From NCBI GenBank assembly GCA_964016885.1, contig OZ024741.1, positions 285,324,001-285,388,000 on the forward strand: a stretch of 64,000 nucleotides of DNA. Reading direction: 5' to 3'. Both the position numbers and the translations under genes were made by a program. Shown piece after piece: positions 1-64,000 of this stretch. Within the stretch, counting starts at the first letter, position 1. The number at the start of each line of letters is the position of its first letter. Below the pieces are notes generated by a model. It was not told the origin of the DNA and did not search any database. It worked only from the letters and a program-made list of their open reading frames with translations. This stretch comes from Eledone cirrhosa. Taxonomy: Eukaryota.

Positions 1-700
1 TAAGACTCCAGTTGCATTTTCGATTTCATCATAATGGAAAAATTTGAACAGGAACAAAACAGAGAGGCAGTACAACGAATGTTTATTAATTTCACGCTCT
101 GGAGAGTGGGGTGGTGGTGGGGAACGACGTTTCGGGCATAAGCCCTTCCTCAGGTGAGAAGTGTGTGGGAACAGAGTTCAAAGGGTGTGTAGGGGAGTGG
201 TGGAGAGACATATAGCGAAAGGAAACGGTGCGAATGAATTTAATAATAAAAGTAAAAATAAAGCATGATCAAAATACAAGGAATGAAATAAAATAAATAT
301 AAAAGCATGATCAAAATAAACTGAAATTAAAAAGGGGTAAAACAGGTGGTGGAAGGGTGTGGGGTGTGTAGGGATGGTGGCGGGTGGAGTGGGGAGAGGG
401 AGACGGGGTGTCCGAGTGGGGAGGGCTGAAGGTGGTGTGTGTGTAGGTGTACGTGTGTGTGTGTATGTGAAAGTAAGGGTTGGGGGAAGAACGGGGTTGC
501 ATGTTCAGGAAGAGGTGTGTGTGTGTGTGGGGGGGGGGTTGTAGGTCGGGGTGTCTGTGCGTGTGTGGATAGAGGGGTGGGGGAGAGGAAACAGGAGGCT
601 GAGGGTGTAAATATGTGGTGGAAAGCACGTGTGTGTGTGGGGTTTAAGTGTATTGTGGGTGTAGGTGGCGTGTGGGAGAAAAAAATTTTTGGGGTGTGTG
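1..700 (-). mobile_element. Probable PLE 3' non-coding remnant
   Basis: Contains a minimal HHR. Bases 1-30 match the terminal sequence of the fold-back element at 21815-22090. Ends at (TA)n. Confidence 0.45.
124..156 (-). ncRNA. Minimal hammerhead ribozyme (PLE type)
   Basis: Minus strand: AC CTGAGGA a GGGC ttat GCCC GAAA CG TC GT. Confidence 0.65.
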
Positions 701-705
701 TGTGC

Positions 706-738
<33 letters not shown>

Positions 739-894
739 TAGATAGATTTTGAGTATATGTTTGTTGTATACCAATACCTAAGTATGCAGGCTGGAACACT
801 CGACGAGGTGCGCAGGTTGGTTTGGTTACTCCGGAGTAATGTAAAATAAAGTAAAATAAATAAGTCAAATGTTTAAAATTTAGCTTCGATTATT

Positions 895-949
895 ACTGCT
901 ATATATATTTCGGTGACAGCCATCTTTGGCTGTGACCTCTTCAGGCAGT
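895..949 (-). ncRNA. Type I hammerhead ribozyme (inverted copy of 1573-1629)
   Basis: Reverse complement reads ACTGC CTGAAGA GGTCACAGCCAAAGATGGCTGTCACC GAAA TATATA TA GCAGT. Confidence 0.78.
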
Positions 950-1572
950 CCGAATTAGTGTGGTATAGACAAGTACATATGTTGTTGAGGTGTATAATTT
1001 TGCCAATACTCTGATATGCCCAGTTCCTGGTTGGGTTGTTATTTCACTGAGGAACTGGAATCATATGAATTCAAACAAACGAATTTCAGTGTCAAAGGGC
1101 CTCTTCTCCTCTCATTGGTCAGTTGTTAGAACATTCCTCATTCAAAAATCTATAGAAATTCGTTCTGAAGCAAGCCAATCTGTAGTTGTTGTTCTTGTTA
1201 TTGTTAGGTACATCTGACCTCAATTCTTGTGTTGGTAGTGTTGTTATTGTTGGAGTTAGCTTAAAAAATTGATAAAGTGGTAGAAGGAACAAGGTGCTAA
1301 AGGAACAAAATAACCTAAAAATGTCAAACTTCCCATTGGTCAGTTTTGAGAGCATTCCTCAGTCAGAAGTCTATAGAAATTCTTTCTGGGGTGCGGCTCC
1401 CTGTAGTGTTTGTGTCTGCTATAGCAATTCGTTTGAAATTCGTTTGTTTGAATTCATATGATTCCAGTTCCTCAGTGAAATAACAACCCAACCAGACACT
1501 GGGCATATCAGAGTATTGACAAAATTATACACCTCAACAACATATGTACTTGTCTATACCACACTAATTCGG

Positions 1573-1629
1573 ACTGCCTGAAGAGGTCACAGCCAAAGAT
1601 GGCTGTCACCGAAATATATATATAGCAGT
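1573..1629 (+). ncRNA. Type I hammerhead ribozyme
   Basis: Stem I ACTGC/GCAGT; core CTGAAGA; stem II GGT-c-ACAGCCA aaga TGGCTGT-c-ACC; GAAA; (TA)n palindromic stem III; UA cleavage site. Confidence 0.8.
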
Positions 1630-1673
1630 AATAAACGAAGCTAAATTAAAAACATTTGACTTATTTATTTTCC

Positions 1674-1735
<62 letters not shown>

Positions 1736-1757
1736 CATACATACATACATACATACA

Positions 1758-1831
<74 letters not shown>

Positions 1832-1835
<4 letters not shown>

Positions 1836-1950
1836 AGGCGTGTGGCTGAGTGGTTAGAGAATTGGATTCACAATCTTGAGGTAGTGAGTTCGATTCCTGG
1901 ACCGTCCGATGCGTTATGTCCTTGAGCAAGACACTTTATTTCCCGTTGCT
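1832..1950 (+). mobile_element. tRNA-derived CORE-type SINE family B (truncated)
   Basis: A-box TGGCTGAGTGG, B-box GAGTTCGATTCC, CORE-like GTCCTTGAGCAAGACACTTTA. Confidence 0.8.
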
Positions 1951-2085
1951 CCTTCTACCTGGAGTTGCGACCGATAGATAGTAATAGCAATTGGAAAGAC
2001 CAACGGAAACATTGTTTCCTAGGTCCGATTTGACGAATGTCGATTCCCCCCCCCCAAAAAAAAAAAAATATATATGTGTGTCTGT

Positions 2086-2330
2086 GTGAAGGCGCATGGC
2101 TTAGTGGTTAGAGTAGGCTTGCAATCGAAAGGTTGTGAGTTCAATTCTGGGACCGGGTGATGTGTTGTTTCCTTGAGCAAGACACTTTATTTCACGTTGC
2201 TCAGTTTACTCAGCTGAAAATGAGTACCAGCAATAGCTGGAGGTTTAACCCTGCGATGGACTGGCATCACGCCATGAAACCGGAATAAGCACCGGCCAAA
2301 TGAGCCTTCTGGCTTAAGACATACTTTAGA
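2086..2330 (+). mobile_element. CORE-type SINE family B
   Basis: TGGCTTAGTGG, GAGTTCAATTC, CCTTGAGCAAGACACTTTATTTCAC; a diverged minus copy lies at ~15530-15770. Confidence 0.8.
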
Positions 2331-2385
2331 CTTACGGCCTGCCAGCGTCATCGTATGGCTAAAACAGCACGTGCTGGTGGTCAAG

Positions 2386-2425
<40 letters not shown>

Positions 2426-2769
2426 GATGTGGTTTTGGATTTTCTTACTTTAAGTTGCTCGAACATTCCCTGGTTTGTTGTTTATTTTCGCTGTTGTTTA
2501 TTTTCGCTGTTTTCTCCTTTCTTCCCTTTTCACTTCTATTTTCCTTCCCCGCCTCACCTTTTCCCAATAAGTCTAATAACTTATCCAGTTATTGAACGCT
2601 CTGGGGTAGATATATTGTCTTTAAAGCGTTGAAATATCCGAGACCCCCAGTAGATGACTGATTAAGAAAACTCCCCACCCTCATTCTTGCTTTCTTCTTA
2701 TTTCCATTCCACTTTTAAGCCTATATATATAATATATAATAAACAAATATATATATATATATATATATA

Positions 2770-2844
<75 letters not shown>

Positions 2845-2845
<1 letters not shown>

Positions 2846-3505
2846 AATTAGAACCCTGTAACCATTAAGCTCTAAGTATAAAGTACAAATAAATACTGAG
2901 CCGATTAACAATATATAGTAAGAAACACAGTAAACCGTGTGTCTAAAATTACAAGGGTTGAAAAACCACATATGTTTGAAATATTTAACCAAGAAACAGA
3001 CAGTACTGTGTTTCTTACTATATATTGTTAATCGGCTCAGTATTTATTTGTACTTTATACTTAGAGCTTAATGGTTACAGGGTTCTAATTCTCATATATA
3101 TATTTCTGCTCCCTTACAAGTTGAGCTATTAAGTTGTGCGTGTTGGACTGTTATTTCTGTTCAATACGCGCTTACCACGTTTGACTGGCGAAGCACGAGG
3201 TGATGAATTCATCTTTCTGTGTGAACGTTGGCAAATAGTGTTTGTGGCATTTAATCGCAATCTCTCGCTGGCTGATGAAGCCCAGGATTATCTGTTACAA
3301 ACACACTCAGGGCGAAACAGATTAGGGATAATCTGTTCGAGAGATATAATGGTTATTGAGGCGGTTTGTATTAATATGATAATATATTTTTATTTTCATT
3401 TTGTCATTCTGTCTGTTTCTTGGTTAAATATTTCAAACATATGTGGTTTTTCAACCCTTGTAATTTTAGACACACGGTTTACTGTGTTTCTTACTATTTA
3501 TTGTT
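2845..3505. mobile_element. Complex fold-back PLE-like remnant with degenerate hammerhead (3261-3344)
   Basis: 2845-2932 is inverted at ~3004-3092, and ~2905-3003 is inverted at ~3408-3505. Contains CTGATGA a GCCC...GGGC GAAA CAGATTA ggga TAATCTG TT. (TA)n flanks. Confidence 0.6.
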
Positions 3506-4615
3506 ATATATATATATATACATTTGTATGGTTGTAACTACTAAAGAAATCATAGAGGTAATATACTATATTCTATGATATAGATGGCAAACTATCTTAT
3601 AACTTCTTAGGTACTCAGAGTTTCCGGAAGTAAGTTGGTTTTAATTCGTTCTTCAACCTTCAGAAGGTAATTGACGGTGATACGTCATCAAAGTCCCCTC
3701 TGAAAAAAACATCGCAAACGCTCACACGCACACCCGGCATTCGTACAAAAGCAAACTTACACACATGTATGAACGGACTCACATACACATACGTGCACAC
3801 AAGTCCGTACATCTACACATATAGTGGTACGCCCCACCCCTACACAAACACAGTTGTGTGAATGTTACTGTACATGGCGCCAAGCCCACATATGTACACC
3901 CACCAACACCCACCCCACCGACACACACACTATGTATTGTTACCCAGTGCAGGAGAGGAAGAATATTTTGACAGCCTTTTTAATCTGGAATGTTTCATTA
4001 TTCAGTTTCGAAAAGTGTTATGATGGTTCTCCGGTGGTTTTGGATAATGTTATCAAGGATCTGGAAAAATTGGAAGCAGACCTTCGTTTGTGTGTAAGCG
4101 GTGGTTTTTATATCTGCCGGAAGAAATGGGATGATGATGTCGTCTGTTGTCTGACATGTCTATAGTGTTGTGTGTGTGCGTGCGTGAGTTCCTAACAAAT
4201 ATTGTGTGATTTTGATTATGTTCTTATGTTAAACCATTTCGATGCAAAGGTTGTGTCAAGTTAGAATAGTTTGGATGTTTTATCATTAAAAATTGCCCCT
4301 CCCACTCTGTACTGAAACCGGGTACATAAAAATTGAACTCACACGTATCTGTAATAAATGCACATCTCCTAGAGATACTAGAGGACAACAGATACCCAAC
4401 ATCCACTGTGAGTCGTCTTAGGGGCCTGAAACGCCGGAAGCATAAGAGTTTCCTCAACACCTAATTCCTGAAACTCAGTGAACATATAACTACGACGATC
4501 CACAGAGCCATCCATAATGAGGGACTTATCATACAATTAGCCCACTCCAGCCCTTCACTAGAAGGACACCTATTGAAAAAATGACCTAGGGGAAACACAA
4601 GCCAATGCACACTGT

Positions 4616-4903
4616 GTGCCAACGAGCATACGTGATACAAAAAATGCATTCAATACGACAAATGCAGGGATTTTTTCCATCGGTAGTACCATTAGACCTC
4701 TTTACATTAAAGAACATTTGAACACATATGCATCCTCTTTTAGAAAATACATAAGCACAATCCACAACAAATACAGAAGAGTTACTATTGAAGCTAAGGA
4801 TAGGAACACAGGCAACTTTAGAATCAAAGAAACAATACTAATAGGTAAGCTAAACCCACAAATCAACAATATGTTAGAACTCAGCAAGCAATACTTAACG
4901 TAA
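4616..4903 (+). pseudogene. Degenerate PLE GIY-YIG endonuclease C-terminal fragment
   Basis: IGSTIRPL..KEH...IKETILI.KLNPQIN pattern. Confidence 0.6.
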
Positions 4904-5333
4904 AAACGCACACGTACATTTTGACATAATAACGCACACATGCATACTAGCTCGCCTAAACAGACAGTTACAACGGAACACACAGCATTTGACATAAACA
5001 CGCCCCCACAAATAGCTCAACACAACTCAATCCGGAATAGCTAAAATACATATTTTATGTGAGCTTTCCTTGGTCAATATGTCATTGAGAACCGTTCTAA
5101 CCCTTTACGATTCTTAGATGCTCATACGCCAACACTGTAGATAGTATAGCTATTTATAGATTATATTCTTTAATGCAAACAAGTGAACTAATTAGTGTTA
5201 CATGCACGAAAACTTTCAAGATTGAAAGTATGGACTAGAGTATAGTTAGATTTTTTTTATTGGAAAATATTTTAATTTATCACGGTAACGTTTGTAATCT
5301 TACCTAACTTAGTCTTATAGATTGTATGTATGC

Positions 5334-5366
<33 letters not shown>

Positions 5367-5814
5367 TGTATGTATGTATGTATGTATGTATGTATGTATG
5401 TATTTATGTATGTATGTGTGTATATATGTGCTGTATATATGTAAATGATATTTATCTACGTGGTTTCGTATGTATATGCGTATGCACGTATGTATGTGTG
5501 TTTATACATGTATATGTGTATGTATGTACATATAACATCTTTCGTCTGATGTATTTGTAATAAGTCCTTCCCCTGCCTCCCACATACCTCTAAGAATATA
5601 CATATTTCTGTCGTTTCTTCTTTACAATTGGTAGACATGTACGTAGTTTAGTGAGTATGTCTATGTACATACATGCAGTTTTGCATATCTATCCTCCGCC
5701 ATTCGTTCTCTGAATATTTAAAAACATTGATACTTACATCTTCGCATATACAAACACTCTCTTCCATATACGCCTTCCCATATATATAGAATAAAATGGC
5801 GAATTTTTCGCTTG

Positions 5815-6010
5815 CGAATATCAGTGGCAAGAAATGTTGTCCTGTTCTGTGCGGAGTACACCCGGTGGTGGCTGTAGAGGCCAATTCTGGACCCGCAGGC
5901 TCTGCTACAGTTGTGGCAAGTGTGTACTTGGTCAGCTAATGATTGGGTGGCGGACAGCTTTCTTCTTTGATATTTGTCTTCTGCTGCCGCCTTCCTACCC
6001 TCAAGCTGGT
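5815..6010 (-). mobile_element. RTE-like LINE 3' end
   Basis: CHNCSRACGSRIGLYSHHR, a C2H2-like RTE terminus. Confidence 0.6.
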
Positions 6011-7156
6011 TGTAGCTGTTTTGATGGTCGCTCCCCATTTCTCTCTGTCTTCTGCCTTTCATCCATTCAAGGTTCATACAAAAAGTACTTGTCGATTCTT
6101 CCTCTATGTCTCTTTCTAACTTCCATTCTCTCATTCTTTATCTTTCGTTCGAAGAAATCTACTGTATTAAAACCCAGAGAGGAGATGGGCTTCGCCAGGT
6201 TTTAGAAAATTACCAGCAAACGCCGTATGTCACTAAGGCGCTCTTACGACTCCTTCAGAAGTTACGGGTATATATATATACATTAGTAGTATTTAGCATC
6301 ATTCAGTACAATGTAAATATCTAAATCATTAGTATATAGTAGTTTCTTTTGAGTATTTAACGTTGGAAATTATAATTATTATAGTATGCTTTGCAGTATT
6401 TAACGTAATACCATTATGAGTATTTAATATATTAGGCTAGTTATATTTAAATAAGTTACTATATTTAAATGTACTACACTAATAGTAGTAAATATAATTT
6501 TATATAATTTCAAGGGAAGTGGATTGGCAAAATCCTTAGCGGTATTTGTTCCTTCTCTTTAGTTCCTGAGTTTAAATCCCACCGAAGTCAATTTTAGCTT
6601 TCATCATTCCTTCGTCAACAAAATTTAGTATCACTCAAGTTCGGAGTCTGGCTTTACTCTCTACACCAAATTGTTGACCTTATGGCAAACTTAGAAATCA
6701 TTATCATGTATAAAACTAACGTAACTAATTATCTCTATTTAATCAAATGTACTAATAGTGTTTATTATTTTAAAAAATAGTAAAGATTGTGTTGCCTACA
6801 GTAAAGAAATGTATAGAACATAACGACCTTTTAAAAATTGACTAAAATCATATTGTGGGGCAGAAATGCTAGTGTTTCGTGGCTATGGAAATACATCATT
6901 TCTACACTAAAATAATGTGGACTAAGAGGGTGTTTTAGTTTGTTCGGCGCATTGTATAAGGTGCATAAAATAGTGTGTTTTATTATACAGCAATGTGAAT
7001 GGGACAAAATGGAAGCTTAGGAACGACACAAAATACCCTGCTCCCAATTTCTTAAAATTTTCTTCTGATGATTACTTTTCACATTTAATGTACCATCTAC
7101 ATTGTTTAAGCTTTCTAAAAACACACTATTCTAATGTGAAGTAGTATATATCTTAC

Positions 7157-7413
7157 CTATTAACTTCCATTCTCCATTTCTGATAAAGCTTGACGTATCT
7201 CCAATACCTTCGTCCTCTAGCTGAAGATCGAGGTAGCGACCATCGTGAGTCCACGAACCAAATTTGAGTGTACACTTCTGATCATCAAAGGGAAACCAGG
7301 CGATGTCAATTTGACATGTACTCTTGAACATACCTGGAGGTACCCACTGACAGACTCCATTGTTGGTGACCAAAATGTTTGTCGGATATGTGGCATCAAA
7401 CACTTCGTTAGCA
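7157..7413 (-). CDS. CHRNA7: Nicotinic acetylcholine receptor alpha7-like subunit, internal exon (257 nt; Cys-loop and loop B)
   Basis: Translates (S)ANEVFDATYPTNILVTNNGVCQWVPPGMFKSTCQIDIAWFPFDDQKCTLKFGSWTHDG...NGEWKLI. Contains the C-x13-C Cys-loop with FPFD and loop B GSWT. Acceptor ttccag|T, donor ATAG|gtaaga. Confidence 0.95.
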
Positions 7414-7646
7414 CTGGAATAGAATTTAACAAAACAAAAACAATAATAACCATAACGAAACAAGCAGAGATATAATCCAAATTAACATTAACTTTAAGAT
7501 AAAATTGATTTCTAATTTAAGCGCATGTGACAAAGGGGGAGAAATTTAAACAGGGAACTACAATGTTAGAGGGAGAAATATAAGGAGAGAGATAGAATGA
7601 GAGAGAGGGAGAGAAAGTTAGATAAAGAGAGAGAGTGAGAGAGAGT

Positions 7647-7722
<76 letters not shown>

Positions 7723-7852
7723 AAGAGAGAGAGAGTGAGAGAAATAGAGATAGATAGATAGACAGATATAGAGAAAGAAAGAGGGAGAAGTAGAGAAAAA
7801 GAGCATATGTATGTGTGTATGTATGTATATAAAGACATATATATATATATAA

Positions 7853-8051
7853 GAAAATGTATGACCCCGACGGCAGAGCTCGAGCCGTTTCGAACGCTAT
7901 TTCTGGACTCAGAGTCCAGAAATAGCCGTCGAAACGGCTTGAGCTCTGCCGTTGGGGTCATACATTTTCCTATTACCCACTCTACTACCCTAAGTATTGA
8001 GTACTCTGGTGCGTTATGGTCCATCTGGTTCCTTACCACAACTCCTTCGTT

Positions 8052-8053
<2 letters not shown>
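7853..8053 (+). mobile_element. Short fold-back element (hairpin 7853-7969) carrying the 3' half of a hammerhead
   Basis: Near-perfect ~58-bp stem centred at 7911; GAAA-CGGC...GCCG-T(T/C)-GGGGTC. Same family as 51608-51780; (TA)n flanks. Confidence 0.75.
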
Positions 8054-8110
<57 letters not shown>

Positions 8111-8295
8111 TACAGGTTACTATGTAAGTAACTTGTGGTTACTAGCAGCGACGCTGGTCGAAGCACTTGATGGTGTTACTTGGACTGTCTCTTGTTGGGT
8201 TGTGCTCCAGGTTTAAGGCGGATAAAGTTTGCAGAGTGTATATATAGAGTGACAGTAAATTCTTCAGCTCTTTGTGAAACTCTATTTCATATTAC

Positions 8296-8363
<68 letters not shown>

Positions 8364-9184
8364 ATAGCTAAATAAATTTTCTAGAAATAGCCTTACATAC
8401 CAAACATTGAAATGAAAATGGAAATTTTATTAAACAGTTAGCACTGAAATCAGTGTACAAGCTAGCTAACAAGAAGAATTACGAGGGGATCAGTGAAATA
8501 AATATAGAAATAGCTTACAACGTGCAGTGAATCTTTCTTGAGGTTTAACTTTCCCTTTCATGCTTTATAATATATACAAAATGTATTAACAGATTGCCAG
8601 ATTTCTTAGAGCGTCATATGACGTGCTCTGTGATATTTGTTCCGTCACTTTTGTTCAAATTCCATGGCAGCCTACATGAGATTGATCCCAATACCTGGCC
8701 CTTGAGCTACTTTAGCGTACTCCACTCTGTTCTTATTTCTTAGCTTTTGATGAGGATACCTCCCTCTCCCTCAATGACCCTGAAATGACTCATGGTACTG
8801 TTTTTATCTCTTTGACTAAAATAATAAGACAAAAAGAACAACAAAAATAACAAGAAACATACATAGAGACTGAATACAGATTCGATACAGGTAGCTAAAG
8901 ATCTCTCAACAAAGGTATTTTAAATGTAAATAAGGAGAAATTGACACACAGAAACAACACATACGTTGTTGTTATTGTCGCTGCTGTTGTTATTGTTGTT
9001 GCCATCGTCGTCATCGACGTTGTTGTTGCTGCTGTTGTTGTTATTGTTGTTGTGAGACCCAGGGACAGTCCAGATGAAAGCCATTTCAATAGTAACTCAA
9101 TAAAGTGCATAACTCAGAGATCAGAGAGACACTCTAAGTAGAACCGCTACTTCTCCGAATTGAGGGATCACAACTCCGATATTA

Positions 9185-9395
9185 TTGTCACGTGGTTAGG
9201 ATGTATCAGGAAAGAATCGCTGAACAGATTTTACGGGCAAAACCAACCGGCATAAGACCCAGGGGTAGACCCCGAGCAAGATGGTTGGATAACATCCATG
9301 AGCTTGGCTGGTCACAGCCGGATCAATTGCAAACGGTTGCTTCTGACAAGACCCGTTGGAAGGAGTGTTTGAGGGCTCTGCTCCACGACCCTCTC
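9185..9395 (+). mobile_element. RTE-like LINE 3' fragment followed by (GAA)n; related copy at ~54405-54615
   Basis: HVVRM...GIRPRGRPRARWLDNI...DKTRW. Confidence 0.7.
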
Positions 9396-9634
9396 AAGAA
9401 GAAGAAGAAGAAAAAGAAGAAAAAGAAGAAGAAGAAAAAGAAAAAGAAAAAGAAAAAGAAAAAGAAAAAGAAAAAGAAAAAGAAAAAGAAAAAGAAGACG
9501 AAGAAAAAGAAGATGAAAAAGAAAAAGAAAAAAATGAAAAAGAAAAAGAAAAAGAAAAAGAAGATGAAAAAGAAGAAGAAGAAGAAGAAGAAGAAGAAGA
9601 AGAAGAAGAAGAAGAAGAAGAAGAAGAAGAAGAA
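9396..9634 (+). repeat. (GAA)n/(GAAAAA)n simple repeat
   Basis: Direct reading. Confidence 0.95.
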
Positions 9635-10091
9635 ACACATCAGGTATCGCACATTCTCGTGTCTGAGTATACACGAATCACAGTCTTGAAAATGCAGTTT
9701 TCATTGAAAATATTTGCTCGGCAAGTGTAGTGAGGTTAAAAAATAATTGTGATTAACTAATTGATATGCATAGTGAAATATCTGTAATTCTAAAAGTAGC
9801 ACACTGTCAAATATGGTACACTGGCTATTTCTGCTAAGCTGCATATTCTAGAATAATAATCAATTCAAGAGTTAATTAAATATTCAAATTAATTAATTAT
9901 ATATTCAAATATGAAATATGCAAATTAGGCACAGGCATTTCTTCAATCTTCGAGTGTATTACATTCCTCAATTAATCTGTAATATGTTTAGCATGCTGGA
10001 ATAGCATTATATTATATCTGTCAATAATATAATATACACAAATTGTAGTAACTAACTTTCAGCCATTTACGTGTATGCTACTCTCATTGTA

Positions 10092-11680
10092 GGCAGAGAA
10101 TTGGCAGAGTCGTTAAGACGTCAGATAGAATGCTTTACGGTATTCGTCCCACCTTATTGCGCTCTCTGAGTTTATATCCCGCAGTGGTCAACTTTGCCTT
10201 TCATCCTTTCTAGGTCGATAAAAAAAAGTACCAGTCCAGTGCTGGGGTCGATTCTTTGTCTATAGAAAAATCGGCTGTGGTCAGACCTGGAGAAGGTTGG
10301 GCTCTGCCAGGTTTTGTGCCCTAGACTGTACCTCTACGACTCCACAAAGAGTTATGGGATCTTTATCTTTTCTATCTACTCTTATTGTAGAGAATGTTTA
10401 AAACACTGATAGAAAGTCGGGACTTTGTACATTCGAAATAGAGGTCGTGTGTTTAATTAGTAAAAAAAAAAAAAAGAAAGATTTCATATGCGAAATATGC
10501 CAAACATTTCAAATGATCGTAAATGTTGAAGAAAGCTAAATTTGAAAAATAGACACATAACAATGGGCAAAGATATCAGGGTTCTTACACGTGTATATGA
10601 GATTCTGGTTCATATATTCTACCACTTACGAATATTACATTATCTATAGGGAAGCGTTGCAAAATCTAGGGAAACTTATGAGTATGTGCTTCCAATACGG
10701 AAAATTAGGGCCTTCTCTGGGCCATGTAAAACTGCCTAAAACGATGATTAAAAAAAAAAACAAACACAAACCTGCAGTGACATCTACTTGCATAGCTGGC
10801 GACAATATTAAGGTATACACCATCTATGAATAATTTAAAAGACTAACTTGAATCTGCTTTTATTAAAAATCCCTTTTTAATTGTATGGGTATGCGTTTGT
10901 GTATGGATGTAACGCATACTTAAGATAAATATATTTTAATACTACAGCATGGGAGATAATTTTCCGTGTACAATTTGGGAGACTGATCTACAGGCAGTAA
11001 ACACAGTTATTGATAGAGATGCATATTGAACTAACACTATGATTTGTTAGTCATTTGACTTTTATATTATTTTGGTGTTACTTTTACCGGAATATTAACA
11101 TTTTATTAGACGGCAGATTGTCGGACAAAAAGCTTTGAGGTATCCGTTCCGGTTCTATGTACTCTGAGTTTAAATGACACTAAGGTCCACTTTGCCTTTT
11201 GTTCTTTCGGGGTCGATAAAAAAAGTACCAGTCCAGTACTGGATTCAGTTATTCCTCTATTTCCTTTTCTGATTTCTCTGTCTCTTTATCTCTCTCTTTC
11301 CCCTTTTCCTAATAAAATCGTCTGTGTTCGGAGCTCGAGAAACCACTACGATACTCTATCGAGTCAATGAGAAATTACGGGTCTATATATACATTATCAT
11401 ATTATGCACATCCTATTTCTAAACTAATAGAAACTGAATATATTACTTCCAGCAACAGCTAGAAGTCACATTAGTCCGCAACTCTTGGTCAGTGTAATAA
11501 AACAACAGAATAAATTGATATACAGTGTCAATAAGGATGAATAACATAGCTAACCTCGGCAGGATTTGAAATTTAAGATCTGAGTTCAAAAATCCTGCCG
11601 AGGTTAGATTTACCTTTCATCCTTACGGGGTCGATAAAATAAAGTACTAGTAATGTTCTGGGGTTGATTTAGTCGACCCC
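10092..11680 (+). mobile_element. Three older diverged SINE-A copies (~10092-10250, ~11110-11245, ~11575-11680)
   Basis: Recognisable B-box and CTTTCATCC...GTCGATAAA...GTACCAG segments; similar diverged copies at ~6517, ~16360 (minus) and ~27440 (minus). Confidence 0.65.
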
Positions 11681-12803
11681 CTCCAAAGAAAAAAGAAAAA
11701 AAAAATTATAACTAAATCAGAAGCCAATAATTAATCAATAGTAAAATAGTTATAGTCTGTCGATGTTAATGAAGCAGATAATCAGTAGACACTCAAGACG
11801 TGGAGCCATCTAAATAATTTCAATTATTAATAATAATTTGTTAAATAAAAAGTGACCAAGCGAGCGAAAGTGAGTTTGCTCTAGACATGCATGTTGGTTG
11901 TATTTAGATTGTAACCTTGAAGAACCTCTCCAGTTTTCTAGCTAGAAATATTGATATACTTTGACTAATTTTGTTGAACTTATAATCATGGTATTTGAAT
12001 TTAGTACAATGCGATAACTTATTCGATATGCTAAAGCATAGGTCCCCTTGGTCTACCGCTTAAAATATCTTCTTCCAAATACTCCTCTTCCTTGGAAAAC
12101 AAAGTTTCTGTGAGGCGAAACTAAGTTGCGTACATCCAAAAATAGGAAACAAAATGGAAAAAAAGCTTGACATAAAGCTTGGTTTTTATTTTCTTTCTAT
12201 ATTTCTAGATTTAATTGCTCACTGAACTGTTTTGTCAAACTTGTTTGAAATGTCGTTAACATATTATTATGCAGATATCGATTCGATATCATGCCATGCT
12301 GAAAAAGTAGCATAGACATTAGGTGTTCAATTCGTATAATATACAAGATTCTATACATAGTTTTGCTTAAGTTATAGGATTACATCCAGCGTTGACATCT
12401 TGATGACAGTAATCCTTTTTCTTTCTTTCAAGAGATGTAGATTAAGGTGAAGCATACAAAATTCACCAGTCGTCTGCTGTAGTTTTCATACATCAATGAA
12501 TCTGGATATGGAATATGTTTACTGATATCAACTGTAGTTTAATGTCACAGAGTAAAATACATTCGGTATATGCAGATTGGTTTATATTTTTGCTGGAGAC
12601 TGCATTTTGTGAAACAACATATAGGATTATATATTATGCCATTACCATAATGGTTGTCTTTTTCAATCGATGTTTCATTAGGCATATATTAATAACATTT
12701 TCTACAGCAGTTTTGTTGCACAAATTCTGAAATATATCCCACAAGGCATGCATATATAATAAAAAAACAACACAATTTTGTAAGTCTGATCTCTCAAAAG
12801 TAT

Positions 12804-12834
<31 letters not shown>

Positions 12835-13462
12835 TATTTTTATAGGTAAGTATATATTACCTGTATGTTTCGTGAAGGTACGTATACTTTCTCGTACGTA
12901 TATTTGATTGTATATGTTATGACGTATATATTATATATTCTGGTACATATGCTTTTGGTTATGTGTATACGTGAGTTTTGCGTCTGTGTGAGTATGCGGG
13001 TTCGTACGTATGTAGGGTGTGTGTATATGTGTACTTTGTGTTTTCGTTGACGTACGTCTCCGAACATATGTGTATTTACATGTAGGTATGTGTGCGCACT
13101 TGTTATATACATATTTATTTATTTATATAGGTTTATTTAATTATATGTATACACGCACACACACATATATATATATATATTTTTTTTATATATATATTTT
13201 TTTTATATATATTTTTTATGTGTATTTGGTGTATACTTTCGTATGCGTGTAGGTACAGGCGTTGCGTGGGTTCTGTATGTGCGTGCGGGTTTTTTTTTGT
13301 GTGTGTACGTGCGCGTATGTGTATACCTATGGCGAGCGTTTTCGCGTATGCTTGTGTATGTACGTATAAGGATGCGTGTATGTATTTATTTAATTTCAAT
13401 TACCTCTGTATTTTATTTACTTTATTCTTAACTCTGAAGCCGAGAATCATTCGGTTTCCTAG

Positions 13463-13730
13463 TTAGAATTTTAGTCTACGACTTCTGTTATACCATTTAT
13501 GTGGTTTTGTCATAGCGTGCAATTGTTCTGTCCGCTCCACATATGACGTATTATCTTCGTTTTTTCTGTTCATTGCCAGAGAACGTCTCTATGAACCACC
13601 TAATAGAACATTAGTCTACGACTTCTTTTATACCATAAACGTGGTTTTGCCTTTGCGTGTAATTGTTTTTCACCGCTCCAAATAATGACGTATTATATTC
13701 GTTTTTCCCCGTTCTTTGCCAGGGAACGTT
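13463..13730 (+). repeat. Diverged ~140-bp tandem duplication
   Basis: TAGAA..TTAGTCTACGACTTCT.TTATACCAT...CCGCTCCA..ATGACGTATTAT at 13463 and 13603. Confidence 0.7.
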
Positions 13731-14009
13731 TCCACGAACCAAAGTATCGTCTTCCTGTCTTCCTCCGGTTGCAACGTTTTTTGAAATATTTGCTTCTGCG
13801 TTCACAGATTGACTTCGTTAGTTTCAGAAGATCCCGTTAAGGGTGAAAGCAGCGATTCTTTGCTTAAACTTTAATCTGTTATTTTAATAAATATTTGCTC
13901 TACAGTTTTTATATATTTGATATATATTTATCCTTATCGAGCCTTCTTTGGATTTCAGTCTTCAAATTTATTATTATTACTATATATTACTATATATTAT
14001 TACTATATA

Positions 14010-14200
14010 GGGCGGTGGATTGGCAGTATCGGTAGAGGGTCGGACGCCATGCTTTCCAGCATAGTTACGTACCTTTACGATCTGAGTTCAAATCCCGCCG
14101 AGGTTAACTTCGCCTTTCATCCTTACGGGGTCGATAAAATAAAGTACCAGTAATGAACTGGATAATTGCTGGTCTTGTGACTAAAGTAGAAACAATTACT
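14010..14200 (+). mobile_element. tRNA-derived SINE family A
   Basis: A-box TGGCAGTATCGG, B-box GAGTTCAAATCCC, central CCTTTCATCCTTACGGGGTCGATAAAATAAAGTACCAG, tail AGTAGAAACAATTA. Confidence 0.88.
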
Positions 14201-14204
14201 ATAT

Positions 14205-14410
14205 ACTGGCGCAGCAAGGACGAAATAGCAGGTGATGTGTTGTTATGGAGTCCATCTCATGGAGCAAGAAGACATACGTCCCAAGAAGACATACGTCAAG
14301 CAACTTGAGGACGATACTGGATGCGCTGCGGAAGAACTGGCAAACGCTATGAGAGACAGAGATGGATGGAGGAAACGTGTCGTAGAAAGCCGAGCAAGCT
14401 CGACCTGATG
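14205..14410 (+). mobile_element. RTE-clade LINE 3' fragment
   Basis: VLLWSPSHG...KTYVKQLEDDTG...AMRDRDGWRKRV, followed by tgatgatg. Confidence 0.7.
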
Positions 14411-14412
14411 AT

Positions 14413-14470
<58 letters not shown>

Positions 14471-17400
14471 GGTGTGTGTGTGTGTGTATAGATAGATAGA
14501 TAGATAGATAGATTTCTAATCGTTTTTTTTTAAATACAACTTTTAAATGGTTCTGTTTTCACTTTCATCTGTATTCGTTATATTTTAATGTTAAGCTAAA
14601 TTCTCGATCTAGTTTCAATTTACATCTGTAAAAGCGGAATGTACGTCAACTTTGTTGAGAAAGTAATAGCTGTTATATTGTACCATAAATTCCCTCGTAT
14701 AACTCTAGATTAATGCTTGATTAAAAAAGTATGTTTTAGATTAATTACTCCTACATAAAAATAGCTCCCATAAGATGAGCTAGCTTTTTATTTCTTTCCA
14801 GAAAAGTTGAAACCATATGCCCTGTTACGAGTCTTCTGGGAGTTGCATATCTACCTAACTAAATAGAAAAAAAAAAACTCAAACTATTTCCAACTTTTTT
14901 TAGTACAGTCGAGCATAGTATCTATTTCACCTCAAATGTCTTTGAATATTTTAACAATTAAGAACATTTTTCTTTCTCTAGAGGAAATTAGTTGCGTTCC
15001 GAACTAAATGGGATGGGTTACGTCAGGTTTAAAATGCTATGTCAGGACGGCACTACTTCGATTCTATCATAAGCTACGGGTCCATTCACATCACATAATA
15101 GTACAGAATACCGCAATTGATGGAAATAAAATTCCTGCTATATCTCGGAGAAAATCTTTACAAACACACAACTAGAACCTTTCTGAAACAATAAAAACAC
15201 TTCAATACCATAGCGGATCATCTGAGGAAATTTCCCAATGAATCAACGCAGACAAATATTGAAAAGAAAATGCATACGCAAAAAGTGTCAGTGGAACTAA
15301 TAATCTCCTTAAATCTTAGTGTTTTGAGAGGCAAACCCTAATGTCAAAAGCAAAAACAGCAGTAAATGTCACAAAAAATAAATGAGAATCTATAATTTAC
15401 TGTAATCAGCTCGATCATTTAATTTCCCGAATACTATAGTTGACTTTGGGGGTAAATAGAAAAATAACCGGGAAGTGTTCAATTGAGTACACTATTTTCC
15501 TTTCAAATTATTTCACGCTTTTACTTCATAGTCTGTCTCGAACCTTGAGGCTCATCAGACCGATATTTACAGTGGCATGAAGCAACTGAGAGCTCAAGAA
15601 TCCCCCTGGACAGGATGCCAGTCCAACGTGGGGCACCAACAAAAGTCCAGCTATTGTTGGTACTCATGTTCAGCTGAATATAATGAAACAGTGGGAAAAG
15701 AAGTGTTTTGCTCAAAAACACAACACACAACCCAGTCCAGGAATCGAACCCATGACTTTGTGATCGTAAGTTCTACGCCCTTATCACCTCTACTGTTAGC
15801 AGAAAGTAGCAGAAACATAAATGAATTCATTAGACTACAATTAACAGCAACATTGATCAGCTGCGTTGATTCCAATATATCTCAGAGGGCCTGTAAAGGC
15901 TAAAGGTAGGTCTCCTTCCTCTAGACGAAAAACACATATTTATGGTTAATACTTGAAATATTTATGGTATAACTTGATAAGTGCAGTAGGAAAACACCGT
16001 TCTAGCTACGATCAATCTACTTTGCCTGTATCTAATAGGCACAAGGGGAGAGAATCAACATGATTAGACTGCCATAGTGTAACGCATTCAACGTATGCAA
16101 GTAGGGACCTGTAACTCATTGTAGAGTCGGCTAGGTTCCTCAGTACCATTCAGTGTTTCTTGGACATTTTTACCCTGACGGCACCCATACCTCCCCAGGT
16201 ATAGACAAAGTCAATTTATTCTAGAGAATGAGAGAGAGAGAGAGAGAGAGGGAAAGAGAGAGAGAGAGGGGGAGAAAGGGGGAGAGAGGGGGGGGGGGGG
16301 GAGATGGGAAAGAGAGAGGAGAGAGAGAGAGAGAGAGTGTGTGTGTTCTGCTGAAGTGAGAACGAGATGGACTAGTACATTTTTATTGACTTTCCAATTA
16401 TGAAATGCAAAGTTGACTTCGGCGTGATTTAAATTCAGATCACAGAGGGCCAGAATAAATACCATAAAACCATAAAACATACTAACCGACGTTATTACGA
16501 CTTTGTCAATTCGTAGGCTTCATTTAATGGGACGAGTACCATAATAAATAGGCGGAGAACAACATACTACACATAGAAGAAAATCAACATGTCAAGCCTG
16601 CCATGTTGTATCGCACACAATAACTTATTTTAAAAGTAGAGAGCTTTATAACTAGAGAAAGAAATGAAATATAAGAAACACTGAATTTGTGGACCATGCC
16701 TAGACTTTCGACACACTGCATCAGTGATCAGCTCCATGATACCTACCATGGGACAAAAACAACAACAAAAAGAAGCACTATCATGTACGATAGAAAACGT
16801 CCATTTATCACAAGCCACAACGTCTCCGTCATAATTCTGAGAATTTTCTCCTTAAAGAATGTAGCTTGGTTTTTCATTTTTCTCGAATGTCTTATTTATG
16901 AATGTGCTTCAATAAAGTTATAGGATTTGATCGATGTATGCTCTGATTCTGATTTCTAATCGACAAAGCTAATGATACTCAGTCAACTGTTTAAAAAGGA
17001 CTTCAAAGAACTGGTACAATAAGCAAGCCCAATTAAGTATAATCGTTGAGTTACTCATAAAAGATATGATATCTTACACGAAAACAGGAATGTAGAATGC
17101 AGAATGCCTTCTGATTTGTGGCAAATTTTCCTTCATAATTACAGCCGAGAGGTGAAAGGATTAATGTAAATCTATCGAATAACAGTCAAATATGTAACCA
17201 AGATCACAAATTCTCAGCTCAGTGATTAACATTCCCCACCACCTGTCCTCCATTTACCTACATGGAATTTTGCTCTCTCTTTTGAAGTTTCCTGAATGTG
17301 ATAATTAGACTAAATTTAACATGAATGCCTGACCATATTTCTTTAATCAAATGATTTAAGTAACACATATATCCCATTAAGGTTTGGAACATGTAACCTT

Positions 17401-17949
17401 AGTAAACATACTTTAATCCTGGCTTGTTATAAAGTTTGTTTAATCCTGCATGACGAAGCAATTAGTTTAACACATAATATTTCCAGATCTTTCTTTTAAG
17501 AAATTACCTTGAACGTTGAAAATTGCTCCTTACTGACATTACAGATACTAAATATTTCGAAACGGAGGCTAACCTTTTGAATTTTCTAAAATTTCACAGC
17601 ATTAAGATCTTGTCACTTTTTGTCATGGTAATATATTTATCTTTCCTAAAATTAATAGGGAACTGCATTTCATTGCGTACACGTCTTACAAGCTGAGGCA
17701 CACACATTTACTTGACGATCGAATAAATTCTCATCAACCACCCAGTAATTAGTACGCCATTCATCAATACTCCTATCTAATCAGTGACAGCCATAATCAC
17801 AAATTTTGCAGCATACAGAATACATTCTATAAGTGATTATACTCACAGAATATAGTTTTTCTCTACATATATCTTCAGCAAATATGACATCAAAGGTATA
17901 TATTGGAATCCGGCCTTCTTTTATAATCGAATTATATATACGATAACAT

Positions 17950-19015
17950 TATACCTTTCTCACCCTCTCTATATACCACTACATACCTAACTCTTTCTCA
18001 TTAGACCAAACTTTCCCCTCCCTCACTAAACCACAAAAATCTCTCCTCCTCTCTATAGCCGACTAGATACATCACTATCTCAAAACTTACAATTCCGCCT
18101 CTCTCACTAAACCTTAAACTCATTCTCTCTCTATATATCCAACTAATTCTCCCCTTCTCTATATGCCATTACATACTTCACTCTACATAATTCTCACAAT
18201 TCACTCTCTCCCACCAAACCACCAAACTACCAAACTATCACCCGCTCTCTATAACTCACTCTCTTAACCCCCTTCTCTCACTTAATCAACAAACTCTCAC
18301 CCCTCTCTATAACCACTAAATACCTCACACTCTCTCGCAATACCTCCTCTCTAACTAGACCCAAATTTCTCTCCACCTCTCTATATACCATTATATACCT
18401 CATTCTCTTTCACTCTCACAATATCCGCTCTCACTAAACCAACAAATTCTCTCCCGCTTTCTATATCCCATAACATACATCACTCCTGCTCACAAATCCC
18501 CCTCTCTCACCACATTCTCTCTCCCCTCTATATCTCTCTAGATCCCTCAATCTCTCTCACAATTTCTCCTCTCTTACTAAACCAACAAACTCTCTCCTCT
18601 TCACTCTATACCACTACATACCACACTCTCTCACAATTATCCCCCTTTCATTCAGCCATCTAATTCTCTCCTCCTCTCTATATACCACTACATATCTCAC
18701 TCTCTCTCTCACTATCTTAATTTAACCTCTCTAATTAAACAAACAAACTCTATCCCCCCCTCTCTCTCTATCCTAATACATATCTCACTCTCTCTATATA
18801 TATCTTACTACATACCACACTCTCTCTAACAATTCCCCCTCACTCACTGAAACAACAAACTATCACCCCTCACTCTATACCACCACATGCCTCACTCTCT
18901 CTCTCAATTCCACCTTTCTCACTAAACCAACAAATTATCTCCTGCTCTCTATATCCCACTACTTAACTAACTCTCTTTAACTCTCTTAATTCCCCCTCTC
19001 TGACTAAATCAACAA
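17950..19015 (+). repeat. Degenerate minisatellite, ~70-80-bp C/T-rich unit
   Basis: Recurring CTCTCTATATACCACTACATACCTCACTCTCT...CTCACTAAACCAACAAA. Confidence 0.8.
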
Positions 19016-19017
19016 AT

Positions 19018-19100
<83 letters not shown>

Positions 19101-19583
19101 AGGATGAATATAAAATGAAAGTGCTTTTGTTAAAAAAGGAATTTATTAGGTATTGACATATGTTTCTGTAACAGACCGAATACCTATGTATCGCTGCTTG
19201 CGTAATCATATAATGTTAGCAAGTATTCGATAGCAAATGTATAATCAGTTGTCACTTCTTCAGAGATTTTGGATAAACTGGATAAAATCAGAAAAATTGA
19301 AGTATTTATATTAGTAAAAGAGGAAGGAACAGAGGGGATAGAATATGACAGATGGTAAAATAATTTACTGCTAAACAAGTATATAATGGGTTTTTAATGA
19401 GAATACCATGAGTAAATCTAAATAAGAATTTTGGGGGTGCCGATTTTAATCTCTACTTGACCAACTGGACAGTGGACAGGGCTGGTCATTTGGTGCAGTA
19501 GTATTAATCATAAAGTGTCAATTGGGGAAGGGGGAGATATCGATTGCTACTAAATAGAAAATTGGGGAAGGGGGAGATATCGA

Positions 19584-21035
19584 TTGCTACTAAATAGAAA
19601 AACTATAGTTAAATTCGATGATAGCTACTGGGTTCGCAAAGATAGACCTTCTAATTTTGATATCACTATGGGTTCTAATGATTCGGCGGAGGTAACAGAT
19701 CTTGTGGGAATTTATATCACCCACAGATTACAAGGAAAATTCAAGGATCTCCACGGTGGAATTTACCGTGACGATGCGCTCCTATTAGTTAAGAATATGA
19801 ATAACCAGAATTTAGAAAGGATGCGTAAAAATATCAGAAAACTTTTTAAAGAACTAGGATTAAATATTACATTTGAATATAACCTCAAAGAGGTCAATTT
19901 CCTTGATGTTACTTTCAATCTCAATACAGATACGATTAAACCGTTCCATAAACTAAATGAGAACCTTAAATATGTAAATACGAGTTCTAACCATCCACTC
20001 TCTATAATTAAATCCATCCCTAGAAATGTTTCTCTTAGAATCTCCCGCCTATCGTCCAACCAACAAACCTTCAAAGAACATGCCGAGTATTATGATGATG
20101 CACTTAGGAAAGCCGGTCACCTAGATAATATAGAGTATATAGTCAATGATCACCAAAACACCCAAAATAAATCACATAGGAGTAGAAATAGCACAGAATC
20201 ACCACCATACATACACTACCGCAATAGACACAATAATAGTCGCACACCACCAAACAGAAGGCGATGTAAGGAGTATATCTGGTACAACCCGGTCTATAAC
20301 AAATCTATTAAAACCAATCTACCCTCAAAATTCTTTCGATTAGTTAGAAAACACTTTCCAACATCACATAAATATAATAAAATCTTAAACCCTAACACCA
20401 TCCGACTTTCATATTCAACCGCCCCTAATATTGAACAACATATAAAAATGCTTAACGCAAAACGGTTGTATAAACGCCTTCCAACACATAACAATACACG
20501 TAAAACATTAGCTATAACATCACAAAACAACAAACAACATCCTGTTCTACATAAGCAACCTCATCAACCCATCCATGGCAATACAACAACGCAAAATTGT
20601 AATTGCAACTGTGTCCAACCAGGAATGTGTCCGTTGAACAACCAGTGTCTTGAACGCAACATCGTATACAAATGTACTATCGAATCGGATAGACAGAAGT
20701 GGTACTATGTGGGATCTACAGCCACCTCCTTTAAATCACGCCTTTATAGACATCGTTATTCGATAAAACATGAAAACCAGCGTTATGTAACAACACTCGC
20801 AGACAAGGCTTGGCAGCTGCGTGAAAATAACCAACAATTTCACCTAAAATGGGATATAATAGCGACTGCCCCCCCATATTCCAATGGACAGGAATTTTGT
20901 AGATTATGTAATGTAGAATTATTTTGTATTATGAAATCCAAAAACATTTTATTAAATAACAGAATAGAGCGATCGTTATACTGTAACCATCGCTTAAAAT
21001 CTACATTTTCATATTATAAATACTACCAGGATTGA
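19584..21035 (+). CDS. Penelope-like element ORF, 5'-truncated (RT C-terminal half + GIY-YIG)
   Basis: Motifs TMGS, GIYRDD, VNFLDVTF, SNHP, CNCNC...CPL...C, IVYKC...YVGST...RLYRH and CRLC. Confidence 0.9.
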   Translation: MLLNRKTIVKFDDSYWVRKDRPSNFDITMGSNDSAEVTDLVGIYITHRLQGKFKDLHGGIYRDDALLLVKNMNNQNLERMRKNIRKLFKELGLNITFEYNLKEVNFLDVTFNLNTDTIKPFHKLNENLKYVNTSSNHPLSIIKSIPRNVSLRISRLSSNQQTFKEHAEYYDDALRKAGHLDNIEYIVNDHQNTQNKSHRSRNSTESPPYIHYRNRHNNSRTPPNRRRCKEYIWYNPVYNKSIKTNLPSKFFRLVRKHFPTSHKYNKILNPNTIRLSYSTAPNIEQHIKMLNAKRLYKRLPTHNNTRKTLAITSQNNKQHPVLHKQPHQPIHGNTTTQNCNCNCVQPGMCPLNNQCLERNIVYKCTIESDRQKWYYVGSTATSFKSRLYRHRYSIKHENQRYVTTLADKAWQLRENNQQFHLKWDIIATAPPYSNGQEFCRLCNVELFCIMKSKNILLNNRIERSLYCNHRLKSTFSYYKYYQD

Positions 21036-21501
21036 ACGCCTGTCTCTATCCCCGTTTGATTGTCAAAATAGATATGAACATTCTTTATTAGTCTTAATTC
21101 TATCAACTCTTCTATTATTTACCTTTTAATACAAACTGCTATAGATAAAATGAGATTTCTGATTTTTTGATTCAATTCCCTAGAGCAAATACCAGCTGAC
21201 CACTAGCATTGATGTTATTTAGTAGCAATCGAAATCTCCCCCTTCCCCAATTGACACTTTATGATTAATACTACTGCACCAAATGACCAGCCCTGTCCAC
21301 TGTCCAGTTGGTCAAGTAGAGATTAAAATCGGCACCCCCAAAATTCTTATTTAGATTTACTCATGGTATTCTCATTAAAAACCCATTATATACTTGTTTA
21401 GCAGTAAATTATTTTACCATCTGTCATATTCTATCCCCTCTGTTCCTTCCTCTTTTACTAATATAAATACTTCAATTTTTCTGATTTTATCCAGTTTATC
21501 C

Positions 21502-21622
21502 AAAATCTCTGAAGAAGTGACAACTGATTATACATTTGCTATCGAATACTTGCTAACATTATATGATTACGCAAGCAGCGATACATAGGTATTCGGTCTG
21601 TTACAGAAACATATGTCAATAC
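21502..21622 (+). ncRNA. Hammerhead-like motif with long stem II in PLE 3' region (degenerate stem I)
   Basis: CTGAAGA (21509) a GTGACA-ACTGA...TCGGT-c-TGTTAC a GAAA CATATG TC; palindromic minimal stem III. Confidence 0.5.
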
Positions 21623-21777
21623 CTAATAAATTCCTTTTTTAACAAAAGCACTTTCATTTTATATTCATCCTTTCTACATTTCTCCGGAATATAATTTATA
21701 CTCGTTGAGCAAACCTGCACGTACGCTGTTCATCTCTAACGTAACGATATATTATCACTACATTATTGATAACCTGA

Positions 21778-21814
<37 letters not shown>

Positions 21815-21818
<4 letters not shown>

Positions 21819-22090
21819 GATGAAATCGAAAATGCAACTGGAGTCTTATTTAAAAATAAATATATATATTTATTTGGTTCTTTTACCGGTGGTTTCGCAG
21901 TTCTTCTGCTTTTCAAAAGTAGAGTTGAGATGGAGGGTCTGTGGTTTTATATATGTATATATAAACCACAGTGAGAAAAACCACAGACCCTCCATCTCAA
22001 ATCTACTTTTGAAAAGCAGAAGAACTGCGAAAAATATATATATATATTTTTTAAATAAGACTCCAGTTGCATTTTTGATTTCATCTTTTT
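21815..22090. mobile_element. Palindromic mini-element with hammerhead-like motif (minus strand ~21876-21923)
   Basis: Arms GATGAAATCGAAAATGCAACTGGAGTCTTA...GGAGGGTCTGTGGTTTT and their reverse complement; TTGAAAA GCAG aagaa CTGC GAAA CC acc GG TA. Confidence 0.65.
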
Positions 22091-22157
22091 TTCTTTATAC
22101 TTTCACTCGTGTAGGACACCTCGGTTATTTTTTATTTTGTAAAAGAACCTCACTTTG

Positions 22158-22209
<52 letters not shown>

Positions 22210-22219
22210 TATTCTAAGG

Positions 22220-22665
22220 CGGGTAAAATTCCCGAGATCCATGGACAAGTTCTCTCCAGCGGTCTCTGTCCCTCATTATCGCTGCCATTTCCTGCGTCTC
22301 CAATAGACCAGTGTCTGTCCTTAGGGCATCAACATACGTTAACCTTGGTCTTCCTCTTCATAGAAGAGACCTGAAAATCCGCCTCTTCATTGCTGTAGTG
22401 GAGTCTGTGCTGCTGTATCGGTCTGAGACTTGGACACTGACCAAGAAACTCACTCAGATGGTGGATGGGTGCTACACGAGAATGCTGAGGATGGCTCTGA
22501 ACATTAATCAGTATACACTGAGGATGAAAAACTCAGAGGTGTATGGGAGCATCCCAAAAGTGAGCTCAAATGTGACACAGAGGAGACTGAGGTTAGCAGG
22601 ACATGCTCACCGACATCCAGAGTTGACATTGCACTCAGTGCTCCTTTGGGAGCCCCTACATGGAT
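22220..22665. mobile_element. RTE-clade LINE 3' fragment with internal inversion
   Basis: Plus strand 22365-22665 reads LKIRLFIAVVESVLLY.SETWTL...RRLRLAGH...LLWEPLHG. Minus strand ~22362-22250 reads RGRPRLTYVDALRTDTG...MRDRDRWR. (TA)n flanks. Confidence 0.8.
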
Positions 22666-25194
22666 ATATATATATATATATATTTACAAACATATATATG
22701 CATATATATTTGTTTGTGTGTGTGTGGGTGTATCTGTGTGTGTGTGACACACACACATATATACATATTCATTACACACATACACACACACACACATATA
22801 TATATATATCGCCTTGAAACATTAAAATCCACAATAATATGTACCAAAGACAAACTACTCTTTCGTACGGAAATATAATACAAGTACAGAAACACTAATA
22901 CACACATAAGCACATTATATGTATAACAAACATGAACAGAACATTGCAGATTTTACACACATACAAAAAAGAACAGTATTAATAAAATTCACACACGTCC
23001 AAATACAGTTCGATATTCACCAACGATAAATAGAAATACATAAATAAGTATATTGTAACGCTTCACGCACATAATCTCACAAACAGATTACAAGTTAAAA
23101 TATTCCGTATATTGAGAAATTTTCTTTAGAAAAATACAATGAACAATTTATGTGAATATTCCCCTAAATCTATATTTTAGACCGAAACAACCTTTACGAA
23201 AAATTATTGTCTATCATTTTACATTATTACCATGTCAAGAGAAGCTGCCGCTTTTAGAGATATGAAAAAAGACTTTCAAGAACCGGTGTTGTTTTTACGT
23301 TCTGTTGTTTCATTGGAAACATTTTAAATATGGATGAAAAAATTAATGAAAGTAACATGATATATACACATCTATACGCACTTTAAATATATACAAACTC
23401 ACACAGAAAAAAAAACACAAAGCAAGCACTCAATTATATTAGAAAAAAAGTTAACTATTTAGAACAACTTTTATAGTTTAACGATACGAGGGCCAGCCAG
23501 CTAGATGTGAACATGCTCACTGTCTCTCCTTCTCCCCCCCCCCCTCTCTCTCTCTCTCTATATATATATAGATAGATAGATATAGATATACATGTAGATA
23601 TATATGTATACACACATATATATATTATAATAATATCATTGATGTTCACTCACAAATACATACATACATATATATACATATATATATATATATATGTCTA
23701 GTCAAGCAACGAACTGCATGCTCGTCAAATCAACGTGTAAATAGTGGAGTATTATTTCACAGATATGTGAACACACATCGTAGTACTTGGGAAGATTCGG
23801 CGTGACACAGTATATGACAAGTCTGGTTCCTTGAATTACATTTAAACTAATTTTTTTCCAGCGGCGTGGTCTGGAGCAATGAGAAATAAAACGACTTGTT
23901 AATGCTTTTAATTCTGTATCGGTTATTGACTTTCCCTTGGACAACATCGGTGGCGTGAAGATGGGACACTGGTATGCAGAGGCTACTGCTGGCCTTCCAC
24001 AAACTACCTGCTCCGAACTTGTGCCTCGGAGAGGAACTTTCTAGGTACAAAATGCATGGTGTTCGAAGGGTGTCTTAAACCTTTACACTAGATGACATAC
24101 CTATCTACTTGAAGGTTTTCTATTACAAAAGAAATCCAATAAGCGTACCCCCAACAGATATTTATCTCACGTAACTATAGGTGAATTGTCTTTCTCAAAA
24201 AATGTTTCCTCTACGTCTGGCGTCATTTTGATTCAGCATATCTTCAGTGAAGAATGTTTAACTGACATAAAGTGTTAGAAAATGAAATGAAATGGCGTTC
24301 TTTCTTACCCTTTACTCGTCTTTTGGTATTTATATCAGCTTTGATATTCAAACAAAATCGACTGTTGCAAAATATTGCGACAGGAAGCCCTGAAACTTTG
24401 TACAGCTGTCACTTTCGATAGTGCGCAATTAATTTTGTCTGACAACTAATCGATATTAGATTTTAATGTAAAAGTGGAATCAATGAATAAAAAGTTATAT
24501 ATTTTAAATATTTTTACTTCTAGAGCTTATTAACTATAACGTCGTGAGTGACTGTTCTGGAACCCTCATAGAACAATGCGTGTCATTCAAAAAAAGCACT
24601 CTTATTCTGTAATGGCACCGAATATTATTTTGCCAACAGCTTTTTTTTTTTCGAGTTTTGATTCAATCGAATTTCTTCTGTTTGTGTACTTCCTGCTAAA
24701 CAATCCATCTCTTTAAATCCACTCTCTTTTCCTCACATTCTCTGTCTACTCATCTTACAATATATACGAGTATACCGTTCTCCCACTCTGTTTTTGCAGT
24801 TTCCTTCTCTTCTCGGTATCAATCTTTCTTGTTCTCGTTTATATAATTTTCATCCTCCCGTTTCTTTCACCGTACTGTCGTCATCTATCTTTTCATATAA
24901 ATGTCATTGCTATTTCTTCTTTTATCATATCTGCATCTGTCCTTCTCTCTACTCTTTCACATTCTACTCTTTATCTTTGTCGATGTTGTTGTTGCTGCTG
25001 CTGCTGCTGCTGTTGTTGTCGTTGGCGACGGTGGTCTTGTTGTCTGAAGTGGTGGTGGTCGTTACAGTGGTGACGCTATTGTCGACATTTCAACTCGAAA
25101 TTGACTTGCTGTCACGTGACAGCTGGCTAAAAGAGGAGGGACTTGTCGCTTCCATTTTTAATGCTTTTCAGTGTGAAGATGAAGAAAATTGAAG

Positions 25195-26040
25195 TTCAAA
25201 TATTTCGGCCACATCTAAATAGTAACAATGTCAGAAGTGCCGTAAATTCCTCCTTTGTCTATTATTAGGTACAGTGGGGAGAATTCTCAAATGGAATATT
25301 ACTGAACAAAAAGAAATGGATAGACTAGGAAGCTAATGACTACCTACAACATGTTCCACAATAGAGGAGTGAAGATCAAGAGAGGTGTCTTCCAAGGAGA
25401 TAGTTCGACCCCTTTGTTGCCCTCATACCCTTGTCCCTGAAAAGTGAAAGCAGGATACAAACTGAGAAGAGAAGAGCTTACCATCAACCACGTCCTCATG
25501 GAGGATCTAAAACTCTTTGGGAAAAATTAGAAGTAGTTGGATGTACTTGTTAACACTGTCCGTATTTTCAGCAATGATATATGTATAGAATTTGGTGTTA
25601 ATAAGTGTGGAGTCCTAGTGATTTAAGAGAGGTAAATTGAACAGAAGCAACGGAACCCAGGTACCAACGGGTAAGATGATAAAGGAAATCGACACTGAAA
25701 GGGATACAGATATTTTGGTGTTCTGGATGCAGATGACATCAAGAACCATAAAATGAAGGAATTGACAAGATCTGAATACATAAGGAGAGTAAGAAACATA
25801 CTAAAATCACATCTAAATAGTAGGAATGTCACAAGTGCAGTAAATTCCCGAGTTGTGCCTATTATTAGGTACAGTGCAGGAATTCACAAATGGAATGTTA
25901 CTGAAATGGATAGAAAGACTACAGCATGTTCCACAAGAGGAGTGATGTTGATATACTGTACTTAAAGAGATCTGAAGGTGGAAGAGGTCTTATCAGCGTA
26001 GAGGACCGTGTTCAAATGGAGAAGAGCAGTCTGCACACAT
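25195..26040 (+). pseudogene. Degenerate R4/Dong-like LINE RT fragment
   Basis: IKRGVFQGDS, INH.LMEDLKLF, FGVNKC, YRYFGVL, EYIRRVRNILKSHLNSRN...VVPIIRYSAG, with frameshifts. Confidence 0.65.
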
Positions 26041-26062
26041 AATATTAATAATAATATTAATA

Positions 26063-26210
26063 ATAATTGTTTCTATTTTTGGCACAAGGCCAGCAATTAC
26101 CCAGTACATTACTGGTACTGTATTTTATCGACCCCGTAAGGATGAAAGGCAAAGTTAACCTCGACGGGATTTGAACTCAAACCGTAAAGGGATGTAACTA
26201 TGCTATGTTC
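26063..26210 (-). mobile_element. SINE family A (5'-truncated)
   Basis: Reverse complement of the consensus; ~47 nt from the exon donor. Confidence 0.85.
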
Positions 26211-26256
26211 ATGTACTTTACCTCATTGTTAGTAAATAAATAAATATGATATTTAC

Positions 26257-26366
26257 CTGTTGTACATTAGTATATCAGGCTTCCACAGTTTTTTCGGTGG
26301 CAATCGAATAAGCGTTATATTTCCAAACTCTTCAGGGTCCCAAACCAAATTTGTATCGTTCCATAT
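26257..26366 (-). CDS. CHRNA7: Nicotinic acetylcholine receptor alpha7-like subunit, internal exon (110 nt; [37 protein letters not shown], loop A)
   Basis: Cys-loop receptor motif [10 protein letters not shown]. Acceptor acag|ATA and donor AACAG|gtaaat on the minus strand. 110 nt matches the conserved nAChR exon length, and the phase-2 end joins the 7413 exon as AG|T (Ser). The symbol means alpha7-like, not proven orthology. Confidence 0.93.
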
Positions 26367-26614
26367 CTGTGGTGTAAAGAAATAAAGTGAGTGCAATAAG
26401 AACATGAGAAGTATCAGTAATAATAGATTTTTTCTAATATTGGTGGCAATTTGGGGGAAGTTTGGGAGGGTTATAATATATACGTGTGGAGAAAAGGGAA
26501 CTGAGGACACTAGGGGCCTCGATGGTGACGGGAACGAAATAGAAACGTTCAATCGCGTTCGAGTAATTAGTATCATTCCTTCATGTGTCATGGGCGGCTG
26601 GGTCCGGCTTTGTG

Positions 26615-26686
<72 letters not shown>

Positions 26687-26805
26687 ATGTATTTATATAT
26701 GTATGTGTGTGTGCAATGAATCGCATTGCCCAGTAAAAAGCTGGAGGAGATAGATACGTTTGTCTATTCGTCCAACGTATTTCATTCTTTTCGTAAGCAA
26801 CTTTG

Positions 26806-26880
<75 letters not shown>

Positions 26881-29265
26881 ATGGATTTATAAACGTTTCG
26901 TTAGACTAACAAGTATCAATATTCTTTCGAGTAAGAATAACTCCACAGAATCAATCAAAATCAAATCAATACCTTATATGTTTTAAAGTCCTCCTGGGAG
27001 TAAATAACAGACTGAAGAATATATACAATAGTATTCAAATATTGTAGGAAAAACGTATCAATTTATGGAAGCCTAAAGACCTAATGAAAAATATATAAAT
27101 GTTCAAATAATATAATTCAGTAACTATAGATATTTTAGTAACTGAAATATATTGATATAAAATATACCATGCATTAAAATAGAGTTAGAAATATACTAAT
27201 AGGAATTGTAAGGTCTGTTATCCTTTAGAAGATTAAGTTATAAAAATAACACTAATAGAATATGATAAGAGGACATTAAACACGTATGGAAGCATACATC
27301 GACAAATAAACTTCAAATAACTAAACATCGTTACGTAGGTGAAAAATTATTTTAAGAATAAAACCGTGATTATAACATAGAATGTTTTTAATTTTAGGAG
27401 AAGACGAGTATTTCTTTAAAGTAGGAGTGAAATTCAATTGTATCAAACCCTGTACTGAACTGCTATTTTATTATATTGATGTCGGAAGGATGAAAGGCAA
27501 AGTTGACCTTGGCAGGATGTTAACTCAAAGTTGACTCACGCAGGATGTTAACCCAGAACGTGTATCAATAACGGTATCAATATCTCCGAAAGAAACAGAC
27601 CAATAACCCCAACAACAGTAGTAATACCATCGACATCACCACTCTAACAGCCTCCACTACCAACAACATCAACAGCATAACTGAATCTATTCATCTGAAA
27701 GGTAGGTTAGTAGTTATCACATTGATAAAAACAACAACAAAAACAAACGTTGAATAAACGATACAAAAGAATCACTTTTCTGTTGTTCCAGAAGTTCCAT
27801 AATATCATTGACTGTTTGGTTAGATGACAGAACCTCTTTATGATGACTACTCTTCAAATGGGGTCCAAACTTCTCTTTGACTAGCTTTTTCAACCATAAT
27901 AACAAACAAGTAAGTAGCCAACAACAACAAATAAAAAGAACTGAAACAGGCAACTAGACGACATTAGCATAACCGTATTATCTGTTATCAGAACATTATA
28001 TCATCATGTTATAGAGTAAGGGACAAGGTGTTTCCTAAAGACCTAAGTTTACTGGATTATATGAGAAAACTGCATAGACCCATCATCAATACCAACAAAT
28101 TATCAGCCAACGGGGCTAAAAGGTGTCTTCTTCATCGAACATAACAATACTTTTATCATCGTTATCATCAAATATCATCAATTTTTTATGCTATTTTCAT
28201 ATTTTTCATTTCTATATTGATTTCCTTTTGTTTTTGTTTCTGTAAGTTTCAAATATTGAATAATGAGCCTCAAGGTTAATTGAAAAATTTTAATAAAATA
28301 TAAACTAAAAATTATATCTCTTGACTGTATGTTGTATTTTATTAATGTTTTCTTTTCTTTAATATCTGCCATTGTGAAATATTTCACCTTCTTTCTCTAT
28401 CTTTCACTTGAATAATAATTATTGTTTATTTTTTATTCTGTTTCATGTTTTATTTTTCAACTCCCTTCCCTTCTCTCACTACTACCCCCCCCCCCCTGCA
28501 TCAGCAATGACTAGAAATAGTCTATCAGACGTTTATGACATTTAACATAAAAACACTTAAAACTTTATTTGGAAATCCTATGTATTAGAGTAATTAATGT
28601 GTATAGATTAGTTTCTTGTTTGATTGGAAATATGAGGATAATGGTAATTATTATTATGTCGGTAAAGATGATGATGATGATGATGAGAGTAATAGTCATT
28701 GATTTCTTACATATGAAAAAAGTCAGATTTTAAAAATATATTTTATATAATCGATATCACTCCTTGACTGGAACTTATATTATCGACTCGGAAAAATGAA
28801 AACTTAAGTCAAAACCGGTACTTAAAGATGTTGATTAGGATGTAGCCAGAGAAGAAAACTCGGTTCTTCAATATTTTAAATGTAACCACGATACGACTAC
28901 CATTACTTTAGCAAAAAGGTAGAAGAACCTTAGATACCCATTCTTACTCAACAAAGAAGACAGGCAGAACATTAAACTCGGCTGGTATACGGATCCATCT
29001 CACACATGATAATTACAGATTGACATAAGTTCACAAGTTGTGATATACGAACACTGAATGTGTGTAAGTAAGGCAGTTTCATACACCAGCGTGTTGCACG
29101 TCTAACTATGGCCACATGCATTTCCATACTTGGAAGACATACCTTAAACAGTCAGACTAAATCCATTAAGAAGTGGCCAATGATTTCCATGGCATGAAAG
29201 TCCTTCAGTACAGATTGCTCAGACATTTCTCATCGACGCCAGGTATTGTTTCCTTACATCACTAT

Positions 29266-29453
29266 GTGGATTGGCAATATCGGTAGAGGGTCTGACGCCA
29301 TGCTTTGCAGCAAAGAGTTACGGCCCTTTATGGTCTGAGTTCAAATCCCGCCGAGGTTAACTTTGCCTTTCATCCTTATGGGGTCGATAACATAAAGTAC
29401 CAGTAATACACTGGGATAATTGCTGGCCTTGTGCCAAAAGTAGAAACAACTAT
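29266..29453 (+). mobile_element. SINE family A
   Basis: Same consensus as 14010. Confidence 0.88.
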
Positions 29454-29698
29454 TAAATGCGAAGGTTGAATATAAACTACCAGCATTTGTCATTTGGTGA
29501 AAAATAGTCATGCTGCATCTAAATAGGGGAGATACTTATAGTTGTGAAAACCTCTTAAGCAATATTAACGATACAAATTTCAACTTTCGTCGAATAAATT
29601 TATGAAATACAGTGTTCATTCACGAAGCTTCAATGTTTATTTCCCGCTCAGTTACGAAAAATTGATGATGTTGAAGAGGATGTTGATAATATTAATAA

Positions 29699-30625
29699 CT
29701 AGCAGTGGTATCCGGCGTTGCATGGGATAAGGTATTTTGGAACGCGGGCCGCCAACAGACCTAATCGTGGAAAAACTGCATGCCCGGACAATATGTAAAG
29801 AAAATAAACCGAATACTTTGATGGCTTGATAATCATTAAGATTTTACTCGATGAAGCAGGGAAAATGCAGGTTTTCACCTAATGCAGGCCCTAGGGGATC
29901 AAGAAAATGGATTTTTTAATGTGCATAATATGCCTTGAAATTTCGGGTAAATCGGCTAGACATAACGCCTCAAAAAAGCGCTAAAAAGGTGAAAAAATGA
30001 AGGTTTTCACCTAATGCGGGCCCTAGGCCATACAAAAGTTGGATTTTTTTGCTCACGGTATGAAGAAGAGACTGACTAATACATAGTTACAATTTCAAGG
30101 AAATCAGTCTGACGTAACGACTCAACCCCCCCCCCCCAACCCCCACCTGAAAAAACAAAGTTTTTCAAATAATGCGGTCCCTAGGGAATCACAAAATTTG
30201 AATTTTTCATGTGCATAACACTCCCTGAAACATAAATAATACACATCTAAAGTTTGAAAAAAGTCGGTTGGGTACTTCTCGAGTTTTGGGGATTCAAACT
30301 CACAGACACACACACAGATAGACATCCTCAGGGAAGTGACGTAATGCAGACAGCCAGACATACAGACATATATTATAAGGGCGCGACGTTATATGTATGT
30401 ATCTATCTAAAAAGAGAAAGACTAAGAATTATAGAGAGAGATCGCTAAATCGGCTAATGTGGTCCCTAGGGCATTGAAAATTTGAAATTTTTTTGGCTCA
30501 GAACACTTCCTGAAACATTGTAAACACGTGTAAAGTTTGAAAAAACTCGGTTGGGTGGTTCTCTAGTTTTAGGGATTCAAACTCACACACACACAGACAG
30601 ACATCCTCAGTTTTATATATATAGA
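29699..30625 (-). mobile_element. Non-autonomous Helitron-like element
   Basis: Minus strand starts TCTATATATATAAAA followed by a GTCT/GT repeat and ends ...GCAACGCCGGATACCACTG CTAG|T. Internal repeats of CTAATGC.G.CCCTAGG. Confidence 0.6.
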
Positions 30626-31139
30626 CTAGCAGAAAACCACCTGGTGGGCGGTTTTCTGCTAGCAAATCTAGTGTATATACTGATATTATTGAGATTTGGA
30701 TGAGAAATGTTTTCGGCACCACATGTTCACCGTCTCTCGGTGTGTCTTTTATGCATGTATAAATATATATGTTATCTATACGGTGAAATCTTTGAAATAA
30801 ATATATGTTAAAACGAAAAAGGAGAAAAAGAGATTAGTGACGGAAATATAAACGTTATGATACATAAACGTTATGATATAACGATGGAAATATAGAAACG
30901 TTTACGATAAAACGATGGAAATAGAAACGTTTATATATAATGATAAGCCGAAACACTCGTAAGCCGAAACACTCGTAAGTCGAAACACTCGTAAAGCGAA
31001 ACGTATAAATAAAGATTAATGTAATGAATTTGAAAAGCATAGAGATTTGAAACCGCGTCTATTTGTTTCCATGGCATTTTTTACAGACGGACAGACAGAC
31101 AAACAAACAGAGAAATGCCCATTATATATTATAAGTAGA
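30626..31139 (-). mobile_element. Second Helitron-like element abutting the first
   Basis: 5' TCTACTTATAATATATA plus (GTCT/GTTT)n; 3' hairpin CTAGCAGAAAACC...GGTTTTCTGCTAG. Confidence 0.45.
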
Positions 31140-31406
31140 CTTGGCATGGTGTCAAGTCAGAACCGCCTCGAACTGGTTACTTCTGGCTTGTGCAAGGTGT
31201 CTCTATAGCAACCAGCGATTCCCTCGGCCTCAGTGACCAAAGTCAGTGGAGAGGGGAAGGTAATGTTTCTATAGAGACAGTGTTTCTCTTGGTTGTACCA
31301 AAGTGGAGAAAGGAAGGGGAAGGTAATATTTCTGTAGCACCTACATTTGAGTTTTAGGGAAGGGCAGACAGACAGACAGACAAACAGAGAAATGCCAATA
31401 TATTTC

Positions 31407-31453
<47 letters not shown>

Positions 31454-31689
31454 CACACACAGAAATGTATATATATTTCTGTGTGTGTATATATATTACA
31501 CACACAGAAATGTATATATATTTCTGTGTGTATATATATATATTACACACACAAAAATGTATATATATTTCTTAGAACAAAATTATTATTAATGTTTTGC
31601 TGTTCATAACAATTGGAATTGAAAAATTACTTTTGAAATTATTAGTTATTTTACTAATGCTTAGATATGTAAAAATGAAGCAATGTTTC

Positions 31690-31883
31690 TAATAATTGTT
31701 TCTACTTTTGGCACAAGGCCAGCAATTACCCAGTACATTACTGGTACTTTATTTTATCGACCCCGTGAGGATGAAAGGCAAAGTTAACCTCGGCGGTATT
31801 TGAACTCAGACCGTAAAGGGACGTAACTCCATGCTATGAAGCATGGTGTCCGACTCTCTACAGATACTGCCAATCCACCGCCC
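31690..31883 (-). mobile_element. SINE family A
   Basis: Full-length reverse copy. Confidence 0.88.
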
Positions 31884-32076
31884 TAATGTCTGTACGTAAT
31901 GAGGGAGTGAGAGGGGAGAGAAAGAAAGGCAGAGGTGAAGTGACGAAGTGACTCTCTCCACCTCCTCCTCCTCCATCTCCCCATTCGTCACAGCGATAAA
32001 GGGGAGGAATGTTAGTGTGTTACAAAGAGAAATAGTGAGAGTGAGAGAAACAGACAGACTAAAAGAGAGGGATAGC

Positions 32077-32122
<46 letters not shown>

Positions 32123-32199
32123 TAGCAACCACGCGCGCACGTGTTTCCACTGTCGGACAGACAGACAGAGAAATTGCTGGTTATATATCATAAGGAGAT

Positions 32200-32411
32200 A
32201 ATGATTTCTAGTATAGGCACAAGGCCAGTAATTTGGGGAAGAGGAAAGTCGATTAAATCGACTCCAGTATGTTACTGGTGCTTTATTTTATCGATCCCGT
32301 AAGAATGAAAGGCAAAGTTAACCTCGGTGGGATTTGAACTCAGATCATAAAGGGCCGTAACTCTATGCTACAAAGCATGGTGACCGACCCTCTATCGATA
32401 GTGCCAATCCA
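32200..32411 (-). mobile_element. SINE family A (variant tail)
   Basis: Reverse copy with an extra GGAGTCGATTTAATCGAC segment. Confidence 0.82.
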
Positions 32412-32760
32412 ATAATAATGTTTATGCACCAAACAGGGAACCCCACCCATTCTCATCGATATCCTAATCATCTTCAACTTCAAATATCTCTCTCTCCACC
32501 GTCGCTGCTAAAGTCAACCAACCGCCGACTCGTAATACACACACAACGATGACGACGATGAGCCCCACCACCACCACAAAAACCAGCACTTTCAACAGCA
32601 GCACCACACCACATGATTATAACTTGTATGTATGCATGGATCCTTAAAACCTGAAAGAATGTCTTGGGAACATTTTGAATGTGGCGGAGCCCATTCCCTT
32701 TTCTGGTCGGAACATAACCGATTTATTTCAGTGAGAGGGAGATAGGTAGGGTGTGTGTGT

Positions 32761-32818
<58 letters not shown>

Positions 32819-33006
32819 CAGAGAGATATATATATATATAGAGAGAGAGATAGGGATAGATAGAGAGAGAGAGAGAGAGGGGGAGAGAGATATATATATA
32901 TAGAGAGAGATAGAGATAGAGAAAGAGTGAGAGTGAGAGAGAGAGATAGAGAGAGAGATATATAGAGAGATATATATATATAGAGAGAGAGATAGGGATA
33001 GATAGT

Positions 33007-33050
<44 letters not shown>

Positions 33051-33159
33051 GAGAGAGAGGGAGAGAAATATATAGAGAGATATAGAGAGAGATAGAGAGA
33101 GATACGAACAGAATGTCGAACAACATTCTGTCCGACCTTCTAACGAATCTTCCAATTCG

Positions 33160-33351
33160 CCGTGGTGGATTGGCAGTATCGGCAGAGAGTCTGACGCCAT
33201 GCTTTCCAGCATAGAGTTACGTCCCTTTACGGACTGAGTTCAAATTCCGCCGAGGTTAACTTTGCCTTTCATCCTTACGAGGTCGATAGAATAAAGTATC
33301 AGTAATGCACTGGAATAATTGCTGGCCTTGAGCCAAAAGGAGAAACAATTA
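33160..33351 (+). mobile_element. SINE family A
   Basis: Same consensus. Confidence 0.88.
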
Positions 33352-33667
33352 TACTCTACTCGGTGACCCGGTCATCTCTACGACCACATATCCCTAAACT
33401 GCCACAAGTGGTCAATTAACCTTGGAAGGAAAAACGATAAAGATGGGTGGAGGGGAGAAGAAAAGATGTAGAAAATGAAGTAGAAACGATGAGTTTAATT
33501 ACACCCATAAAACATTCCTGTGATAGATAAAAACTGAAAAATCAATACGTAAAATCGAGTTAAAAAAACTATTAATGATAGAGAAATATAAACAAACAAA
33601 ATTACATGAATGATAATTCGTCTTTGGGAAAATTTATATCAAAATAAATAGCAACAATTAGAACAAA

Positions 33668-33671
33668 TCAC

Positions 33672-33703
<32 letters not shown>

Positions 33704-33898
33704 CCATCATCGTCAGCATCATCATCATCATCATCATCATCATCGTCATCGTCATCATTGTCATCATCATTCTCATCGTCGTCCTCGTCGTCGTCGTCGT
33801 CGTCATCATCATCATCATCATCATCTTCGTCCTCGTCGTCATCGTCGTCGTCGTCATCATCATCATCATCATCATCTTCGTCCTCGTCGTCATCGTCG

Positions 33899-33930
<32 letters not shown>

Positions 33931-33950
33931 GTCGTCATCGACATCCTCAT
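33668..33950 (+). repeat. (CAT)n/(CGT)n compound microsatellite
   Basis: Direct reading. Confidence 0.95.
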
Positions 33951-34305
33951 CAGGATATTTTTGCCGATGTAATCGCTAATACAACTCTCCTACAAAACTG
34001 ACCTTCCACCTAGGTGAGAAATTTAGCATGTGATCTGCTGTTTCCAATTTCACATCACAACGGGATTCACCTTCAATGGTTTCAAAAATAGTAATTATCA
34101 AAAATTAATGCCATTAATAACAATAATGACCAATAATATAGTAAATATTCGATATATTATGTCCTTCCCATTAATTGGGGTGCGAAGAAATTATTAACGT
34201 CGTGTGAATAATCAATCATACTAATGTTAGTAAATCTATTTAAAAGTCCCTGTACAATAGAAAATATTTGCTGTGCCTACTCAAAATAAATAATTAAAAT
34301 TGACA

Positions 34306-34337
<32 letters not shown>

Positions 34338-34341
34338 GACA

Positions 34342-34408
<67 letters not shown>

Positions 34409-34421
34409 TTATATATCTATC
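34306..34421 (+). repeat. (TCTA)n microsatellite at the head of the LINE array
   Basis: Direct reading. Confidence 0.95.
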
Positions 34422-34423
34422 TG

Positions 34424-35867
34424 AAGTTGCTCGGGGTCTGGTTCGGATCAGACCTCCAGGTGGAGAAGAACTGGGGTGAGGTAACGAACAGGGGGTTTGC
34501 ACTGAACCAGAAGTGGGCCGAGTGCAAACTGTCCCTGAAAGGTCGGGCGGAGCTGGCGAACACTTATATAGCGTCCGTCATCTACTACCGCCTGACCGTT
34601 GTGCCTTGCCCAAGGGAAACGCTCGCCAAAATGGAGCGCGCACTCTTCCAATTCCTTTGGAAGAAGCGGGCTCCTATGGTGAGGAGATCCATCTGTTGTC
34701 AACACCCTTCGAAAGGAGGGCTGGGGATGCCGTGGCTAATGATACGTAAACACGCATTAAGGCTACGGCACCTCCAGGTATTCCTCTCCGGTCAACCGGT
34801 GTGGGCCCCGTTTGTGAGGCGAGCCCTTCCCAGACTCGTCTCACTCACCGAGCTGCAATCCTGGGTCAAGCAAAGACCGAGAAAACTGGGCGCCTGGCAC
34901 ACCGAGTGTGCCCAGGCGCTCACGGCTCTCTGGCAGGCGGACCCGACTGTCAGTGCAGAATCCACCTCGTCATTCTATAGAGGGCTGGTTAGCAGGTGCG
35001 ACGACGCCCTCAGAGAAGCCCCAGGCATGGAGGAAGACGAACTGGCCAACCTGTTCGGTAGGACATTCAGCCCGGGACCCATGGATAACTTCCAGAGGTC
35101 TCTGGCCTGGCAGTGCTACAGAAGGGCTCTGCCCGTTCGAGAAAGGCTCTACAGACACGGGCCCCCGGGTAGGGATCCCTCGAAAAAGATCTGTCCCAGA
35201 TGCGTGTGCGACGAGGAAACCGTTGCACACGCATTGGTACACTGCTCGGGCATTGCTGATCTGTGGGGCTATGTCGAACAACTGCTGTCAAGGGTGGGAC
35301 CGATCCGGTTGACCACCGAGTCTATTGTAACGATCAAGCCGCCTCCCCTCTTCAAAAATGAAGGAGAGGCGGTGTTTCTGTGCGTAATAGCCATGGCGAA
35401 AGAGGTTGTATGGTGGACGCGTCTGAAAGGACTGAGGTCAGACACCTTTCTCTCTGGCCAACAACTGGTCCGTTTCTTCCGATATCATTTCGGAAGAAGG
35501 ATCAGGATGGAGAGAGAGGTGCTGCACCCCAGCCGTTTTTATGAAAGATGGGTGAAAGTGGCGAGAATGGCCCGTGTGAATGGGCCTTCACTCTACATCA
35601 GACTATAGGTGAGGAAGATGAAAGACCAAGGCAGCACCCCTTTCGGTGCTCCTGAGGAAAAGGGTTGCACACATTTTTTCGGGGGTGTGTGCGACCCCCA
35701 AGGCGCCTCCTCTCTATTGAGGATTTTGTTATATATTTTATTCTGTTATATTTTATTTTATTTTTATATTTTGTTATTGCCTCCTCCTTATTGAGGACAC
35801 CTTGTTTTGTAAACTCCCCCAATTGTACTTGTCCCACTTTTGATGTCCTGGTGGCAAATAAAAGAAA
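34424..35867 (+). mobile_element. 5'-truncated Tx1-like copy (ORF2 C-terminal 393 aa + 3'UTR)
   Basis: Highly similar to the ORF2 C-terminus; begins immediately after (TCTA)n. Confidence 0.9.
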
Positions 35868-35886
35868 CATATCTATATATCTATCT

Positions 35887-36423
35887 ATCCAGTTGACCAC
35901 CGAGTCCATTGTCCTGATCAAACCACCACCCTCCTTCAAAAACGAGGGAGAGGCGGTTTTCCTATGTATTATGGCTATGGTAAAAGAGGTTATTTGGTGG
36001 ACGAGGTTAAAAGGGCTGAGGTCAGACACCTTTCTCTTCAGTGAGCAACTGATTCGTTTTTTCAAATATCATTTTGGAAGAAGAATCAGGATGGAGAGAG
36101 AGGTGCTGTACCCCAGCACATTTTATAAAAGGTGGGTGAATGTGGCAAAGATGGCCCGAGTGGTTGGGCCTTCTCTCTACATAAGCCTGTAGGTTGAGGA
36201 AAAAGAGGAAGTGAGGAAGGGAGTACTCACTCTTGGTGCTCCTGGAGATGAGGGTTGTACATTTGTTCGGGGTGTGTACAACCCCTGTGTAACGCATCCC
36301 CTCTATTGGGGATTTCAATTGTTATTTGTTATTTTATTAATAGTTTTATTTTCATATACCTGTATGTAAACTCCCCATATGTATTTGTTCCCTTCTTTTG
36401 TGCCCTTGTGGCTAATAAAGAAA
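35887..36423 (+). mobile_element. Short 5'-truncated Tx1-like copy
   Basis: IQLTTESIV...KRWVNVAKMARV plus 3'UTR ending AATAAAGAAA, then (TCTA)n. Confidence 0.88.
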
Positions 36424-36424
36424 T

Positions 36425-36456
<32 letters not shown>

Positions 36457-36689
36457 AATAATCTAGCTGTCGTCTGTTCTACAGTGTGGATGTCATTCAC
36501 TTCGCACAGAAGTTTTGTTCAAATTTATTGAGGAAATTTTGTGAGTTCAAACTTAATTTTGATACAATTGTGTAGCTTGACCCTCCGTCTGAACTGTCAG
36601 GCGGTGGGTCAGCTCATCTTTACCCCTCCTAGAGGTGAAAAACCTGTTTTAAAAAATTTTGTGTAAAAAATTTCAATCGTCTAACAGAA

Positions 36690-38591
36690 ATGTTAAACGC
36701 AGCGAACGAAAATAGTGGTGGGGGGACAGCGGTAAGAGTTGTAAGCTCGCACGCTTTAGTCCTCCCTTCCTTCCCAACTAACGTCATAGAGAAGGAAGGA
36801 AAATTTAAAATAAAAACGGACGAATCTGCGGAGAAAAAATTAAATGACGAAAACATAAATCTGGACTTGGATTCCAACAACGAAAAAAAAAAATTTGAAA
36901 AATTGCATGACAATACTAATAACACAAACAAAGACACAACAAACGAAAAAATAACAGTTGAAAATAACACCATATCAGAAAACAAAGCAGACGACAAGAT
37001 TTCATTTGCACAGAAAACAAAGAAATCTTTGACTTATATAGCGGAAAACATTTCAGATGTGGTACGAAGGATCACGGACGCCAAACAATACATAAGTGAA
37101 GGTGAGAATGGTATTTTATCGGTAAAAATGCCTCAAGAATTCACGAAAGACATTGAAAGCCGAACGGTCAAGTTTCGGACCATCAACAACAGTACAAAAA
37201 AACCTGAACAGCCTTCTCAAGCAGATATCAAAACAGTACTCACAGAAGTACTGAATGAAACAACTTTCATAAGAAAAGACAGACTGTATGGAAGCCTAGC
37301 AATTATCATGAAGAACGAATCGGCGGCAAAAAAATGTGCTTTGTCACCGATTCGTTCGAAAAATTTCACCTTTTATCCATCTTATATGGGGAAAAGAACT
37401 CAACGCATATGGCTGGATGCAATGATGCCAGATGTGGACTACTGCTGGCTCATAGCTGGTTTCATCGATCCAGTGAATGACAACGTGATTTCCATTGGGA
37501 AAACCACAGGCAATGCGTTCAGTGGAACAGGTATAGAGCTAGTAGTACAAATGAAGCCTGAACGCATCGCCCAAATACCCGACAGAATCCTATTAGAGGA
37601 CCACGGGTATATAAACATTAGCGTGGAGGGGAGAAGGCCGTCCTGCCATATCTGTGCAGGCAGAGGGCACCTGAAGGCCGCTTGTCCCCAACTCAACAAA
37701 AAGAAAACCCTGCTACCAACACCAGCTCCACCACCACCACCACAACAGATAAACAAACAACAAAACTCAGTCCCACCCAACCCGTCCCTCAGTAAAACCA
37801 CAACACCACCACAACACAAACAGTCACAACACATTACCCCAAAACAAAATACAGGCCCACCCAACCTCTCACTCAATAAAACAACACAACCACCGCAGAC
37901 ACAACACACAACACAGTCTAACATAGTGACATCCATCTCCCCCACAAAGAAAACCAACACGGAAACATTACCAGCAAACATACCTCTTCCCTCCAACACT
38001 GAAGATAACCCAACGAATTCGGAGGAAGAAACGGAGTCCTTCAGACAGATTAAAAGGAAAAAAAGAAAACATGTGCAAAACACACAAGGACAAACAACTC
38101 CCACCCAAATCGCAACACAATCCAACAAAACAGAAAACACCCCTCCAGCAACAAACAAAACCAAACCTGCCCCTCCCCTCTTCGAAACACTCACACCATC
38201 GGAAAAAAAGACATTACACTATACTTACATCAACAGAAACAACAATAAATTAAATGAACTCATATACAATAATCCTTCGGTACAAACCGAAGGTGTAAAC
38301 TTTGTTTCGTCAGAAAACCACCCACATTTAAAACTAATAAAAATCCCAATGAACCTCTACCAAAAACTAAAAAAGGATTTTAAGGAGGACGTAGGACCAC
38401 CCTCTGTCAAACCCATAAACCGCGTCCTACTAAAAAGATTTCCCCCTCCCCTTCCCCTCCCCAACACAACTCCAAACACCCTAACCCCACCACACACTGA
38501 CGACCCCACACCACCACAAGACACCCCTTCACCCAACACCCCCGACCCCATGGAAGTCGTGCAACCCGAACCCCGGGAAGGGGAAAGGTAG
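36690..38591 (+). CDS. LINE ORF1 (gag-like, CCHC zinc knuckle, P/T/Q-rich linker)
   Basis: CHICAGRGHLKAAC (CX2CX4HX4C); lies directly upstream of ORF2. Confidence 0.88.
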   Translation: MLNAANENSGGGTAVRVVSSHALVLPSFPTNVIEKEGKFKIKTDESAEKKLNDENINLDLDSNNEKKKFEKLHDNTNNTNKDTTNEKITVENNTISENKADDKISFAQKTKKSLTYIAENISDVVRRITDAKQYISEGENGILSVKMPQEFTKDIESRTVKFRTINNSTKKPEQPSQADIKTVLTEVLNETTFIRKDRLYGSLAIIMKNESAAKKCALSPIRSKNFTFYPSYMGKRTQRIWLDAMMPDVDYCWLIAGFIDPVNDNVISIGKTTGNAFSGTGIELVVQMKPERIAQIPDRILLEDHGYINISVEGRRPSCHICAGRGHLKAACPQLNKKKTLLPTPAPPPPPQQINKQQNSVPPNPSLSKTTTPPQHKQSQHITPKQNTGPPNLSLNKTTQPPQTQHTTQSNIVTSISPTKKTNTETLPANIPLPSNTEDNPTNSEEETESFRQIKRKKRKHVQNTQGQTTPTQIATQSNKTENTPPATNKTKPAPPLFETLTPSEKKTLHYTYINRNNNKLNELIYNNPSVQTEGVNFVSSENHPHLKLIKIPMNLYQKLKKDFKEDVGPPSVKPINRVLLKRFPPPLPLPNTTPNTLTPPHTDDPTPPQDTPSPNTPDPMEVVQPEPREGER

Positions 38592-38624
38592 GTCTCTACA
38601 CTCTCCTTTGGCTCTGCCGCCCAT

Positions 38625-41600
38625 ATGGATGTGTTAAGAGTAGGATGTTTGAATGCACGTGGCCTGGACTCAACTTGGAAGCAAGCAAAGCTTCTAAATG
38701 ACCTCAGGTCATGTAGTATAAATGTAATGGTTATCTGTGTCGATCGAATCAGCGTCGTGCGGCAGCTGGCCCCCACCTTCGATGACTTTGAGGTGCATGC
38801 ATCTCTCTGTCAACCTGGAGGTGGGGGTGGGGTTGTCGTACTGCTGCAAAAACACCTGGGTCTTGCCGTACAGGTTGTGCACTCGGACCCGGAGGGTCGT
38901 TTGTTGGTGCTAGACGTTGGCAGTAGTGAGAGTGCGGCCTTGAGACTGGTCGCCGTCTACTCCCCTTTCGGAGCTGAACGGCCCGACTTCTTCCAGCGTT
39001 TGGAGACTTTTCTGGGAACGTCGCGTTCCCTGCTTCTAGCGGGGGATTGGAATGACATCCTGGATTCACGTTGGGACTATGCAGGAGCATGTCCTAATAG
39101 AGGGGGGTGTAACAGCCTCAAGGGGTTACTCGACCGTTTTAACTTGGTCGATAGATATCGACTAGATTTTCCAACTGTGCCTACCTGGACTTGGAGAAAC
39201 CACAGTTGTCAATCTAGATCGTACTTAGATAGATTCTTAGTTAGAAGTAAGGATAGGGACATATTAAGCTGTCCAGAAATGCGCACGGTTGGCTACACGG
39301 ATCACAAATTAGTGACCTGCGTGGTCAATCTCGAGAAAACACATAGACAGGGTCCCGGTTACTGGAAACTTAATTTGTCTTTACCGGCAAAAGAGACTTA
39401 CAGAAACCGGATTAGCAGATTAGTTAAGGAGAGGTTGACGGGTGCAATCGTCAACAACCGATGGTGGGCATCTCTCAAAAGAGAGATTAGAACAGAATCA
39501 ATAAGTTATAGCAAGATGTTAGCTGCCGATAGGAATAGAAACGAGAAAGAATTAACAGGTAAATTAGAAGAGGCAATCAAGAGCGAAGATGTGGCCAGAG
39601 TGCTGGCATCGAGGACGGCCTTGAACCAGTTTTTCGATGCAAAGCACGAAGGCTGCGTCATTCGAAGTAAAATACGTGCTCTAGGTAATGAGGGGGCCAA
39701 AGCCGTTGGCTGGGCCCGCGTGACAGAAGCTAAGAGTGGAAATCGATCCACCATCCGGTCGTTGCAAGACGAAGATGGACGAGTGATCCGGGAGCCTAAG
39801 CAGATGTGCGAGGCCTTTCAAAAGCACTTTGCCCGATTGTTCGGGGGAGGCGAGGGTCCGGGCCGGGGCATGGATTTCGGTCCATATCTCGACGGCCTGC
39901 CGCGTCTCTCGAACGAAGAGGCAGAGTCCTGCGAGGGACCAATCTCGGCTGATGAGATCGGAGATGCGCTGAGCCAATGCAGCAGACGCAAATCTCCAGG
40001 TCTCGATGGTATACCTTACGAACTTTATTTAGCAATGCCGGTCTTCTTCTCCGAACTCCTCGAAGCGGTCTACTGCAATTGGCAGCAGAACGGGAGAATT
40101 CCTTGTTCTGTAGCCAAGGGCGTAGTCACGCTGGTGAGGAAGGACGAGAACAAGGGGGATAGTATAAATAATTTTCGGCCCATAACCCTGCTAAACACAG
40201 AGTTAAAGATTTTGGCCAAGGTGTTAGCAAAGAGGTTGGCGCTTGTCGTGGGTGGCCTGGTGGGAGATGCGCAGACATGTGCTATCCCATCCAGGTCCAT
40301 TCACGATAACCTCCACCTCATGCGATACATCATAGAGAGGGTTGGCAACAAACCCGGCTTCGGTGGGGCCCTGATCAACTTGGATCAGTCTAAGGCCTTC
40401 GATAGGGTCGACCATGGTTACCTGGATGCGGTGCTAGCGGCGGCTGGGTTCGGTCCTGTTTTCAGAGGCTGGATCACTGCCCTACATAGCAACCACATCT
40501 GTTCTAGGATCAAGGTGAACGGCTACCTTTCGAAGCCGTTCGAAATCACACGATCCATTCGACAGGGGTGCCCTCTCTCCTCCCTTCTGTACGTATTGAC
40601 TCTCGAGCCTTTACTGAGGAAGTTGGAGTTGTTGCAGGGTATCCCCCTGGAACCAGGATTGAGCAAAGCGGTGTCGGCCTACGCCGATGACGTAACAGTA
40701 ATGGTATCAACCGACTCGGAGATCGAGGCGATCGGTACCTTACTGGAGGAGTACGAAAGGTTGTCAGGAGCGAAACTCAACCGGGAAAAATCCATCGGGC
40801 TGCAACTCGGAACGTGGAGAGGCAAACCGATGCCTCCTGACGGTGTCGTCGGACACTGGACGGAGGGCCCGGTAAAGTTGCTTGGGGTCTGGTTTGGACC
40901 GGACCTCCAGATGGAAAAGAACTGGAACGAGGTTACGAACAAGGTGTTTGCACTAACCCAGAAATGGGCCAAGTGTAAGCTGTCCCTAAAAGGCCGGGCG
41001 GAGGTGGCGAACATTTACATAGCGTCCGTCACTTACTACCGCCTGACTGTCGTGCCTTGCCCTAAGGAAACACTCACCACCATGGAACGCATGCTCTTCC
41101 AATTTCTTTGGAAGAAGCGTCCTCCTATGGTGAGAAGATCCATCTGTTGCCAACAACCTTCGAAAGGAGGGCTGGGGATGCCGTGGTTGATGATGCGTAG
41201 GCACGCATTAAGGCTACGGCACCTACAGGTATTCCTCACTGGTCAACCGGTGTGGGCTCCGTTCGTGAAACGAGCCTTTCCGAGACTCGTCTCACTCACC
41301 GAGCTACAGTCCTGGGTCAAGCAAAGATCCGGAAAACTGGGAGACTGGCACACTGAGTGTGCTCAGGCGCTCAGGGCTCTCTGGCAAGCGGGCCAGACCA
41401 TCGGTGGAGAATCCACCTCATCATTCTATAGAGGGCTGGTGGCTAGCAGGGGCGATGACACCCTTGGAGAGTCGCTGGACATGGAAGAAGACGAACTGGC
41501 CAGCCTGTTCGGTAGGACTTTCGGCCCAGGACCAATGGACAACTTCCAGAAGTCACTGGTCTGGCAGTGCTACCGAGGGGCTCTACCCGTTCGAGAGAGG

Positions 41601-42062
41601 CTCTACAGACACGGGCGCCCGGGCAGGGATCCCTCAAAAAAGATTTGCCCTAGATGCGTGCGTCACGAAGAAACCGTAGCGCACGCATTGGTGCAATGTC
41701 CGGGCGTGGCTGATCTGTGGGGCTACGCCGAACAACTGCTGTCGCGGGTGGCGCCGATTAAATTGACCGCCGAGTCCGTGATGACAATCAAACCGCCTCC
41801 CCTCTTCACAAAGGAAGCAAAGGCGGTTTTTCTGTGCGTAATAGCCATGTTGAAAGAGGTTGTTTGGTGGACACGATTGAAAGGTCTGAGGTCAGGCAAC
41901 TTCCTCTCTGGCCATAGTCTGGTCTACTTCTTCCGATATCACTTCGGAAGAAGGATAAGAATGGAGAGAGAGGTGCTTGGCCACAGGCAGTTTTATGAAA
42001 GGTGGGTGATAGTAGCGAGAATGGCTCGTGTAAATGGGCCTTCTCTTTATACCATCCTGTAG
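38625..42062 (+). CDS. LINE ORF2 (APE endonuclease + reverse transcriptase + C-terminal Cys/His finger), Tx1-like
   Basis: EN motifs LNARGL, VYSP, GDWN, SYLDR, TDHK. RT motifs KSPGLDG, NFRPITLLN, LDQSKAFDRVDH, RQGCPLS, YADD. C-terminal CPRC...H...C. Confidence 0.96.
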   Translation: MDVLRVGCLNARGLDSTWKQAKLLNDLRSCSINVMVICVDRISVVRQLAPTFDDFEVHASLCQPGGGGGVVVLLQKHLGLAVQVVHSDPEGRLLVLDVGSSESAALRLVAVYSPFGAERPDFFQRLETFLGTSRSLLLAGDWNDILDSRWDYAGACPNRGGCNSLKGLLDRFNLVDRYRLDFPTVPTWTWRNHSCQSRSYLDRFLVRSKDRDILSCPEMRTVGYTDHKLVTCVVNLEKTHRQGPGYWKLNLSLPAKETYRNRISRLVKERLTGAIVNNRWWASLKREIRTESISYSKMLAADRNRNEKELTGKLEEAIKSEDVARVLASRTALNQFFDAKHEGCVIRSKIRALGNEGAKAVGWARVTEAKSGNRSTIRSLQDEDGRVIREPKQMCEAFQKHFARLFGGGEGPGRGMDFGPYLDGLPRLSNEEAESCEGPISADEIGDALSQCSRRKSPGLDGIPYELYLAMPVFFSELLEAVYCNWQQNGRIPCSVAKGVVTLVRKDENKGDSINNFRPITLLNTELKILAKVLAKRLALVVGGLVGDAQTCAIPSRSIHDNLHLMRYIIERVGNKPGFGGALINLDQSKAFDRVDHGYLDAVLAAAGFGPVFRGWITALHSNHICSRIKVNGYLSKPFEITRSIRQGCPLSSLLYVLTLEPLLRKLELLQGIPLEPGLSKAVSAYADDVTVMVSTDSEIEAIGTLLEEYERLSGAKLNREKSIGLQLGTWRGKPMPPDGVVGHWTEGPVKLLGVWFGPDLQMEKNWNEVTNKVFALTQKWAKCKLSLKGRAEVANIYIASVTYYRLTVVPCPKETLTTMERMLFQFLWKKRPPMVRRSICCQQPSKGGLGMPWLMMRRHALRLRHLQVFLTGQPVWAPFVKRAFPRLVSLTELQSWVKQRSGKLGDWHTECAQALRALWQAGQTIGGESTSSFYRGLVASRGDDTLGESLDMEEDELASLFGRTFGPGPMDNFQKSLVWQCYRGALPVRERLYRHGRPGRDPSKKICPRCVRHEETVAHALVQCPGVADLWGYAEQLLSRVAPIKLTAESVMTIKPPPLFTKEAKAVFLCVIAMLKEVVWWTRLKGLRSGNFLSGHSLVYFFRYHFGRRIRMEREVLGHRQFYERWVIVARMARVNGPSLYTIL

Positions 42063-42276
42063 GTAAAGAAGTAAAGGAGAGGGGAGCACCTTCTCCATGT
42101 GCTCCCCGGGCAAAGGATTGCACACTTTTTCGGGGGTGTGTGCAACCCCCATCACGTCCCCTCCCTTTTGAGGTTATTTTCGATTATTTTCATGTTACAC
42201 CCTTTTTACTCGATTATATGTAAACTCCCCCTTTGTATTTGTCCCTTCTTTTTATGCCTTTATGGTAAATAAAGAA

Positions 42277-42324
<48 letters not shown>

Positions 42325-42389
42325 GTCTGTTTGTCTGTCTGTCTATCGATATATCTATATATCTATTTATCTATCTATCTATGTATCTA

Positions 42390-42665
42390 CTAACTTTTTT
42401 AATTGCATTTGTGATAACATTTTACACATTTTTATTGTATGTAAACTTCCCCCTTTGTATTTGTCCCCTTCTTTTGTGCCCCTGTTGGCTAATAAAGAAA
42501 CATATCTATGTATCTATCTGTCAATCTATAACGTTGGGGATTTCGATTGTTATTTTATTTTATATATATCTTTTTGTTATTTATTAATGTTAAAGTTATA
42601 TGACTTTTTATGTAAAACCCGCAGTCATGTCTTGCAATGTCTCATATTTTGTACGCGCTCGTGTT
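42390..42665 (+). mobile_element. Two Tx1-like 3'UTR-only fragments
   Basis: TGTAAACTTCCCCCTTTGTATTTGTCCCCTTC...AATAAAGAAA (ends 42500) and GGGGATTTCGATTGTTAT...TGTAAAACCC, separated by degenerate (TCTA)n. Confidence 0.7.
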
Positions 42666-45600
42666 TTAAAGGCCTCCTGTCCCCTCTTACGAACAAACAC
42701 CATCACCCCACAAAAAGTACTTTTACCAACACCAACTTTAAAACCACCACAACAACAACAACAACGCACAAAACAAGCAAACACACAAAAACAAACAACT
42801 GTTCAACCACAAACAACAGAAAAAACACAAACAATTCCCCTGAAAAACACACTCCCACCCCATCCCACTCCATCCAACACTACCACAATCACACACACAA
42901 ACACACCATCACCATACAACATACCCATCCCACACGCCCCTGATGACGATTCATCACCAGGCGAGGCTACTTCTCCATCCCCAAGTGAAGATGAAGGAGA
43001 GCCTCGTAAATCAGAAAAACAAAAAAGAGACACCACAAAGCCACTAAAACAACAATCACCAACACGAACACACAACCACCAACACAAACAACAACACAAA
43101 CACCACCACAATCACCCCACCCCTGCCCACCAGAAAAACAAACACCAACACCACCCCAAACACAAATGCCCACCATAAAAAGAAAACTACAAAATGAATA
43201 ACAAACCAAAACAACACAACAAAAAAGAAAAACAAACAAAAATGCACATACATTAACACAAATAACAAAAACCTAATGGAGGTCGTCTCCCAAGACCCCA
43301 AAGTGTTAGAAACTGAGGGGAAACTTTTGTAAAAGCAGACACTTAACCACACGTAAACCTAATAAAGGTTTCGATAGAAACCTATCAGAAATTAAAAGAA
43401 CAGTTTTCACAGGACGTTGGCAATCCCTGCCAAAAACCAATAAACCATGTCCTGTTGAAATGTTTCCCCATCCCACTCAACACCCCCACCAGAACTGAAA
43501 TGGAGATTGAACAACCCGATCTCCTTCGCCAACTTTTCTCCACCAACATGGCTGACTTACGAGTTGGAAGCGTGAATGTGCGTGGCCTAAGGATGCCCTG
43601 GAAACAGGGCCAACTTTTAAACGACCTTAGGTCATATGGTATAGATGTAATAGCCATCACCGAGTCCAGGATCCACAACAGGCAGCAACTAAACCCATCT
43701 TCAATGACTTTGAGATCTACGCATCTCTCTGTCAGCCGGGAGGTGGAGGGGGAGTGACTGTGATGTTTCGGAAGAACCAGGATCTCGAAGTACAGCAAGT
43801 ACACTTGGACCCGGAGGGTAGACTGGACAGTATTAGACGTGAACAGTATTGGAGGTGGAGCCTTCAGACTGGTGGCCGTTTATGCCCCGACCGGGCAATC
43901 ACAATCGCGGCCAGACTTCTTTAAGCGTCTGGAGTCTTTTCTGGGAACGTCTCGCTTTTAGTGGGCGACTGGAATGGTATCCTAGATGCACGATGGACTA
44001 TGTGGGAGCATAGTAGAGCCTAAAAAATCGAATCGGCCAATTCCAACTGGCCGATAGATATCGACTAGATTTCCTGACTGCACCACAGTGGACATGGGCA
44101 AACCGCAGCAGGCCATCTAGATCGTATCTAGATAGGTTTTTCATTAGAGAAAAAGACAAGAAGATGTTAAGCTGTCCACAAATACACATGGTTGCCTATT
44201 CAGATCACAAACTAGTCGTCTGAATAGTCAACCGTGATAGAATACATAGACAAGGACCCGGATACTGGAAGCTGAAGGTGTTGTTGCCGGCACGAAAGCC
44301 TACAGTGAACGGATAAGTAGATTAGTTAAGCAAGAGTTGACGGGAGCCATCGTCAACAATAGATGGTGGTACTCTCTCAAGAGAGCAATTAGAGTAGAAT
44401 CGATAGGGTTTAGCAGAGAATTAGCTTTAGAGAAAAACAAATCAGAAACAGAACTAGTAGCCAAGGTAGAAGAAGCGCTTAGGAGTGGCAACGCAGCTTG
44501 AGTGTTAGCATCGAGAACGGCACTGGACCAGTTCTTCGACGCGAAACACGAAGGCTGCGTGGTCAGAAGTAAATCACGTGCTCTAGGAAACGAGGGAGCA
44601 AAAGCTGTTAGCTGGGCCCGAGTGGCGGAAACGAAAAGTGGCAACAAGTCCACGATTTGGTCTTTGAAAGACCAAAACGGACGCGTGCTACTTGACCCCA
44701 GGCAGATGTGCGCGGCCTTTCAGCGTCACTTTGCGCGACTGTTTGAGCAGAACGACGGTGCACCGAACGGGGCAATGGACTTTGGTTCATACCTCGACGG
44801 CCTGCCGCGTCTCTCGAGCATGGACGCCGAGTTCTGCGAAAGACCGATCACAGCCACTGAGATACGGGACGCTCTGGGCCGCTGCGGCAAACGCAAATCC
44901 CCCGGTCTAGATGGTCTACCCTATGAGTTTTACATAGGCATGCCGAACTCGTTCTCTGGCGTCCTCGAAGCCGTCAACTACAATTGGCAGGAGAACGGGA
45001 CAATTCCCAGTTCTGCAGGAGAGGGCGTAGTAACGCTGATCAGGAAAGACGAGAACAAGGGGGACGAAATAAACAATTTCAAGCCCTTAATTCTGCTCAA
45101 CACAGAGTTAAAGATTTTGGCCAAGGTGCTAGCAACGAGGCTGGCGCTTGTCGTCGAAAACCTGGCAGGGAAAGCGCAAACGTGTGCAATCCCGACCAGG
45201 TCCATAACGACAACCTCCACCTCATGCGATACATTATAGAGAGTGTGGGGTGTAAGCCTCGGCTTCGGTGGGGCACTGATCAATTTAGATCAGTCTAAGG
45301 CATTCGATAGGGTCGACCATCGATACTTAGAAGCGGTTCTCAAGACGGCCGGTTTCGGTCCCGTTTTCTGGGGCTGGATCGTCGCGATGCACACCAGCAT
45401 CTGCGCGGTGGTCAAGGTGAACGGCTACCTATCGGAGCCGTTCGCAATCACGCGTTCCATTCGTCAGGGATGCCCTCTCTCCTCCATTCTGTACGCATTA
45501 ACTCTAGAGCCACTACTGCAGAAGTAGGAGCTTTTGTAGGGCATCGCTTTAGAACCGGGATTGCGAAGAGCGGCGTCGGCTTATGGCGACGACGTGACGG

Positions 45601-47113
45601 TAATGGTGTCGAAAACCTCGGAAATCAAGGTAATCGGCAAACTACTACAGGAATACGAAAGGTTCACAGGAGCAAAACTGAACCCAGACAAGTCTGTCGG
45701 TTTGCAACTCGGAACGTGGAGAGGCAAACCGATGCCGTCCGACAGCATCGTCGGACGCTGGACGGAAGGAACGGTGCAATTGCTCGGGGTCTGGTTCGGT
45801 CCAGACCTCCAGGTGGAGAAAAACTGGAACGAGGTCATGGCCACGGTATTTGCGCTCACCCAGAAGTGGGCAGAGTGCAAACTGTCTTTGAAAGGTCGAG
45901 CGGAGGTGGCGAACACTTTCATAGCGTCCGTCATCTACTACCGCTTGACTATCGTGCCTTGTCCCCGTGAATACCTCACCAAGATGGAACGCATGCTCTT
46001 CCAATTCCTGTGGATGAAGCAGGCTGCACTGGTGAGGAGATCCGTCTGCTGTCAACACCCTTCCAATGGAAAGCTGGGCATGCCCTGGCTAATGATGACA
46101 GGCCTTCCCACAACTTGTCTCGCTGACGGAGCTGCAGTCCTGGGTCAAGCGAAGACCGAAGAAGATGGGCGCCTGGCATATTGAATGCGCCCAGGCGCTC
46201 CCAGTCCTCTGTCAAGCGGGCACAGCAATCAGTGGAGACTCCACTTCAACATTCTAAAGAGGGTTAGTACTTTACAAGTGCGACGACTTGCTCGGGGAGA
46301 CTCTAGGCGTCGAAGACGACGGATTCACCAGTCTGTTCGGTAGGAATTTCCGCCCTGGACCTATGGACAACTTCCAGAGGTTCCTCGCCTGGCAGTGCTA
46401 CCGAGGAGCTCTACCCGTTCGAGATAAGATCTACAAACATGGACGCCCCGGCAGGGATCCTTTCACTAGGACGTGTCCAAGATGCGAGCATGACATTGAA
46501 ACCGTCTTGCACGCAATTGTACACTGCCCGGGCGTAAGCGACCTGTGGAACTATGCAGAACAACTGCTGTCGCGTATGGGACAAATCCAGTTGACTGCCG
46601 AGTCCATAGTAAGGATCAAACCGCCAGCCTCTTTCAAAAACGAAAGAGAGGCGGTTTTCCTCTATGATGAAAGAGGTTATATGCTGGACGAGATTGAGAG
46701 GACTGAGGACAGATGCCTTTCTCTCCGGACAACAATTGATTCCCTTCTTTAAGTATCACTTTAGAAGGAGAATCAGAGTGGAGAGAGAGGCACTGCACCC
46801 GAGTATATTTACTGAAAGGTGGGTGAATGAAGCGAAAATGGCCCGAGTGATTGTGTCTTCTCTGTTTATAAGCCTGTGGTTTAAAGAAGAGAGCAAAAGG
46901 AAGAATGGAGCACTTGCACAAGACGGTTCTGAAGTTGAGGGTTGTTCTATCGACGGGGTATTAAACAACCCATTTGTGGCGCCTCCCCCCTATTGGGGAT
47001 TTCGATTGTTATAATTGTTTGTTTCAATATTTTTACACGATGTATGTAACATTCCCGGCATGTGTCTTTGTATTGTCCCCTTTTCTTGTGCGCTCTTGTG
47101 GCAAATAAAGAAA
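42665..47113 (+). pseudogene. Degenerate Tx1-like copy (partial ORF1 from the zinc-knuckle end, frameshifted ORF2, 3'UTR)
   Basis: LKASCP, KPINHVLLKCFP, LRVGSVNVRGL, RQGCPLS, YGDD; multiple stops and frameshifts; ends AATAAAGAAA(TCTA)n. Confidence 0.9.
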
Positions 47114-47134
47114 TCTATCTATCTATCTATCTAT

Positions 47135-48318
47135 TTACCTAAGAAACAGGCCCCATTGGTGAGGAGATCCATCTGCTGCCAATGCCCTTCTAACAGGGGG
47201 ATGGGCATGCCGTATCTGATGATGTGCAAACACGCGCTGAGGCTACACTATATCCAGGTGTTCCTGACCGGTGAACATGTGTGGTTGTTTGTGAGACGAA
47301 CTTTTCCACAACTCGTCTCGCTAAAAGAGCTGCAGTCATGGGTCAAGCGAAGACCGAAAATGGGCGCTTGGCACCTCGAGTGCGTCCAGGCGCTACCAAA
47401 CGGAAATCAGCGGAGACTCCACGTCGACATTCTACAGGGGATTAGTGGAAGATAAGTGCGACGACATTCTCGGGAGACTCTAGGCATCGAACAGGACGAA
47501 CTGGCCAGTCAGTTCGGGAGGACTTTCCGTCTAGGGCCTATGGTTAACTTCCAGATGTCTCTGGCCTGGCAGTGTTACCGAGGAGCTCTACCAGTTCGAG
47601 ACAATATCTACAGGCACGGACGCCCTGGCAGAGATCCTGCCAAAATCTCCCGTCCATGATGCGAGCAGGTTATTGAAACCGTTCTGCATGCAATTGTTCA
47701 ATGCCTAGGGGCGATGGACCTTTGGAATTATGTCAAACAGCTACTGTCACGTGTGGGACGCATCCAGTTGTCAGCCGAGTCCATCGTGAGGATCACCCCA
47801 CCGCCTTCATTTAAGAATGAAGGAGAGGCGGTTTTCCTCTGTCTGGTGGCTATGGAGAAAGAAGTAATATGGTGGACGAGGTTGAAAGGACTGAGGGCAA
47901 ACACCTTCCTACCGGACAACAACTTATCCCCTTCTTTAAGTACCACTTCAGAAGGAAGGTGAGAGTGGAGAGAGAGGGGCTACAGCCCAGTAAATTTGCT
48001 GAAAGGTGGGTGAATGTGGCGAAAATGGCCCGAGTGAATGACTCTTCTCTGTATATAAACCTGTAGTTTGAGGAAGACAAAAAGTGGGAAGACGGGAACA
48101 TCTACAAAACGTGCTCCTGGTATTGAGGGTTGTTCTATCTACGGGATGTAAAACAACACCGCAGTAACGTTCCCCCCTATTGAGGATTTCGATTGTTATT
48201 TTATATATAGTTTATTGTTATATATAAATATTTAAGTTGTACGATTTTTATGTAAATCCCCCACCGTCACGTCTTGTAATGTCCCATTTCATGTACGCCC
48301 TTTTGGCAAATAAAGAAA
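47135..48318 (+). pseudogene. Degenerate 5'-truncated Tx1-like copy
   Basis: APLVRRSICCQ...WQCYRGALPVR...RWVNVAKMARV plus 3'UTR AATAAAGAAA, then TATCTATCTA. Confidence 0.85.
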
Positions 48319-49913
48319 GGTATCTATCTATGTCTCCCTCCCCCATCTCCCTCTCTCTCTTTTCATATGATGCTTTGTGTATCTATGGCAGTATAATACC
48401 ATGACAAACACTATCTTATTCAATGATAACTGAAATGAATTCCAGAAATAGAGTATACTGATACAGATTTAGTAACGTAGTAACAGTGACAGAACAAATT
48501 AATTAGGGTCATCAACAAAATTAATAAAACTAATATAAAAAATTGATAAATTAAATCAATAAATAAAAGAATATCAAAATTATTGACATAGACCCACACC
48601 AGAGCTAGTTTCACCAGTGCCAAGCTGTAAGTATCAGTTAGATAAATAAGTGCCTATTTCCACAATCTGTTGTATAATAATTCGGAGTTGGCATAAAATG
48701 TGTCGTATTTTTTTTCATGAAAGTAGGATTATTTGAGAGAGATTCAGGTGTTATTTCTGGCTAGTCAAGTGAGTGCGGAGAGGCTCCGTTTACTTTATTA
48801 GATCGTCAGAACCATATTTGACGGTAATGATGGAAGAAAGTAACAATCTTTCTGATGATGACGCCGATACAATATGGATGATGATGGTGATGATAATATA
48901 AACTCGTCAAAATTAAAAATAATAACCCCTTCCGTTGTAGACTTAAGACAAGGTAGTAAAATTGCAGAGTTCATTAGTTCCTTCAAGGCCATTCATAAAT
49001 CTGATTAATGGCAGTTAAAACTTAATCAAAATTGATTTCGAGGTATAGCGACAAGTCAATTACCAACACGCTACAGTAATTGTTAATTACATATGCACGA
49101 AGTCTGACATTTTTAGAGGATAAGAATTAGCTATAATCTTCAAGCAGATCTTATTTACAATTACGTAAAGAGGGACCATTCTATTTTGACATTCGAAGAC
49201 ATAATCACATTTTTAGAAAGGACTGGTAAGTAATTAAAATATGTTATATCAAGAATGTTGTATGAGTGAATCTAACAGCCTTGATTCGAGAGATAGATTT
49301 TAAATTAATTTGGATTTCGAAGTTGTCACCCTTGACTGGAATTAATCATTAAAGCAGTCGTTCTTTCTCTTATTAAACCGTAAATCAACAACAACATCAA
49401 TCTTTAGTTAAATATAAATATTTGTTTTGAGTCACAACAAACATTGAATAAAATAGTTTCTTTCATGAAGAAAGGTACCCAGAGAAAGTTTGCTCAACCA
49501 TTACCTACAAAATAATTTCCCCTTCAGTGTGAGAAATTGGTTCGAGGCCAGTATTAGATTCTGCAAACCTATATCCAACTACGCCTACGGACAAGAGAGT
49601 AACACACGCAAGAATTTCTTTCACAGTTTTAACAGTTGATTGTTTTTACAACGTACATTAAACCTGGAAAAAGCTAAATACACTTCTTATAGTGATCATT
49701 GGAAAGTATTCACAGAGAAAGTTAAGGTATCAATTTAGAAGTGAAATGTTTTCAATGTCCATCAACCCTAGTGCTTCTGTGGTACACAGGAAACTATAGA
49801 TAAAGTAAATTGAAGTCTATACTTCTTTGATTACATTCCCCAGAAGGAGTAGAATACAAGTCTTGAAATCCAAAGAAACACACTGTGGTAATGGCTATGG
49901 AAACGGTGCATTT

Positions 49914-50098
49914 GAATTGGCAGTATCGGTAGAGGGTTGGACGCCATGCTTTCTAACATAGTTACGTCCCTTTACGGTCTGAGTTCAAATCTCGTCGAGG
50001 TTAACTTTGCCTTTCATCCTTACGGGGTCGATAAAATAAAGTACCAGTAATGTACTGGGTAATTGCTGGCCTTGTGCCAAAAGTAGAAACAATTATTA
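49914..50098 (+). mobile_element. SINE family A
   Basis: Same consensus. Confidence 0.88.
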
Positions 50099-50909
50099 GT
50101 GAGAGGCCACAAACTGATGACCCTTAAGCTGGTTGTCAGTTACTCTATCGTTCTTAAACGTAATGAATTCTGAATAAAGCCTTGTATAAACAACGTCCAC
50201 ATTAGAGAAATATCGATCGCCATCACTACCTTGACGTTGCCGCCACCAATATTATCACATTACACAGCTGTAGTAGCAATATTTTCGTCAATAGAAACGA
50301 TGCATACTTTAAATACAATAACAGCTATAACCAGCAATCATCTCCACCATCAACATTAAAACAAAATTAAATTAAAACAATAGCGTTACATATATATATA
50401 AACAACCCCCATTATTATTATCACTTTCATGTCAACAACATACATTTAAAACAGGCTACCGCTCTCCTACCAATACCACTAGCATCTTGATTATCATTAC
50501 AACTACCATTTCTATCTCACTAGCCTAAAAATCATTAACAACAACTAAAACAATTCCTCAATAGTGAATCGACGCCAAAATGCCCATTCATCTTAAATAT
50601 GATGTTTTGAAATAGTTTTCACTTACCCCAAAAAAACATCTTCCCCAAACATACAATCTCTCTTCTTTTTTTTTCTATTTACCAGTACACCCCGGTACCC
50701 TTTGCTATCTCTATTTACTCTCCTTTCACCCCAGTAATTACGAACCAAATTCATTTCAAATTTCACGCTTTACTCAGAGATTAAGATTTGTTTTCCAAAC
50801 TTTGCACGAAATAAAACAGATATTTACAATAATAATATTAATAAAATAAATACATACATTACTAGAGAAGGTCTACAATTTAATAAAGCAATTTATTATT
50901 ATTTATTAT

Positions 50910-51014
<105 letters not shown>

Positions 51015-51607
51015 TCCTATCGTGTTTATTGTTGTTGCTCTTGTGGTTGCTCTTCCTTTTATTGTTGTTTATGGTTGCGTTTCTAATTTGATTGAAAATC
51101 AAAATAAACTTTTATCTTATTTCGCATGGTTTTGCCTTAGTTTTATAGTTTCACTGTTGATAGAAGTAAACTTGGCTAATTGCCCTATATTGTAATGTAT
51201 GGAGCTAGAGAGTGTGAAATCTGTAACTAACAGTTGAGATGATGCTTCTTTTAAAGACATTTCTGAGAGCATTTACATATTTACACACGTAAACACCCAC
51301 ACATTTACATAGATACTTCCATACTTAGCTACCTCCATGCATATATACACACATACGTACACACGAACATATAAATATGCGTGTTTATCAATTCGTACTA
51401 TAAATATAAAACACGATAAATATTTTTCTACAAAAACAATAAACAATTATCAGCTACAATATGTATGCATATAAACCTACCGACCTGCCTGCTTATACAC
51501 AGATACAGACATAGACACACATACACATATAAACATACATACACACACACACGCACACGCACACACACACACAGACACACAGATATCACACATATATATA
51601 TAGAGAG

Positions 51608-51776
51608 AGGAAAATGTTCAGGATCGCGACGGCAGAGCTCAAGCTGTTTAGCTGTCGAAACGGCCTGAGCTCGGCTGTCGGGGTCCTGAACATTTTCCTA
51701 TTACCCACTCTACTACCCAAAGTATCGAGTACTCTGGTGCGTTATGGTCCACCTGGTTCGTTACCACACTTCCTTC

Positions 51777-51780
<4 letters not shown>
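51608..51780 (+). mobile_element. Second copy of the short fold-back element family
   Basis: Hairpin 51608-51699 plus the shared tail TATTACCCACTCTACTACCC...GTACTCTGGTGCGTTATGGTCCA...CCTTCGTT, then (TA)n. Confidence 0.75.
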
Positions 51781-51832
<52 letters not shown>

Positions 51833-53511
51833 TTAAAACAATGAAATAAAAAATCAAGTCATTAGAAATATACTTGAAGACTAAAATCCAAGGAGGGCTC
51901 GATAAGGATAAATATATATCAAATATATAAGAACCGTAGAGCAAATATTTATTAAAATAACAGATAAGTCAATAGAGTGCTCGACCGAGGGAGCCAAATA
52001 GTAATAATAATAAATTTAAAGACTAAAATCCAAAGCGGGCTCGATAAGGATAAATATATACATGTCTCTTCGCTCTACGGTTTTTATATATCAAATATAT
52101 AAGAACCGTAGAGCGAAAAGACACGTCTGACCTCAGCGAGTGTAAGTGAGAAAAGGACTGCTAGAGGGTCAGGTGAGGGATGAGTGAAAGTGAGAAGGAG
52201 AAAGAGGGGATAACACGATAGTATCAATAAATAAATTGTGGCTACAAAATAAACTGAGTTGTGTGTTACATAACAGGGTTGACTAAACCGCAACTGGTAA
52301 GCAATTATGAAGCTCCTTGAGATTTTATGTTCAAGTCGTGGAAATATTTTTCCTCATACATTTTCTTGAAGATAAAAGCTAAATAATTATTTATGAGAAT
52401 AAAGCGAGACCGCTCTGAAATAAAACGCAAATTAATGATTATTAAGATTATTTATGAGTTTAATTATAATGTTAGGTCTCGGTAAGGATTTGTTCTTTAC
52501 TGCTGAAGAATTGAGACATACATATTTTACAGAAGTTGGCACCTCCTTACTCAAGAAATTAATCCAGAAAAGTTTGGGAGCAATGTAACATACTTCTGGC
52601 TTTGCAAATGTCTTGAAACGAAAGCCAGCTTATACCTCATCTTCAAGAATGAGATTGAGATAGAAATACAGGTATAGCTGATACTCCACATATGTAATTG
52701 GCCAGACGCCAGTGCCCTAGTTCTTGGGTTTTAGAAATACGAGGATCATGACCACACATATTGGTGTTGATATTGACAATGGATTGTAGTTGCCCCCGCA
52801 CAAGCTTACGAGAGTTTGGTAAGGGCAGAAGCGGTCCACGGCATTATCTAGTCAGATTGAGTCTGCAGAGATCTTCAACCAGTTTCGAACCCCAAACACA
52901 TGAGAATCTCCAATTGAGAAAACAGAGAGGAGGTCAGTCACACAATTAATTCTCTAGTTACTACAGGAGTCGTAGAAAAGGTCACTTGATGACGTTCTGT
53001 CCAAAGTTCAGTATAGTAATGGAGAAGGCAGCTAACTTTATCCTACAGCAGAAGTGACACGCAGAAAAGGCGGCAACAATAGCAGTAGGCTTCTGAGAGG
53101 AAGACAATACATAGTGATCTTTATAAAGCCCTCTCCATCGGTCGAATCTTCTAGAATAATTAGATTAGAAGCAAATAAAAATGTCCTTTGCTACGTCGAG
53201 GGCTCAAGAGGTAGGGTGCCAGGAAACGAAGAGGTACCTTTCCCAGCAGAAAATCAGGTTTCGTGCAGCAGTTTCACTCTATCGAGTTACATTAATGAGA
53301 ATGAGATTTTACAGTATCGATTTAGCATTCCATTTCATTAGAATTAAAAAGACAAGTACTTGTAATACAAAAGTGACAATAACACATGCCGGACCCCCAT
53401 CCTTATGGAAAGCTGGCTTTGTGCATAGAGGAAAAACTATTTTTATTCTAGTGATATGAGTTGAAATAAAAACGTATTTTCGATTCTTGCCCTCATTATT
53501 TCCTCACCCAA

Positions 53512-53703
53512 TGGAGGTGGATTGGCAGTATCGGTAGAGGGTCGGACATCATGCTTTGACGCATAGATTTACGTCCCTTGCCATTCTGAGTTCAAATCCC
53601 GCCGAGGTTAACTTTGCCTTTCATCCTTACGGAGTCGATAAAATAAAGTACCAGTAATGCACTGGGTAATTGCTGGCCTTGTGCCAAAAGTAGAAACAAT
53701 TAT
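53512..53703 (+). mobile_element. SINE family A
   Basis: Same consensus. Confidence 0.88.
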
Positions 53704-54263
53704 TTCCTCACCCACGTTTATTCTCCCCTTCTCTTGTATTCTCAGTGCTTTTATCTCTTTATCTGTGTCTACAAAATGTTTGTTTACTATTGGCAGGGTT
53801 AATAATCTACAACAATAGGGAAACACAAACAGTTGTATGTCTTTGGTGTTTATATTTTATTGACTCAAATCTGGTTGAAAACGAAAGTCAATACGCAAAC
53901 AATGAATCAAGAAGAAAAATACAAACACACACACACATATATATATATACATATGTTTGTGTGTGTATGTGTGTGTGTATATATATATATATATATGTGT
54001 GTGTGTATATATTTAAAAATATTCATGTAATTGTAAATGATTAGTAGTGATTGTGAAACAAATTTTACTTTTTGCCAGATAATTCATCGAAACAATTACA
54101 TGTGTCGGATTTTCTGAGTAGATAAATAGCCCAGTAGATAGAGAGTATCAAAGGTGTGGTAGTAAATACTCATCTCACTTTACACTAGGTAGCTTTATAT
54201 TTTTTGATAATAAGCATATAAAAATCATTAATCTCTACCAAGTCCAGCATCATGGTTGTCAGT

Positions 54264-54353
<90 letters not shown>

Positions 54354-54692
54354 CGCCTTTGTCTTGTGTATGAACATAAATAAGTAATATAATATAATAT
54401 ATATGCTAGGTTTTAGGGACGAAACCAACAGGTAGGAGACCCAGGGGTAGACCCCGACCAAAATGGTTGTATAACATCCATGAGCTTGGCTGGTCACGCT
54501 TGGGGATCTACCTGGATCAGTTGGAGACGGTTTCTTCTGACAGAACCCGCTGGAGGAAGTATTTGAGAACTTTGCCCCCACGACCCTCTCAGGAACAGGG
54601 GAGCGAAGAAAAGAAGAAGAAAATATATGATATATATAATATAATATAATATAATATAATATAATATAATGTAATATAATATAATATAATAT

Positions 54693-54964
54693 AATTGTTT
54701 CTAGTTTTGGCACACGGCCAGCAATTACCCAGTACATTACTGGTACTTTATTTTATCGACCCCGTAAGGATGAAAGGCAAAGTTAACCTCGACGGGATTT
54801 GAACTCAGACCGTAAAGGGACGTAACTATGCTGGAAAGCATGGCGTCCGACCCTCTACCGATACTGTCAATTCACCGCCAATTAACATAATATAATTGTT
54901 TCTACTTTTGGCACAAGGCCAGGAAATATCCAGTATATTACTGGTACTTTATTTTATCGACCCC
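54693..54964 (-). mobile_element. SINE family A, full copy plus adjacent 3' fragment
   Basis: Reverse copies at 54693-54880 and 54893-54964 within (TATAA)n. Confidence 0.85.
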
Positions 54965-55181
54965 TTATATAATATAATATAATATAATATAATATAATAT
55001 AATATAATATAATATCATATCATATATATATATACATATATATACATATGTAGATAAATCTACCAAAATATACGGTAGTGTCCAATCCGTATGAAGAACT
55101 CAATGTAATCCAAATATCATGAAAAGAGAAGATGTATTCAAAAAGTTTTTTGATGAAAATCACAGGAAAACAGAGTCAAGA

Positions 55182-56460
55182 TAAATTAATAAAAACAATG
55201 AATAAAAACAAAGAAAGAGTTCCTTATATTAAAAAAATTCATCATTTTACGATCGTTTCTAGGATATATATGTGTTGGTATGTATATCATATAGATCTAT
55301 GTAAAAACTCATATCTGTTATATCTGAACATAATCTACACTCATATTTGTTATAATCTGACCTGGAGTGTGCTCAAAAGGGGCACCCCTTATCAAAATAA
55401 CAGATATGAGTGTAGATTATGTTCCCAGGAACGTTTTGAAATAATGAAATCTAAGGATATCGTATTAAATAAGCGACAATAATTAATTATATCGTGCAAT
55501 CATAGAATTAGAAGAACTTTCAAATATTATAAACCTAATTAATATACACCTTACACTTATATTTTACAAATTATTATAATTAGTTTTTTTAATTTAGTTA
55601 ACCTATAATTAGTATTTTACTACTGAGAACTTCATAATTTTATTTCCCTTTTACAGCTATCTTTTCTTAAAATTAATACCTATAAGTATACATATAAACT
55701 ATTTTAATTTCCTGTTATGAATCTAAATTCCTTGTAATCTATATAAGTTTGTTATTTCTCACTAATACATTTATCCCCCCCAAATTTTTTTTCCTTCGTT
55801 TTTAACAACATTCTTTAATAACATCTAACTCTTATTTATCACATCTATATGAATTAATATAAATTTATCCCTATAAGTATACCTATCAATTAAATTAATT
55901 TAATTTCTTTTTATAGATCTAAATTCCTTATGTTTTAAATAAGATTGGTATTTCTCACTAACACATTTATACTAAAATGTTATTCTCCTTCGATTTTAAC
56001 ATTAACATTATTCTTTAATAACATCAAATTTTCGTGTACCTTTCACCGGCTTGACCTCTTTTCATCCCCAAAATAATCTTTTCATTCAAAGTATTCTTTC
56101 CATTTAAAACTGAAGTCTACATTCTTCTACCCCTAAATTAAATTTCTACTACTACTATTCTATCAACTTTACCACTTACTACTTTTCTATTGGTCAATTC
56201 AAAACCTGTTCCCAAACAAACCTACTATATTAAATCTTTGTTGGGTTTTTTCAGTAAACAAATATCATTATTTCTGAAGACCGCATATATATATGTGTAG
56301 GTATGTATATTCCCTCTGATAGTTTGTAAAATTTTTACATAGATCTATATGATATACATACCAACACACACATATATATCCTAGAAACGATTGTAAAATG
56401 ATGAATTTTTTAACATAAGGAACTGTTTCTTTGTTTTTATTCATTGTTTTTATTAATTTA
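55182..56460 (+). mobile_element. PLE 3' fragment (GIY-YIG tail + 3' region) with inverted 5' end
   Basis: YNLTWSVLKRGTPY...CRLCSQE...LNKR...CNHR at ~55348-55542. 55182-55307 is the reverse complement of ~56332-56460. Internal ~190-bp tandem duplication at 55679/55870. Confidence 0.8.
56265..56404 (+). ncRNA. Hammerhead motif with 9-bp stem I and ~100-nt stem II
   Basis: TCATTATTT CTGAAGA ...long imperfect hairpin... GAAA CGATTG TA AAATGATGA. The inverted copy retains the CGATCG palindrome. Confidence 0.6.
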
Positions 56461-57058
56461 CATATATATATATATATATGCGGCGATGAATTAGTTTTGC
56501 GAGGTTTTTTATATGAAATCGTGTGTCGAAACAGATATTGTTATATTTGGGGAGGGTCATATTTGCGTAATATTGCCAGAATTAATAACAGAACACACTC
56601 ACTGTTTGGTTGGTTTTCGCTTCTCGCTGTCTTTTATATATATATATCTGCGATCTAACTTACTCGGTCCTCAATGTTGCCATTGACTGACCGGCGGTCA
56701 AAAATAATACAGATACAATATAGACAAACACATATATATATAGTTTACATAAATCTTTCGTTGCACATCTGCAACATCGTCAGTGGTGTTATATTCATTG
56801 TTCCTCCTGTTGTGTTGTATGTCTACGCCATTTTTTTTTTTGTTCAGTCTGTCTATATATTTATTTATTTATTTGCTTGTTTGTTTATCTTATTTTATTT
56901 TGTCTTCTTTGCGCATGCGTTTGCGTGTGTGTATAGTGTTATGTGTGATGTGTGACTAGTGTGTATAGTGTTGTGTCTGCTGGGTGACTAGTGTGTGTTT
57001 ATGTGCTTGTGTATGTATTTATTTATCTTATTTTATTTAATTTAATTTACTTATTTAT

Positions 57059-60000
57059 TTATACTTCTCTTAGGTCAGTGTTGTTTGTTTGGGTGTTGTT
57101 GTTGTTCCACTCATTCTTTCTGTTTAGCTTTGGTCTTCTAATTTCTATTTCACTGGCCTCTCTGATTTGCCTATCTGCTGGGTCATTCCTATGTTTAGAT
57201 ATTATTCTAATTTCTATGTTGTCTATGTTACCGTCATGATGTTGTCTAGCATGTTCGTATAGTACTGACCCGTTTTTTCGTCCTTTTAGTTCCCCCCAGT
57301 GTTGGTCTATCCTTTCACCTATGCTACGAGCTGTCTCACCTATGTATGTTGTTGTCGTGTTTCTGCAAGTACCCTCTGTACATCTTATGCTATAGACTAC
57401 GTTTCTAGTTTTACAGTTTATCCGGGGGTTCACCTTACATATGATACATTTCCTATTGGTACAGTGGGTTTTCTTAAAAGGGTAGGTTTTGCTGATCAGG
57501 GATTTTATGGTGGTTCCTGGCTTTTCTACCACCTTTATTTTTAAGTGGGTCTTTCTCAGGGCCTTTCTACACTGGTTAGCTAATTTCCCTCCAGGGGTGG
57601 CGTCCACAAACATGACACTCTGATATCTCTGGTTGTCGTACCATGATGTGGCCTTCCCTATCTTATGTCTAGCCCTATCTAAGCTATTCCATGATTTGCT
57701 CCTGTATAGTGGGCAAATTCCTTTCATGTCCAGTTCTATGAGGGTCTTATACTTTTCCATGGCTCCTTCGTATACTCTGACTCTGTCTCTTTGGTTGTAG
57801 CCAGAGAACTGCATGCGGTTGATGAAGTGTTGGATGTGTCCTTCCATTTCTGTTGGGTCGCACATGCTGGACACATTCTTCATCACTCGTACCAAATCTG
57901 CGATCAGAATATTAAACTTAGCACTACTGGACATTGCTGAGTTTTTGAGTATCAGGTATTTGGAGGCCATGGGTTTAGCATAGTGTGAGTGGAGAATTTG
58001 GGCTCTCTCGTCTATAGTGTTAATCCAGAGTTCTGTGTCTAATACAGGTAGTCTATTGTTAGGGTGTTTGGAAGGGAAGTCTATAGTTACAGTTATACTC
58101 TGGTGTATGGAATTAGCTATCTGCTGGATGCTTTCCATCGTGCTACGTTCTAAATCAAACTTGTTAGTGCTCTCTAGTGGGGGTGTTCTTATAACTATAT
58201 TGATATCGTCTACATAACGAGAGTACATGATGAGGTCTATGGAGCTTTCATTAAGGAGATCTTTAAGTCTCCTTTCCCACCATACCATGAAAAGGTTGGC
58301 AACATCGCCAGCTATGCTGACGCCGATGGCTGCTCCCTCATTTTGGGTGTAGATTTTCTCATTGAACTTAAATATGTGGCCCTTTAGGGTAGTTTTGATA
58401 CTAGCCCCTATTGCATGTGCGACCATTTTTCTTACCTGATCAGTGTTTTGGGGGGTCCGTATAGCTTTGGTCCACCCAATCCACCTTCCTATGGGAGTCT
58501 TTTTAGCCATTGAGGTTATGGTAGGGGGTCTACCTCTTATAGGTCTACTAGGGCAGAAACATCTAAGGTCATGGCTGTCTAGGTAGTCAGTGTCGTAGGT
58601 AAGTCTAAGTAGGAGGCCCAGTTCGTCTGTGTCGACGTCGCAGAACTCCACCTCACTCTCAATGATCATCTCCACACATCTTTTCACAGCAAAATCAATG
58701 TTAATGGATGGGTACAGTGACACCACATCCATGCTGCCTATTATGCAGTTGGATAGGCTCCTGTTTTTGTTGCACTCACTGATTCTGCTGAGGAGGTCCT
58801 CTGTACTTTCACATACATCTGGGGACATCTTGATTATGGGGCGTATAACCATTGAGAGGAAGTAGGAGATCCTGTAGTTGCTAGCTATATTAGCTCCGCA
58901 TACAGGTCTTGTTGGTGGTCCTATTGTCGGGTCGTCGACTGTCTTGTGGTCTTTGCGGAGCCCATACAAGGGTGGTATGCCATTGTTAGACGCCTGGAAG
59001 TTGTTGGCAGTGCGTCTGCTTGGCTTTAGGATGTCAGTCCACATCATCATGTGAGCGTTGAGGATTTTTTCTCTCCCATCGTGTGTTAGTTGTGCAACTT
59101 CGCTCGTGTTGGTGATGTGGGGTTGCATTGCCTCGATGTAGTTCGGCATGCTATCTATTGACATCCTACCAGACTTATCTGTGGGTAGACACACTACCTC
59201 ACCATCCCTTGTGCGCTGCTTGAGGCTAACCAAGCCTTCTACAGGTTTTATCCCAAGTTGTTGGGCCTCTGGTCTGCTCTGTCTCATAGTGTACCTGTCT
59301 ACTACTTGTCTAATCTTATTTCTAGCTATGGTGAACTGTGCCTCCGTCTCGTCATCTATTTGTTGTGGTATGCAAACTCTTTTATTAAAGGGTAACCTCG
59401 TAGGATAGATATTACCCATCTTATATGTTTTGTCAGCTGGGTTGAAAAATAGTTTCTCTAAGGGGTTGTCGTTATTTCTATCGTCATAGTTGTGTGTGTT
59501 GCTATTATTGTTATCATGGTGGTTGTTGTTGTTTCTATCCTTAGCATTAATATTATTATTGTTATGATTGCTAGATGTATTGTTGTTTACTTCACCGTTA
59601 TTGTTGTTGTTACTGCTATTTCTACCATTGTGGTTGTTACTATTATTATGTTTCTTGTTTTTGTTGATGTTGCTACATGTACTATTTCCATTATTACCAC
59701 TGTGGTTATTGTTGTTGTTGTTGTTCGTATTGTTACCGTTATTACTACTGTGGTCACTGTTGCTGTGTCTGTGGTTAACGTTTCTATTATTATTATTATT
59801 GTGGTTGTTGTTGTTCTGTCTATCGCTAGTATTATTACCATTATCACTATTTCTCACTTTCCTGCCATTGTTATGGTTATGGCTGTTATTTCTATACCCA
59901 GAGTTATTGTTTATATTACTACTACCGTTATTATTGTTGTTGTTGTTTACCTTTGCATTCCAACGTATTTTTGTGAAACACTTTTCCAGCTCCGTTTTGC

Positions 60001-60118
60001 ATTCCATAGGATTAATCTTTTTGTAGATGGCAAATTTTGGTGGTAACTTTAGGATTTGTTGTTCTTGTTCACTGATTAAAGTGTTCCCATAGATATTTAC
60101 TGTGTGGTCATTGGTAAA
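57059..60118 (-). CDS. Inverted, more 5'-truncated copy of the same Penelope-like ORF
   Basis: Reverse complement of 60439-63498; positions mirror with sum 120557. The only protein difference noticed is ESTED vs ESTEY. Confidence 0.9.
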   Translation of the reverse strand, partial: FTNDHTVNIYGNTLISEQEQQILKLPPKFAIYKKINPMECKTELEKCFTKIRWNAKVNNNNNNNGSSNINNNSGYRNNSHNHNNGRKVRNSDNGNNTSDRQNNNNHNNNNNRNVNHRHSNSDHSSNNGNNTNNNNNNNHSGNNGNSTCSNINKNKKHNNSNNHNGRNSSNNNNNGEVNNNTSSNHNNNNINAKDRNNNNHHDNNNSNTHNYDDRNNDNPLEKLFFNPADKTYKMGNIYPTRLPFNKRVCIPQQIDDETEAQFTIARNKIRQVVDRYTMRQSRPEAQQLGIKPVEGLVSLKQRTRDGEVVCLPTDKSGRMSIDSMPNYIEAMQPHITNTSEVAQLTHDGREKILNAHMMMWTDILKPSRRTANNFQASNNGIPPLYGLRKDHKTVDDPTIGPPTRPVCGANIASNYRISYFLSMVIRPIIKMSPDVCESTEDLLSRISECNKNRSLSNCIIGSMDVVSLYPSINIDFAVKRCVEMIIESEVEFCDVDTDELGLLLRLTYDTDYLDSHDLRCFCPSRPIRGRPPTITSMAKKTPIGRWIGWTKAIRTPQNTDQVRKMVAHAIGASIKTTLKGHIFKFNEKIYTQNEGAAIGVSIAGDVANLFMVWWERRLKDLLNESSIDLIMYSRYVDDINIVIRTPPLESTNKFDLERSTMESIQQIANSIHQSITVTIDFPSKHPNNRLPVLDTELWINTIDERAQILHSHYAKPMASKYLILKNSAMSSSAKFNILIADLVRVMKNVSSMCDPTEMEGHIQHFINRMQFSGYNQRDRVRVYEGAMEKYKTLIELDMKGICPLYRSKSWNSLDRARHKIGKATSWYDNQRYQSVMFVDATPGGKLANQCRKALRKTHLKIKVVEKPGTTIKSLISKTYPFKKTHCTNRKCIICKVNPRINCKTRNVVYSIRCTEGTCRNTTTTYIGETARSIGERIDQHWGELKGRKNGSVLYEHARQHHDGNIDNIEIRIISKHRNDPADRQIREASEIEIRRPKLNRKNEWNNNNTQTNNTDLREV

Positions 60119-60156
60119 CACAAGCTGAACGGCTAAAACACACAATAACAGTTAAT

Positions 60157-63100
60157 ATGAAAAGAACAACATACACAAAAGTCAACGCACTCTACAGACA
60201 AAAACGCATCAACGGTAAGGAAATCCGAAATCTCATCACAGCAAACGAGAGAGATGACTTCATGAGCGTCATCCGACGCGAAACGAAATATGCTCAAAAC
60301 GAATGCTGTAGGCATTTCAAGAAGAAATTAGAATGGATGAATAAGAAAAAACTACAAGAAAGGAAAATCGAATATTCTCAAAAATACCCAGATAACATCG
60401 ACAACATCCGTATGAGTGATGTAAAACTACCGGAAGAATTTACCAATGACCACACAGTAAATATCTATGGGAACACTTTAATCAGTGAACAAGAACAACA
60501 AATCCTAAAGTTACCACCAAAATTTGCCATCTACAAAAAGATTAATCCTATGGAATGCAAAACGGAGCTGGAAAAGTGTTTCACAAAAATACGTTGGAAT
60601 GCAAAGGTAAACAACAACAACAATAATAACGGTAGTAGTAATATAAACAATAACTCTGGGTATAGAAATAACAGCCATAACCATAACAATGGCAGGAAAG
60701 TGAGAAATAGTGATAATGGTAATAATACTAGCGATAGACAGAACAACAACAACCACAATAATAATAATAATAGAAACGTTAACCACAGACACAGCAACAG
60801 TGACCACAGTAGTAATAACGGTAACAATACGAACAACAACAACAACAATAACCACAGTGGTAATAATGGAAATAGTACATGTAGCAACATCAACAAAAAC
60901 AAGAAACATAATAATAGTAACAACCACAATGGTAGAAATAGCAGTAACAACAACAATAACGGTGAAGTAAACAACAATACATCTAGCAATCATAACAATA
61001 ATAATATTAATGCTAAGGATAGAAACAACAACAACCACCATGATAACAATAATAGCAACACACACAACTATGACGATAGAAATAACGACAACCCCTTAGA
61101 GAAACTATTTTTCAACCCAGCTGACAAAACATATAAGATGGGTAATATCTATCCTACGAGGTTACCCTTTAATAAAAGAGTTTGCATACCACAACAAATA
61201 GATGACGAGACGGAGGCACAGTTCACCATAGCTAGAAATAAGATTAGACAAGTAGTAGACAGGTACACTATGAGACAGAGCAGACCAGAGGCCCAACAAC
61301 TTGGGATAAAACCTGTAGAAGGCTTGGTTAGCCTCAAGCAGCGCACAAGGGATGGTGAGGTAGTGTGTCTACCCACAGATAAGTCTGGTAGGATGTCAAT
61401 AGATAGCATGCCGAACTACATCGAGGCAATGCAACCCCACATCACCAACACGAGCGAAGTTGCACAACTAACACACGATGGGAGAGAAAAAATCCTCAAC
61501 GCTCACATGATGATGTGGACTGACATCCTAAAGCCAAGCAGACGCACTGCCAACAACTTCCAGGCGTCTAACAATGGCATACCACCCTTGTATGGGCTCC
61601 GCAAAGACCACAAGACAGTCGACGACCCGACAATAGGACCACCAACAAGACCTGTATGCGGAGCTAATATAGCTAGCAACTACAGGATCTCCTACTTCCT
61701 CTCAATGGTTATACGCCCCATAATCAAGATGTCCCCAGATGTATGTGAAAGTACAGAGTACCTCCTCAGCAGAATCAGTGAGTGCAACAAAAACAGGAGC
61801 CTATCCAACTGCATAATAGGCAGCATGGATGTGGTGTCACTGTACCCATCCATTAACATTGATTTTGCTGTGAAAAGATGTGTGGAGATGATCATTGAGA
61901 GTGAGGTGGAGTTCTGCGACGTCGACACAGACGAACTGGGCCTCCTACTTAGACTTACCTACGACACTGACTACCTAGACAGCCATGACCTTAGATGTTT
62001 CTGCCCTAGTAGACCTATAAGAGGTAGACCCCCTACCATAACCTCAATGGCTAAAAAGACTCCCATAGGAAGGTGGATTGGGTGGACCAAAGCTATACGG
62101 ACCCCCCAAAACACTGATCAGGTAAGAAAAATGGTCGCACATGCAATAGGGGCTAGTATCAAAACTACCCTAAAGGGCCACATATTTAAGTTCAATGAGA
62201 AAATCTACACCCAAAATGAGGGAGCAGCCATCGGCGTCAGCATAGCTGGCGATGTTGCCAACCTTTTCATGGTATGGTGGGAAAGGAGACTTAAAGATCT
62301 CCTTAATGAAAGCTCCATAGACCTCATCATGTACTCTCGTTATGTAGACGATATCAATATAGTTATAAGAACACCCCCACTAGAGAGCACTAACAAGTTT
62401 GATTTAGAACGTAGCACGATGGAAAGCATCCAGCAGATAGCTAATTCCATACACCAGAGTATAACTGTAACTATAGACTTCCCTTCCAAACACCCTAACA
62501 ATAGACTACCTGTATTAGACACAGAACTCTGGATTAACACTATAGACGAGAGAGCCCAAATTCTCCACTCACACTATGCTAAACCCATGGCCTCCAAATA
62601 CCTGATACTCAAAAACTCAGCAATGTCCAGTAGTGCTAAGTTTAATATTCTGATCGCAGATTTGGTACGAGTGATGAAGAATGTGTCCAGCATGTGCGAC
62701 CCAACAGAAATGGAAGGACACATCCAACACTTCATCAACCGCATGCAGTTCTCTGGCTACAACCAAAGAGACAGAGTCAGAGTATACGAAGGAGCCATGG
62801 AAAAGTATAAGACCCTCATAGAACTGGACATGAAAGGAATTTGCCCACTATACAGGAGCAAATCATGGAATAGCTTAGATAGGGCTAGACATAAGATAGG
62901 GAAGGCCACATCATGGTACGACAACCAGAGATATCAGAGTGTCATGTTTGTGGACGCCACCCCTGGAGGGAAATTAGCTAACCAGTGTAGAAAGGCCCTG
63001 AGAAAGACCCACTTAAAAATAAAGGTGGTAGAAAAGCCAGGAACCACCATAAAATCCCTGATCAGCAAAACCTACCCTTTTAAGAAAACCCACTGTACCA

Positions 63101-63498
63101 ATAGGAAATGTATCATATGTAAGGTGAACCCCCGGATAAACTGTAAAACTAGAAACGTAGTCTATAGCATAAGATGTACAGAGGGTACTTGCAGAAACAC
63201 GACAACAACATACATAGGTGAGACAGCTCGTAGCATAGGTGAAAGGATAGACCAACACTGGGGGGAACTAAAAGGACGAAAAAACGGGTCAGTACTATAC
63301 GAACATGCTAGACAACATCATGACGGTAACATAGACAACATAGAAATTAGAATAATATCTAAACATAGGAATGACCCAGCAGATAGGCAAATCAGAGAGG
63401 CCAGTGAAATAGAAATTAGAAGACCAAAGCTAAACAGAAAGAATGAGTGGAACAACAACAACACCCAAACAAACAACACTGACCTAAGAGAAGTATAA
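60157..63498 (+). CDS. Penelope-like retroelement ORF (Asn-rich insert, RT, Cys-rich linker, C-terminal GIY-YIG endonuclease); 5'-truncated
   Basis: RT motifs SMDVVSLYPSI, GAAIG, YSRYVDD. Linker CTNRKCIICKVNPRINC. GIY-YIG motif NVVYSIRC...YIGETARSIGERIDQH. The frame stays open upstream to the inversion junction at ~60118. Confidence 0.93.
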   Translation: MKRTTYTKVNALYRQKRINGKEIRNLITANERDDFMSVIRRETKYAQNECCRHFKKKLEWMNKKKLQERKIEYSQKYPDNIDNIRMSDVKLPEEFTNDHTVNIYGNTLISEQEQQILKLPPKFAIYKKINPMECKTELEKCFTKIRWNAKVNNNNNNNGSSNINNNSGYRNNSHNHNNGRKVRNSDNGNNTSDRQNNNNHNNNNNRNVNHRHSNSDHSSNNGNNTNNNNNNNHSGNNGNSTCSNINKNKKHNNSNNHNGRNSSNNNNNGEVNNNTSSNHNNNNINAKDRNNNNHHDNNNSNTHNYDDRNNDNPLEKLFFNPADKTYKMGNIYPTRLPFNKRVCIPQQIDDETEAQFTIARNKIRQVVDRYTMRQSRPEAQQLGIKPVEGLVSLKQRTRDGEVVCLPTDKSGRMSIDSMPNYIEAMQPHITNTSEVAQLTHDGREKILNAHMMMWTDILKPSRRTANNFQASNNGIPPLYGLRKDHKTVDDPTIGPPTRPVCGANIASNYRISYFLSMVIRPIIKMSPDVCESTEYLLSRISECNKNRSLSNCIIGSMDVVSLYPSINIDFAVKRCVEMIIESEVEFCDVDTDELGLLLRLTYDTDYLDSHDLRCFCPSRPIRGRPPTITSMAKKTPIGRWIGWTKAIRTPQNTDQVRKMVAHAIGASIKTTLKGHIFKFNEKIYTQNEGAAIGVSIAGDVANLFMVWWERRLKDLLNESSIDLIMYSRYVDDINIVIRTPPLESTNKFDLERSTMESIQQIANSIHQSITVTIDFPSKHPNNRLPVLDTELWINTIDERAQILHSHYAKPMASKYLILKNSAMSSSAKFNILIADLVRVMKNVSSMCDPTEMEGHIQHFINRMQFSGYNQRDRVRVYEGAMEKYKTLIELDMKGICPLYRSKSWNSLDRARHKIGKATSWYDNQRYQSVMFVDATPGGKLANQCRKALRKTHLKIKVVEKPGTTIKSLISKTYPFKKTHCTNRKCIICKVNPRINCKTRNVVYSIRCTEGTCRNTTTTYIGETARSIGERIDQHWGELKGRKNGSVLYEHARQHHDGNIDNIEIRIISKHRNDPADRQIREASEIEIRRPKLNRKNEWNNNNTQTNNTDLREV

Positions 63499-63767
63499 AT
63501 AAATAAGTAAATTAAATTAAATAAAATAAGATAAATAAATACATACACAAGCACATAAACACACACTAGTCACCCAGCAGACACAACACTATACACACTA
63601 GTCACACATCACACATAACACTATACACACACGCAAACGCATGCGCAAAGAAGACAAAATAAAATAAGATAAACAAACAAGCAAATAAATAAATAAATAT
63701 ATAGACAGACTGAACAAAAAAAAAAATGGCGTAGACATACAACACAACAGGAGGAACAATGAATATA

Positions 63768-63810
63768 ACACCACTGACGATGTTGCAGATGTGCAACGAA
63801 AGATTTATGT
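63768..63810 (+). ncRNA. Minimal hammerhead ribozyme-like motif in PLE 3' region (mirror copy ~56747-56789, minus)
   Basis: CTGACGA-t-GTTGCA gatg TGCAAC-GAAA-gatt-TA; stems I and III are very short. Confidence 0.5.
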
Positions 63811-64000
63811 AAACTATATATATATGTGTTTGTCTATATTGTATCTGTATTATTTTTGACCGCCGGTCAGTCAATGGCAACATTGAGGACCGAGTAAGTT
63901 AGATCGCAGATATATATATATAAAAGACAGCGAGAAGCGAAAACCAACCAAACAGTGAGTGTGTTCTGTTATTAATTCTGGCAATATTACGCAAATATGA

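Follow-up and report, generated by a model that had tools for sequence, protein, structure and literature searches.

Several LINEs are established as inserting into microsatellites, namely Kibi, Koshi, crocodilian Tx1 elements, Waldo, Mino, Dong and Togen (PMC3812793, PMC4494074, PMC4640811; further literature on the known kinds is found in PMC6007223 and PMC10294476). In the Tx1 clade, where ORF1 contains an RRM and a CCHC knuckle (PMC5203782), the targets are (TC)n for Kibi, (TTC)n for Koshi and (TTCC)n or (TTTC)n for the crocodilian elements (PMC4494074, PMC3812793). Waldo is found in (ACAY)n, Mino in (AC)n, and SART1 and TRAS in (TTAGG)n (PMC3812793, PMC7265360). Dong, located in (TAA)n, and Togen, in (TG)n, belong to clades related to R4 and NeSL, which are equipped with a restriction-like endonuclease (PMC3812793, PMC4640811). 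For Octopus vulgaris, 80 families labelled 'L1-Tx1' have been described, occupying 56 Mb, 13 of them recently active; neither the text of that paper nor the part of its supplement that was searched gives a target preference (PMC13282606). In the literature outside Repbase, Dfam and the founding paper of 2004, no retrotransposon targeting GATA/TATC was found; the Tx1 target figure or supplement of PMC4494074 may list one.

The elements analysed here, the TATC family, resemble Kibi, Koshi and the crocodilian Tx1 elements in being two-ORF, APE-containing LINEs of the L1 group that reside in a microsatellite, but their target is TATC/GATA and their copy number is in the ten-thousands. By analogy, the mode of insertion appears to be like that of Kibi and Koshi. 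Waldo, Mino, SART1 and TRAS, members of the R1 clade, share APE-directed insertion into short tandem repeats with the TATC family but belong to a different clade. The target of Dong is that of the TTA sister family described below; the TATC family has an N-terminal APE domain instead of the restriction-like endonuclease. The 'L1-Tx1' families of Octopus vulgaris probably include relatives of the TATC family.

Similarity searches within the window (the whole 64-kb stretch of DNA that was analysed) reveal seven LINE pieces between positions 34423 and 48320, every one on the + strand (Table 1). An earlier note on this DNA had described a 14-kb one-direction array of about seven copies or fragments, and the array is as described; it had also claimed that copies are absent from the rest of the window, where blastn and tblastn searches with copy C as query indeed gave zero matches. 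Six of the seven pieces end in AATAAA(A)GAAA, followed by two nucleotides and TATC, all in a common register. The two nucleotides are CA, TT, TC, CA, TC and GG for pieces A, B, C, D, F and G, respectively, and poly(A) is absent from the termini of the array pieces. The statement that nearly every copy ends straight into (TCTA)n without poly(A) is thus right about poly(A), but TCTA follows immediately in copies C and F only, and piece E is fused to copy F without a tract, likely due to a deletion. Piece E is 79% identical to the 3'UTR of copy G (self-alignment of 42534-42659 with 48180-48301), and copy F contains part of ORF1 and an ORF2 with stops and frameshifts. Copy A, 83.5% identical to copy C, belongs to a subfamily of its own, with dispersed kin that are mostly 96-98% alike. 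The members of the array are 69-84% alike and located on different branches of the tree, in agreement with the differing subfamilies and ages noted earlier, and are therefore separate insertions.

Table 1. Features of the window, with positions counted from its first nucleotide
Feature	Position	Strand	Basis or terminus
Next exon of alpha7-like nAChR gene, aa about 118-204	7155..7427	-	protein comparison
Exon, alpha7-like nicotinic acetylcholine receptor (nAChR) gene, aa about 83-117	26259..26363	-	protein comparison
(TATC)n tract, 29 units, left edge of array	34306..34422	+	period 4, 92% matches
Copy A, 5'-truncated LINE (ORF2 C-terminal 396 aa and 3'UTR)	34423..35869	+	terminus AATAAAAGAAA-CA
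TATC tract, short	35870..35890	+	between copies A and B
Copy B, short, 5'-truncated, 69% to copy C	35891..36425	+	terminus AATAAAGAAA-TT
(TATC)7 tract, 5' flank of copy C	36426..36456	+	repeat scan
Copy C, full-length 5.8-kb element, youngest subfamily	36460..42279	+	terminus AATAAAGAAA-TC
ORF1 of copy C, 633 aa from ATG	36690..38591	+	RNA-binding-like region, low-complexity tail
ORF2 of copy C, 1145 aa: APE endonuclease, RT, C-terminal zinc motif	38625..42062	+	Pfam
(TATC)n / TGTC tract, 3' flank of copy C	42280..42389	+	repeat scan
Copy D, 3' stub of about 110 bp	42390..42502	+	terminus AATAAAGAAA-CA
Piece E, 3'UTR stub without own terminus, fused to copy F	42530..42659	+	self-alignment
Copy F, decayed, 74% to copy C	~42660..47115 (left boundary approximate)	+	terminus AATAAAGAAA-TC
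(TATC)n tract	47116..47133	+	sequence
Copy G, 5'-truncated, decayed, 69% to copy C	47141..48320	+	terminus AATAAAGAAA-GG, then TATCTATC

As protein comparison shows, the array is intronic in, and antisense to, an alpha7-like nicotinic acetylcholine receptor gene. It is located between the exons at C2:285350253 and C2:285453694, which bears out the intronic position suggested before; a still further 5' exon is found at C2:285608542, and the neighbouring exon is 85% identical to an Octopus bimaculoides protein. Together with the Argonauta match of ORF2 given below, this makes an octopod the likely host. The short exon for amino acids 66-82 (approximately) was not found within the window, and the array is intronic either way. 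The antisense position would keep the AATAAA signals of the array off the host transcript.

In copy C, ORF1 contains a single C-X2-C-X4-H-X4-C knuckle, visible in the sequence. It has no match in Pfam; in a protein atlas, zf-CCHC, RRM-type and ZCCHC3-RBD clusters are found at 0.89-0.92, to be taken as a lead only. The ORF2 protein contains Exo_endo_phos (residues 72-238) and RVT_1 (residues 523-766) domains and has no RNase H match in Pfam. Its C-terminal zf-RVT scores 27.2 bits, just below the cut-off of 27.5, with residues C1011, H1020 and C1025 of the zinc motif invariant. The nearest named ORF2 in the protein search is from Argonauta hians (63%). Among solved structures in the PDB, the best relative of ORF2 is human L1 ORF2p (E 1.8e-50), with R2 at E 2.8e-20, and the predicted structure of the endonuclease of an intact copy (pLDDT 93) best matches the L1 endonuclease (PDB entry 1vyb) with a TM of 0.80, but the endonuclease identity to human LINE-1 is only about 20%. 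Human LINE-1 also differs in its preferred site, TTTT/AA, and in its poly(A) end; the TATC family is without poly(A), and complete 5' ends are present in 69 of its 100 sampled copies. The size of the LINE-1 target duplications is similar.

Endonuclease residues N10, E39, D141, N143, D202 and H227 are invariant in the alignment of endonucleases. Copy C differs at 13 residues from two mutually agreeing intact copies, and one of the differences is E39V (38739-38741). This substitution is private to copy C: the glutamate is invariant in the 34 other aligned endonucleases (copy C itself being outside the alignment), and the DNA variant occurs once genome-wide. Copy C is therefore likely to be nicking-defective, or else locally misassembled. 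The earlier observation of one copy with both ORFs open is correct as to the frames, but with the loss of the invariant glutamate its endonuclease activity is probably gone. Among the 62 full-length undeleted copies from the 100-copy sample described below, four have both ORFs open; among 20 copies picked for the best 5' match, 11 do.

On the basis of their sequence, the array elements are assigned to the L1-group non-LTR retrotransposons, having two ORFs with an N-terminal APE endonuclease and an RT. An RT tree made with FastTree, which gave long-branch warnings, places the element in a large L1-like set together with plant L1s and apart from the insect RT rows, within a 39-row lineage that holds the Argonauta protein and unnamed relatives and contains no Tx1 anchor. 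Membership of the Tx1 clade, for a comparison containing no named Tx1 reference, is plausible; no named Tx1 protein was found in the protein searches, the cluster look-up or the atlas search. A metagenome scan gave distant relatives only (25-40% in the best segment), with a TATC array of at least four units in none of 80 loci, a negative of little weight as the contigs stop at the element ends. Some of these metagenome relatives end in poly(A).

The genome has a size of 3.0 Gb. A first look with the 3' end of copy C gave 1,957 candidates genome-wide, the 40 scored ones being 99-100% identical, and an exact 26-mer of this end occurs 1,456 times, followed by TCTAT in 834 cases. The first 100 of these 1,456 in chromosome order, all from contig C1 and of one subfamily, were taken as a sample; it includes two pairs of duplicates (L111/L112 and L146/L149), and nine copies have internal deletions. 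Its 31 copies that are not 5'-complete occur alongside the 25 informative target-site duplications described below. Copies ending in TC have a mean identity to copy C of 98.3% and copies ending in TA of 96.3%, from which the two terminal bases are taken to mark subfamilies; in subfamily A, the junction is CA|TAT in 30 of the 30 best matches. The shared 3' motif has 31,026 occurrences in the genome (63 for a reversed control), of which 14,031 precede NN-TATMTAT. The family is likely active today.

The junctions of the sampled copies were analysed on both sides. At the 3' side, 50 continue with TCTAT and 44 with TATAT (94 of 100). At the 5' side, 78 of the 100 copies have a two-unit TATC run on the same strand in the 30 bp upstream of them, and one has it on the opposite strand; for the best 5'-end matches these numbers are 29 and 0 of 30, one of the 30 being the window's own copy. 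For comparison, such runs occur in 14 of 6,660 random genomic 30-mers on one strand and 17 of 6,660 on the other (about 0.2% per strand), and in 6 of 1,661 same-strand 30-mers of the window minus the array. Tx1 families are regarded as target-specific when more than 20% of flanks are of one type (PMC4494074), a share exceeded here on both sides. Strand-specific targeting of TATC and target repeats on both sides, as the earlier note had predicted, are thus found throughout the sample. The 22 copies whose mapped 5' junction shows no two-unit run, like those without a duplication, may have undergone later rearrangement or have a mis-mapped end.

Flank matches of at least 8 bp are present in 82 of the 100 copies and 18 show none. 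Duplications that are informative, meaning 10 bp or longer and more than a match of repeat period, are found in 25 copies, against 0-2 in each of 20 shuffles of mismatched pairs; in the other 75 they are absent or uninformative. Counted from TAT, 16 of the 25 are 18-20 bp long. The site tally of the 25, two of which are duplicates of each other, is T24 C22 | T25 A24 T24 (C20/A5) T25 A20 T25, with T at target positions 0, +4 and +6 in every case. Of 17 TA-ending copies, 14 have a match that begins past the TA, and in 13 of these 14 the target has TC, meaning that the two terminal bases are encoded by the element and TATC comes from the target. Of 17 anchored copies, 15 have a 3' tract that is at most as long as the 5' one. 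A gain of extra units is seen in 2 of the 17, both on periodic anchors, and is not clear-cut. The site is TC|TAT(C/A)TAT, a strong preference and not a unique site, as the 9-mer occurs 59 times in 200 random kb. Many sites contain no more than one or two units, and since the motif is only about 9 bp, a long microsatellite is not needed. The proposal that (TCTA)n is the recognised target is therefore correct in that TATC is the target, but the motif of about 9 bp suffices and is preceded by the two encoded bases.

Taking the sequence data together, it is highly probable that independent insertions piled up to form the array, made by an L1-group LINE family that is large and probably still active; they are located at TC|TAT(C/A)TAT of one strand, likely by means of the family's own APE endonuclease nicking the GATA strand there. 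The element ends in AATAAAGAAA and two inherited bases, the target starts at TAT and about 19 bp are duplicated, with neither poly(A) nor additional TATC being copied and with neighbours in nearly all cases arranged head-to-tail. The bottom-strand nick would be located at GATA|GA; should the RNA have UAU at its end as well, it could be as much as 3 nt to the right of this. Reverse transcription would be primed at the nick, probably aided by pairing of a few bases with the UAU(C) of the RNA end, and the target duplication would result from a second nick at a distance of about 19 nt. Each insertion would copy the motif, so that the tract retains a target in the same orientation. In the window, members of subfamilies G, B, F, A and then C would have landed in this order in one intronic tract.

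A different weight could be given to RNA-DNA pairing, which would be the main targeting step if nicking were loose and extension took place only where the 3' end anneals to the UAUC of the RNA. This version, compatible with the endonuclease-nick reading, is improbable as the main explanation but keeps some standing. The poly(A) signal is located 6 nt before the element end and cleavage normally takes place 10-30 nt downstream of the signal, so that usual cleavage would land in the flanking tract. For R2Ol, read-through pairing raised insertion from 12% to 96-98% (PMC6530143), and nicking by the L1 endonuclease in vitro is less defined than the L1 integration consensus (PMC1950540). However, T and C at target positions -2 and -1 are conserved (24/25 and 22/25) though RNAs ending in TA, CA, TT or GG cannot pair there, and extra TATC units are not copied, as the tract lengths given above show.

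The remaining alternatives fare considerably worse than insertion at the TATC site. Looser insertion with passive survival and accumulation in microsatellite-rich DNA has been put forward for Drosophila Waldo-A/B (PMC3812793), and AT-type microsatellites are very common in the host genome, but passive retention would produce neither a base-exact register nor a strand bias. AGAT arrays are moreover rare (2 in 200 random kb, against 135 of AT and 25 of AC), sister families are sorted into distinct repeats, and very young insertions (98-99% subfamily) already show the motif; this explanation is rejected as very unlikely. Even less credible is (TCTA)n as an encoded 3' tail of the CR1/L2/RTE type with random insertion, a reading that fits the TATC-like sequence after almost all 3' ends. 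It is refuted by the duplication analysis, because the 3' flank and the 5' duplicate depart from the repeat at precisely the same point, and because upstream of the duplicated zone (-52 to -23) a TATC run is still present on the same strand in 58 of 100 copies and on the opposite strand in none; the mostly non-TCTA 5' flanks that the earlier note expected of an encoded tail are not observed. Local segmental or tandem duplication, named there as the other possible origin and occurring elsewhere with flanks in the two sampled pairs of duplicates, can be dismissed for the window array with near certainty, since its members are of unequal lengths as well as diverged, and copies A and C each match dispersed copies at 96-100% (98-100% for copy C).

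In the 300 bp to each side of the 100 copies, another member of the family is present upstream in 37 cases, downstream in 31 and on at least one side in 52. Of these 52, 49 are arranged head-to-tail only and three have an opposite-strand match; in a random control, a family member is found in 39 of 660 windows. The head-to-tail clustering of the window thus extends genome-wide, and it follows from strand-specific targeting together with target duplication. TATC tracts of at least three units occur twice in 200 random kb, both flanking one copy (n=2). Insertions that create landing pads may explain the clustering, and so may repeated hits saturating scarce long tracts; either fits. Near-identical neighbours (L013/L014) were also seen, and unequal exchange could add to such arrays.

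Among the non-TATMTAT ends in the first 100 listed, 40 were hand-picked: 23 of them run into (TTA)n, a 72-bp repeat follows in 14 and other sequences follow in three. Genome-wide, 9,461 (TTA)n ends and 355 72-bp-repeat ends are present, and the TATC, TTA and 72-bp classes together account for 77% of the 31,026 motif matches. All nine TTA copies that could be followed as far as their 5' end have (TTA)n upstream; among the 22 aligned in total the number is 12, the true 5' end of the others not being located. The 72-bp repeat precedes 14 of 14 copies of its type, stopping at an identical base, which suggests that the element carries part of the repeat unit itself. On contigs C1-C4, 55 of 60 72-bp-type copies are located in the terminal 35 Mb of a contig, zones that make up 17% of the length, a count inflated by tandem copies. 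The 72-bp and TTA families are 75% and 60% identical to the TATC family in the endonuclease, and 88% and 77% in the RT. A DNA FastTree with midpoint root and no outgroup joins the 72-bp family to A and C as their sister and leaves F outside, with support values of 100 and 98. The loop between T189 and S199, matching a hairpin of the L1 endonuclease that affects specificity (PMC1950540), has the sequences WRNHSGQSR, WTNRSGTSR and WTNRIGSSR in the three families. We lean, by a modest degree, towards a radiation of sister LINEs, still living within one octopod genome, in which repeat targets have been divided up: TATC with at least 14,000 ends, TTA with at least 9,400 and the 72-bp repeat with 355 or more, for the most part close to chromosome ends. 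The 72-bp family would have arisen inside the TATC lineage and appears to carry a portion of its own target at the 5' end, so that it would build the array into which it inserts.

GATA/TATC hereby joins the known targets of retrotransposons; its site is resolved to the base, and natural junctions are available in the thousands. Grafting loops between distant APE endonucleases has given unpredictable results (PMC1950540), and close sisters with differing targets are the missing test set for how these endonucleases gain or change specificity, a matter of relevance to site-directed gene insertion. If the radiation is real, endonucleases that are 60-75% identical and have differing hairpin loops would allow target switching to be mapped to a few residues. 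As the family and its relatives cover 10.9 of 200 random kb (a rough figure, from 4 of 20 stretches), the family may shape the size of introns and the distribution of GATA tracts in this genome.

Among 100 copies of the subfamily of the full-length window element C (loci L081–L180, chosen by exact 26-mer 3' ends), 69 are 5'-complete, which is high by the standards of the L1 group, and nine carry internal deletions. The flanks are identical within two pairs, L111/L112 and L146/L149, and some copies have therefore spread through duplication of the surrounding DNA.

Two related families sit in other repeats. The TTA family (loci L312–L350, for example L333 and L348), with ORF2 about 66% identical to that of C, has (TTA)n on either side of its copies, builds head-to-tail arrays of its own kind and accounts for 9,461 ends across the genome. 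The other (loci L311, L319–L322, L326, L329 and L346; ORF2 about 78% identical to C) lies inside a 72-bp tandem repeat, is enriched in chromosome-end regions, with 355 ends genome-wide, and is placed nested within the TATC lineages. The 5' end of the element itself may carry part of the 72-bp repeat.

The remaining window features are listed in the table. The 493-residue Penelope-like ORF is flanked by inverted repeats and gave no match in a Pfam search at a threshold of 0.001. Copies of the 190-bp repeat, likely a SINE, are 88–96% alike. The array lies in an alpha7-like receptor gene of about 350 kb. Elsewhere in the searched genome, G000, the stretch C11:23.62–23.92 Mb holds a cluster of over 20 ORFs that run without interruption and distantly resemble nAChRs (22–31% to P0204); these we take to be possible cephalopod chemotactile receptors.

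Further features of the window and the host gene
Feature	Window position	Strand	Remarks
Second Penelope-like fragment, 493-aa ORF	19554-21032	+	YRDD and GIY-YIG-like motifs
Inverted repeats, 464 bp	19093-19556 / 21216-21679
Interspersed repeat, ~190 bp	14011-14198, 26040-26205, 29266-29455, 31689-31880, 33164-33352, 49913-50098, 53512-53704, 54691-54880	both
Minisatellite, decayed, 74-80 bp	17958-19064
Alpha7-like nicotinic acetylcholine receptor gene (array host)	7155-7427 and 26259-26363	-	span ~C2:285.26-285.61 Mb
Side-observation intervals	56557-60118 and 60439-64000

One copy resembling the decayed window copy G (L315, C1:2.23 Mb) ends in GAAA-GA followed by (TC)n instead of TATC, a junction that possibly reflects a looser or a fourth target.
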